Notes under the pieces: generated by a model
The model's database searches: none
What the model saw: only the letters and a program-made list of their open reading frames with translations
Told to the model about the DNA's origin: nothing
Origin: a virus
DNA length: 35,264 nt
Reading direction: 5' to 3' (one strand)
IMG/VR virus record: IMGVR_UViG_3300009702_000012
Coordinates: 1 to 35,264 of that record
In this document: piece after piece, positions 1-35,264 of the stretch
How the letters are laid out: each line of letters opens with the position of its first letter
Position numbering within the stretch: the stretch's first letter is position 1
Program-made: the position numbers and the translations under genes

Positions 1-80
1 TAAATGTAGGGGATTACTTAAGTCCAACTGCTGGCGGTGGCTCCGATGGTTCTGGAATAGGTTCGGTCATTAGTTCAGGA
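1..80. repeat. Terminal overlap identical to 35185..35264 (circular closure or terminal redundancy; unit length 35184 bp)
   Basis: Base-by-base comparison of the two window ends: 80/80 identical. Confidence 0.95.
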
Positions 81-1328
81 ACTCAAACATACCCCACAGA
101 CTTAACCGTAGAAGGTCAAGGAACTGTGGTTACTTCGTTGGCTGGTTCCACCCTAACCATATCTGGTATTGCTGGGACTGCTGGTGGCGGAAATCCCGTT
201 GATAGTCGTGCTGCTACCGGAGATATTATCCCTGACACTAATCATATTTATGATATAGGTAATGATGGTTCTGGATGGAATAATGTATATGCAAATAGTG
301 GTACTTTTAGTTCTGGTTTTATTGCTGGTTCTGGTCAAGTAATCGGAGAATTAGTAGTTGGAGATGTTACCAACTCCGTTAGAATAAATAAAAGTACCCG
401 TTCTATTGAGTTCTACGAAGGCGCCATTAAAAGAGCATTATTATTTGACGGTGGATTAGAATGGAAAACTGGTGCTTATGTATTATGGGGAAGTGATGCA
501 AAACTAAAACGTAATGCAGAGAATGATTTACTTATTGAAAATGGAGCCGGAGTAAGTGGAACGTTCACAGGAGGAAGTGGCGTTTTTGCTAAACAGGTCA
601 CCATTTCTGGTGTGAATGTTGGGGATTATTTAAGCACTACCGCAGGTGGCGCAGATGGCTCGGGTGTTGGTTCAATCATCGCTTCTGGAAGCACCATCTA
701 TCCAAGTGACCTAACAGTTGATGGGGCAGGAACGGTCAAAGTAAGTGTGGCTGGCTCCACGATGACCATCTCCGGCATAGCAGGTGCTGGTGGTGGCGTA
801 ACTGACCACGGATTACTGACTGGTCTCGCAGACGACGACCACACACAGTATCTACTGCGGGCAGACTTTGCGGCATCTGGAAATAACGGCGGTGTCCCGC
901 TTTCAGGAACTACCGTTGGAGCCGCGTCCCAAATGTATATCAGCGGTGTCGCTGTTGGAGATTTCTTGGGCGGGGGCGGCGGAACATCAAACGGCTCCGG
1001 CGTAGGCTCAATCATTGCGTCAGGAAGCACCATATATCCATCAGACCTAACCATTGCTGGTGCTGGCACTGTTACGGCAAGCGTGGCTGGCTCAACTCTA
1101 ACCATATCTGGTATTGCGGGCGGAGGCGGAAGCGGAAGCCCAGTTGATAGCCGCGCGGCAACCGGAGATATCTTGGTTGATACCAGCGGTGCCTATATGC
1201 TCGGCTCAAAGGCTAAACCATTTGCGTCAGGTGCTTTTGATAGCGTGGTTCTTCTCGCAAGTGGAGATGGGAGCGCTTGGAGAATGCGCGTTAACACAGA
1301 CGGCTCACTTTATACGGAAAGTATCTAA
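1..1328 (+). CDS. Tail fibre-like protein, C-terminal portion (continuation of 33531..35264 across the junction; joined ORF 2982 nt / 993 aa)
   Basis: The frame with codons at 3,6,9... is open from base 1 to TAA 1326-1328. It is in phase with 33531..35264 once the 80-nt overlap is removed. Contains Gly/Ser-rich repeated modules and a DHGLLTGLADDDHTQYLLR motif near 804. Confidence 0.8.
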   Translation, partial: NVGDYLSPTAGGGSDGSGIGSVISSGTQTYPTDLTVEGQGTVVTSLAGSTLTISGIAGTAGGGNPVDSRAATGDIIPDTNHIYDIGNDGSGWNNVYANSGTFSSGFIAGSGQVIGELVVGDVTNSVRINKSTRSIEFYEGAIKRALLFDGGLEWKTGAYVLWGSDAKLKRNAENDLLIENGAGVSGTFTGGSGVFAKQVTISGVNVGDYLSTTAGGADGSGVGSIIASGSTIYPSDLTVDGAGTVKVSVAGSTMTISGIAGAGGGVTDHGLLTGLADDDHTQYLLRADFAASGNNGGVPLSGTTVGAASQMYISGVAVGDFLGGGGGTSNGSGVGSIIASGSTIYPSDLTIAGAGTVTASVAGSTLTISGIAGGGGSGSPVDSRAATGDILVDTSGAYMLGSKAKPFASGAFDSVVLLASGDGSAWRMRVNTDGSLYTESI

Positions 1329-1531
1329 TGTCTAAACATATTTTGATTGATAAATATGGTATTCATCACTGTTCGGGTTCTTACTATTTTACGGAAGAAC
1401 TTATTATGCCGAGTGGCGTAGACCAATCTTCTAATATGCGTGGAGATGGACACGTCTCTTATGATAACATAACTAATACATTCTATGTGGCGAGCGGAAA
1501 TGGCTGGATGAGTTTATTGATGGCGGAATAA
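1328..1531 (+). CDS. Small fibre-associated protein, paralog 1 (67 aa)
   Basis: TAATG stop-start overlap with the fibre gene. Shares the module SGSYYF..LIMPSGVD..G.V.Y......F.V..GNGW with 1532..1735 and with the C-terminus of 2042..3175. Confidence 0.6.
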   Translation: MSKHILIDKYGIHHCSGSYYFTEELIMPSGVDQSSNMRGDGHVSYDNITNTFYVASGNGWMSLLMAE

Positions 1532-1735
1532 ATGAAGATTACACATATAAATGATTTTGATACATTTCAAAATGCTTCGGGGTCTTTCGATTTCTTAAAG
1601 TCTTCGATAGTCATACCGACAGTTGATACTTTACCTGTCCCCACTACATCAGGACAGATGGTGTTCGTGGCGCCCAGCGGCAAGTTAGCAATCGCCCACG
1701 ATTTAACTACGTGGAAAACACATCAGTTGGCTTAA
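1532..1735 (+). CDS. Small fibre-associated protein, paralog 2 (67 aa)
   Basis: Starts 1 nt after the previous stop, and is the same length as its paralog. NASGSFDF..IVIPTVD..GQMVFVAPSGKLAI...W aligns by eye with the last 55 aa of the beta-helix protein. Confidence 0.6.
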   Translation: MKITHINDFDTFQNASGSFDFLKSSIVIPTVDTLPVPTTSGQMVFVAPSGKLAIAHDLTTWKTHQLA

Positions 1736-1736
1736 A

Positions 1737-2045
1737 ATGGCGGAACTTATTATCAGTATGCGAGATAAACATAATGGTAGCACTTTGACTGTTATGGAAG
1801 ACGGCCATCAATGGGGAACCAAAGAAGGGCCGCCAAACTTCGCTATCATTAAAATAACCGGCGTGACCGCAGATACTTTGCGGCAATATTTAGGCTCTAC
1901 GGAAACCCATAAGCATCGGTTTAGAGTTATGTTAGAAAATATAACACCAACTCAAAGAAATAGATTATTAAGTGGAAAAATAACACTCACCCTACCTCAA
2001 TTACGCTCCGTCCTATATGACCGCAAACTAGGAAGAAAAGTATGA
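1737..2045 (+). CDS. Hypothetical protein (102 aa)
   Basis: ORF packed between neighbours, with an ATGA overlap with the downstream gene. No motif recognised. Confidence 0.55.
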   Translation: MAELIISMRDKHNGSTLTVMEDGHQWGTKEGPPNFAIIKITGVTADTLRQYLGSTETHKHRFRVMLENITPTQRNRLLSGKITLTLPQLRSVLYDRKLGRKV

Positions 2046-3175
2046 CTGTTAATGTAAGCACCATTGCGAGTGGCGGCCATCCCTACGCAACCGACTATAC
2101 ATCGGCTATTACTTGGGAGTCGGCCACTGATAATGATTTGGTGACTACCACCACCATTGAGATTTTAGAGTTTCACTCTGAGGTAACTGAGGCATCTTTA
2201 TTAGATATTCAAGGCGCCACTACTAACGCAAACTTTTATAGAGTTTGGACTAATAATCCATCTGGTGGAGCATTCAACCATAGTGGGGTATATGGTCAAG
2301 GTGTAGGTTGGAAAAATACCGCCAGCACATCGCCAGGCCTATATTTCCGCGAAGATTATCCCAGAATTTCTGGTATTTATATGGACGGTGTTCGCGTTGG
2401 ACGTTTCAGTGACACGGTGGTAGGTTATGTTTTGAATGATGTGGTTTCTTCTGGTAAAAGTTACTGTATTTCTTCAATTAATGGTGGCTCTGGTATAATG
2501 AGAAACTGTATCGGTATAGATGGTGATGAAAGAGCATTTTCATTAAATGATACATCATACACTGAATTTATTAACTGTATTGGCTTTAATAGCAACCTAA
2601 GTAATAATAGTTTTAGAGAAGGAATAAAAGTTGAAGATGGTGCGACAGCCTATATTATAAACTGTGCTTCATTAAATAATCTAAGAGGTGATTGGAGTGT
2701 TGGAACAGCGACCATCTATGGTAGTGGCAACGCTTCAAGCGATAGTAGCGCGCCGGGAGATAGACCGCTAACTAATGTAGACGCTTCAACGTGTTTCGCC
2801 AATAGCGGAGTTAGAAATTTGGCGCCAATTGCTGGTTCGCCACTAACTGATGCGGGCGTCTCTAATGCGGCTGATTATGGCGGCGACATTGATATTATTG
2901 GAACGGCTCGCCCGCAGTATGGTCTCTATGATATTGGCGCCTATGAATACATCTATCCATCACAGACACTCTTGGAATATTTGGCTATCAACGGAGATAA
3001 CAGCAACGCCAGCGGTGTCTATTTCTTCACGGACGGTGTGTTTACTGTGCCAGTATTTAGCGACGTTCAAAGTATTACCCCAACGGCTAACTCAATGGCC
3101 TACATAGCCCCAAGTTCAGCATTAGTAATCTATAATAATGTAATGTCTATGTGGGAGAAAGCGATATTCGCATAA
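2042..3175 (+). CDS. Right-handed parallel beta-helix protein, putative tailspike / polysaccharide depolymerase, with a C-terminal 55-aa fibre module
   Basis: Repeated rung-like motifs (RNCIGIDGD, INCIGFNSN, IINCASLNN). Also DIIGTARPQYGLYDIGAYEY, a motif typical of pectate-lyase-fold beta-helix proteins. Lies in the fibre gene neighbourhood. Confidence 0.65.
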   Translation: MTVNVSTIASGGHPYATDYTSAITWESATDNDLVTTTTIEILEFHSEVTEASLLDIQGATTNANFYRVWTNNPSGGAFNHSGVYGQGVGWKNTASTSPGLYFREDYPRISGIYMDGVRVGRFSDTVVGYVLNDVVSSGKSYCISSINGGSGIMRNCIGIDGDERAFSLNDTSYTEFINCIGFNSNLSNNSFREGIKVEDGATAYIINCASLNNLRGDWSVGTATIYGSGNASSDSSAPGDRPLTNVDASTCFANSGVRNLAPIAGSPLTDAGVSNAADYGGDIDIIGTARPQYGLYDIGAYEYIYPSQTLLEYLAINGDNSNASGVYFFTDGVFTVPVFSDVQSITPTANSMAYIAPSSALVIYNNVMSMWEKAIFA

Positions 3176-3339
3176 TGAAAATGTTCTGGAAAATCCTACG
3201 CAATTGGCGTAAAGTATTAAATATCATCAATCTAATCAAAGCAGCGTTCGAAGACCACCAACTAACCGAAAGTGAAGCAATGGCTGTCCTCAAGGCAACC
3301 GGAGACATTTTAGTTGAAATGAAGATTATAGAGAAGTAA
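3175..3339 (+). CDS. Hypothetical small protein (54 aa)
   Basis: ATG 3175 forms a TAATG overlap with the upstream stop, the same coupling style as at 1328 and 33531. The track ORF 3151..3339 is the same frame. No motif recognised. Confidence 0.4.
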   Translation: MKMFWKILRNWRKVLNIINLIKAAFEDHQLTESEAMAVLKATGDILVEMKIIEK

Positions 3340-3398
3340 ATCTCGAACGTTTATGTCGGTATATCCGTCTTAACTGACTACCGACTGAAGGGAAAATA

Positions 3399-4256
3399 AT
3401 GACCAAGAAATTGAAGAAGGTCACCCGCACGTGTCAAGTGTGCGGTTTAGAGAAAGACCGAAGAGGCGGCTACTATAAGGATAATAAAGAAGTCTGCCGA
3501 AAATGCGTAAATGCCGGCAAAAACGCTAATCCATTCAATCTGACCGAAGCCGACATCAAATATTATAAGAAAAATGACCCAGCGGCGTTGGAGCAACTCC
3601 TCAAGATAAGTTCCACCGGCGCTTTTCTTTTTCAGCCACAGGACTATCAGCGTCAATTCTTCGCCGATATTGAAGCCCATACCTATCGCCAATATTTGGT
3701 GACTGCCGGCAACCGATTAGGCAAGAGCCAATCCGTAATGTGCGCACTCGCTCGCATTGCGCTAACCACCAAAAATCTAAAAATAGTGGTGGTAACCAAC
3801 ACCTATGCGACCATATCTCAGGTCATAGTCCCTAAACTTTTCAAGGATTTCCAGTTCAAGATACCCAAGAAGGGCCTGACAGGCTATCAGGCTTACCAGG
3901 ATGGCGCCTGGGGACCGCCACTAATCCCCCAAGAGTTTATCCGTGAGTTCCATAAGGGACGCTCAGGGATGGACCTGGTGGTTCTGACGAACGGCACCGA
4001 GATACGCGCAATCCCCGCATCAGCCGAAACAGCAGATAGATTTCAAGGCTGGGTAGCAGACTATGTGTTTTTAGATGAGGCGTTGCCACCTGGAACTAAC
4101 GGGATGCTTGCGGAATCCAAACACGCTTGCTGGATAGGGATGGCTCGCTGGTATGTAGCGCGACATTCTTGGATGCATCTCAGGAAATCATTGACTGGTT
4201 CGTCGATATTGAGGATGGAGTTATCCCAAATTCCCATAAATATAAATGGGGATTGA
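3399..4256 (+). CDS. terL: Terminase large subunit, N-terminal part: Zn-ribbon plus ATPase domain (frame broken near 4121)
   Basis: CQVCG..(18)..CRKC zinc ribbon; Walker A-like AGNRLGKS; Walker B DYVFLDEA. The last ~45 codons of this ORF look like out-of-frame read-through. Confidence 0.8.
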   Translation: MTKKLKKVTRTCQVCGLEKDRRGGYYKDNKEVCRKCVNAGKNANPFNLTEADIKYYKKNDPAALEQLLKISSTGAFLFQPQDYQRQFFADIEAHTYRQYLVTAGNRLGKSQSVMCALARIALTTKNLKIVVVTNTYATISQVIVPKLFKDFQFKIPKKGLTGYQAYQDGAWGPPLIPQEFIREFHKGRSGMDLVVLTNGTEIRAIPASAETADRFQGWVADYVFLDEALPPGTNGMLAESKHACWIGMARWYVARHSWMHLRKSLTGSSILRMELSQIPININGD

Positions 4257-5098
4257 GTGATGCTAACCATATAAGCGAAGAAATGAAGCAGAGGTTCCGC
4301 GCAACCATCCCGAAACACCTGCTGGGCGTCAAAACTGAGGGCGAATTATCAGCGCGAGCAGGGCTCGTTATCCCTAAATATCGGGATGCTGTAATAACGG
4401 CGCAGGAATGTCCCATTTTATACCGGCAAAGTGGACACTGGATTATTGACCGCAGGTGCGAGATTATCGTTGGAATTGACCCGGGCGGCGGAAAAGCAAG
4501 ATTTGGGATAGTGATGTGTGCGATAAACGCAGAAAACCGCAATGCCTACTTTATTGATAGCGATTATACTGAGGCTAACCAAACGGTAGAAAAGGCCGCC
4601 AAAAATATAGCCAGACTGTGCCAACGCTGGCACATTCCCAAGAAAAACGGCATTACGCGCATAGTTATGGATTGCGCCACTGACCGCGGCCCACTCGGTA
4701 GCCTCAAGGTAGAGATGAGTAAATGGCTCAAACACTACGGCATACGCGCTTCTAACACAGGAACAGGCGTCATTTCCGCAGAAAAGATGGGGAAAAATGG
4801 CGCGCTGGATAAAATGCGTCAGACTTTCGAGAGTGGGCGGGCATTCTTGGTGAAAAACCGCTGCACCAAACTCATCAAAGAACTTTCCTATTATAGTTGG
4901 GATGCGAGAACCGGTAAACCCAAGAAGCGCGGCTACATTGACTGCTGCGATGCGACACTCTATATCTGTAATCTAATACCAAAATCCAAGAAAGCCAAAC
5001 ACTGGACCCGAACCGACTATGTGGAAGAATTCTTCCAAGAAGCGAAGAAGCGGAGATTGCGCGAAAAACGGCGCGAACTGGGCCAAACAGAATTTTAG
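4127..5098 (+). CDS. terL: Terminase large subunit, C-terminal part: coupling motif plus RNaseH-like nuclease domain (frame open from 4100)
   Basis: LVCSATF (ATPase coupling motif position). IIVGIDPGGGKARFGIV, VMDCATDRG and YIDCCDATLY are acidic nuclease-fold motifs. The frame is -1 relative to 3399..4256. Confidence 0.8.
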   Translation: MLDRDGSLVCSATFLDASQEIIDWFVDIEDGVIPNSHKYKWGLSDANHISEEMKQRFRATIPKHLLGVKTEGELSARAGLVIPKYRDAVITAQECPILYRQSGHWIIDRRCEIIVGIDPGGGKARFGIVMCAINAENRNAYFIDSDYTEANQTVEKAAKNIARLCQRWHIPKKNGITRIVMDCATDRGPLGSLKVEMSKWLKHYGIRASNTGTGVISAEKMGKNGALDKMRQTFESGRAFLVKNRCTKLIKELSYYSWDARTGKPKKRGYIDCCDATLYICNLIPKSKKAKHWTRTDYVEEFFQEAKKRRLREKRRELGQTEF

Positions 5099-5107
5099 AA
5101 AAAAAGA

Positions 5108-5136
5108 TTGCAGCAAATTGCTTTACTGACTATATT
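5108..5136 (+). promoter_or_regulatory. Sigma70-type promoter candidate TTGCAG-N17-TATATT, abutting the ATG at 5142 (leaderless or near-leaderless transcript)
   Basis: Hexamers at 5108-5113 and 5131-5136 with 17-nt spacing. There is no SD between the -10 and ATG 5142. An A-rich tract lies upstream. Confidence 0.45.
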
Positions 5137-5141
5137 ATAGT

Positions 5142-5759
5142 ATGAAAACCTGTAATTCCTGCGGAAAGAAAAAGCCGCTAACCGATTATTCGCCCAAACA
5201 GGGCAGATGTAAGAAATGCCGGGCTACCATAGCAAAAAAGCGCTACTGGCTCAATCCAAAGGGCATTCATACGGATAAAAGAACATTTATGGGCCGCGTA
5301 AATAGGCTTATCGGCAACTGGAAAAAACACGTCCTAAATCTGGGCGGCGGCTTTCTCCCACGCAAAGCACGCCAACGGGCGCGCAAAGTATTCGGGCGGC
5401 TCCTAAAAAGCCATACTTATAGGGATATCCTCATTGCTCTCCTGAATTATCCCGAGAAATTTCACTGGTTCTCCAATAAAAGCATTGGTTTCTATCATAT
5501 GGTCATCAATGAGTGTAAAGTTGCGTCAGACTATCTTAGACCACAGAGTGGTCCAAGACACCTTGGCGGGGACAGCCTTTTCGCCGCTGTCCCGGCTAAA
5601 AAGGAAATTATGAAAAGAGGAAGCCGAGAAGAACGGGAATATAGAGAAAAATGGCTGTTGAAGAGGCCTACTAATCAAAAGTCAAGTGGGCAAGAGACTA
5701 ATTTCATTGATAATGGGCTCAGTCAGTGGTTAACGATGCCCGTGTTGCGGCTTTCCTGA
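5142..5759 (+). CDS. Zn-ribbon protein, basic, unknown function (205 aa)
   Basis: N-terminal CNSCG..(15)..CKKC. Lys/Arg-rich. First gene of the methyltransferase block. Confidence 0.6.
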   Translation: MKTCNSCGKKKPLTDYSPKQGRCKKCRATIAKKRYWLNPKGIHTDKRTFMGRVNRLIGNWKKHVLNLGGGFLPRKARQRARKVFGRLLKSHTYRDILIALLNYPEKFHWFSNKSIGFYHMVINECKVASDYLRPQSGPRHLGGDSLFAAVPAKKEIMKRGSREEREYREKWLLKRPTNQKSSGQETNFIDNGLSQWLTMPVLRLS

Positions 5760-5765
5760 CGCAAA

Positions 5766-6707
5766 ATGAGCTTCCAAGATAAACAGCAGGCGTTTCTTGC
5801 TTCCATCAAAAATAAGAATGGAAAATATAAGCGTGTAATCAGTTCTCCTCTGAGATATGCGGGCGGTAAAACTAATGCTGTCGGCTTTATTATTGAAGCC
5901 CTGCCTCCTATCGACAGACTAATATCTCCATTTTTAGGTGGTGGTTCGGTTGAGTTCGCCATCAATAAAATATTCGATATTCCAGTTATAGGCTATGATA
6001 TTTTTGATATTTTGATAAATTATTGGGTGTGGCAAATTAATAGCCCAGAAATATTGGCTATGGGCTTATCTAAATTGACGCCAAATAAAGAAACTTATGC
6101 TAAAATTAAAGAGCGGCTCAAAAAACATTGGAATAAAGAGATAGCACTTAATTCGTTGGAATTAGCCATACATTATTTTTTTAATCATAATCTATCATAT
6201 GGACCAGGATTTTTAGGCTGGCCTTCAAGCGTTTATATGAACCAAAAGCGCTATGATGCTATATTAGAGAGAGTGCGAACATTCAAAGCATCTAATTTTG
6301 AAGTAAAATGTGGAAGTTTTGAACAGGTTTTTCAGCGTTATCCTAATGATTGCTTTTATTTAGACCCGCCCTATTTACTTAACGAAGACGCAGAAGAAAT
6401 ATTAGGTAGACCTGATAAAGAAAATAAAATGTTTCGCGGTATTTATCCTATGAGAAATATTACCTGTCATTCAAGAGGCTTTAATCATAAGTTATTGGCG
6501 CAATTAATCCATAACCATAAAGGCCCAGTCATTCTATCCTATAATAATTGCGAAGCAGTCCGCAAGTTATATGATGGTTTCGAGCAATCCTTCCCATCTT
6601 GGTCTTACACTATGGGGCAGGGAGAAACACGCATTGGTAAAAATCGCATAGAAGCAGGTAATACCCATATTAAAAAATCTCACGAAATTATTATCAAAAA
6701 AAACTAA
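5766..6707 (+). CDS. dam: DNA N6-adenine methyltransferase, Dam / D12 class (alpha group)
   Basis: LRYAGGK N-terminal motif, motif I SPFLGGGSVEF and motif IV FYLDPPY, in the order I then IV. Confidence 0.9.
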   Translation: MSFQDKQQAFLASIKNKNGKYKRVISSPLRYAGGKTNAVGFIIEALPPIDRLISPFLGGGSVEFAINKIFDIPVIGYDIFDILINYWVWQINSPEILAMGLSKLTPNKETYAKIKERLKKHWNKEIALNSLELAIHYFFNHNLSYGPGFLGWPSSVYMNQKRYDAILERVRTFKASNFEVKCGSFEQVFQRYPNDCFYLDPPYLLNEDAEEILGRPDKENKMFRGIYPMRNITCHSRGFNHKLLAQLIHNHKGPVILSYNNCEAVRKLYDGFEQSFPSWSYTMGQGETRIGKNRIEAGNTHIKKSHEIIIKKN

Positions 6708-7738
6708 TGGAACATAAGACAACTCATAAAATTTATTTTAGCAATTCTCAAAAAATGGAAGATGTTCCTGATGAGAGCGTAAATCTTATTATCACGTCTC
6801 CAATATATCCAATGATAGAAATGTGGGATAAACAGTTTAGTCTAATGAATAAAAAAATTGCGAAAGCGATAGAAGAAGAAGATGGCGTAAAAGCATATGA
6901 ATTAATGAACATTGAATTAAACGCAGTTTGGAATGAATGTATTAGAGTTATGGCGCCGGGCGGTATTATCTGTATTAATATTGGTGACGCCACTCGAACC
7001 ATTGGAAAAAGATTTGCTGTCTATCCTAATCACGCAAGGATTATTGAGCATTTTATATCCTCAAAGTTAGATATGCTTCCCAGCATTATATGGAAGAAAA
7101 CCAGTAATAAACCGAATAAATTTATGGGTTCTGGAATGTTGCCAGTTGGTGCATATATTACAATGGAACACGAGCATATTTTGATTTTTCGCAAGAACCC
7201 AAGGCGCGAATTCAAAAATGATAAAGAGTTGCGGCGAAATAGCGCGTTTTTTTGGGAAGAACGAAATAAGTGGTTTAGCAATGTTTGGTCTGATGTCGGT
7301 GGAGTAAGGCAAAACATTACTTCCTATTCGAGAAAAAGGTCGGCAGCATACCACCTAAATATACCATTTCGCCTAATAAATATGTATTCCATATATGGCG
7401 ATACTATATTAGACCCATTTATGGGATTAGGCACCACAGCATTAGCCGCAGCCATTTCGGGCAGAAACTCCATAGGATATGAAATATGCCCAGAACTGAA
7501 ACCAGAAATTGATAATACGCTTCATCAGTGCGTAAAGTTATCGAAAGAAAAACATTTAGAGAGACTAAAATCCCACCATAACTTTATCCAAAACAGAATA
7601 AATGTAAAATATGTGCTTGAAGAATATGATACGCCAGTTATGACTAATCAAGAAACATCCATAAAATTATTTATAGCACAGAAAATAAAGAAAATTAGTG
7701 ACACCACATACAGTGTTCAAGGAAAATTAGGAGTATAA
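6707..7738 (+). CDS. DNA methyltransferase, beta-class N4-cytosine/N6-adenine family (N6_N4_Mtase type)
   Basis: Motif IV region DESVNLIITSPIYP comes first. It is followed by RVMAPGGIICINIGD and motif I ILDPFMGLGTTALAAAISGRNSIGYE. TAATG overlap with dam. Confidence 0.9.
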   Translation: MEHKTTHKIYFSNSQKMEDVPDESVNLIITSPIYPMIEMWDKQFSLMNKKIAKAIEEEDGVKAYELMNIELNAVWNECIRVMAPGGIICINIGDATRTIGKRFAVYPNHARIIEHFISSKLDMLPSIIWKKTSNKPNKFMGSGMLPVGAYITMEHEHILIFRKNPRREFKNDKELRRNSAFFWEERNKWFSNVWSDVGGVRQNITSYSRKRSAAYHLNIPFRLINMYSIYGDTILDPFMGLGTTALAAAISGRNSIGYEICPELKPEIDNTLHQCVKLSKEKHLERLKSHHNFIQNRINVKYVLEEYDTPVMTNQETSIKLFIAQKIKKISDTTYSVQGKLGV

Positions 7739-7739
7739 A

Positions 7740-7937
7740 ATGAAAAGAAACTGTTCTCGCTGTGGGAAAAAAATGACCGATAAAGAATATATTGAATATT
7801 TAGAAAAAGAAATCGAAAGATTAAAAACCACTACTATCACCTATCCTATTTATATTTTAGATAAATCTCCCATCACACCTATTCCATATAATCCCAGTCC
7901 TTTTATTTGGAATGATAATACTACTCATTATATGTAA
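7740..7937 (+). CDS. Hypothetical small protein with N-terminal CxxC (65 aa)
   Basis: GGAG SD 7 nt upstream. CSRCGKK is followed by a coiled-coil-like segment. Confidence 0.55.
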   Translation: MKRNCSRCGKKMTDKEYIEYLEKEIERLKTTTITYPIYILDKSPITPIPYNPSPFIWNDNTTHYM

Positions 7938-8020
7938 AAAAAGTTTTTCCTCAATGTTAAATAAGTGTACTATACATTGAAGGAAAAAAGTTTTTCTCAA
8001 TGTTAAATCTATGTAATATA
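7937..8020 (+). promoter_or_regulatory. Tandem duplicated promoter-like element (copies 7937..7962 and 7984..8008), each followed by TGT-A(C/A)TATA
   Basis: AAAAAAGTTTTTC(C)TCAATGTTAAAT occurs twice, 47 bp apart, differing by one C. Downstream are TGTACTATA (about 7966) and TGTAATATA (8012-8020), which resemble extended -10 boxes. The element sits at the start of the early gene block. Confidence 0.5.
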
Positions 8021-8050
8021 GATGATAAAATCAAATTAAAGGAGAAACCG

Positions 8051-8347
8051 ATGAGTAAAAAAACGTGGAGAACTAGAATAAAATCATTCTTAACTTTTGT
8101 CGAAAAGTCCCTAACCCTCAACTTCTATTCATTAAGTTTTGAAGACCAACTGACCTGTATAAATTATGTGCTTTTAACGAGACTACCTATGCCTCCCGTA
8201 GAAAGTTCATATAGACAGGCTATTCGTCTTTTATCTCAAGATGGGCAATATGTTAACGATATTTTAGAATATTGTCGAGAAAATCCATTATATGTGCCTA
8301 AAGAGTGGGATGAGATATTGAAGAAAATGGATTTGAAATATAGTTAA
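8051..8347 (+). CDS. Hypothetical early protein (98 aa)
   Basis: ATG 8051 preceded by AAAGGAG (8038-8044). The track ORF start at 8000 lies inside the promoter repeat and is unlikely. Confidence 0.6.
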   Translation: MSKKTWRTRIKSFLTFVEKSLTLNFYSLSFEDQLTCINYVLLTRLPMPPVESSYRQAIRLLSQDGQYVNDILEYCRENPLYVPKEWDEILKKMDLKYS

Positions 8348-8376
8348 TAAGCCTAATAGATGGCACGGAGAACCAA

Positions 8377-8880
8377 ATGAAAAAAAACATTATATTTTTA
8401 CTCGACGAGAGCGGCAGTATGTTCCACATTCGAGAGGAAACACTCAACTCCTATAAAGAATGGGCCGAACAGATGGGAGCGGAAGCAAACGGTGCTTTAT
8501 TCTCCCTATTCACTTTCAATGGAAAAGTCAAGACCGTTCAATGGAGAGAGCCACGCCCGCACACCATCAAATCCTATCTGCCGAACGGCTCTACGGCACT
8601 ATATGACGCGATTTTACGCGCAGTATTCTCCGTCCCTGATGGAGAAAACGCACTTCTAATCATTCTCACAGATGGTATGGAGAACAGCAGCCGCTATGGC
8701 GCTCACCAAGGCGTCAAAACTCTTCTCGATGACCGCATCGACGCAGGCTGGGAAGTATCCTATGTTGGTTGCGAGGCATTTCCTTCGCTGCCCCAAACCA
8801 CCACTTTCATATGGGATAAAAGTGATACCACTGCTCCTTGGAAAACCATATACACCACATCCACCAACTACCTAAAATAG
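8377..8880 (+). CDS. von Willebrand factor A (vWA) domain protein with intact MIDAS
   Basis: IIFLLDESGSM (DxSxS), GSTALYDAI (Thr) and IILTDGMENSS (Asp), in canonical order. GGAG SD. Confidence 0.8.
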   Translation: MKKNIIFLLDESGSMFHIREETLNSYKEWAEQMGAEANGALFSLFTFNGKVKTVQWREPRPHTIKSYLPNGSTALYDAILRAVFSVPDGENALLIILTDGMENSSRYGAHQGVKTLLDDRIDAGWEVSYVGCEAFPSLPQTTTFIWDKSDTTAPWKTIYTTSTNYLK

Positions 8881-8930
8881 TGCGAACCTTTCTTATACAC
8901 CTATTCATCTCTATTCGGTTCGAAAAGCAG

Positions 8931-9035
8931 ATGCTGCGCGACTTGATTGAAGCCGTTTATAAAGAAGACTTTGCGGCTGCTCGCGCAGTTATCACTAATA
9001 TTGAAGATTATCTCAATGAAAATCCTAATAGATGA
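8931..9035 (+). CDS. Possible small protein (34 aa)
   Basis: ATG 8931 in the 8838..9035 frame. Helical-looking MLRDLIEAVYKEDFAAARAVITNIEDYLNENPNR. Weak RBS. Confidence 0.3.
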   Translation: MLRDLIEAVYKEDFAAARAVITNIEDYLNENPNR

Positions 9036-9408
9036 CCGCGAAAAAAGACCTCTAGAGTTTATGTGCGAAACTGAACGCAAACGCCTCAAAACGGGCGATT
9101 ACGCACTCGCCGACCAACCAAATAAAGTCTGTATCGAAGCCAAACATAGCGTCGAAGACCTCTGCGCTTCTTTATGTTTAGCCAAAAGGCGCGCTCGCTT
9201 TCTAAAACTGGGGGAGCGCGCCGCTTCCTTCGAGCATCGCTGGTTGATTACGCCACTCATCGCGGACATTTTGCGCGGCACGCGCTATTCAAAAGTGCCC
9301 GGCCACGTTATTCTCCAAAAAACTATCGAATGGTGTGCCACTTACCACTTCATTCTATTAGCAGGCATCACAGCATCCCAACTTGAAAGGCAGATTGAAA
9401 AATTATGA
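9016..9408 (+). CDS. ERCC4 (XPF/Mus81/Hef)-like PD-(D/E)xK nuclease, putative structure-specific endonuclease (130 aa)
   Basis: ILIDDREKRPLEF, LKTGDYAL and IEAKHSVEDLCASL occur in ERCC4 order (D.RE ... GDY ... E[R>A]K....DL..S). The track start at TTG 8947 adds an implausible leader. Confidence 0.6.
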   Translation: MKILIDDREKRPLEFMCETERKRLKTGDYALADQPNKVCIEAKHSVEDLCASLCLAKRRARFLKLGERAASFEHRWLITPLIADILRGTRYSKVPGHVILQKTIEWCATYHFILLAGITASQLERQIEKL

Positions 9409-9542
9409 TTATTAAGAAAAAGAAAGGCTACTATGTAGTCTCCGAAAGAACTCATCGCAATCTCGGTGGCCCATATAAGACCAAAGCAGAAGCATTGCGC
9501 CGTCTAAAAGTCGTAGAATATTTCAAGCACCATAAAAAATGA
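9405..9542 (+). CDS. Small basic protein (45 aa), not in the supplied ORF track
   Basis: ATGA overlaps at both ends (9405-9408 and 9539-9542). MIIKKKKGYYVVSERTHRNLGGPYKTKAEALRRLKVVEYFKHHKK. Confidence 0.5.
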   Translation: MIIKKKKGYYVVSERTHRNLGGPYKTKAEALRRLKVVEYFKHHKK

Positions 9543-10093
9543 TTGAAGTAATAGCAGACCACCTAGAAATCAATCAAATTGGGTGGGCGCCCTACATAAA
9601 AGCGCGCACTTTGCCGCTAAAACTTTACACCATCAAGAGCGGGAAGCAGGTTCGCCGCTCACTCCTCACAGGAGATGTAGCCAGCCCTGATGATAGTTGG
9701 GTCATAGAAATAAAGCGAAACGCCAAAGATTTTCTGCTATCTTTCACAGATGGCGGTCATTTTAATAACCTCAAGAGCGAAGGTAAGCATATGATGTGCT
9801 ATAAACATCGCTTTATCCTAATATATCCTGAAAAACGCCAAATAATGTTAGAAGCCAGTCATTTAGGACTAAACGCCGCATCCGCATTTAGAAATCTAAA
9901 GAACTGGGTCTCCTATAATGTAATAGCGCCGCCCTATTTCAATGTGAATGATGAAGATTTATGCCAACTCATCCTATATTTGGCTCAAGGAAGCGGGGAA
10001 AATCGCCGAGATAACCTAACATATCCAGCCTTTCCCGACCGAGAATGTCTACCAGCCCAAGTCAAAAAGACTAGAAAGGAAGCGGGATTTTAA
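9539..10093 (+). CDS. Second, degenerate ERCC4-like nuclease-fold protein (184 aa)
   Basis: LLTGDVAS and VIEIKRNAKDFLLSF have the same spacing as the 9016 protein, but the N-terminal D.RE is replaced by ADHLE. Confidence 0.5.
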   Translation: MIEVIADHLEINQIGWAPYIKARTLPLKLYTIKSGKQVRRSLLTGDVASPDDSWVIEIKRNAKDFLLSFTDGGHFNNLKSEGKHMMCYKHRFILIYPEKRQIMLEASHLGLNAASAFRNLKNWVSYNVIAPPYFNVNDEDLCQLILYLAQGSGENRRDNLTYPAFPDRECLPAQVKKTRKEAGF

Positions 10094-10434
10094 TGTGGGG
10101 ACGCAGCAAACCACGCCAAAGGAAGGAATTTCGAGAGAAAGAACTGAGATTGGTGAAAAATATAGAAGAAAAAGACGCTATTATCGCCCGTAATGAAGAG
10201 GAAATAGCGGATAAAACCTTCATAATAAAGTGCGAAATGGAAATTTCAAACATATTATTTCAATGTTTTCTAGAATATAAGCGGGGTGGTCGAACTTTGG
10301 CTGTCAGGATAGAAACCGACTATGTAGTGAGAGAACTCGCGCGCTACTTTAATACCATCACGGAGGTCGAACGGCACCTTTTCAATATTATTCTAGTGGA
10401 ACATCCTAATGCCTTGAGGGGTTCTAATGTATGA
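10093..10434 (+). CDS. Hypothetical early protein (113 aa), N-terminal basic coiled-coil
   Basis: TAATG overlap with the upstream gene. No motif recognised. Confidence 0.6.
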   Translation: MWGRSKPRQRKEFREKELRLVKNIEEKDAIIARNEEEIADKTFIIKCEMEISNILFQCFLEYKRGGRTLAVRIETDYVVRELARYFNTITEVERHLFNIILVEHPNALRGSNV

Positions 10435-10723
10435 TGCCGAGCAAGCCCGCAAAGCCGCTATCGAGAAGCGAAGACTGCTACTTTCACCAGCGGCAATTCA
10501 ATCAATTATGGATAAAATATTCTCCACTATTCGAGTATATGCTGGAAGAGGAGAGACCTACTGCCACCTAAATTTGGTAGAATATCTGCCGCCTCCGCTC
10601 AAAGAAGGCGCGATGATGCGGCTATCCAAAAAGGTCATAAAAGAAGCCCTAACCAAGTTAGATTACACCATATCAGGCACTGGAGGACAGTTTGAAATCT
10701 CGTGGAACACCCCCAAATCCTGA
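10427..10723 (+). CDS. Hypothetical early protein (98 aa), paralog of 11108..11344
   Basis: The C-terminus LTKLDYTISGTGGQFEISWNTPKS matches LTSKGFKIIQRGDTYAVSWDISKTS. Confidence 0.6.
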   Translation: MYDAEQARKAAIEKRRLLLSPAAIQSIMDKIFSTIRVYAGRGETYCHLNLVEYLPPPLKEGAMMRLSKKVIKEALTKLDYTISGTGGQFEISWNTPKS

Positions 10724-10895
10724 AACCTATAAATGTGCCGATTGCGGCAAACCATACTCTCGGGAAACATTTTACGCGCATTACTTTTATGTGTGTAAGG
10801 ACTGCTATAAAAAGTCCCTTAAAAAGTATCAGCAACAGCGCGAAGAAAGGCTTCGCCAAGCAATAGAAAGATTTGAAAATGGAAATGATGAATGA
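10692..10895 (+). CDS. Zn-ribbon protein (67 aa), TTG start
   Basis: The only in-frame start is TTG 10692, 5 nt after GGAGG (10682-10686). CADCG..(17)..CKDC. Confidence 0.55.
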   Translation: MKSRGTPPNPETYKCADCGKPYSRETFYAHYFYVCKDCYKKSLKKYQQQREERLRQAIERFENGNDE

Positions 10896-11124
10896 AAATG
10901 AAACCCTTTTAGAAAAGGTAGCGGAAGCAGTAGAACACTGCGATAATCCAGTCACACTTTATGGATTTTCCGCCCAATTACGCGCTTTACAGCAACAGGC
11001 AGAAGAAAAAGTGCGCACACTCCTTGAGCCACTTAAAGCCCTAATGGCGGCTAAATCAGCCGTAAAGAAGACAGCCATCCCAGCACCAAAGAAAGAAGAG
11101 AAGATAGATGGATACCAAGAGTAG
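10873..11124 (+). CDS. Hypothetical early protein (about 81-83 aa; start uncertain: TTG 10873 or ATG 10879/10885/10888)
   Basis: Open frame with helical-looking sequence. Several clustered start codons. Confidence 0.55.
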   Translation: MKMEMMNENETLLEKVAEAVEHCDNPVTLYGFSAQLRALQQQAEEKVRTLLEPLKALMAAKSAVKKTAIPAPKKEEKIDGYQE

Positions 11125-11344
11125 CCGCGAATACACGGCAAATAAAGCCTATTGGATAGCCAAAGAGCATCACCAACGGATTATTATCGAGAACATTGAT
11201 AAGGCCGCACAGGACGGCAAAATGAGCATCGAATTCAAGAGATTAGGCGACGAACACGCCGAATACCTAACCAGCAAAGGGTTCAAGATTATCCAGAGAG
11301 GTGACACATATGCGGTATCCTGGGATATATCCAAAACTTCATAA
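11108..11344 (+). CDS. Hypothetical early protein (78 aa), paralog of 10427..10723
   Basis: Shared C-terminal motif ending in (I/V)SW(N/D)..K(T/S)S. Confidence 0.6.
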   Translation: MDTKSSREYTANKAYWIAKEHHQRIIIENIDKAAQDGKMSIEFKRLGDEHAEYLTSKGFKIIQRGDTYAVSWDISKTS

Positions 11345-11567
11345 TCTAATAGGGCAAGTTGCCGCCAAACTCCATAATCTAAATGAAGATGCTTATCAAG
11401 AAGCGGAGATAGGGCTGTGGAAAGCAGGTATCCCAGAAGATGCCGAACCTACGGCCCTAATTCGCACCATTATCCGCAACTCTATTATAGATTGGATACG
11501 CAAAGATTATAGAAGTAGGTGGGGAATTCGTCAGGTCGAGCAAGAAATCCAGAAACGCAGAAAGTGA
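11301..11567 (+). CDS. Sigma-70 region-2-like protein lacking region 4 (85-88 aa; start GTG 11301 or ATG 11310)
   Basis: NEDAYQEAEIGLWKA...ALIRTIIRNSIIDWIRKDYRS matches the region 2.1-2.4 pattern (D..QE....LW.......W....i.rN..iD..R). The protein ends about 20 aa later. Confidence 0.65.
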   Translation: MTHMRYPGIYPKLHNLIGQVAAKLHNLNEDAYQEAEIGLWKAGIPEDAEPTALIRTIIRNSIIDWIRKDYRSRWGIRQVEQEIQKRRK

Positions 11568-11726
11568 CCATTCAACCTTCCTCACGGTAGGTTTTACTTT
11601 CTTAAACACCATAAGAAGTAACATCAAGAGTATAGCCTTATATGTGGGGGGATTATAAATGGGATAGTCCACTCCTCCCAGCGAAAAACCCCCATTTTCC
11701 CGCCTTGAGAGCCAAAAACTCTTTGA

Positions 11727-11748
11727 CCCTTCGAAATAAACACGCCAA
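11727..11748. repeat. Intergenic box CCCTTCGAAATAAACACGCCAA, copy 1 of 3
   Basis: 21/22 identical to 12001..12022. A degenerate third copy lies at 11901..11925. Confidence 0.8.
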
Positions 11749-11900
11749 CTATCCTAATTGACCCATATAGAGAAAGAAGTAGGAGAATTTTATGAGCGGG
11801 CTGACCGAAGCAGAGGCGCAGCGGGAGCCCCCAAATTTCCCCAGAAATCCAATGTCGAGATGTTACTGAGCATCTTGGGCATTATTATTGCTGTAAGTGT

Positions 11901-11925
11901 GACCCTTCGGGATAAACAGCGCACC
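11901..11925. repeat. Degenerate copy of the CCCTTC..ATAAACA box (GACCCTTCGGGATAAACAGCGCACC)
   Basis: Shares GACCCTTCG and ATAAACA with copy 1. Confidence 0.55.
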
Positions 11926-12000
11926 ACCATCCCAACTTTTCCCTATAAGGTTCGAGAGCCTTATATGTCCTGCCTACTAACAGGGATATGGCTGCCGTCG

Positions 12001-12022
12001 CCCTTCTAAATAAACACGCCAA
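12001..12022. repeat. Intergenic box CCCTTCTAAATAAACACGCCAA, copy 3
   Basis: 21/22 identical to 11727..11748. Confidence 0.8.
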
Positions 12023-12090
12023 GAAAAGCAAGAAAAAAGTGTAGAAGGTTCAAGGTTTTTCACTATTATAGTGGTAGGAAAGAATGCGGC

Positions 12091-12112
12091 TAAATGGCCG
12101 CCAACTAAAAAG
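12091..12112. repeat. Leader block TAAATGGCCGCCAACTAAAAAG upstream of gene 12122 (repeated at 13013..13043)
   Basis: The same blocks TAAAT.GCCGCCA and ACTAAAAAG occur at 13013..13043 with a 9-nt insertion. The block overlaps the small hairpin GCGGC-TAAATG-GCCGC (12086-12101). Confidence 0.7.
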
Positions 12113-12121
12113 GAGTTAGTA

Positions 12122-12310
12122 ATGACTTGGAATGAATTAACACGCTCGCAACAGAGATATGCGATATGCGCGAGCCGCTCGTGGAGAGGCGAGTCCGTCT
12201 ATATGAGTGAGATGATGGAGAGTGATGAACCTTGGACAGAAGAAGAAGAGCGAGCAATTATAGAATGCGACCTCAAGGATATTGATTATTGCGAAGCAGA
12301 CTTTGGATAG
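12122..12310 (+). CDS. Small acidic protein (62 aa)
   Basis: ATG 12122 lies 7 nt after AAGGAG. By hand count about 16 D/E versus 6 K/R. The track start GTG 12071 lacks an RBS. Confidence 0.65.
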   Translation: MTWNELTRSQQRYAICASRSWRGESVYMSEMMESDEPWTEEEERAIIECDLKDIDYCEADFG

Positions 12311-12335
12311 TGGCTAAACTTTTCCATAGATGGCC
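12310..12335. repeat. Leader block GTGGCTAAACTTTTCCATAGATGGCC (repeated at 13078..13108)
   Basis: The blocks GTGGC, TAAACTTT and CCATAGATGGC are shared in the same order with 13078..13108. Confidence 0.75.
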
Positions 12336-12381
12336 TATGGAGGAGTGCTGATTAAACAGAAAGAAAGTAAAGGAGTAAGTA

Positions 12382-12897
12382 ATGAATGTTTACACAGAGA
12401 TTTACCGAAGGATGCTAGAGGATTTACCTCCGGAGCAAGCCGCTAAGGCGGAGAATCCTAGTGAGTATGATATTCATATCATTGATAAGGTGAAAAATAC
12501 CGTTCTTCCTCATTTACCTGAGAAATATACTGATGAATATAGGCATATGAGAGCTTCCTTGATGAGACACGAACTTTCATCTTGGGATTTGAATAGACTT
12601 GAGGAATATATTGATAGCTTAGATGGCCTCCTGCCTTATAGCGAAGAAGTGGTAAAAGAAGTTACGGATAGTTTAGCGATGGACCGTGCGTGTTTGAATA
12701 TTAATATACTTCTTATGACAGATGAAGAGTTTTGGGAGGAATATTATGGTTGGATGATGAGACCAAGCCGTGTATTTACCGAAGAAATGATATTGAAGGT
12801 ATTACTTGACCCTGATATTCAAGAGGATATGCCTAAAAATATCCAAGACCGCATCGAGGAACTAAAAGAAGAGATAATAATGAGTAAAGCAGTATAG
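12382..12897 (+). CDS. Acidic protein (171 aa), unknown function
   Basis: AAAGGAG SD. By hand count about 38 D/E versus 19 K/R. Last gene of the early block. Confidence 0.75.
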   Translation: MNVYTEIYRRMLEDLPPEQAAKAENPSEYDIHIIDKVKNTVLPHLPEKYTDEYRHMRASLMRHELSSWDLNRLEEYIDSLDGLLPYSEEVVKEVTDSLAMDRACLNINILLMTDEEFWEEYYGWMMRPSRVFTEEMILKVLLDPDIQEDMPKNIQDRIEELKEEIIMSKAV

Positions 12898-12912
12898 CGC
12901 TCACTGCTCCTT

Positions 12913-12980
12913 GAGAGAGAGTTCGGCAAGTTGCTCCACCTCTAGCCCTGAGGTGTTGAGCTCGTCGGCTCTCTCTCTCT
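12913..12980 (+). terminator. Long compound stem-loop closing the early block (possible terminator or structured RNA)
   Basis: Outer arm GAGAGAGAG (12913-12921) pairs with the CTCTCTCTC run (12969-12980). Inner stem is GCTC-CACCTC / GAGGTG-tt-GAGC with a 7-nt loop (12943-12949). TTTAT follows. It lies 16 nt after the stop of 12382..12897. Confidence 0.4.
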
Positions 12981-13012
12981 TTATGCCTATGCCTGGTCGT
13001 CGGTGTGCTGAA

Positions 13013-13043
13013 TAAATAGCCGCCACTTACACCAACTAAAAAG
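13013..13043. repeat. Orphan copy of the 12091..12112 leader block
   Basis: TAAATAGCCGCCA[CTTACACCA]ACTAAAAAG. No gene follows. Confidence 0.7.
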
Positions 13044-13077
13044 AAAGTAGCAGCAGCGCCAGTATAGAACCTCCCAA

Positions 13078-13108
13078 GTGGCCGCTAAACTTTCATCCAT
13101 AGATGGCT
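13078..13108. repeat. Orphan copy of the 12310..12335 leader block
   Basis: GTGGC[CGC]TAAACTTT[CAT]CCATAGATGGCT. Only a 15-codon ORF follows. Confidence 0.75.
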
Positions 13109-13235
13109 CACCAAGGAAGAATGAGCGGCGATGAGTGGCGTCCGTGGTAGACGCGGAGCGGGAACATTCTTTCTCCCCCCCCGACTCATAAAAAAAAAGT
13201 GTAAGAAAAAAAAAGATTTATTGGGATTTATATGA

Positions 13236-13265
13236 TTGACAGACGACATAACAGTAGAGACTATA
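13236..13265 (+). promoter_or_regulatory. Candidate late promoter: consensus TTGACA, then 17-19 nt, then GACTATAC
   Basis: Perfect -35 hexamer at 13236-13241 and an A/T-rich tract upstream (13190-13235). The -10 is only approximate (ACTATA at 13260-13265). Confidence 0.35.
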
Positions 13266-13334
13266 CCTTCCTCCCTCATAAAGGATGAGAGGTGCGGTTA
13301 GAATTCGGGGGGTGCGTCCCCCCAGTGGGGTTGG

Positions 13335-13697
13335 ATGATTATTTATGCCACCCCTGAAATTTTTTTTAGAGAATTTTTTTTGAAATTAAGCACCAAAGAC
13401 ACTAAATATCATCTCGGGAAAGTCCTAAACTCCCGAGACATCTTAAAAAGTATGGAAAAACGCGGAATCTCCGCGGATTTTTTCGCCTATCTATTCGAGA
13501 TACTTAAATTTGATATAGAAAGGCTAATGGATGCCGGTAATAAAGAAGCAGCCGCGACCCAAGCGAAAGCGTGTATCAAGCAACTTACCGAGTTGCTAAA
13601 ACACACCGAAGGCGCTAAACTCGACCTCCAAGAGAAAAAGGAAGTCGAGGAACTATCGGTCCCCGAAATCTTAAATCGCTTGAAAGGAACCAAATGA
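13335..13697 (+). CDS. Hypothetical protein (up to 120 aa; start uncertain, alternative ATG 13452)
   Basis: The open frame overlaps the scaffold-like gene by ATGA. The first about 39 codons run through T8/T9 tracts and hairpins and may be non-coding. Confidence 0.45.
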   Translation: MIIYATPEIFFREFFLKLSTKDTKYHLGKVLNSRDILKSMEKRGISADFFAYLFEILKFDIERLMDAGNKEAAATQAKACIKQLTELLKHTEGAKLDLQEKKEVEELSVPEILNRLKGTK

Positions 13698-14365
13698 GTA
13701 AGGAAGAAGATTTTTTTGAGAGTCTCGACGACGGTCGTCTCGACGACGGTCTCCAAGAGGGAGACAGCGCCGATGACGGCGCATCCGAAACTCTCGAAGA
13801 CGACGAATTCCTCGAAGACAGTCATCAAGATGACGAAGAGCCCGAAGCTCCTGTGGCCCAAGACCCGGAGCCGGTGGCTAAATCTCCAAAAGAGGACGGT
13901 CCTCCAGCGGAGAGTGCGCGAAACGCCCTGGCCGCATTCGAAGATAATGATTATCCCTTCACTGGCGCTAAGCAAAGCCGCCTCTCGAGGGAAGAAATTG
14001 AAAAGCGCCAAGGGGACTTCGCAGAAGCGTTTCTGGCTAATCCACACGGAGCCATCATCGAACTAATTGGCCCTACGCTAGAACGCTACCTCGATGAGAG
14101 AGATACTTATCGCCAGTCCGCAACCGAAATGAAGACAGATGAAGAGTTTCTATCTGCTCACCAATCAGAAATGAAGAAATTGGAGAGTAAGGGCTATTCT
14201 CAGCTGGAAGCATACGGCATTTTGCGGGAATTAGCGCCGAAACCTAAACGGCGCCAGCACAGAGGTAAAAGAGCGGGTTCTCATACCCGTAAACCCGAAA
14301 AACTGTCCGCTAGCGATTTCCTCAAGGAAGAATTGGAGAAAGAGATGAAGCGGTCAGGAAGGTAA
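13694..14365 (+). CDS. Putative scaffolding protein (223 aa)
   Basis: Lies immediately upstream of the capsid gene. Very acidic N-terminal half and a basic C-terminal tail (KPKRRQHRGKRAGSHTRK). Confidence 0.5.
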   Translation: MSKEEDFFESLDDGRLDDGLQEGDSADDGASETLEDDEFLEDSHQDDEEPEAPVAQDPEPVAKSPKEDGPPAESARNALAAFEDNDYPFTGAKQSRLSREEIEKRQGDFAEAFLANPHGAIIELIGPTLERYLDERDTYRQSATEMKTDEEFLSAHQSEMKKLESKGYSQLEAYGILRELAPKPKRRQHRGKRAGSHTRKPEKLSASDFLKEELEKEMKRSGR

Positions 14366-14368
14366 AAA

Positions 14369-15409
14369 ATGTCTACCACAGTTAGAGTAGACCGTGTTGC
14401 CGAAAAGTTCCTAAATCTCTTTGTCGAGGACTTTTTGACCCAGATTAATCCTCTGTGGAAAAAAATTCTTCAAAGTGGCAAGGAAATTGGGACAGGTTCT
14501 CACACTTATAGATGGCCCGTCCGCGCACTTCGCAGTGCCTCAAAGGTCATCAACGTAGGCGAGACCCTAGACTTCCAAGCAACCGACATCTACCGTACTT
14601 TGGAGTTGGAATATAAGAACTTCGTCACCACCGAACTTCTGTATGATATCGAGCGTGAGCAGGCTCACGGCAAGTTCGTAGTCAACGTGGCTCAGCGTTT
14701 CGTTGAGCAGTTGCGCGATACTCTCGCCGCAGGTCTCTCCGCCCAAGCATACGCAGATGGTGATAGTGGCGCCGCATTAGATGGCGCACGGTCCTGGACC
14801 AGTTATTCTGACAGTCTGGGAAGTGCTACGGCTCTTATGGTTAATAATGATACTTACGGCGGGCAATCCACAGCCGCAACCAGTATCACTTCTGATACCA
14901 CAGCCGATGGCTACCGTCTCTTATCCCCCAACTTAATTGATGCTACCAGCACCGAATTCACCGGAAGCACTTGGTTAGCAAACGCCCGTGAAGCAGTCCG
15001 CAAGTCAATCTTGCTAGCAGTCGAACGTGGCGGAATGAAGAAAGACCTTTGCGTATTTATGAATACCAATGATTACAGCCTATTCCTGGATAACGTCGAA
15101 ACCGACACCCAACTACATTATGTGGTCAACGGTGCCAAGGTTCAGTCCCACGAACTCGGCTTTAATATGGTCTATTTTGATGGCGTCCCTGTTTATCAGG
15201 ACCATTATTGCCCAGCAAAGCGGGCCTTCATCCTAAACTTCTCGAAGCGCGGCGGAATGGGAGTTATCTCCCCCCGCAACGGCGATTTTATTACCGTAGA
15301 GCAGGATAAGGACATCGATGTCCTTGCTGAAAAATATGTAGTGCGCGCAAATATGAACTTCATTTTCCGCATTCCATCTCTACACGGCGCAATCATCACA
15401 GGAGCATAA
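14369..15409 (+). CDS. Major capsid protein, T7 gp10-like (346 aa)
   Basis: Position after the scaffold-like gene, and a size near T7 gp10A. From memory, the segments EKFLNLFVEDFL and ELLYDIEREQAHGKFVVNVAQRFVEQLRDTLA resemble T7 DKLALFLKVFGGEVL and DVLIYDIEDAMNHYDVRSEYTSQLGESLA. Confidence 0.7.
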   Translation: MSTTVRVDRVAEKFLNLFVEDFLTQINPLWKKILQSGKEIGTGSHTYRWPVRALRSASKVINVGETLDFQATDIYRTLELEYKNFVTTELLYDIEREQAHGKFVVNVAQRFVEQLRDTLAAGLSAQAYADGDSGAALDGARSWTSYSDSLGSATALMVNNDTYGGQSTAATSITSDTTADGYRLLSPNLIDATSTEFTGSTWLANAREAVRKSILLAVERGGMKKDLCVFMNTNDYSLFLDNVETDTQLHYVVNGAKVQSHELGFNMVYFDGVPVYQDHYCPAKRAFILNFSKRGGMGVISPRNGDFITVEQDKDIDVLAEKYVVRANMNFIFRIPSLHGAIITGA

Positions 15410-15410
15410 A

Positions 15411-15929
15411 ATGTTAAACGCTTTTAGTTTCCAAGTTGGTGATGTAATGGCCACCGGCGTAGCCGGTTCTGGTCTTGGCGCCCGCTTTGGCCAGGTTCGT
15501 CTCGATGACGATGGCCGTTTCATCAAACTCTGCCTGAACGGCGAAGGAACCATTCTTCACGGGCAAGCAGTAGTAGTTAAAGACGCTATTGCTGCCGAAA
15601 GTCCTGGAACCGTTACCGCGGCTTCCGCGGCTTCTGGAATTCAGCAAGTAATCGTTGGCGTTGCTGACCTTTCAATTGCTGGCTCTGCCGCAGTTGGGGA
15701 AGGCTTTTACGCCGTAGTTGCCGGCGAAGCAACATTCAAGACACGCGATACTACTATCGTTGTCGGCGATGCTGTAACCGTCGATGCCTCTGGCTTTGCT
15801 GCCGAAGCAGATGCCGTTGGCGATAATGCTAACTATGTTATAGTAGGTAAGGCCCTTTCGGCCAATGCCGCCTATGCCACTAATACAGCCGCTTCGGGCT
15901 TAACCGTCCACATTAACGGCCTATTATAG
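15411..15929 (+). CDS. Putative head decoration / cement protein (Ala/Gly/Val-rich, DUF2190-like pattern)
   Basis: Lies directly after the capsid gene with a GGAG SD. Has G..V.......GVA....G....V..G......IVVGDAVTVD.SG.....IVGKAL periodicity. Confidence 0.45.
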   Translation: MLNAFSFQVGDVMATGVAGSGLGARFGQVRLDDDGRFIKLCLNGEGTILHGQAVVVKDAIAAESPGTVTAASAASGIQQVIVGVADLSIAGSAAVGEGFYAVVAGEATFKTRDTTIVVGDAVTVDASGFAAEADAVGDNANYVIVGKALSANAAYATNTAASGLTVHINGLL

Positions 15930-15938
15930 AAAGCAATA

Positions 15939-15967
15939 GAGAGCCTCAGGATTTTCCTGGGGCTCTC
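15939..15967 (+). terminator. Stem-loop after the capsid/decoration genes (12-bp stem, ATTTT loop)
   Basis: GAGAGCCTCAGG-ATTTT-CCTGGGGCTCTC with one U-G pair. No U-tract follows, so it may be an attenuator or stabiliser rather than a full terminator. Confidence 0.4.
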
Positions 15968-15976
15968 CCCCTATCT

Positions 15977-16330
15977 ATGCTAACACCACGAGACACCCAT
16001 TATTTAGTCGGCGCCACAGAAGAACAGCGTAAAGAATACTTGCGCCTGCGTTCCAAAGGTGCGTCAGAAAACTGGGCGTCTATGATGGCCTTTCGAAGTT
16101 GCCCTACTGTGCGTGTTCAGCACGATTTTTATGATACCGCTCTTGGATGTATGGTTTCTGGGAAAAATGACCAGGAAAAACGCGTAAAAGAACTGCGCGC
16201 CCGTGGTTATGATGTATTGCCTAAAAGGGAAGGTATTGAAGCCGCCCGAGCAAAAGAAAAGCCCAAGATAACCAATAAGCATACCGAAGAGTTGAAACGT
16301 ATTATTAAGGAAGAAACCTATGGCGAGTAG
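15977..16330 (+). CDS. Hypothetical protein (117 aa)
   Basis: ORF between the hairpin and the portal-like gene. No motif recognised. Confidence 0.6.
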   Translation: MLTPRDTHYLVGATEEQRKEYLRLRSKGASENWASMMAFRSCPTVRVQHDFYDTALGCMVSGKNDQEKRVKELRARGYDVLPKREGIEAARAKEKPKITNKHTEELKRIIKEETYGE

Positions 16331-18149
16331 AAACACGCGGCGCCGCATAGCAAAGTTTTATAGTAGCATAGCGGCCAGATGGGACAGTGTTTTATCATAT
16401 ACCGAAAAACACGAGAATTATCGACGGTGGATAGAAGACGCCGAAGAGTGCTATGGTTTTTATCACGGAGTAGATGATGATAACCCAGGCAGATTTTTTG
16501 GCGTAGGATTGCGCGACGAACCAGAGATGATACGCACCAACCCGTTCAAAGTAACAGTTAATAAAGTATCGGAGTTTGCGCGCATCGTCGAGCCAGAACT
16601 GTATAACCGAGACCCGGTTGCTACGGTGTTGCCGCGCCGAACATCCCCAGCGGGCGCAGACCAACTATCCGAAATCCTGGAAGATGTCCTTTCCTACTAT
16701 ATGGAAATGATGGATACTTTCGCAGAGCGGCGAGCGGCAATTAAAGATGCGCTAATAACTGGAAGGGGCATAATCCATAATAAGCTGCTAAAATCTCCAT
16801 TTATGCCTATTGAAGAACACGTCTCCTATAAAGACTTTATGTGCGACCCAGATGCGCGCCACTACAGAAACATTACTTGGATGGCCCGCAAACATCAAAC
16901 GCCAAAAGTAGAACTTATCAAAATGTTCGGGAATAAAGCCGACCGTTTCTTCTCCAATAAATATACGCCGAATGAGCTTATTGAATGGTATGAGATTTAT
17001 GTTAAAGGCGGCATCTATGCTGGCCTAAATAATGAAGATACTGACATTGAGTTAGTCGAAAAGTTTGAGGATAAGTTTGGCACCAATGTAAAGATTTCTC
17101 TTATCCGCGCGCCAACCGCCGAAAGAAATAACGTCGATTATAATGAACACGTTTCCAAGATTGGCCCATACATCTTAGATATTGGGGATTGGGACATTCC
17201 ATTTTATGAGAATGTCGAGCAGCGCAACGCGTGGCCATTTACGCTCATTGACCTATATCCCAAGACGGTCACTGTCTATCCTATGTCGCCCATCAAACCG
17301 GCTCTTCCAGAACAGCGAGCCATCAACTGGGCGTTTATCTTCCTCCTAAATGCTATGCTAAACACTTCGCGTGGTATTATTCAACTACATCCAGACGTTG
17401 AAGAAGAAGATATTGAGCGTATCAAGAACTCAATGAATTTCTCTATCATTGCGGGAAATGAAGCGTTCCAAGAAAGTTTCAAGAAACTATCGCTTAAACA
17501 GGATAACTCTTCTCTTTGGAATGAGTTTTTTATGATAAGTAATATGTTTGATATGCGCGTTGGCCTAACAGATATGCGAAGTGCCATTTCTGGTGCCGAA
17601 GCACGTAGCGCCACAGCCACTCAATCCAAAGAACGCATCGCCAATAAAACTGTTGACGCTTTCTTTTCCGTAGTTACGCGCGCTTTCACCGAAACCACGC
17701 GCAAACTGGCGTTTACGCTTCGCACGCTTTCTTCGACCAAAGACATTGAAAGCATAGTTGGCCCTGAAGAAGCAATGTTTTGGGAAGAGTATCATTCTTA
17801 TTATAATGAGAACCCCATCTATGATTTAGATGTAACCATCTGGGCTGATGGAATGAGACGGCCAAATAGGAGCCAAATGGCACAGGAGAGTTTCACGCTA
17901 TTCGAGACTGCTGCGCAGATTGGCGGCCAACTCCAAGATATAGACATCATCAACCATTATTGGGCTAACCTACATAAGAAACTTGGGATACCACCTAATG
18001 AGTTAAGGCTGTTTGCTTTACCACCGCAGCCTGCTCCACAGGAGATGCCTCCACAGGAGGCGGCACCCGCTCAGGATGACGCAGAAGCCCGCGCCGCAGA
18101 TATTATCAGCCAACTACCACAGGATGTTCAGGTGACCACAGATGAGTAG
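16320..18149 (+). CDS. Putative portal protein (609 aa)
   Basis: Size is right. The N-terminal ...ECYGFYHG segment resembles portal ..fy.G motifs. The C-terminal tail is Pro/Gln/acidic (PPQPAPQEMPPQEAAPAQDDAEARA). Lies in the head-gene neighbourhood. Confidence 0.55.
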   Translation: MASRNTRRRIAKFYSSIAARWDSVLSYTEKHENYRRWIEDAEECYGFYHGVDDDNPGRFFGVGLRDEPEMIRTNPFKVTVNKVSEFARIVEPELYNRDPVATVLPRRTSPAGADQLSEILEDVLSYYMEMMDTFAERRAAIKDALITGRGIIHNKLLKSPFMPIEEHVSYKDFMCDPDARHYRNITWMARKHQTPKVELIKMFGNKADRFFSNKYTPNELIEWYEIYVKGGIYAGLNNEDTDIELVEKFEDKFGTNVKISLIRAPTAERNNVDYNEHVSKIGPYILDIGDWDIPFYENVEQRNAWPFTLIDLYPKTVTVYPMSPIKPALPEQRAINWAFIFLLNAMLNTSRGIIQLHPDVEEEDIERIKNSMNFSIIAGNEAFQESFKKLSLKQDNSSLWNEFFMISNMFDMRVGLTDMRSAISGAEARSATATQSKERIANKTVDAFFSVVTRAFTETTRKLAFTLRTLSSTKDIESIVGPEEAMFWEEYHSYYNENPIYDLDVTIWADGMRRPNRSQMAQESFTLFETAAQIGGQLQDIDIINHYWANLHKKLGIPPNELRLFALPPQPAPQEMPPQEAAPAQDDAEARAADIISQLPQDVQVTTDE

Positions 18150-19104
18150 ATATAACACGCATACGCTCGCAGATGTCCGCCAGTATGTCTATGATGAAGT
18201 TTTAGGTGGCCGCAGCGACACCAAAGCACAGAACATCGCAGATAGGATTATTGAAGAAGCTCATTATGAAATTGCGAGTTTTAGAAACTGGCACTTCTAT
18301 AATACCACTAATCGCTCTACACTTAACCGCGCCATTACTTCTGGTATCGCAAACGCAACCGCAGCCTATACCAGCGGTAGCACCACAGTTCAATTAAGCA
18401 CAGGTGTTACGGAGTTATCCGGCGTTAATCTCTCTGGGCAGTTTTTCCAGAGTGATGCCGACGATACATTATACACCATCCAAAGCCACGGTGTTTCCGG
18501 TGGAGGCGTAACCATAACACTCGAAAGCGAGTATCCCTACGTTGGTTCGACTTCTGCCGCAAGTGGCTTTACCATCTATCAAACGGTGATTGAACTTCCT
18601 AATGATATGGACACTATGATGTTGCCTTGGGAAGATAACTTCCAATCTCCATTACAGCACATTTCTTATCCAGAGATGCTGGGACATCAACGCACCTATG
18701 GCGTTTATTTAGGCGGCCCATTCTTTTATAGTCTTGGACCAAATCCAGTGACGCATAAAGAGAGTATTCATATTTGGCCGGCACCTACTATTCAGCAAAC
18801 GATAGACATTGCTTATTACAGATTACCTACCATCCCTACTGTCTCCACAGATGTAATTGACTTCCCAGACGAGCATATTGGAGTTCTTTGGAAGGCATTA
18901 GACTGGCTTGGAGCGCGATATATCAAACTTGGCGAAAATCCCCAAGAGCGAGCGGTTCTCACCAATCAACGCTATGGCCTATTTATAGCGTCCCTAAAAC
19001 GCTGGGCCAGAAAAGATAAAAGAACCACAGATTTAGGTTATGTGGGACAGGCAGGCTCCACGTCAAAGTTCGTGGATATTAGATTAGCACCGGTGAATGT
19101 ATAA
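18142..19104 (+). CDS. Virion structural protein, possible adaptor / tail tubular A analogue (320 aa)
   Basis: Called on position only (between the portal-like and nozzle-like genes). Overlaps the portal gene stop. Confidence 0.35.
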   Translation: MSRYNTHTLADVRQYVYDEVLGGRSDTKAQNIADRIIEEAHYEIASFRNWHFYNTTNRSTLNRAITSGIANATAAYTSGSTTVQLSTGVTELSGVNLSGQFFQSDADDTLYTIQSHGVSGGGVTITLESEYPYVGSTSAASGFTIYQTVIELPNDMDTMMLPWEDNFQSPLQHISYPEMLGHQRTYGVYLGGPFFYSLGPNPVTHKESIHIWPAPTIQQTIDIAYYRLPTIPTVSTDVIDFPDEHIGVLWKALDWLGARYIKLGENPQERAVLTNQRYGLFIASLKRWARKDKRTTDLGYVGQAGSTSKFVDIRLAPVNV

Positions 19105-19391
19105 TGAAAAATAATTTTCAAGGTATGGACGCGGGCGCAGCACCGAATAGTCTTGAGCCAGGCTTCTTTCAAGAAATGGTGAATGTTGATGTTTATGTCC
19201 GTAATGTATTGCGGCCAAGATTAGGCTTTCATCGCTGCTTGCCGCTTGATAATAGTGGCGCGCTTTCTACATTAAAGCCCACCGGCTACATCGCATCAAT
19301 GTCGCCACTACGCTATGCTGGAAATGTCGGCCATCTAATCATTGATAGTAGCGGCAACATTAGGTTTTTTACTTCCCCAGGACTTGAATAA
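19104..19391 (+). CDS. Hypothetical structural-module protein (95 aa)
   Basis: TAATG overlaps on both sides. Confidence 0.5.
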   Translation: MKNNFQGMDAGAAPNSLEPGFFQEMVNVDVYVRNVLRPRLGFHRCLPLDNSGALSTLKPTGYIASMSPLRYAGNVGHLIIDSSGNIRFFTSPGLE

Positions 19392-21472
19392 TGAGTTCCA
19401 AGTTTACCCAAACCACTTACAGCCCAACTTCTATTCGGCCCACTATTGCTGAATTTGAAGAGAGTGCCTATATCGCCAATGACCGCGATAAACTGAAAGT
19501 GGTCTATGGATATAATATTTACAGGGCTTATGATGCTGGCATTGCTGATCCTGATACATTTTCGGTGGTAATCGCTGGTGGTGGTAGTTCTGCTATTCTT
19601 GGCGTTTATTATTTGCGCTATCGGTATAAAAATTCGCACACCGGCTATGTTAGCAATGCTTCAAGCGAAGAAAAGTTAGAAGTTACTGGCGCAGGCAATA
19701 AGTTACAGTGGAAAGTAACGCTATCATCAGACACCAAAGTAGACGGCATTCTATTAGAGGTTCTTATTCCTGGTTCTACCACTTGGCGACTGGTTGATGA
19801 AGTAGCCAACGCCACCGACAGTACTACCTTAAAATATGAACCTACCAGCACATTTTCAATTCCAATCACAGAATATCTAACAGAAGATACGCCCAATTCA
19901 ACGTTCCACTATGAGCCACCTGTATTTCAAAACGTGGTTTCTCACCGCGGGCGTTTATTTGGCTGTGGCGCCGTAGTCGAAAGCGGCGGAACAGCAGCTG
20001 TTGGAGGTGATGTTATGGTTAGTGGTTTTGGAACCGAGTGGACTTCCACCTATGCCCAGAGTGGCCGTCTTCTAATGTTTCCTACTATTAATGCGCGCAA
20101 CTTCATTAAGAGCGTAGATAGCCCAACTGATATTACGCTTGAAGATGCGGCAGCCATAACCACATCTGGCAACTATACCATATCTTCTATTAACCCAAAT
20201 GTTCTGTATTGGTCTAATGCTTTACTTCCTGAAAGCTGGGACACCATCAATAACTTCACCAATGTTCTTTTGAAGACCGACGACAGCCCAGTGGGAATGG
20301 AAAGTTATTATGATAATCTTCTCATATTTGGCTCTCACTCAACAGAGACATTGCTTTATACCGAAGACCCAACTACCGAAGGTAAAGTTTCGTCGGTTTC
20401 CGACAAGCGTGGTGCGGTCAATCAGGAATGCGTAGTTCGCGTAGATAATATCATTTACACGCTGGACCGTCACGGAATATGGATGTTTCGCGGTGGACAG
20501 GCCGAACACATATCTTACGCCATAGATGAGATTTTAGATGGTGTGGCTGACGGCTGGGATGGTGTTTATTGGACTGGCGCCGCTAATAGTTTTCACGGCC
20601 AGTATTACCCAAATAGGAGAGAAGTTATCTGGTGGCTGGACCTGCGCCGCACAGGAGAAAGCACCGCGGGCAACTATCGCAGCATTCATTACCATATTGA
20701 TAACCACACATTTACGCTGGGCCACTATGGTCTTGATATCAAATCTTCAATGTCTGCGCCAGACCAAAACTTGGTATTGCGGCCAGTAATCGCCAATGCT
20801 AATGGGGATTGGTTCTATTATGGAGTGGGAACATCAGAAGGCGCGCATCCTGACAGCGCAACATCGGGCTACGTTTCTTCAACTGGTCCCGCAACCACAC
20901 ACTTTAACTTTGCGAGCGGAGATGGCTCGCTCTATACATCGCGCGAAACTTTGGCTGGTGTGCCGTTCGTCATTGATGGATTTGCCAGTGGCATTATCCA
21001 AACAGTGGCAGGCACACTTATCACACCCGTAGATACACTTCCAAGTCCACCTACACCAGGAGATGTGGTTTTTATTGGCCCTATTGAAACATCGGTCACT
21101 ACTCCTGAAATTTCCATAAATGGCCCAGAGAAAGATAATCAATTTATCTGGTTCGAAATTATCCACACGCCTAATACGGTAGGAAGTATACGCGTCCAAT
21201 TTTTCGGCAACTATTCTGCGGCACCTGTCGAGATTACCACTGATAGCGCGACATTTAATGCTAATAACTATAACCTATCAATAGACAGCGCCGATTTAAG
21301 CACGGTCATCTGTAAGATTGATAGCACCACCAAAGGATATATTCGCATTCCTATTATGACGAACTATTATAATGTTATGAGTGCGAAGATTACCGCCATT
21401 GACCCAGGAGCAAATTTCCGCATTAATGCTTTTAGGTTCGTCGGTTCATCGAGTGAAGTGAAAGTAGCCTAA
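19391..21472 (+). CDS. Large virion protein, possible tail tubular B / nozzle analogue (693 aa)
   Basis: Called on position and size. Has a beta-rich segment (LLIFGSHSTETLLY...IIYTLDRHGIWMFRGG). Confidence 0.4.
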   Translation: MSSKFTQTTYSPTSIRPTIAEFEESAYIANDRDKLKVVYGYNIYRAYDAGIADPDTFSVVIAGGGSSAILGVYYLRYRYKNSHTGYVSNASSEEKLEVTGAGNKLQWKVTLSSDTKVDGILLEVLIPGSTTWRLVDEVANATDSTTLKYEPTSTFSIPITEYLTEDTPNSTFHYEPPVFQNVVSHRGRLFGCGAVVESGGTAAVGGDVMVSGFGTEWTSTYAQSGRLLMFPTINARNFIKSVDSPTDITLEDAAAITTSGNYTISSINPNVLYWSNALLPESWDTINNFTNVLLKTDDSPVGMESYYDNLLIFGSHSTETLLYTEDPTTEGKVSSVSDKRGAVNQECVVRVDNIIYTLDRHGIWMFRGGQAEHISYAIDEILDGVADGWDGVYWTGAANSFHGQYYPNRREVIWWLDLRRTGESTAGNYRSIHYHIDNHTFTLGHYGLDIKSSMSAPDQNLVLRPVIANANGDWFYYGVGTSEGAHPDSATSGYVSSTGPATTHFNFASGDGSLYTSRETLAGVPFVIDGFASGIIQTVAGTLITPVDTLPSPPTPGDVVFIGPIETSVTTPEISINGPEKDNQFIWFEIIHTPNTVGSIRVQFFGNYSAAPVEITTDSATFNANNYNLSIDSADLSTVICKIDSTTKGYIRIPIMTNYYNVMSAKITAIDPGANFRINAFRFVGSSSEVKVA

Positions 21473-22050
21473 TGGTCACCCAAAAGAATAACCCCATCAT
21501 AAATGTAGATGGCGTTCCTGAGGCTAATCCACAGGACGCAGATATTCTTTATCGAAAGCAGAATATCAAGAAAACGCAGATGGGCGATATCTCGGAAGAT
21601 TTAAGAACTGGGGATGAGCGTATCGCCGCTGAAACTTGGTGGGGAGGCCCCGAACTTTTCGCCATTAGTGGCGGAACTAATAGTAATACGGCAGCAATGG
21701 GAGAAGCCAGTGGAACGCTCGCCATCCCTGTTATTTTTGACGCCACACTTAATGATATTTATATTATGACGGATGTTGCGCCTGACAGTGGTTCTACTTC
21801 TACCATCTATAACATATTTAACGCTGATTATAAGGGACCAAATCAAAATAGATTTATGGCGGTTAGTGATAACAGTATTAAGACTATCGCAACAGATATT
21901 TCCGCCAATACACCGCAGCGTATTCCTGGACCATATAATGTAGGGTTAAAAAAGAATGGCGTTTTAATCTTAAATTATTCAAATACAGGCGGCGGTATTT
22001 CTATCCCAAGTGGGAACTGGAAAATGTGGGCAAATGTTACACCCAAATAA
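21472..22050 (+). CDS. Hypothetical structural-module protein (192 aa)
   Basis: TAATG overlap with the upstream gene. Confidence 0.5.
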   Translation: MVTQKNNPIINVDGVPEANPQDADILYRKQNIKKTQMGDISEDLRTGDERIAAETWWGGPELFAISGGTNSNTAAMGEASGTLAIPVIFDATLNDIYIMTDVAPDSGSTSTIYNIFNADYKGPNQNRFMAVSDNSIKTIATDISANTPQRIPGPYNVGLKKNGVLILNYSNTGGGISIPSGNWKMWANVTPK

Positions 22051-22063
22051 ACGGAGAGTATAA

Positions 22064-22618
22064 ATGGCTTATGCGAGTATAGCCGCGCAACAGGCGGCCA
22101 GATTACCAAGCACCAATATTTCTTTTTTACCTACGGGCAGAAGAAGTGTTTTAAGTAGAGAAAGAAGTAATGCTGCCGAGATTAAGGCGAGAGATGATTA
22201 TCTCCGCTCTTTTTCAACGGCGCTTGAACGTGAGCGTGCGGCTGGTATTACTGGCTTTGAAGATTATCTTCGCAGTCTGCGTGGGGAGGGTAGTCCAAAC
22301 CTAAACTCAGAGTTCGTTAGTTCTCTGGTTTCACAGGCAACTAACCCCATCTATCAAATGTTACGCAGAGGTTTAAGAGATAGTTATTTAAGCGCAGCGG
22401 CCCGTGGAATGAGCCGAAACAGCGGAGCAGTTCAGGGCCGCGCCCGAGAACTTACATCGCAGGCGAATTTAGCCGCAAGCCAGGCTCGCGGACAGGCCAT
22501 TACTAACGCCACCGCACTTCAACTTCCAGCCATTCAATCACTCGCCAATTATCGCGCCACAGTCCCCATCAGTGACCCGCTGGTTAAATACACCCCACAT
22601 AACAGGGGGATAGCATAA
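22064..22618 (+). CDS. Putative internal virion protein (184 aa)
   Basis: Position is analogous to T7 gp13/gp14. Ala/Arg/Ser-rich. Confidence 0.4.
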   Translation: MAYASIAAQQAARLPSTNISFLPTGRRSVLSRERSNAAEIKARDDYLRSFSTALERERAAGITGFEDYLRSLRGEGSPNLNSEFVSSLVSQATNPIYQMLRRGLRDSYLSAAARGMSRNSGAVQGRARELTSQANLAASQARGQAITNATALQLPAIQSLANYRATVPISDPLVKYTPHNRGIA

Positions 22619-22977
22619 TGAGACCGCAACTAACAGCGCCCGTTTTTAATCTTGCCGCCATTGATGCCTACCCATTCTATGAAGCATTATACGGCGTTCA
22701 AGGCTCTCCAATCCACGGCGGTATTGCTGACCCAATACATCGCTTGAGCGTAGGAAGACCAGTTCTTTCTACCAGAGAAGCACTGAAAGAAAACCAGCAA
22801 GGCCTATCAAATATACGCGCAAGAATGCTGGCCAGTTATGCTTTTCCAGGAAAGCAAAAAGAGAAACCATCTAAACAGGAAACACCCAAGAAACCTAAAC
22901 AGTCTAAAATAAGCCCAAATGTGCTGGCGAATTTGGTTGAAAACCTGTATAAATCAATGTTCCCAGGAGTAGCCTAA
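22618..22977 (+). CDS. Putative internal virion protein (119 aa)
   Basis: TAATG coupling on both sides. Lys-rich C-terminal half. Confidence 0.4.
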   Translation: MRPQLTAPVFNLAAIDAYPFYEALYGVQGSPIHGGIADPIHRLSVGRPVLSTREALKENQQGLSNIRARMLASYAFPGKQKEKPSKQETPKKPKQSKISPNVLANLVENLYKSMFPGVA

Positions 22978-24620
22978 TGCCCTATCCAGAATTTGACCCT
23001 AATGCTATTATGGCTTCGCCGGAGTTTCAAAAAGCGGCAAATAAGTTAGCCGAAGGTGACCCCAGCAAGTTAGTCTCTGTTAGAAAATATTTACTTGGAA
23101 AACTTCAACAGCGTTATAGCGAAGATAAGAGAATGGCGGCCAAAATTCCTTTCGGCGGACAGCCTACTCTCTCAAGAAGTATGGGAGATGTGCTCGCTGG
23201 GCGGCCAGCCACCCCGCCAGCGGCAGGACCAAACCTAAATGATATTGCTGCTCGCACCCAAGTTCCTACGGCTCCTATTGATGCTGGTGCCGAACTTATG
23301 CCGCATACATCGGTGAATTATCAGCGGTTGCTTCAAGGATTGCGCGATGGAATGGATAATCAGTCCGCACTTATCGCCGCAACTGAACGGCGTGTGCTTC
23401 CAAGAGAAGTGGTAACTGACATTTCAGCCGGTGTTCCGCTACGGGCGGCTATGTCTGCCTTTGAAAAGAAGCGCACTTTGACAGGGCCAAGCGAAGCAGA
23501 AAGAATGGCTGCGTTTGGAGCGGCATTACCAGTAGAGAGACCTACTTTTGGCGGAGATAGTTTTACTGCCGAAGGCATAAGACCATCAGACCCAGGATAT
23601 TATAAGCCAAATTTGCCTAACGCAGAACCAGGTTATGCGGAATCAGATGTTAATGCTATCTTAAATCCAGCAGCACCTGTTTCACCCGAATATGCGGCAG
23701 CCAGAAAAAGAGCATTAAATATGCTGCGGCGACAGGTTCACGGTGAAGAAGTCGATAGAACACAGCGTATAGCAGATGCGGATACATTACGCAAAGAGCA
23801 AAAAACAGCACGCGATATTCAAGCAGGTATTGGTGAAATAGATAAAGTGAATATTAAAGCATTGATGGCCGAAGCCCAAAAGAACCTTAAAAAGGCAGGT
23901 GTCAATACAGAATCAGATTTAACACCAGAGCAAAAAAGAACCCAGGCTGTTATTGATAAATTAGGTATGAGAGAAGAGTTGAAAAACTTAAATCCAGACC
24001 AACCAATAGATACGCAAGAAATAATAGCGCAAAAACTTCAAGAACGCGGCGTAAGTGATAATACTGCTAAGGCATTAGAAAAAACATTCTCTACTTTAAC
24101 AGAACTTCCAAGATTTTCAGAAGATGATATGATGACTTTTCAACGTCCAAATAGTGGGGAAAAGGTATTAGAGTTGGTTCAATCAGGAAAACCAATCGAT
24201 ACATTATTAAAGGTATTAGATAATCAAATAGGTTATAGAAGTAAATTTGCAGCACGCGGTTCCAGTATATTACCACTTATGCCATCTTATGAAAAATACT
24301 TAGAAAAAATATTATATGGCTCTACTATGCAGGGTGACCACCTAATGAAAAAGCAAATTTATCCGGCCATTGATAGGATGATTGATACTGTGATGAATGG
24401 TGGTTATTATCCAATAGAAGTTATTAGCGCTTGGAATAAAGTTGCTGAAAAAGTATTAGATGAATATCCAGATAGAGCAAAAGCAGATATTCAAAATAGA
24501 ATTCAAGACAGAATTAGATATTATTATAGCGCATTAATATCTGGAAAAATACCTTCCGCTCTTACGAAAACATCTGATGCGGTAGAAAATATCTTAAATC
24601 CAAAGAAGCAAAATGCCTAA
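22977..24620 (+). CDS. Putative internal core protein (547 aa)
   Basis: Position is analogous to T7 gp15, directly before the giant ORF. Confidence 0.4.
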   Translation: MPYPEFDPNAIMASPEFQKAANKLAEGDPSKLVSVRKYLLGKLQQRYSEDKRMAAKIPFGGQPTLSRSMGDVLAGRPATPPAAGPNLNDIAARTQVPTAPIDAGAELMPHTSVNYQRLLQGLRDGMDNQSALIAATERRVLPREVVTDISAGVPLRAAMSAFEKKRTLTGPSEAERMAAFGAALPVERPTFGGDSFTAEGIRPSDPGYYKPNLPNAEPGYAESDVNAILNPAAPVSPEYAAARKRALNMLRRQVHGEEVDRTQRIADADTLRKEQKTARDIQAGIGEIDKVNIKALMAEAQKNLKKAGVNTESDLTPEQKRTQAVIDKLGMREELKNLNPDQPIDTQEIIAQKLQERGVSDNTAKALEKTFSTLTELPRFSEDDMMTFQRPNSGEKVLELVQSGKPIDTLLKVLDNQIGYRSKFAARGSSILPLMPSYEKYLEKILYGSTMQGDHLMKKQIYPAIDRMIDTVMNGGYYPIEVISAWNKVAEKVLDEYPDRAKADIQNRIQDRIRYYYSALISGKIPSALTKTSDAVENILNPKKQNA

Positions 24621-27600
24621 AACATTTCTAAATAACCCAATTTCCATAGAAGAAGCATCTAAACCTGAGCCATTTCATTATTCTCAGGGCTTCTTAGGTA
24701 ATTTAGGTTTCGTCTTAAATAGACCCACTAAAGGTGTTCAAGATTTACTTTCTGGACACCCTGGCCGTGCCGTAGCCAATATAGGACAGTTCTTCGCTGA
24801 ATTAGCAACACTTGGTTATGCCCCTAATAATCTTTTGATAGATGAAAAGGATGACCAACAGTGGGGATTGCTTGCCGACATCTTTCTTGACCCACTTCTT
24901 TATGTGGGACTGCCTACCAACGCCATTGAAAAGGTGGGCGTTAAAACGGCAGGTATGCTTGATAAAGTATTGGCTGCAGGAAGCAAAGGCATTGAGAGTG
25001 TCTCAGAAATCAAGAGAGGCTTACAGGTTGCTTTACAGGACACAGCTCACGCATTAGTCAAATATCGCACGCCGCAACTTGCTAAAAGTTTAGGGATTGT
25101 CGGCGAAGATACGGCCAAAATGGGCGCCAAAGTTGCCGAACTCCTAAAAGAAGATGTTGATAGACTTTTCAGAGAAGGTCTCAAGCCTACCGGTAAAGAA
25201 TTAGTAAGCAATGTGGCTGAGAAACTTTCGAGTAAAACTGCTATTCCTGGCATTATCAAGCCAGCATTTCACGCTGGCGGCACCACGTTTGGTTTCGACC
25301 AGATTGCGGCCCTTCTATCACTTGACCTATTTGGCTTGGTGCCTAAACTAACTGGTGGAAGAAGTTTGCGCTCTGCGCTATCTTGGCTGATAACACCATT
25401 AGAGTTCAGCAAAGAAGTTCCTATTCTTGGTAAAGGTATTCCTGTTGGAATTGCTTCTGAACCCATCGCTAAATTGCTCGGCAAAACAGGAAAAGTTGCT
25501 GGAAAAATACCTACTGCTGGACCAGCATTGGAAGGCTTATTTAGCGGCCTATCTAAATACCTGAAAGTTTTAACCACAGCCCGAAGTGGCCCTGGACGCA
25601 TCGCCCTATCTGACTTTACATATAATTTGCCCCCATTCCTTCTAATGAAGAATATAGTGGCTGGTCCCATAGGGCGCGCAACAGCAAAAGCATTCTCGAA
25701 GAATAAAGCAGAGACTGAGATTGGAAACAGGCTGACACACCGCTACTTCATTGACTTAGCAGGCTCTCACCAGCAGGCACAGCGTGATTTAATTGAGGCT
25801 CTTACTATTGACGGCAAAGTTATTCCAGTTGAAGAATATCAAAAATACGCTGATATTTATGGTAAAAAAGTAGTTGATTTCTTACAGCAAAAGATGGATG
25901 AAGTAGGTATTAAGCAGACCATTTATACGCCTGAAATTGCTAATGAAGCCAACCGAATTGCTATGGAAGGTATGCCTGAATGGTTTGGTAAAGCAAGAAG
26001 TAAAATTGAAAGAAAACTTCAAGGTTTGGCTGGTATATCTCAAAAAGGCAAAGCACTCCAAGGATATTCTTTTAATGATAATGGTAGAGTTATTATTAAT
26101 GCTATTAATGATGCGATTGATGTGGCTAAAAACCCAGCAGGACGCATCAAACATACTTTCATTAATGAACTTTTGGGAAAGTATTTAGATGCTGGTCAAC
26201 CCGTTACAGCGTTTAGATATTTTACGCTCCACGAACATCCGTTTGAACTCTTAAATGCCGAGGGTGAGACCATCTCCGCCATAAAAGGCCTGAATGATTT
26301 AGTTAAACACGAGATACAGAAGATTGCTGATAAATATGGTGTTAAACTTGAAGAGTTAGGAAACATTGGTCCTATTATTGAGGAGGAGCAGGCAGCGACA
26401 TTAATGCGCACATCGGTTAATAGAAATAAAGATATAGCGCTAAATAGATTAATCGATGAAAGCAAAGATAAACTTGGCACCAAATTATCATCTGCTATTG
26501 AGGCTTGGCGTTTTAATGTTCCGCAACTTCAAGAAGGCGCGCAAACTTTCGAACCAACTATGGAAAGAGTTGGTAGCATCATAAATGACATCAAAGAAAG
26601 AGCGGATGTGTTGCGTGACCCAGAAGTGGCGCGGCATTTCCAGCAAAGATTGGCTACTGCGTTAAGAGCCACCGATAAGCCAGAACTTGCTAATTTAATT
26701 GAAAATATTCCAGACGGCAAAACTTTATTAAGTAAAGTTAAAGAGATGGAAGCCGAACTTCCAAATCTTGGCGAGCAGTTAAATATTACTGCCCCAGCCA
26801 AAAAATTAACATTAAAAGATAAAGAAATTCAGTTTAGAAGTAAAGAGCATAAAGGCCCTGGCACACCACATTTCAACGCAGGAGATGCCGAAGTTTGGCG
26901 TGAAGCCAATGATGCGCAGAAATACGGCGATTCTTTTCTATCGAATAAGATTTATGATGAGTATAAGAAAGCAGGAATACACACGCCAGAAGGTAAAACC
27001 TATGGAGAGATTACGCGAGCCACAGCGCGTCTTGCTGAAATCATCAAAATAAATAAAACACTATCACAGGAACCATTCCAGCATGTAGCCGAAATGGATA
27101 GCCTAACCAGCATTATCCGCGATGGTATTAAGAAGTTAGTTGGTGGAGCAGGAAAAGAAACCGCAAATCTATCTAAACTGCGCGCACCGCAAGTTATTCA
27201 GGGCGAGATACGCCAACTATCAGAGGAGTATAAGGCGCTGGATAAGTTTAGCCCGCAGCGTAAAGAAATCTCCAAAAAGATAGGAGAGTTGGAACACGAA
27301 CTCAAAGACTCGATTGCGGAGCAGAAACAGGGCAAGCGCTTTGGTCCTGGCACGCCTAAATATCGGCCTGATGACTTTGAAGAAATGCCGCTGAAAAATG
27401 TAACTATTGGGATGTTAAGAAAACTGCGCGAAAATGACTTTCCATTTATAGTGCGCGTTCCAAAGGGCGGCTATGATGCGGCGCTTAAAGCAGGCGTCAA
27501 ACCAAGCGAGATGGCTCTTGAACCCATTACAGCCGATGAGATGCTGAAACTCAAGCAGACCATAATGAAACGTTTAGAGGGCAAGAAAGAAGCGCCCGAC

Positions 27601-30600
27601 CTATTTAAGAATATGAGCGGCAGAACTCTTGAAAGCAAAGCCAATAATATTAGGGAGAGACTGAATAAAACAGACTTAGGAAAGATTGAAAGAGCGCAAC
27701 TTGAAGCAGACCTAATACGCACGCAAAATGAATTAAAAGGGCGTCCTATTGACTTGAAGAAAGATTTAGAGTTTGGCGCCAAAACTGTCTATAGAGAAGC
27801 AGATAAAGCAGCGCGCGAATTATTCCCTGACGCACCCATCAAAACACTTTACCAACATCCACAGTTGAAACCACTCGGCAGAAAACTGAATGAACTTTCT
27901 GACGCTTTGGAAACTGGCGAAGAGGCCGCTGTAAATACAGCCATAGATGGTGTAAAGGCAGAAATCAAAAAACTCGGTGCTGATTTAGATAAACCACATT
28001 ATGGGCCTGGAACACCAAACGCCAAATATGTCGAGCAGAGATTAGGGAGAAAACTCAAAAAAGAAGAGAAGGCCGTCCTAACCGAAATTATCTTCCGCAC
28101 CACAGAAGGAACACCAGAAGCGATAAAGCGCGCCTATAAGAAGATTGCCGAAGTTTCAAAGACTGATATGGCGTTCGCGCAATCCCTAACTACCGAAATG
28201 GTGAAGCGTGGGCAGTTTGCCGACAAAACGCATAAAATGGCGTGGGTCAATCTTATTAGGCAAGTAGAATTGAAGAAAGCATATAAGCACGCACGCGCCG
28301 TTGAAAAGGGCGCCTTTGACCTACTTGAAAAAATGGAAAAGGATGCGGGCTTTTTCGGTCAGGCTCAAAAGAAGTTCTTTGATTATGAAAAAAGATTGAA
28401 GAACAGCGCCGAAGTTAAAAAGTATGAAAACCTACTTCACTTACGCGTTCAATCAACAGATACCGCCGCTATGCTAAAATGGGAGATGGATAATCTCGGT
28501 GGATTGCGACTATCCCACGATGTTATTTCTCATCCCTATTTGGCTGTTCAACCATTAATTGCCGGAGAAGACCTAACTCGAATGAGAAAGTATCTGGAAA
28601 CTCTCCAAGGTAAAATGGAGTATATCAACTATAACTTGGACTTGGTGCGCCGAGCAGACATAGAAGTCCGTCGCGTAGGAAGCACTATGCTTCCCGATGG
28701 TGGTGCTATTGAGCCTATTATGGGACCAACATTCCACCACACTACCAAGTTTAAGTATGTCCGCAAACAGGTCAGCGAAATTAGACGGCTGCTAAATACA
28801 TCTATCAAAAATGGTGGCTTTGGACCAACCGCAAAAATTTTAGTCAGCAAAAAAATGCAGATGCTGGAAGACTTTGAGGCTTTATTCAAAGTAGCAGTTA
28901 GAAATCGCGCAACAGCAAAAGCCGTTGAAATAATGGCGGACTATACCGATTTAGCAAAGAATGTAGCCGAGCAGTTAGCCAGAGAAGGAAAGAAATTTGG
29001 CTCTCGGGTGATTAGACCACCTTCTACTGAATTTTTGAGAGGGTTTAAGAAGTTAGTCGAAACTCCCAAACAGTCTGTTGCCGAAATGGCTAAAACATTA
29101 GCCGAAACTAAACTTCCAAAGGCTATTCAGGATGTCTTGGATAAAATCCCTGAGAAAGATAAGTTAGCAGAAGAAGCAATCAAGAGATTAAATCTTGATA
29201 AGTTGATAAAGAAAACCGACGATATTGAAGCGGCTCTTAAATCTATGGGCGTAGATGTTGCTAAAATAAGACCTGAGATGGCTATCGAAGCCGAAAAATC
29301 ATATGCTATTAAAGAAATAGAAAGAGCAATGAAGTCGGGTGATGTTGGCGGCGATTTAAGCCTGGCTATCTCTAAACGCAAGAGAGCAGAGAAAATTCTA
29401 ACCCAACTCGAAAAGGGAGGGGCGGAAGCAAGCCGTATAAGTAAGCAAAAAAGTATTATAAAAGATTTAGATGAAGAAATCAAAGATATTATCAAGTCTT
29501 CTAAATCAGGCATCCGAAAAGGCGTAGGTATTTCTCAGTTAGAAGCAATGGCGAAAGACATCAACGCATTAGAGAAAGCGGGAGATGTTGAAAAAGCCGC
29601 AGAACTTGAAGTCCACTATAATAAGTTAATCAAGTTAAGAAATGCTGTTTTTGCCAAGAAAATCCCATCGCGGTTCGTCAGAGAACAGAAGATTTATTAC
29701 GGCCTGTTTAATGAAGTAGATAATGCCGCAAATGCCGCAATACGCCGCCATCTTGAAAAGCCATTCGAGGCTATGGACGCTTTACTTGGTAAGCCAACCA
29801 CCTATCCAAAGGAAGCAATTGAAGAGTTTGCCGCCACCATTGAAGATGTAGTAGGCAAAGGTAGAAACGCTGATATTATGAAAGGTCTTTTACTTGAAGG
29901 TAAGACTGGAAGAGAATTGGCTAAAACCTATAAACTTGACCCATCAATGATAACGCGGGTGAAGAATAAGTATTTAGAAGATATTAAGTCTGAACTCTTC
30001 AAGAAAAATAATATTAGACTACGGAGAGGGGCAATCAAACCATCAACAGGTGAGTTTGCTGGCCCTAAATCCTATAAAAACCCAGCATTAGATGAAGCAA
30101 TCCATGACTTCAATAGGTATACCAACTATACCAAGAAATGGAGAGAAGAATTGCTGGCTGCCGTTAAAGATGGGACAGCCACACCAGAAGATATCAAAGC
30201 ATTCCATCAGGTTAGATTGAAGATACGGAGATTGCGTCGAAAGTTCGCTAAACACGCACGCTTTAATAACATCAAGTTAGAAACATCGCCGCGGACTATC
30301 CCTGGAAATACAGGGCCTGGAACAGCCGCAGCAAGAAAAATATCCAGTGTATCAAAACTTGACTTGCCGATGGATAGAATGCTCGAAGGATTTATTCGCC
30401 ACGAACGGGGAATAGGGATTAAAAAGCCTAATATTATTCAGCGCGGCATTGAAGCATTTGCGCGCGAATGGATGGGGCTACCATCTCTAATCAAGAGTGT
30501 TTCTATGGCGACAGCAAAAGGAGACCCAACCAAAGCAATCAAGATTTGGACGGACAGCAAATTCTTACGCAGCATCATAGAGAGTAATTTGGTTCAGCGT

Positions 30601-32007
30601 GGCGGTTTCAAAGCGCTATCAACAGTAGGCATAGGACCAATTATCTTCCCTGGCTTCCACATTAGAAACGCACTTTCGGCACCTACGCAGGCACTCTTCC
30701 ATAGGTTCGGCGATATAGAAATGGGAACACGCGCATCACTGGTCGGGCTAACTTCAGCCATAGATGGCGCAGTAGCAGTAGTCCCAGAACTCTTGAAATC
30801 AATCTCAAGTAAGTTAAAACTCAAGCCACTTGAAAAATTATTCGATTTATTAAGTAATATACGCCCAACTACTCGATTGAGTAAGTTATCAAAATTGGCA
30901 TGGGCACATTCATTTAATAAACTGGATGAACTTGAAAAAGTTAAGATTAAGCCTATTCAGTTAGAAAAGCTCTGGCAACCAACATCTAAGACGGCGGCAG
31001 GATATAAAGCAGCTGTCAAAGCATTAGAAGAAGATGGCTGGAAAATCATAGGCGGTGATATCGCCAAAAGAGAACCTTTGACTATAACCAAAAAGGTTAC
31101 CAACGGCAAAGACTTTATGGAAATAGCAGAGCAGTATGGAGTTATTGAAGGATTTGCGTCAAGCGAAATTATCACCAAACTCGGTAAACGCGTCAGTTTG
31201 GCTGGCGGAACAGGTCAGGCAGTAGAGACAGGTATGCGCCTAACTATGTGGAAACACTTTTTAGAACAGGGTATGAACCAAGTTGACGCTTCTATTTTAG
31301 TGCGAGAAATCCTATATGATTATAGCACACTTGGAAGTGCGGATAGAACAGTTCGCGCTCTATTCCCCTTTGGTAAGTTCACTATGGAAGCAGTTCCATC
31401 TGCTCTGAAAACTTTGAAAGAACGCCCAGGCATCATAAATCTACTAAGAAAGACGGTGGGCCACGGCGATAATAGCGAAATCCGTATGAAGTTTGACGGC
31501 AAAACATACGTCGTCGGCGTCTCTAACATCTTGGATACGCTGGCTATCTTTGGCTCTGAGGAGGGTGCGCGCCGCACGCTGGAAAAGGACTTTGGAATGG
31601 CGTCTCCTGTCATCACTGGGCCTATTCAACTCATAGCAGGTCGCTCATTCTGGCGGGGACGCAAACTGACAGTATGGAACATTATTGGAATGGTTCCTGG
31701 AATACGCGCCGTTTCCATAGTTAACCAACTATCAGGTGATGCTATTAGGTCAGCCGTTCAGGACACTATGAAGCGGAAGAAAGAAAGTTTTATGAAGAGA
31801 CTTATCCCGGTCCTAACTGGACTGAGACCGCGGCAAATTGACTTAAAGAAAGAAGCGTTGCGAGACATTCGCAACTATCTATATCATATTTTAGAAAGTC
31901 CTACGGAAACTGGTCTGTGGGAATATAGAAATTTGGTAACCACGGATACGGCTTCTCCCGAACTTATCCAGATATTGAAGAAATATAATGGAATGAGGAA
32001 GAAATGA
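24613..32007 (+). CDS. Giant virion-associated protein (2464 aa), putative internal core / ejection protein with an embedded HTH
   Basis: A single uninterrupted ORF, 21% of the genome. Position is analogous to T7 gp16. Lys/Glu/Ala-rich helical centre, four G-P-G-T-(P/A) motifs, and a sigma-r4-like HTH at aa 1750-1792. Confidence 0.55.
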   Translation: MPKTFLNNPISIEEASKPEPFHYSQGFLGNLGFVLNRPTKGVQDLLSGHPGRAVANIGQFFAELATLGYAPNNLLIDEKDDQQWGLLADIFLDPLLYVGLPTNAIEKVGVKTAGMLDKVLAAGSKGIESVSEIKRGLQVALQDTAHALVKYRTPQLAKSLGIVGEDTAKMGAKVAELLKEDVDRLFREGLKPTGKELVSNVAEKLSSKTAIPGIIKPAFHAGGTTFGFDQIAALLSLDLFGLVPKLTGGRSLRSALSWLITPLEFSKEVPILGKGIPVGIASEPIAKLLGKTGKVAGKIPTAGPALEGLFSGLSKYLKVLTTARSGPGRIALSDFTYNLPPFLLMKNIVAGPIGRATAKAFSKNKAETEIGNRLTHRYFIDLAGSHQQAQRDLIEALTIDGKVIPVEEYQKYADIYGKKVVDFLQQKMDEVGIKQTIYTPEIANEANRIAMEGMPEWFGKARSKIERKLQGLAGISQKGKALQGYSFNDNGRVIINAINDAIDVAKNPAGRIKHTFINELLGKYLDAGQPVTAFRYFTLHEHPFELLNAEGETISAIKGLNDLVKHEIQKIADKYGVKLEELGNIGPIIEEEQAATLMRTSVNRNKDIALNRLIDESKDKLGTKLSSAIEAWRFNVPQLQEGAQTFEPTMERVGSIINDIKERADVLRDPEVARHFQQRLATALRATDKPELANLIENIPDGKTLLSKVKEMEAELPNLGEQLNITAPAKKLTLKDKEIQFRSKEHKGPGTPHFNAGDAEVWREANDAQKYGDSFLSNKIYDEYKKAGIHTPEGKTYGEITRATARLAEIIKINKTLSQEPFQHVAEMDSLTSIIRDGIKKLVGGAGKETANLSKLRAPQVIQGEIRQLSEEYKALDKFSPQRKEISKKIGELEHELKDSIAEQKQGKRFGPGTPKYRPDDFEEMPLKNVTIGMLRKLRENDFPFIVRVPKGGYDAALKAGVKPSEMALEPITADEMLKLKQTIMKRLEGKKEAPDLFKNMSGRTLESKANNIRERLNKTDLGKIERAQLEADLIRTQNELKGRPIDLKKDLEFGAKTVYREADKAARELFPDAPIKTLYQHPQLKPLGRKLNELSDALETGEEAAVNTAIDGVKAEIKKLGADLDKPHYGPGTPNAKYVEQRLGRKLKKEEKAVLTEIIFRTTEGTPEAIKRAYKKIAEVSKTDMAFAQSLTTEMVKRGQFADKTHKMAWVNLIRQVELKKAYKHARAVEKGAFDLLEKMEKDAGFFGQAQKKFFDYEKRLKNSAEVKKYENLLHLRVQSTDTAAMLKWEMDNLGGLRLSHDVISHPYLAVQPLIAGEDLTRMRKYLETLQGKMEYINYNLDLVRRADIEVRRVGSTMLPDGGAIEPIMGPTFHHTTKFKYVRKQVSEIRRLLNTSIKNGGFGPTAKILVSKKMQMLEDFEALFKVAVRNRATAKAVEIMADYTDLAKNVAEQLAREGKKFGSRVIRPPSTEFLRGFKKLVETPKQSVAEMAKTLAETKLPKAIQDVLDKIPEKDKLAEEAIKRLNLDKLIKKTDDIEAALKSMGVDVAKIRPEMAIEAEKSYAIKEIERAMKSGDVGGDLSLAISKRKRAEKILTQLEKGGAEASRISKQKSIIKDLDEEIKDIIKSSKSGIRKGVGISQLEAMAKDINALEKAGDVEKAAELEVHYNKLIKLRNAVFAKKIPSRFVREQKIYYGLFNEVDNAANAAIRRHLEKPFEAMDALLGKPTTYPKEAIEEFAATIEDVVGKGRNADIMKGLLLEGKTGRELAKTYKLDPSMITRVKNKYLEDIKSELFKKNNIRLRRGAIKPSTGEFAGPKSYKNPALDEAIHDFNRYTNYTKKWREELLAAVKDGTATPEDIKAFHQVRLKIRRLRRKFAKHARFNNIKLETSPRTIPGNTGPGTAAARKISSVSKLDLPMDRMLEGFIRHERGIGIKKPNIIQRGIEAFAREWMGLPSLIKSVSMATAKGDPTKAIKIWTDSKFLRSIIESNLVQRGGFKALSTVGIGPIIFPGFHIRNALSAPTQALFHRFGDIEMGTRASLVGLTSAIDGAVAVVPELLKSISSKLKLKPLEKLFDLLSNIRPTTRLSKLSKLAWAHSFNKLDELEKVKIKPIQLEKLWQPTSKTAAGYKAAVKALEEDGWKIIGGDIAKREPLTITKKVTNGKDFMEIAEQYGVIEGFASSEIITKLGKRVSLAGGTGQAVETGMRLTMWKHFLEQGMNQVDASILVREILYDYSTLGSADRTVRALFPFGKFTMEAVPSALKTLKERPGIINLLRKTVGHGDNSEIRMKFDGKTYVVGVSNILDTLAIFGSEEGARRTLEKDFGMASPVITGPIQLIAGRSFWRGRKLTVWNIIGMVPGIRAVSIVNQLSGDAIRSAVQDTMKRKKESFMKRLIPVLTGLRPRQIDLKKEALRDIRNYLYHILESPTETGLWEYRNLVTTDTASPELIQILKKYNGMRKK

Positions 32008-32249
32008 TGGATTGGGTTATTCAAATTTTAGATAAGTTTGGCGTTTGGACACTGGCCTTAGCGATATCTTGGGTTATTATCTATCAAATGTATCGGCGTA
32101 TGTCAAAAGAAATATCTGATTTGCGTGCTATGATATTAGATAAAGATGAAATAATCAATATGCTTATGGAAAAGCGTATGGAAGATTTTGATAAAGCCAT
32201 TAGTTTAGCCCAAAAAGCCAAGAAAATCTTAAAAAATAATGGATTTTAG
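32004..32249 (+). CDS. Small membrane protein with one N-terminal TM helix plus coiled coil (81 aa); holin/spanin-type candidate
   Basis: VWTLALAISWVIIYQMY hydrophobic segment followed by a charged helix. ATGA overlap with the giant ORF. Confidence 0.45.
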   Translation: MMDWVIQILDKFGVWTLALAISWVIIYQMYRRMSKEISDLRAMILDKDEIINMLMEKRMEDFDKAISLAQKAKKILKNNGF

Positions 32250-32271
32250 CGTTTGAGGAGCGACAGATATA

Positions 32272-32382
32272 ATGGAAGTATCACTGGAAGAAATTGAGCA
32301 GCGTCTCGACGAACGGCTCAAAGAAATTTTAGAATTAGAGCGAGAACTAGAAATTCTCGAAAAGGAGAAAGAAGATGAGTAG
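32272..32382 (+). CDS. Possible 36-aa coiled-coil peptide (not in the ORF track)
   Basis: GAGGAG lies 11 nt upstream. MEVSLEEIEQRLDERLKEILELERELEILEKEKEDE. Overlaps the next start. Confidence 0.3.
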   Translation: MEVSLEEIEQRLDERLKEILELERELEILEKEKEDE

Positions 32383-32716
32383 ATTAGCAGGCGCTGCTGG
32401 GCGTAAGACCGATTTCTACGGTGTAGCTTTTACGGCTGGTGCTACCAGCGGGCTATCCGTGGCTTCCGGCTCGCTTACCGAACTCACCGCTGGTCTGAAT
32501 AATAGAGTTGAGATAGCAGTTCAAAATGTAGATACCACCGATGCCATCTATATTGGATTTGATGCTAATATGGTAGTTTCGGCTGCTAATGTTGGTAATC
32601 TTTTCCGCATTGCTGCTGGCGAAACTTTTTCTTTTGCCGTAACTGAGGATGTGCCGCTTTATGGCGTAACTTTGGTTACTGGCACCACAGACACACGCAT
32701 AATGGAATTAAGATAG
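32375..32716 (+). CDS. Small beta-rich virion protein (113 aa)
   Basis: AAGGAG SD. Lies upstream of the LamG and fibre genes. Confidence 0.55.
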   Translation: MSRLAGAAGRKTDFYGVAFTAGATSGLSVASGSLTELTAGLNNRVEIAVQNVDTTDAIYIGFDANMVVSAANVGNLFRIAAGETFSFAVTEDVPLYGVTLVTGTTDTRIMELR

Positions 32717-33531
32717 TGTCTTGGCACCGCATTAGGACCAATCTGGCCCAAAAAAGAACTTCGACCATTAGACCACCATCGCCTAATAGGTTGGTGGATG
32801 TCTCAAATGGCACGCCTGCCGATGAAGCAAGTGTGAGCGGAGCGCTTGAGTTCTGGGGCCTTGGAGACCAACTGGCTCCCGAGAATTTGGGAGAAAGTGG
32901 TGTTATGGATTGGTTTGATAGTGGTCCAAAAGCACAGGATACCGCCCAACTAACAGCGGGATTAAGACCAAATGTTGCGAGCGGTCAGGCTCCAAATGGA
33001 GAAAATGCTTTATATTTTGACGGAACTGAATATCTAAATACAGCATCCGTTCTACATTCAAGTATATTTAATGGAAATGATAAACCTATTACGGTGATAG
33101 TGGCTGCGAACCCACAGAGTTTAGTGAACTCAAATTTATACGCACTGGGTAATACTGCGGCCACTACACCGTCTTTACGTTGCGGCATCATTTCGAGCCA
33201 ACTGCGTTGGTATAAAGAAGGAACCACAGCAGTTGATGTGAGAGCAGGAACGCCCACAGAAGCCAAGCACGTCTTTTCCTGGGTTTCCAGTGGCGTCACG
33301 ACACAGTTATACATAGATGGTGCCGAAGTAACAGTTGCTCCGTCAGGAAGCGATATTAGCAGTATTGCTCCCAATACTTCAACCATCGGAAGTGTTATAT
33401 TGAATAATGTTTCAAGTAATCAATACACAGGCTTCATCTATGAAGTGGCCATCTATTCAAGTGGTTTAGCGGCCTCACAGCGATTAGACGTTGAGCGTGG
33501 AATGGCCTATAAATATGGGATACATATCTAA
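32716..33531 (+). CDS. LamG / concanavalin-A-like lectin-fold protein (271 aa, GTG start)
   Basis: Shows the Laminin_G_3 pattern: ALYFDGTEYL, PITVIVAANP, LRWYKEG, HVFSWVSSGVTTQLYIDGAEV and YTGFIYEVAIYSSGL. Confidence 0.65.
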   Translation: MSWHRIRTNLAQKRTSTIRPPSPNRLVDVSNGTPADEASVSGALEFWGLGDQLAPENLGESGVMDWFDSGPKAQDTAQLTAGLRPNVASGQAPNGENALYFDGTEYLNTASVLHSSIFNGNDKPITVIVAANPQSLVNSNLYALGNTAATTPSLRCGIISSQLRWYKEGTTAVDVRAGTPTEAKHVFSWVSSGVTTQLYIDGAEVTVAPSGSDISSIAPNTSTIGSVILNNVSSNQYTGFIYEVAIYSSGLAASQRLDVERGMAYKYGIHI

Positions 33532-35264
33532 TGAGTAAAATTTCAAGTAATAAAATTGGCGGCGGCGGCGGTGGTGGCTCATCAGGTGGCTCTGGTATTG
33601 CTTCTGTTATAGCATCAGGAACCACGATTACTCCCACCGATTTAACCGTTAAAGGTAATGGAATAGTCGATGTAAGCGTAGCAGGCACCACACTCACCAT
33701 TAATGGAACCGCAGGCGGCGGCGTCACTGACCACGGACTTTTAACTGGTCTTAGCGATGACGACCACACGCAGTATTTGCTGCGGGATGATGTTGCCGCT
33801 TCTGGCGCAGCCAATAAACCAACCGTAAGCGGAACTGATGTAGGTGCCGGAAACCAATTATGGGTGAGTGGTATCCCCGTGGGCAACTATTTAGGCGTAG
33901 GTGGTGTAAGTGACCACGGGCTTCTAACTGGTCTCACAGATGACGACCATCCCCAGTATCTACTTCGAGATGATTTTCCTGCTTCTGGAAATGATGGTAG
34001 CATCCCGCTTTCAGGCACCGTCATTGGCGCAAGTAGCGAAGTCTATGTGAGTGGTGTTCCGGTAGGTCATTATCTATCAACTGACCACGGTGGGCTTGCT
34101 GGTCTCACAGATGATGACCATACTCAGTATTTACTCCGTGATGATTTTGCGGCGTCTGGAAATAATGGTGGCGTCCCACTGTCAGGGACTACTGTTGGTG
34201 CCGCATCCCAAATGTATGTAAGCGGTGTCCCCGTAGGAGATTATTTAACACCTGCTGGCACTGGTGCCGGTAGCCCAGATGGTTCTGGAATAGGCTCTGT
34301 TATTAGTTCTGGAACTCAAACATATCCCACAGATTTAACAGTAGAAGGCCGCGGCACAGTCATTACATCTTTGGCTGGCTCCACTTTGACTGTTTCAGGT
34401 ATTGCTACATCAGGACCAGCAACTGACCACGGAACATTAAGTGGTTTAGGAGACGACGACCATCCCCAATACCTATTAAGGGCAGCTTTTGCTTCAAGCG
34501 GTGCGGCTGCTAAACCAACTACCAGCGGAACTAACGTTGGAGCCGGAAGCCAACTATGGGTAAGTGGTGTGCCGGTCGGAGATTACTTGAGTGCTGGAGG
34601 TGGCGGTGCTGATGGTTCAGGCATAGGTGCGGTTACAGCATCAGGCAGCAGTATTTATCCCGCCAATGTAACCGTAGCTGGTCAAGGCACAGTAGTTACC
34701 AGCGTGGCAGGTTCAACGCTCACTATATCTGGAATTGCGAGCGCAGCCGGAGGCGGTAATCCAGTGGATAGTCGCGCAGTATCTGGAGATATAATTCCCG
34801 ATGCTAACTATTCTTATGATTTAGGCGCAACTAATCTTGGCTTCAAAGATGTAATACTTGATGGTAAATCTAATATTGCTATTGGAGCAAGTGGTAATAC
34901 TAATGATGTAATCATTAAGAAAAATCTTACTTCTGCTGAATTACAGTTTTGGAATGGTCCAGTGTCTGATTATAGTGCTATAAAAGCCAAAAATATTAAT
35001 GCTACCAATCTACTTCACGCTGATAATAATATAACACTTGGTGCCGCCATTACTTTTAATAATAAAGCGGCAGCCAAAGGACTTGAAGCAAATATCTTGG
35101 AAGTTAGAAACTCTAATGATACGGCCAGTGGCTCCCTACGTGCTTCAAGTGGTATCTTTTATGACCAAGTAACTATTTCAGGTGTAAATGTAGGGGATTA
35201 CTTAAGTCCAACTGCTGGCGGTGGCTCCGATGGTTCTGGAATAGGTTCGGTCATTAGTTCAGGA
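33531..35264 (+). CDS. Tail fibre-like protein, N-terminal 578 codons (runs off the window end and continues at base 81)
   Basis: TAATG overlap with the LamG gene. My hand translation found no stop through 35264. Has four DHG.L.GL.DDDH.QYLLR modules and repeated GSGIGSVISSG...TISGIA modules. Confidence 0.8.
   Translation, partial: MSKISSNKIGGGGGGGSSGGSGIASVIASGTTITPTDLTVKGNGIVDVSVAGTTLTINGTAGGGVTDHGLLTGLSDDDHTQYLLRDDVAASGAANKPTVSGTDVGAGNQLWVSGIPVGNYLGVGGVSDHGLLTGLTDDDHPQYLLRDDFPASGNDGSIPLSGTVIGASSEVYVSGVPVGHYLSTDHGGLAGLTDDDHTQYLLRDDFAASGNNGGVPLSGTTVGAASQMYVSGVPVGDYLTPAGTGAGSPDGSGIGSVISSGTQTYPTDLTVEGRGTVITSLAGSTLTVSGIATSGPATDHGTLSGLGDDDHPQYLLRAAFASSGAAAKPTTSGTNVGAGSQLWVSGVPVGDYLSAGGGGADGSGIGAVTASGSSIYPANVTVAGQGTVVTSVAGSTLTISGIASAAGGGNPVDSRAVSGDIIPDANYSYDLGATNLGFKDVILDGKSNIAIGASGNTNDVIIKKNLTSAELQFWNGPVSDYSAIKAKNINATNLLHADNNITLGAAITFNNKAAAKGLEANILEVRNSNDTASGSLRASSGIFYDQVTISGVNVGDYLSPTAGGGSDGSGIGSVISSG
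35185..35264. repeat. Terminal overlap identical to 1..80
   Basis: 80/80 identical. Confidence 0.95.

Follow-up and report, generated by a model that had tools for sequence, protein, structure and literature searches.

Hef and XPF share the catalytic motif GDXn-ERK-X3-D (PMC6320978). In archaea both are homodimers of one gene product whose nuclease domains dimerise, and ERCC1 is thought to stem from a duplication of XPF followed by subfunctionalisation (PMC2034474; PMC7048804). XPF-ERCC1 and Mus81-Eme1 are built from two paralogous, very unequally diverged ERCC4-fold subunits encoded by separate genes, of which ERCC1 and Eme1 have lost the catalytic residues. In known XPF-family enzymes, (HhH)2 accounts for much of the dimer interface and of the DNA binding: archaeal XPF and Hef carry it at the C-terminus, Hef has a helicase domain in addition, and the eukaryotic heterodimers are held together largely through it. 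A small ERCC4/XPF-type domain without (HhH)2 is also common in phages and haloarchaeal viruses, and short ERCC4-type nucleases are widespread in phages and archaeal viruses, with 2478 proteins recovered by one profile search. This group is represented by PHROG 3490, gp73 of Halorubrum tailed virus 25 and proteins of 143-180 aa that match PF02732 only, and we found no biochemical characterisation of its short phage members in the literature. Another viral short ERCC4-domain protein, EP364R of African swine fever virus, has been reported to target 2',3'-cGAMP in eukaryotic cells (PMC9364804).

The pair of genes compared here with these systems lies in a viral sequence (IMG/VR record IMGVR_UViG_3300009702_000012, positions 1 to 35,264); the whole stretch of 35,264 nucleotides that was analysed is referred to as the window.

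Organization of the locus

The features on which the comparison rests are the following:

9016..9408, + strand: ORF1, 130 aa, small stand-alone ERCC4-type (XPF/Hef/Mus81-family) predicted nuclease domain without (HhH)2
9031-9042, + strand: ORF1 motif D6/R8/E9 (D6-D-R8-E9)
9094-9102, + strand: ORF1 motif G27-D28-Y29
9136-9144, + strand: ORF1 motif E41-A42-K43
9157-9159, + strand: ORF1 D48, within E41-A-K43-x4-D48-L-x2-S52
9405..9542, + strand: ORF2, 45 aa, basic; phage small-protein/domain family of unknown function
9539..10093, + strand: ORF3, 184 aa, sequence orphan; highly diverged predicted ERCC4-like domain with a basic tail
9557-9568, + strand: ORF3 D7/E10 (A-D7-H-L-E10)
9671-9676, + strand: ORF3 G45-D46
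9707-9715, + strand: ORF3 E57-I58-K59
9728-9730, + strand: ORF3 D64, within E57-I-K59-x4-D64-F-x2-S68

The three genes, with the basic 45-aa ORF between the pair, can be read directly in the sequence as they had been in a first, sequence-only reading, and an independent gene caller found the same three in a second copy of the contig. ORF1 and ORF3 lie on the same strand, 131 nt apart, within one tightly packed, co-directional string of genes. The ATGA stop/start overlaps that link the three ORFs are real (9405-9408 for ORF1/ORF2 and 9539-9542 for ORF2/ORF3), and the stop codon of ORF3 in turn overlaps the start of the next gene (TAATG, 10091-10095). They had been taken to imply stoichiometric co-expression, which they do not prove: the window contains about 20 gene junctions with overlapping stop and start codons, so that the trio is not singled out, and overlaps that are ubiquitous throughout the genome say little about the relationship of ORF1, ORF2 and ORF3. 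Scanning for promoters and terminators yielded no decisive signal and placed no terminator-like site between the genes of the trio, the sole terminator-like match (9734-9756) falling within the coding sequence of ORF3.

The phage had also been described as otherwise devoid of recognisable DNA-metabolism genes. This description is accurate for replication and recombination genes, none of which were recognised, but not for DNA-acting enzymes at large, since two DNA methyltransferases, an HNH endonuclease and a large terminase are present; the HNH / endonuclease-VII-like gene is located at 5142..5759. The trio itself sits in a block of small genes of early type that lies close to the methyltransferases.

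ORF1 belongs to a family of small ERCC4-type nucleases

The product of ORF1, which begins with MKILIDDREKRP..., contains all the motifs initially ascribed to it as an ERCC4-type nuclease (DDRE, GDY and E-A-K-x4-D-L..S), and profile searches agree with this assignment. It is matched by Pfam PF02732 with E=6.1e-5 (23.4 bits, slightly below the 24-bit cutoff) and by PHROG 3490 (phrog_3490, 'ERCC4-type nuclease') with E=5.7e-6. A non-redundant HMM of the subfamily from which ORF1 had been left out gives it 94.4 bits (E=2.7e-31). A tblastn search relates it to the 'ERCC4 endonuclease' of Halorubrum tailed virus 25 (E=1e-6), and the profile of its family matches Hef (1j22, E=8e-9) and Aeropyrum pernix XPF (E=1e-6) in the PDB. 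The polypeptide stops at residue 130, at the end of the nuclease domain, and no HhH domain was matched by Pfam in either ORF1 or ORF3. Length class and single-domain architecture are those of the short phage nucleases, with which ORF1 also has in common the M-x-I-L-[IV]-D-x-R-E start, the GDY and ExK motifs, S-x2-[DE]-L and a conserved Trp. ORF1 therefore belongs without doubt to the large family of stand-alone, small ERCC4-type nucleases, of which it is a fairly conventional representative, with a nuclease activity that is predicted from these matches.

Two peculiarities of its ERK region had been pointed out. The first, the replacement of the Arg, holds up: Ala42 occupies a position that is Arg in 56 of 57 non-redundant relatives and Lys in the remaining one. 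The second, a spacing to the following Asp one residue longer than in XPF, is likewise present (x4) but is no special property of the pair, as 81 of 119 subfamily members have it and ORF1 in this respect resembles most of the short family. Elsewhere ORF1 keeps R8, Y29, R61 and R68, while a conserved Glu is replaced by L65.

ORF3 as a very remote ERCC4-like relative

Conventional searches with ORF3 returned nothing but itself. Only the self-match was obtained in a k-mer-indexed search of 5.8 billion proteins and in an exhaustive phmmer search of 1.84 billion representative proteins; there was no match in tblastn against phages, in PDB sequences, or in Pfam, PHROGs, NCBIfam or PADLOC, and BLASTP detected no similarity between ORF1 and ORF3 (E=23). 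A profile search of ORF3 gives a divided answer, negative for Pfam and PHROG and positive for two custom subfamily HMMs built without ORF1 and ORF3, with which it reaches 15.6 bits (E=5.5e-7) and 16.9 bits (E=2.2e-7; Z=1 for both), modest scores that come from one hypothesis-driven, single-target test and would not be significant database-wide. Over a stretch of more than 90 residues that takes in TGD, ExK and the C-terminal helices, the alignment stays in register. None of 3000 shuffles reaches the score of ORF3 (shuffle maxima 10.0 and 8.7 bits), and in a set of about 19,000 real ORFs the best non-target one attains only 11.0 bits. In local mode, hhalign assigns ORF3 a P of 2e-4 and a probability of 46%, and its weak best phmmer matches in three locus sets include ERCC4 genes. 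Outside the region aligned to the HMMs, the N-terminal pattern is found at 1 of 11,462 non-family Met-starts, as against 149 of 190 family ORFs. The single non-family ORF with this pattern (L166, 582..971) was put down to chance, the match lying at an internal Met.

Structure prediction with AF2 was uninformative from the single sequence (pLDDT 40). Supplied with an ERCC4 family alignment, which makes the result partly circular, it gave a model with pLDDT 65 and pTM 0.61, in which residues 33-48, including the GD motif, are of low confidence. The top PDB match of this model in Foldseek, again partly circular, is A. pernix XPF (E=2.8e-3, prob 0.98), with Hef and A. pernix XPF (1j22, 2bgw, 2bhn) as well as human XPF, Mus81-Eme1 and ERCC1 among the leading structures. 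The domain spans approximately residues 1-150 and is followed by a basic C-terminal tail (approximately 153-184) of low confidence that is predicted to be disordered. On the strength of profile scores exceeding all shuffles and all real non-target ORFs compared, the proposal that ORF3 is ERCC4-like is supported, and ORF3 is, as judged from these comparisons, a very remote ERCC4-like relative.

Residues kept and lost in the two proteins

The main revision to the sequence-only reading concerns the N-terminus of ORF3, where the acidic motif had been considered lost. VIADHLE of ORF3 aligns without gaps with the ILVDxRE of the family, so the motif is kept: in the MAFFT alignment D7 and E10 occupy columns that are invariantly Asp and Glu/Asp, respectively, and the Arg alone is replaced. 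ORF3 thus retains D7, E10, D46, E57, K59 and D64, and both proteins are predicted to carry the metal-binding/catalytic core of the fold, made up of D..E in the N-terminal strand, GD, ExK and the following Asp. With acidic motif and catalytic core in place, the notion of a catalytic subunit accompanied by a degenerate partner is not supported; ORF3 retains all the acidic ligands and the Lys, in contrast to ERCC1 and Eme1. The spacing of the core, which had been called identical in the two proteins, is so within ExK-x4-D-hydrophobic-x2-S but not between GD and ExK (13 residues in ORF1, 11 in ORF3).

Losses in ORF3 relative to the family comprise four Arg (replaced by L9, I58, N77 and H84) and the Tyr of GDY (replaced by V47). 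It keeps E81, the equivalent of the Glu that has become L65 in ORF1, and a reciprocal pattern emerges, in which ORF1 keeps R8, Y29, R61 and R68 and loses the Glu while ORF3 does the opposite. Other losses are shared. The Arg of ERK is gone from both, as had been remarked from the sequence, giving way to Ala in ORF1 and Ile in ORF3 at a column that is basic in all 57 non-redundant relatives, and a conserved strand Glu (55 of 57 relatives) is absent from ORF1 and ORF3 alike. The identity of ORF3 to ORF1 (17%) lies within its range to other family members (13-25%); tandem duplication and separate acquisition are not distinguished by it, as no greater closeness to ORF1 can be measured.

Distribution of the pair and of ORF2

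The arrangement, which had been singled out as unfamiliar from phages, is indeed unusual. Among 72 viral loci, which fall into 14 clusters at 60% identity, and 93 metagenome and genome loci, none had a second ERCC4-like ORF near its ERCC4 gene, save for single genes split by an in-frame TAG. Short phage ERCC4 nucleases are hence single-copy at the approximately 165 loci sampled, in contrast to the present locus, the only one with a second, extremely diverged copy. ORF1 and ORF3 are singletons; a DNA search with positions 8000-12000 gave no match, and no relatives of the phage were found via its portal protein (tblastn against phage records; IMG/VR search). No ERCC4 gene occurs near homologues of the upstream VWA gene at 11 loci. 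The genes upstream of the haloarchaeal virus ERCC4 genes (HRTV-25 gp72 and HRTV-27 gp74) were considered as hidden partners and rejected, as they gave no HMM signal.

ORF2 is part of an unrelated small-protein family that is widespread among phages. It is 59% identical (E=1e-8) to an unannotated ORF of Aeromonas phage 1233, and its family, with the consensus ..GGYxVVSxxGKNLGGPYxTKxxAxKRLxEVEYFKHxK, is found at 41 IMG/VR viral loci either stand-alone or fused into larger proteins, sometimes N-terminal of a head maturation protease. At none of these 41 loci is there an ERCC4-like ORF within 2.5 kb, and ORF2 was accordingly dismissed as a dedicated third subunit. It is most likely an unrelated small gene between two nuclease genes and probably not a dedicated component of the pair.

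Discussion

The explanation that we favor, tentatively and at somewhat less than an even chance, is that ORF1 and ORF3 are two copies of a small (HhH)2-less ERCC4/XPF-type PD-(D/E)xK domain that now form a heterodimer cutting branched DNA. Such a heterodimer is plausible, and we infer it because every characterised XPF-family nuclease is, to our knowledge, a dimer. An ancestral homodimeric enzyme would have been duplicated and its copies would have diverged in complementary fashion, the pair now acting as a heterodimer in which ORF1 would supply most of the contacts to the DNA backbone and one or both subunits the active site(s). The complex might then cut flaps, forks and nicked or intact junctions, and branches left by phage recombination or replication could be cleared in this way before packaging. 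Considerations in favor of the pair are the family membership of ORF1, the in-register homology of ORF3 with its null controls and N-terminal motif, the shared and reciprocal losses, the rarity of the arrangement and the lack of a terminator between the genes; against it stand the unrelated gene in between, gene overlaps that are typical of the genome as a whole, the absence of (HhH)2 from both proteins, and the HNH / endonuclease-VII-like gene, which could be an alternative branch-cutting enzyme.

Several of these points would suit two independent ERCC4-fold nucleases, each working alone, whether as a homodimer or as a monomer, with substrates or timing that differ between them, and neighbours only because a gene was duplicated or because small early genes cluster. 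ORF3 has the full acidic and Lys core and could be active by itself, it is no nearer to ORF1 than are other family members, and both the interposed ORF2 and the generic gene overlaps speak for separate functions. Nonetheless, we regard this as unlikely: near-invariant residues are lost from both proteins in a partly reciprocal manner, which is more easily tolerated if they complement each other, and ORF3, with four conserved Arg lost, looks poorly equipped to bind DNA alone. A more radical view holds that ORF3 is no ERCC4 homologue at all, its GD...ExK...D and weak score being coincidental in an orphan of another fold, with ORF1 as the sole nuclease. The lack of any Pfam, PHROG, NCBIfam, PADLOC or PDB sequence match, the BLASTP result against ORF1, the poor single-sequence model, the hhalign probability and the weak Foldseek E-values are all what it would lead one to expect, yet it is made improbable by two HMMs that concur in a single test (E of about 2-5e-7) over more than 90 residues in register, by a score beyond that of every shuffle and non-target ORF, by the independent evidence of the N-terminal motif (p ~1e-4), by phmmer matches that include ERCC4 genes, and by the position of ORF3, with a single gene separating it from an undoubted ERCC4 gene.

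The substrate need not be branched DNA either, and one or both proteins might be counter-defence phosphodiesterases degrading a cyclic di- or oligonucleotide of host immunity. EP364R offers the precedent (PMC9364804), members of the short family, relatives of ORF1 among them, bear the UniRef name 'ERCC4 domain-containing protein EP364R', and the BFVD fold matches include EP364R models; location in a small early-type gene block near methyltransferases and the loss of DNA-contacting arginines would also fit, the latter agreeing with a small-molecule substrate. We deem this very improbable, given that neither ORF1 nor ORF3 is specifically similar to EP364R beyond the shared domain, that the fold matches are weak (E of at least 0.03), that PADLOC gives no match and that the family resides in replication modules of other phages, for example between a Pol III alpha-like gene and a ligase (locus L001).

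Returning to the putative two-subunit nuclease, any resemblance to XPF-ERCC1 and Mus81-Eme1, as two unequally diverged paralogs from separate genes, would come from an independent, convergent duplication. A bolder version, possible but doubtful in our estimation, is that the phage re-invented the eukaryotic XPF solution, a duplicated (HhH)2-less homodimer having become an obligate asymmetric heterodimer through reciprocal residue loss. DNA binding would fall to ORF1, the more canonical subunit, ORF3 would be an arginine-poor one with an active-site core, and the complex could possess a substrate specificity or a two-site cleavage chemistry unlike that of single-gene phage enzymes.

The assignment of ORF3 illustrates that a complete sequence orphan can be related to a fold by targeted, neighbour-guided comparison. 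The practical importance of the locus is moderate, as the nuclease family is already known and the functional claim is still inferred. Still, the pair may be a phage-made two-subunit enzyme that cuts DNA branches, and were the heterodimer to prove true, it would provide a handle on the role of the short phage ERCC4 nuclease family and a compact, (HhH)2-free model of how homodimeric structure-specific nucleases turn into asymmetric heterodimers, as has been proposed for the origin of XPF-ERCC1 and Mus81-Eme1.

Organization and genomic context of the three genes

An ORF scan and direct reading bear out the three genes, their ATGA links and all the motifs quoted in the sequence-only reading, and independent gene calls on another publicly available copy of this contig (Logan SRR6056608, 26 kb) give the same three genes:

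9016..9408, + strand: ORF1, 130 aa
9405..9542, + strand: ORF2, 45 aa, very basic
9539..10093, + strand: ORF3, 184 aa

The ATGA overlaps lie at 9405-9408 (ORF1/ORF2) and 9539-9542 (ORF2/ORF3), and a TAATG at 10091-10095 overlaps the ORF3 stop with the start of the next gene. About 20 junctions in the window have overlapping stop and start codons; coupled translation of the three genes is plausible and not distinctive. Gene calling on the Logan copy also gives a candidate gene of 34 aa (8931..9035, + strand) that shares 20 nt with the beginning of ORF1.

The window is a complete contig of 35,264 bp, tightly packed and with nearly all genes on the + strand. The trio is preceded by an apparently split large terminase, an HNH endonuclease, two DNA methyltransferases and a VWA-domain protein, and followed by small unknown genes, a sigma-70 region-2-like protein and then capsid, portal and tail genes and a very long ORF:

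3399..4256 and 4127..5098, + strand: large terminase, two ORFs in different frames overlapping by ~130 nt, with phrog_2 matches
5142..5759, + strand: HNH / endonuclease-VII-like gene, after the terminase ORFs
5766..6707 and 6707..7738, + strand: adjoining DNA methyltransferases, one MethyltransfD12-type, one N6_N4_Mtase-type
8377..8880, + strand: VWA-domain protein directly upstream of ORF1 (PF00092; phrog_7371, E=4e-22)
11301..11567, + strand: 88-aa ORF, Sigma-70 region 2 (PF04542, E=7.6e-7, above cutoff)
16320..18149, + strand: portal protein, structural module
24613..32007, + strand: 2464-aa ORF, structural module, no PHROG match at E<=1e-3

No polymerase, helicase, primase or recombinase is recognized in the window. 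The ATPase and nuclease parts of the terminase match phrog_2 positions 250-372 and 458-597, respectively, and the split could be explained by a frameshift, by misassembly or by a programmed event. GC content drops to 0.337 across 6001-8000, against ~0.44 elsewhere, and the 88-aa ORF may encode a phage minimal sigma-like factor. Relatives of the VWA-domain protein in 11 viral contigs adjoin an ERCC4 gene in no case (0/11). The portal protein has no relatives by tblastn in 50,697 phage records, nor were any found in IMG/VR, and a search with the DNA of 8000-12000 gave no match to phages; judging from these searches, the phage belongs to a very isolated lineage, known from this contig and its Logan copy only.

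ORF2 shares 59% identity with an Aeromonas phage 1233 ORF that carries no annotation, and its relatives in 41 viral contigs are 45-60-aa genes or domains within larger proteins; none of these 41 loci contains an ERCC4-like ORF. By homology, ORF2 is a real conserved gene, with no reason to link it with the nucleases. In one viral contig (locus L089, 2075..3310) an ORF2-like 'EVEYFKH' domain stands on the N-terminal side of a head maturation protease domain, and elsewhere the domain forms the C-terminus of 210-390-aa proteins.

Family relationships of ORF1 and ORF3

The assignment of ORF1 to the ERCC4-type nucleases is upheld. ORF1 matches PF02732 (E=6e-5; 23.4 bits, slightly below the 24-bit cutoff) and PHROG 3490, 'ERCC4-type nuclease' (E=5.7e-6), and tblastn retrieves two scaffolds of human-gut phages and, from Halorubrum tailed viruses 25 and 27, the genes annotated as ERCC4 endonucleases. 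The five-sequence alignment of ORF1 and these relatives (A1), used as family search profile, returned 2478 proteins at E<=1e-3; the matches listed include 119 relatives besides ORF1, all with PF02732 and 143-181 aa long. An HMM of 57 non-redundant relatives, excluding ORF1, scores ORF1 end to end at 94.4 bits (E=2.7e-31), and the family profile matches the Hef nuclease domain (1j22, E=8e-9) and A. pernix XPF (E=1e-6) in the PDB. These matches place ORF1 in an extensive family of short ERCC4 nucleases without an (HhH)2 domain.

Ordinary searches with ORF3 returned ORF3 alone, model libraries gave no match and BLASTP against ORF1 found nothing. Scored by an HMM of 119 members that excludes both ORF1 and ORF3, ORF3 reaches 15.6 bits (E=5.5e-7 as a single comparison), with residues 52-148 on profile positions 56-151 and IEIK over iErK; with a broader non-redundant HMM the score is 16.9 bits (E=2.2e-7) across residues 39-129, with LLTGD over LktGD. 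None of 3000 shuffles of ORF3 attains these scores (maxima 10.0 and 8.7 bits), the reversed sequence scores -1.1 bits and, among ~19,000 real ORFs in the window and in ~220 fetched loci, scores >12 bits come only from targeted ERCC4 genes or their fragments, the best other score being 11.0 bits. In local mode, hhalign aligns 124 columns of ORF3 (P=2e-4), and weak phmmer matches of ORF3 in fetched loci include the ERCC4 genes at L076, L173 and L207. Residues 1-10 (MIEVIADHLE) lie outside the HMM alignments and are set by MAFFT, gap-free, on the family start M-x-I-L-V-D-x-R-E, a regular expression for which matches 149/190 family ORFs and 1/11,462 other Met-starts, the single one being a chance internal Met. 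An AlphaFold model built with the family alignment (pLDDT 65, pTM 0.61; confident core 50-125, low confidence 33-48) has A. pernix XPF, human XPF, Mus81-Eme1 and ERCC1 as top PDB fold matches, which indicate consistency only, because the supplied alignment was that of the ERCC4 family. Taken together, ORF3 very probably has the ERCC4 fold.

Conserved and lost residues

Family positions (57 non-redundant relatives, or A2, the 119 members other than ORF1, where stated) and their state in ORF1 and ORF3
D of DxRE: D 57/57; ORF1 D6; ORF3 D7
R of DxRE: R 56, K 1; ORF1 R8; ORF3 L9
E of DxRE: E/D 57/57; ORF1 E9; ORF3 E10
G-D of GDY: G 56/57, D 57/57; ORF1 G27-D28; ORF3 G45-D46
Y of GDY: Y 56, F 1; ORF1 Y29; ORF3 V47
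E of ERK: E 54, D 3; ORF1 E41; ORF3 E57
R of ERK: R 56, K 1; ORF1 A42; ORF3 I58
K of ERK: K 57/57; ORF1 K43; ORF3 K59
Following acid: E/D 119/119 of A2; ORF1 D48; ORF3 D64
Conserved Arg: 55/57; ORF1 R61; ORF3 N77
Conserved Glu: 54/57; ORF1 L65; ORF3 E81
Conserved Arg/Lys: 56/57; ORF1 R68; ORF3 H84
Strand Glu: 55/57; ORF1 absent (P80 region); ORF3 Y96
Trp: 115/119 of A2; ORF1 W106; ORF3 W123

ORF3 retains every acidic ligand and the lysine, and is without four conserved arginines and the tyrosine. The N-terminal acidic motif that it was said to have lost is in fact present, D7 and E10 occupying the family D/E columns; the identical spacing described for the motif core holds in part and fails for the GD-to-ExK distance (13 in ORF1 vs 11 in ORF3), and the spacing to the Asp, described as one residue longer than in XPF, is the majority state in the family (81/119 members). 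ORF1 and ORF3 alike lack the ERK arginine and the strand Glu, both rarely lost in the family; the remaining losses are reciprocal. The pattern appears to fit mutually complementing subunits better than a live enzyme with a dead scaffold.

Rarity of the pair

Every ORF within 3-4 kb of an ERCC4 gene was examined in 72 IMG/VR (14 clusters at 60% identity), 80 metagenome and 13 genome loci, and none contains a second ERCC4-like gene, at a sensitivity that partners more diverged than ORF3 would escape; since ORF3 scores 15.6 bits, an equally diverged partner would have shown at the census thresholds. The apparent second hits proved to be halves of one gene broken by an in-frame TAG or a frameshift. 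A long ORF directly upstream of the ERCC4 gene in two loci (L188, 1691..3001; L189, 1892..3001) scores ~11 bits (E~0.1) against the family HMM, a signal that could be noise or come from a very distant partner. ERCC4 genes in two pieces occur in a human-gut phage clade (the 38-kb scaffold L001 and many ~140-190 kb contigs). In L001 (2959..3528) and in L053, L056 and L058 (3965..4534), one TAG in frame, at codon 111, splits the gene; the ORF scan also finds two-piece genes in L144, L167, L168, L171, L177, L182, L183, L185 and L190. The TAG-split genes suggest that these are TAG-recoded phages.

Interpretation of the ORF1-ORF3 pair

XPF-family enzymes known so far work as dimers. In the archaeal homodimers XPF and Hef the nuclease domains themselves dimerise and one active site cuts, and for eukaryotic XPF-ERCC1 an origin by duplication and subfunctionalisation has been proposed (PMC2034474, PMC7048804). 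The GDXn-ERK-X3-D residues mediate metal binding and catalysis of cleavage (PMC6320978). As the best explanation we tentatively propose, at somewhat less than an even chance, that ORF1 and ORF3 would form a heterodimeric structure-specific endonuclease acting on branched phage DNA, in which ORF1 would supply most backbone contacts and catalysis would come from one or both subunits. Two independent nucleases, to be set beside the acidic and Lys core kept by ORF3 on one side and the shared and reciprocal losses on the other, seem rather unlikely. An ORF3 that is unrelated and carries the motif by chance is improbable; the empty ordinary searches lean towards it and the shuffled and background scores away from it. 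Least probable is a phosphodiesterase against cyclic-nucleotide immune signals, which would follow the analogy of ASFV EP364R (PMC9364804).

A 2012 census of PD-(D/E)xK enzymes listed ERCC4 as 'Archaea & Eukaryota' (PMC3424549); ERCC4-type nucleases of phages are already catalogued, and the family is known. The catalytic plus degenerate-partner logic of XPF-ERCC1 is not supported, ORF3 not being catalytically stripped, and this kept core together with the lack of (HhH)2 domains places the pair outside the XPF-ERCC1/Mus81-Eme1 class as defined. The novelty lies in the tandem layout, in which the second copy has diverged extremely, and in conserved residues that are lost from both copies or reciprocally; ORF1-ORF3 may work like XPF-ERCC1 or Mus81-Eme1.

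Follow-up and report, generated by a model that had tools for sequence, protein, structure and literature searches.

Gp26 of the Anabaena cyanopodophage A4 (A-4L ORF26, 1,114 aa; PDB 9K2V and 9K3A; Saffermanviridae) is the closest known system to the giant protein described here. According to cryo-EM, gp26 is located inside the capsid in the outer layer of the pre-ejectosome on the portal, where it touches the packaged DNA, and 9K3A is the structure of this pre-ejectosome (PMC12002296). The gene order in A-4L is nozzle, ORF30, gp29, gp28, gp27, gp26, ORF25 and fibre, with ORF25 corresponding to gp25, the capsid cement protein (PMC12002296). Correspondence between ejection proteins is often established from size and synteny and not from sequence (review PMC8954989). 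The second system for comparison is the gp14-gp15-gp16 series of phage T7, whose largest member is gp16 (internal virion protein D, 1,318 aa).

The window, which is the whole stretch of 35,264 nt analysed here, has duplicated ends (1-80 = 35185-35264) and thus represents a circular assembly of ~35,184 bp. As originally predicted, one uninterrupted ORF of 2,464 aa takes up 21% of this genome (Table 1). Its translation contains no internal stops, and with odds of roughly (61/64)^2464 a 7.4 kb open frame at 44% GC is not due to chance. A contig from a separate assembly in ENA differs from the window by six SNPs across 18.8 kb, three of which are inside the giant ORF (two synonymous, and V2300G) and leave the frame intact. 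The related phage contig L009 also possesses a homologue of 2,480 aa (P0011) at the same gene position. The giant ORF is a genuine gene, with its frame backed by the second assembly and by the syntenic homologue. The giant ORF shares 8 nt with the end of the 547-aa ORF before it and 4 nt with the beginning of the ORF after it.

Table 1. Position of the giant ORF, its segments and its neighbouring genes in the window.
Feature	Position	Strand	Remarks
P22_portal portal, SU10_adaptor adaptor, 95-aa ORF, 693-aa nozzle-like protein	16320..21472	+	Homologous to L009 genes, same order
184-aa and 119-aa ORFs, Ala/Ser/Arg-rich	22064..22977	+	Candidate small internal proteins
547-aa low-complexity/helical ORF	22977..24620	+	Directly upstream of giant ORF, translationally coupled; candidate medium ejection protein
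Giant ORF	24613..32007	+	2,464 aa, 274 kDa, pI 9.6, net charge +90, zero Cys; ATG start
Conserved N-terminal block, aa ~23-125	24679..24987	+	BLASTP to P0011 residues 31-137, E 2.5e-8
Gly-rich, more hydrophobic stretch, aa ~200-360	25210..25692	+	Hydrophobic segment at 225-243
Lys/Glu/Ala-rich middle, aa ~400-1900	25810..30312	+	Composition, AlphaFold2, self-comparison
GPGTP copy 1, aa 748-752	26854..26868	+	
GPGTP copy 2, aa 911-915	27343..27357	+	Predicted inter-helix coil
GPGTP copy 3, aa 1131-1135	28003..28017	+	Predicted inter-helix coil
GPGTA, aa 1901-1905	30313..30327	+	Boundary of variable middle and conserved C-terminal module
C-terminal module, aa 1915-2464	30355..32004	+	Against P0011: 30% identity, 587 columns, E 5e-67
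gp26-homologous region, aa ~1963-2440	30499..31932	+	Matches A4/A-4L gp26 residues ~465-1036
P-x-F-H-x-R-N motif, aa 2013-2019 (PGFHIRN)	30649..30669	+	Family-wide
Most conserved core, aa 2205-2273	31225..31431	+	Family alignment
81-aa ORF, one hydrophobic helix (aa 8-30)	32004..32249	+	Coupled to stop codon of giant ORF

The window belongs to an uncultivated, short-tailed phage whose portal is of the P22 type and whose adaptor is of the SU10 type. From its sequence and context, the giant is probably the large internal-virion (ejection) protein of this phage. The genes at the head of Table 1 are the podophage neck and tail hub ahead of the ejection-protein block, and the window and L009 share the order portal, adaptor, nozzle, small and medium ORFs, giant, fibres. 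The ORF calls and the domains of the neighbours agree with the placement of the giant in the internal-virion slot, after the 184-, 119- and 547-aa ORFs and before the fibres. The label "T7-type" given to this arrangement was inaccurate, since the portal is P22-like, the adaptor is SU10-like, and no phage RNAP or DNAP genes were recognised in the genome. Similar to T7, a series of small, medium and large proteins (184/119, 547 and 2,464 aa) follows the tail-hub genes. T7 gp14-like proteins typically possess 4-5 transmembrane helices, whereas no small ORF with 4-5 such helices was found upstream of the giant. The 192-, 184-, 119- and 547-aa ORFs had no Pfam or PHROG match, and in four other contexts the slot of the 547-aa ORF is occupied by an unrelated-looking ORF of ~500 aa (593, 498, 490 and 487 aa). 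The 81-aa ORF downstream could act like a holin or as a membrane partner, and is followed by a fibre-like cluster with a 271-aa ORF carrying Laminin_G_3 and a repeat-rich ORF that spans the assembly junction.

The HMMER scan revealed at least 150 cluster representatives related to the giant (E<=1e-3), with a median length of 1,058 aa; nearly all of them match aa ~2165-2464 of the giant at their own C-terminus. Lengths in the family run continuously from ~870 to 1,900 aa, and the giant and one relative of 2,480 aa are the largest among the 150 best-matching representatives. The giant is thus unusually large for its slot, as had been stated, in comparison with both the family median and T7 gp16. 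Common to the family are two conserved regions, namely the N-terminal block (~100 aa) and the C-terminal module (~480 aa), and no Pfam or PHROG family matched it. The N-terminal block has the consensus G.L..vL..LdRPG..VR..L.G..g.A ... DI.TDPLTY, found in the giant as GFLGNLGFVLNRPTKGVQDLLSGHPGRA ... ADIFLDPLLY. In the C-terminal module, the Asn of P-x-F-H-x-R-N is invariant in an alignment of 36 sequences, and the most conserved core has the consensus E..mRl..w..l..G......A...Vr..lYDYs.lg..dR..R...PF.kFt....P...k.l.erPG. Ninety-seven percent of the family is Cys-free, and 66% of the members end in a basic C-terminal tail, versus 8% of controls. In the giant, the last 15 aa carry a charge of +4. 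The absence of Cys, the basic tail, and models of the C-terminal module and the giant middle with helices only are features expected of ejection-type proteins.

By profile comparisons, the C-terminal module of the giant is a remote but robust homologue of A4 gp26. With hhalign, the family and gp26 alignments matched at Prob 97.5-98.7% (E 7.5e-12 to 1.7e-16, 293-331 columns), while the negative controls gp27 and gp28 remained below 1%. The profile search of PDB with hmmsearch gave a single significant match, 9k3a_A (E 9.6e-5), which is the A-4L ORF26/gp26 chain. Both proteins share the core DY...R..PF..F...P....L..P within ~480 aa of profile homology, both are all-alpha (the giant as predicted), and both genes come last among those for internal proteins, after the nozzle gene and ahead of the fibre genes. 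The assignment as an ejection protein made in the original prediction thereby gains positive support through a pre-ejectosome protein verified by cryo-EM (PMC12002296). Homology to a characterised family was found for the C-terminal fifth of the giant and not for the rest of it. The hhalign comparison gave no counterpart of gp26 residues 1-460 in the giant, which is 2.2 times longer and possesses its own, different conserved N-terminal block; the family version of this block matched gp27 at Prob <=3.7% at most. The structural check proposed earlier yielded helices only for the middle (pLDDT 45), and 9K3A was not among the Foldseek matches of the C-module model (pLDDT 72.5, pTM 0.47). In A4, Cys5 of gp26 is disulfide-linked to Cys1715 of gp27, whereas the giant has no Cys. 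A4 also possesses the partners gp27, gp28 (LT + M23) and gp29, for which no homologues were found in the window phage. The two phages are of different type, the window phage having no T7-like DNAP, and a P22 portal with an SU10 adaptor.

Similar to those of the giant, the relatives of gp26 are mis-annotated or unannotated. In RefSeq, A-4L ORF26, Pf-WMP3 ORF25 and the homologue in cyanophage PP are labelled "tail fiber protein; host specificity", and the giant adjoins the fibre cluster. These labels would make it an external tail component, such as a fibre, host-specificity or central tail protein. However, gp26 lies inside the A4 capsid (PMC12002296), and the giant is all-alpha by prediction, basic and K/E-rich, with no beta-helix, collagen-like or lectin modules, unlike the downstream fibre genes. 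An external location is therefore very unlikely.

As an ejection protein, the giant would join the procapsid core in few copies together with the 547-, 184- and 119-aa proteins, with the gp26-like module as its anchor in the capsid core. The strongly basic, helical middle may fill core volume and lie along the DNA. At adsorption, the Cys-free, all-helical giant would thread through the portal-nozzle channel and refold in the envelope, where it may form part of a conduit that continues the short tail through the periplasm and the inner membrane. T7 gp16 is presumed to act alike, being portal-packed, ejected and part of a trans-envelope conduit. Both proteins possess a basic C-terminal tail and moderately hydrophobic segments near the C-terminus, which might work at the membrane as has been proposed for gp16. 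In the giant, the hydrophobic 19-mers found there are at 2043-2061 and 2352-2370, with Kyte-Doolittle values of 1.55-1.63, which are moderate only. The giant differs from gp16 in being almost twice the size, in showing no sequence similarity to it in PDB searches, and in the absence of the N-terminal lytic transglycosylase. No peptidoglycan hydrolase was found in the structural block of the window phage; in a third lineage (L015), which likewise has an SU10 adaptor, the corresponding family protein carries a fused SLT lytic transglycosylase, and an amidase follows it.

The composition of the giant agrees with the earlier description of a Lys/Glu/Ala-rich, helical centre between more hydrophobic, Gly-rich ends, the helices being predicted at low confidence. 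The middle contains 15-23% K+R and 10-20% D+E, with a mean hydropathy of -0.3 to -1.0, and higher values were found at residues 200-300 (+0.46), 2000-2100 (+0.34) and 2300-2400 (+0.10), with 7-13% Gly. AlphaFold2 predicted 67% helix and zero strands for aa 700-1899 at low confidence (pLDDT 45). No homologue was found for the middle of ~1,800 aa, and BLASTP gave no alignment of the middle with that of P0011. The ~1,400 aa beyond the family median may represent a structural expansion and not cargo enzymes.

That the two giants are nearly equal in length (2,464 versus 2,480 aa) despite middles that do not align, and that the chain is long and predicted to be helical, would also suit a tape-measure-like ruler or internal scaffold that fixes a dimension of the virion through its own length. 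Nevertheless, only two such giant proteins are known in a family of continuous lengths, and the adaptor and nozzle are of the podophage kind, which makes this function most improbable. A tape measure protein of a long-tail module was rejected given the SU10-type adaptor, the nozzle-like gene and the absence of matches to tail tube, sheath or chaperone genes in the genome.

The middle also harbours three exact copies of GPGTP, and a GPGTA is present exactly where the conserved C-terminal module begins, compared with ~0.0015 occurrences expected. The codons differ between the copies, which indicates that it is the amino-acid sequence of the motif that is maintained. The giant might accordingly be an ejectosome polyprotein, cut at GPGT(P/A) into internal proteins of ~750, 163, 220, 770 and 561 aa, and the position of copies 2 and 3 in predicted coils between helices would fit such cuts. 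However, the motif is absent in P0011 and nearly all family members, and the genome of the window phage has no recognisable protease gene. The copies may simply be turns retained in a helical module that was triplicated; the internal repeats at 660-1250 are weak (E 1e-3 to 4e-3). Cleavage is on balance unlikely. Taken together, that the middle is a length-defined device or that the giant is a precursor cut at selectively maintained GPGT(P/A) sites is doubtful. If cleavage were true, much of the ejectosome would be one polyprotein, with the gp26-like module as its last piece (aa 1904-2464), a layout not described for ejection proteins of tailed phages. The polyprotein mechanism is compatible with an ejection protein.

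Very large proteins are also delivered with DNA by other podophages, such as the virion RNA polymerases of N4 (~3,500 aa) and of crAss-type phages (~2,200 aa). Similar to these, the giant is very large, and no early RNAP gene is found elsewhere in the genome. A polymerase of this type was rejected, as the giant has no DxDGD/polymerase motif and no Pfam or PDB match, and its middle is not conserved between relatives. The motif scan of the giant detected no D.D.D, HExxH or convincing Walker A either, which confirms the absence of a catalytic signature noted before. Another comparison is with the polyvalent proteins of phages and conjugative elements, reportedly described by Iyer et al. in J Bacteriol in 2017, which are likewise huge and likely delivered with DNA.

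The original prediction had proposed takeover or anti-defence functions for the giant, that is, injected polyvalent or effector cargo with undescribed domains in the middle. With no polymerase gene in the phage, its early functions need some other source, and a middle without homologues leaves room for novelty. Foldseek of the C-module model against BFVD also gave weak matches to "Large polyvalent protein associated domain" proteins (E 0.09-0.5, TM <=0.33); however, these do not reach significance and come from a model of moderate quality only. Polyvalent proteins carry several enzymatic, effector or LPD domains, whereas no such array is present in the giant, and LPD Pfam domains were absent from it and from the 36 relatives scanned. 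The giant had no match in Pfam (nothing at E<=1), PHROG, NCBIfam or PDB sequences. The Pfam scan of the 36 relatives detected no known domain in 35, with one SLT and two marginal HTH matches overall. Because a single relative carries an enzyme domain, the C-terminal lytic transglycosylase, which is a cell-wall hydrolase, the reading as an ejection protein is supported and that of a hidden takeover or anti-defence function is not. The lack of conservation of the K/E-rich, helical middle even between the two giants also speaks against a conserved enzyme, and against the extra ~1,400 aa as the site of takeover functions. Effector cargo is accordingly improbable. Elsewhere in the phage genome, we found a small ORF similar to region 2 of sigma-70, which is a simpler candidate for transcriptional takeover than the giant.

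The 2,464-aa open reading frame of the window is a real gene, unusually large but essentially ordinary in kind, which most likely encodes a new, enlarged form of podophage ejection protein. According to the best-supported interpretation, its product is a large internal-virion (ejection) protein of the phage and is of extreme size within a widespread, unannotated family, which has its C-terminal module in common with gp26 of the Anabaena cyanophage A4 (A-4L). The product has a predicted mass of 274 kDa, a pI of 9.6 and a net charge of +90. The gene overlaps both of its neighbours, the 547-aa ORF at its start and the following ORF at its stop. The same ORF is present in an ENA contig from another assembly, which differs from the window by six SNPs over 18.8 kb, three of them within the ORF (two synonymous and one V2300G), and a 2,480-aa homologue (P0011) occupies the same position on L009, a contig of a related phage. 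The frame is therefore not an assembly artefact, and the original prediction of a single ORF occupying 21% of the genome holds. Its description of a hydrophilic centre rich in Lys, Glu and Ala, flanked by more hydrophobic and Gly-richer ends, was correct, as was the absence of catalytic motifs, which was confirmed by a motif check; no known enzymatic domains are present.

The first 80 nt of the window (bases 1-80) are identical to the last (35185-35264), indicating a circular assembly with a unique length of ~35,184 bp, in which essentially all genes are on the + strand. The position of the gene had been compared with that in T7-type podoviruses. The T7-type label is inaccurate: the neck genes encode a P22-type portal and an SU10-type adaptor, and no polymerase gene was detected in the window; the phage is thus a podophage of another type. 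The search with tblastn revealed no match for its portal and capsid proteins among cultured phages.

In the left half of the genome, the large terminase is split and an HNH gene follows it; this half also harbours two DNA methyltransferases, genes for a VWA protein and an ERCC4 nuclease, and a small sigma-70 region-2-like ORF. The two terminase ORFs overlap by 130 nt in different frames; the gene could be genuinely split, or the overlap could come from a programmed frameshift or from a sequencing error. The adjacent D12-class and N6_N4-class methyltransferases lie in a stretch whose GC content is markedly lower (0.34 versus ~0.45), which suggests a recently acquired anti-restriction cassette. 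In this phage, for which neither RNAP nor DNAP was detected, the 88-aa ORF near the VWA-domain and ERCC4 nuclease ORFs has a match to Sigma70_r2 (E 7.6e-7), and judging from this match it may encode a factor redirecting the host RNAP. The fibre-like ORF that crosses the junction is built of diverged 147-164-nt repeats, belonging to two repeat families with five copies each.

Coordinates of features in the window and in related or compared phage contigs
Feature	Sequence	Position (nt)	Remark
Large terminase, first ORF	window	3399-4256	Terminase_6N
Large terminase, second ORF	window	4127-5098	Terminase_6C
HNH endonuclease ORF	window	5142-5759	
DNA methyltransferase pair	window	5766-7738	
VWA-domain ORF	window	8377-8880	
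ERCC4 nuclease ORF	window	8947-9408	
Sigma70_r2-like ORF	window	11301-11567	88 aa
Major capsid protein	window	14369-15409	
P22-type portal	window	16320-18149	
SU10-type adaptor	window	18142-19104	
Nozzle-like protein	window	19391-21472	693 aa
ORFs of 192, 184, 119 and 547 aa	window	21472-24620	no database matches
Giant ORF	window	24613-32007 (+)	ATG start, 2,464 aa, no stop in the frame
GPGTP, three copies	window	26854, 27343, 28003	aa 748, 911, 1131
GPGTA	window	30313	aa 1901
81-aa ORF	window	32004-32249	one hydrophobic helix
113-aa ORF	window	32375-32716	
Laminin_G_3 protein	window	32716-33531	271 aa
Fibre-like, repeat-rich ORF	window	~33.5 kb to 1328	across junction
Upstream ~490-590-aa ORF	window	22977-24620	
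Upstream ~490-590-aa ORF	L009	8217-9998	
Upstream ~490-590-aa ORF	L010	1011-2507	
Upstream ~490-590-aa ORF	L013	8529-10001	
Upstream ~490-590-aa ORF	L015	8100-9563	
1,602-aa ORF	L002	11609-16417	
1,602-aa ORF	L004	3836-8644	

Searches with the full-length giant protein in Pfam, PHROGs, NCBIfam, PDB (phmmer), a 5.8-billion word-indexed search and 50,697 phage records (tblastn) matched nothing apart from the giant. When limited to the C-terminal 585 aa, the word-indexed search recovered no sequence, not even that of the query, and IMG/VR scans with the giant and with the portal gave no match. A chimeric query joining aa 1-620 to aa 1885-2464, was compared by HMMER with the full set of 1.84 billion cluster representatives and detected at least 150 of them. 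Among the matches listed, which are mostly 870-1,400 aa long (median 1,058 aa), nearly all align aa ~2165-2464 of the giant with the C-terminus of the matched protein. P0011 matches at both ends, at aa 23-119 (E 2.5e-8) and aa 1915-2459 (E 5e-67, 30% identity), with no match in the ~1,800 aa between them. The near-equal length of these two giants is an anecdotal curiosity, and a role of the protein as a ruler has a low probability.

Alignments of the family revealed an N-terminal block (LdRPG..VR..L.G, followed by DPLTY) and a common C-terminal module of ~480 aa with the near-invariant motifs PxFHxRN, E..mRl..F, DYs.lS..eR..R..iPF..FT, GLP.E.L, sPllK.PlE..tGr..F.G and LTGa...sVD. Cysteine is absent from 97% of the members among the matches listed (150 representatives), including both giants of ~2,470 aa. 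Two-thirds of the members end in a basic tail, versus 8% of 15-mers drawn at random from these proteins. The members tested had no Pfam or PHROGs match, with the exception of P0023, which has an SLT lytic transglycosylase at its C-terminus, and the source names looked up for family clusters were all "hypothetical protein". A three-sequence alignment of the family found no related locus in viral, metagenome and genome collections. Among fragmentary homologues the closest is P0010 (37% identity), found on a 3-kb contig (L014; GCA_022615665.1, JALAHR010000831.1) binned into a Nitrososphaera sp. MAG, an unreliable assignment, and another member is labelled Polyangia bacterium; both are probably phage contigs mis-binned into MAGs.

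The profile of the C-terminal domain had one significant match among all PDB sequences, the 1,114-aa "Tail protein" 9k3a_A (E 9.6e-5). This chain is A-4L ORF26, i.e. gp26, and the entry 9K3A describes the pre-ejectosome of cyanophage A4, reconstructed in C1 (PMC12002296). Profile-profile comparison with the aligned gp26 homologues of A-4L, Pf-WMP3 and CHP58 gave a Prob of 97.5% for the last 380 aa of the family (E 7.5e-12, 293 columns), 98.6% for the last 620 aa (E 6e-16, 315 columns) and 98.7% for 36 full-length relatives with the giant left out (E 1.7e-16, 331 columns). Jointly, the three alignments span gp26 residues ~465-1036. The controls gp27 and gp28 remained below 1% against the C-terminal module, and the N-terminal block reached at most 3.7% against these control alignments. 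The homology, as judged from sequence, is limited to a fifth of the giant and is visible only at profile level.

In A4, the core that sits on the portal inside the capsid has three layers, the outer one formed by gp26 and gp27 in alternation, with five copies of each; the two proteins jointly bind a DNA circle in a basic cleft, and the core is proposed to be ejected and then to build a trans-envelope channel (PMC12002296). RefSeq labels the gp26 homologues of A-4L, Pf-WMP3 and cyanophage PP as "tail fiber protein; host specificity", whereas cryo-EM places A4 gp26 inside the capsid. This label is misleading, and an external tail role of the giant modelled on it is improbable, being contradicted by the cryo-EM of gp26. 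The A-4L gene order (nozzle, ORF30, gp29, gp28, gp27, gp26, ORF25, fibre) is mirrored in the window; gp25 (ORF25) is a capsid cement protein (PMC12002296). No homologues of the A4 partner proteins were found in the phage of the window, and no peptidoglycan hydrolase in its structural block.

The two A4 proteins gp27 and gp26 are disulfide-joined head to tail, and the DPLTY block of the family weakly resembles one gp27 segment. Homology of the giant to a genetic fusion of both was rejected, because this segment lacks conservation across the gp27 homologues and the hhalign Prob did not exceed 3.7%; only an analogy in size remains.

Synteny was found in three lineages. The portal, adaptor and nozzle of L009 are 26-29% identical to those of the window, in the same gene order, and in the third lineage (L015) an SLT-fused family member lies between an SU10 adaptor, a tailspike and a 487-aa ORF on its upstream side and an amidase downstream. 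Family membership, gp26 homology and this synteny support the placement as an ejection protein made in the original prediction. A low-complexity ORF of ~490-590 aa lies directly upstream of the family member in five contexts (one small ORF away in L015). The four contexts compared have no detectable sequence similarity in this ORF, and the two genes look like a conserved pair recognisable by size and position only. Two phages with distant portal relatives (22% identity) carry, two genes after the portal, a 1,602-aa ORF that is unrelated to the giant; it has no Pfam match and is another large unannotated virion-module protein.

As an ejection protein, the giant would be packed with the 547-, 184- and 119-aa proteins on the portal, its basic helical chain contacting the DNA. 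It would then be threaded through the tail channel and refold into an envelope-spanning conduit; its hydrophobic segments and basic tail would act at the membrane in the way suggested for T7 gp16 (PMC8954989).

The extra ~1,400 aa of the giant have no counterpart in 35 of the 36 relatives. Takeover or anti-defence functions had been suggested for this mass, and no support for them was obtained: it is the least conserved part and resembles helical filler. It is unlikely that the giant is effector cargo, and no new enzymatic or anti-defence system is revealed by it. The AlphaFold2 model of aa 700-1899, made without alignment, contains helices only (67% of residues) and no strands, with a pLDDT of 45 that is too poor for a fold search; internal repeats in the middle are weak (aa 660-1250). 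The model of aa 2150-2464, built from a 29-sequence alignment, is mostly helical and its quality moderate (pLDDT 72.5, pTM 0.47). Foldseek found no significant match for this C-module model in PDB, and two uncharacterised phage proteins in BFVD (E 4e-5 and 8e-5). Sub-threshold BFVD matches to "large polyvalent protein associated domain" proteins may serve as a lead only.

The main value of the giant lies in the annotation of a large dark family. At least 150 clusters at 50% identity, with no Pfam or PHROG model and with members named hypothetical or mis-binned into MAGs, obtain a functional anchor in a cryo-EM-verified pre-ejectosome protein. The known size range of non-enzymatic podophage ejection proteins now reaches ~2,500 aa, and a modular plan is documented, in which the ends are conserved and the helical middle expands freely. 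This plan could help to recognise ejection proteins in uncultivated phages.

One unexplained detail is the motif GPGTP, present in exactly three copies, with GPGTA as a fourth precisely where the conserved C-terminal module begins. GPGTP is the only repeated 5-mer in the giant; ~0.0015 occurrences of GPGTP are expected from composition, and the codons differ among the copies. The motif is not present in P0011 or in almost all relatives, and a polyprotein cleaved at GPGTP has little probability. The copies may represent either turns within a module that was triplicated or sites of processing; copies 2 and 3 are located in predicted inter-helix coils of the low-confidence model (pLDDT 45).
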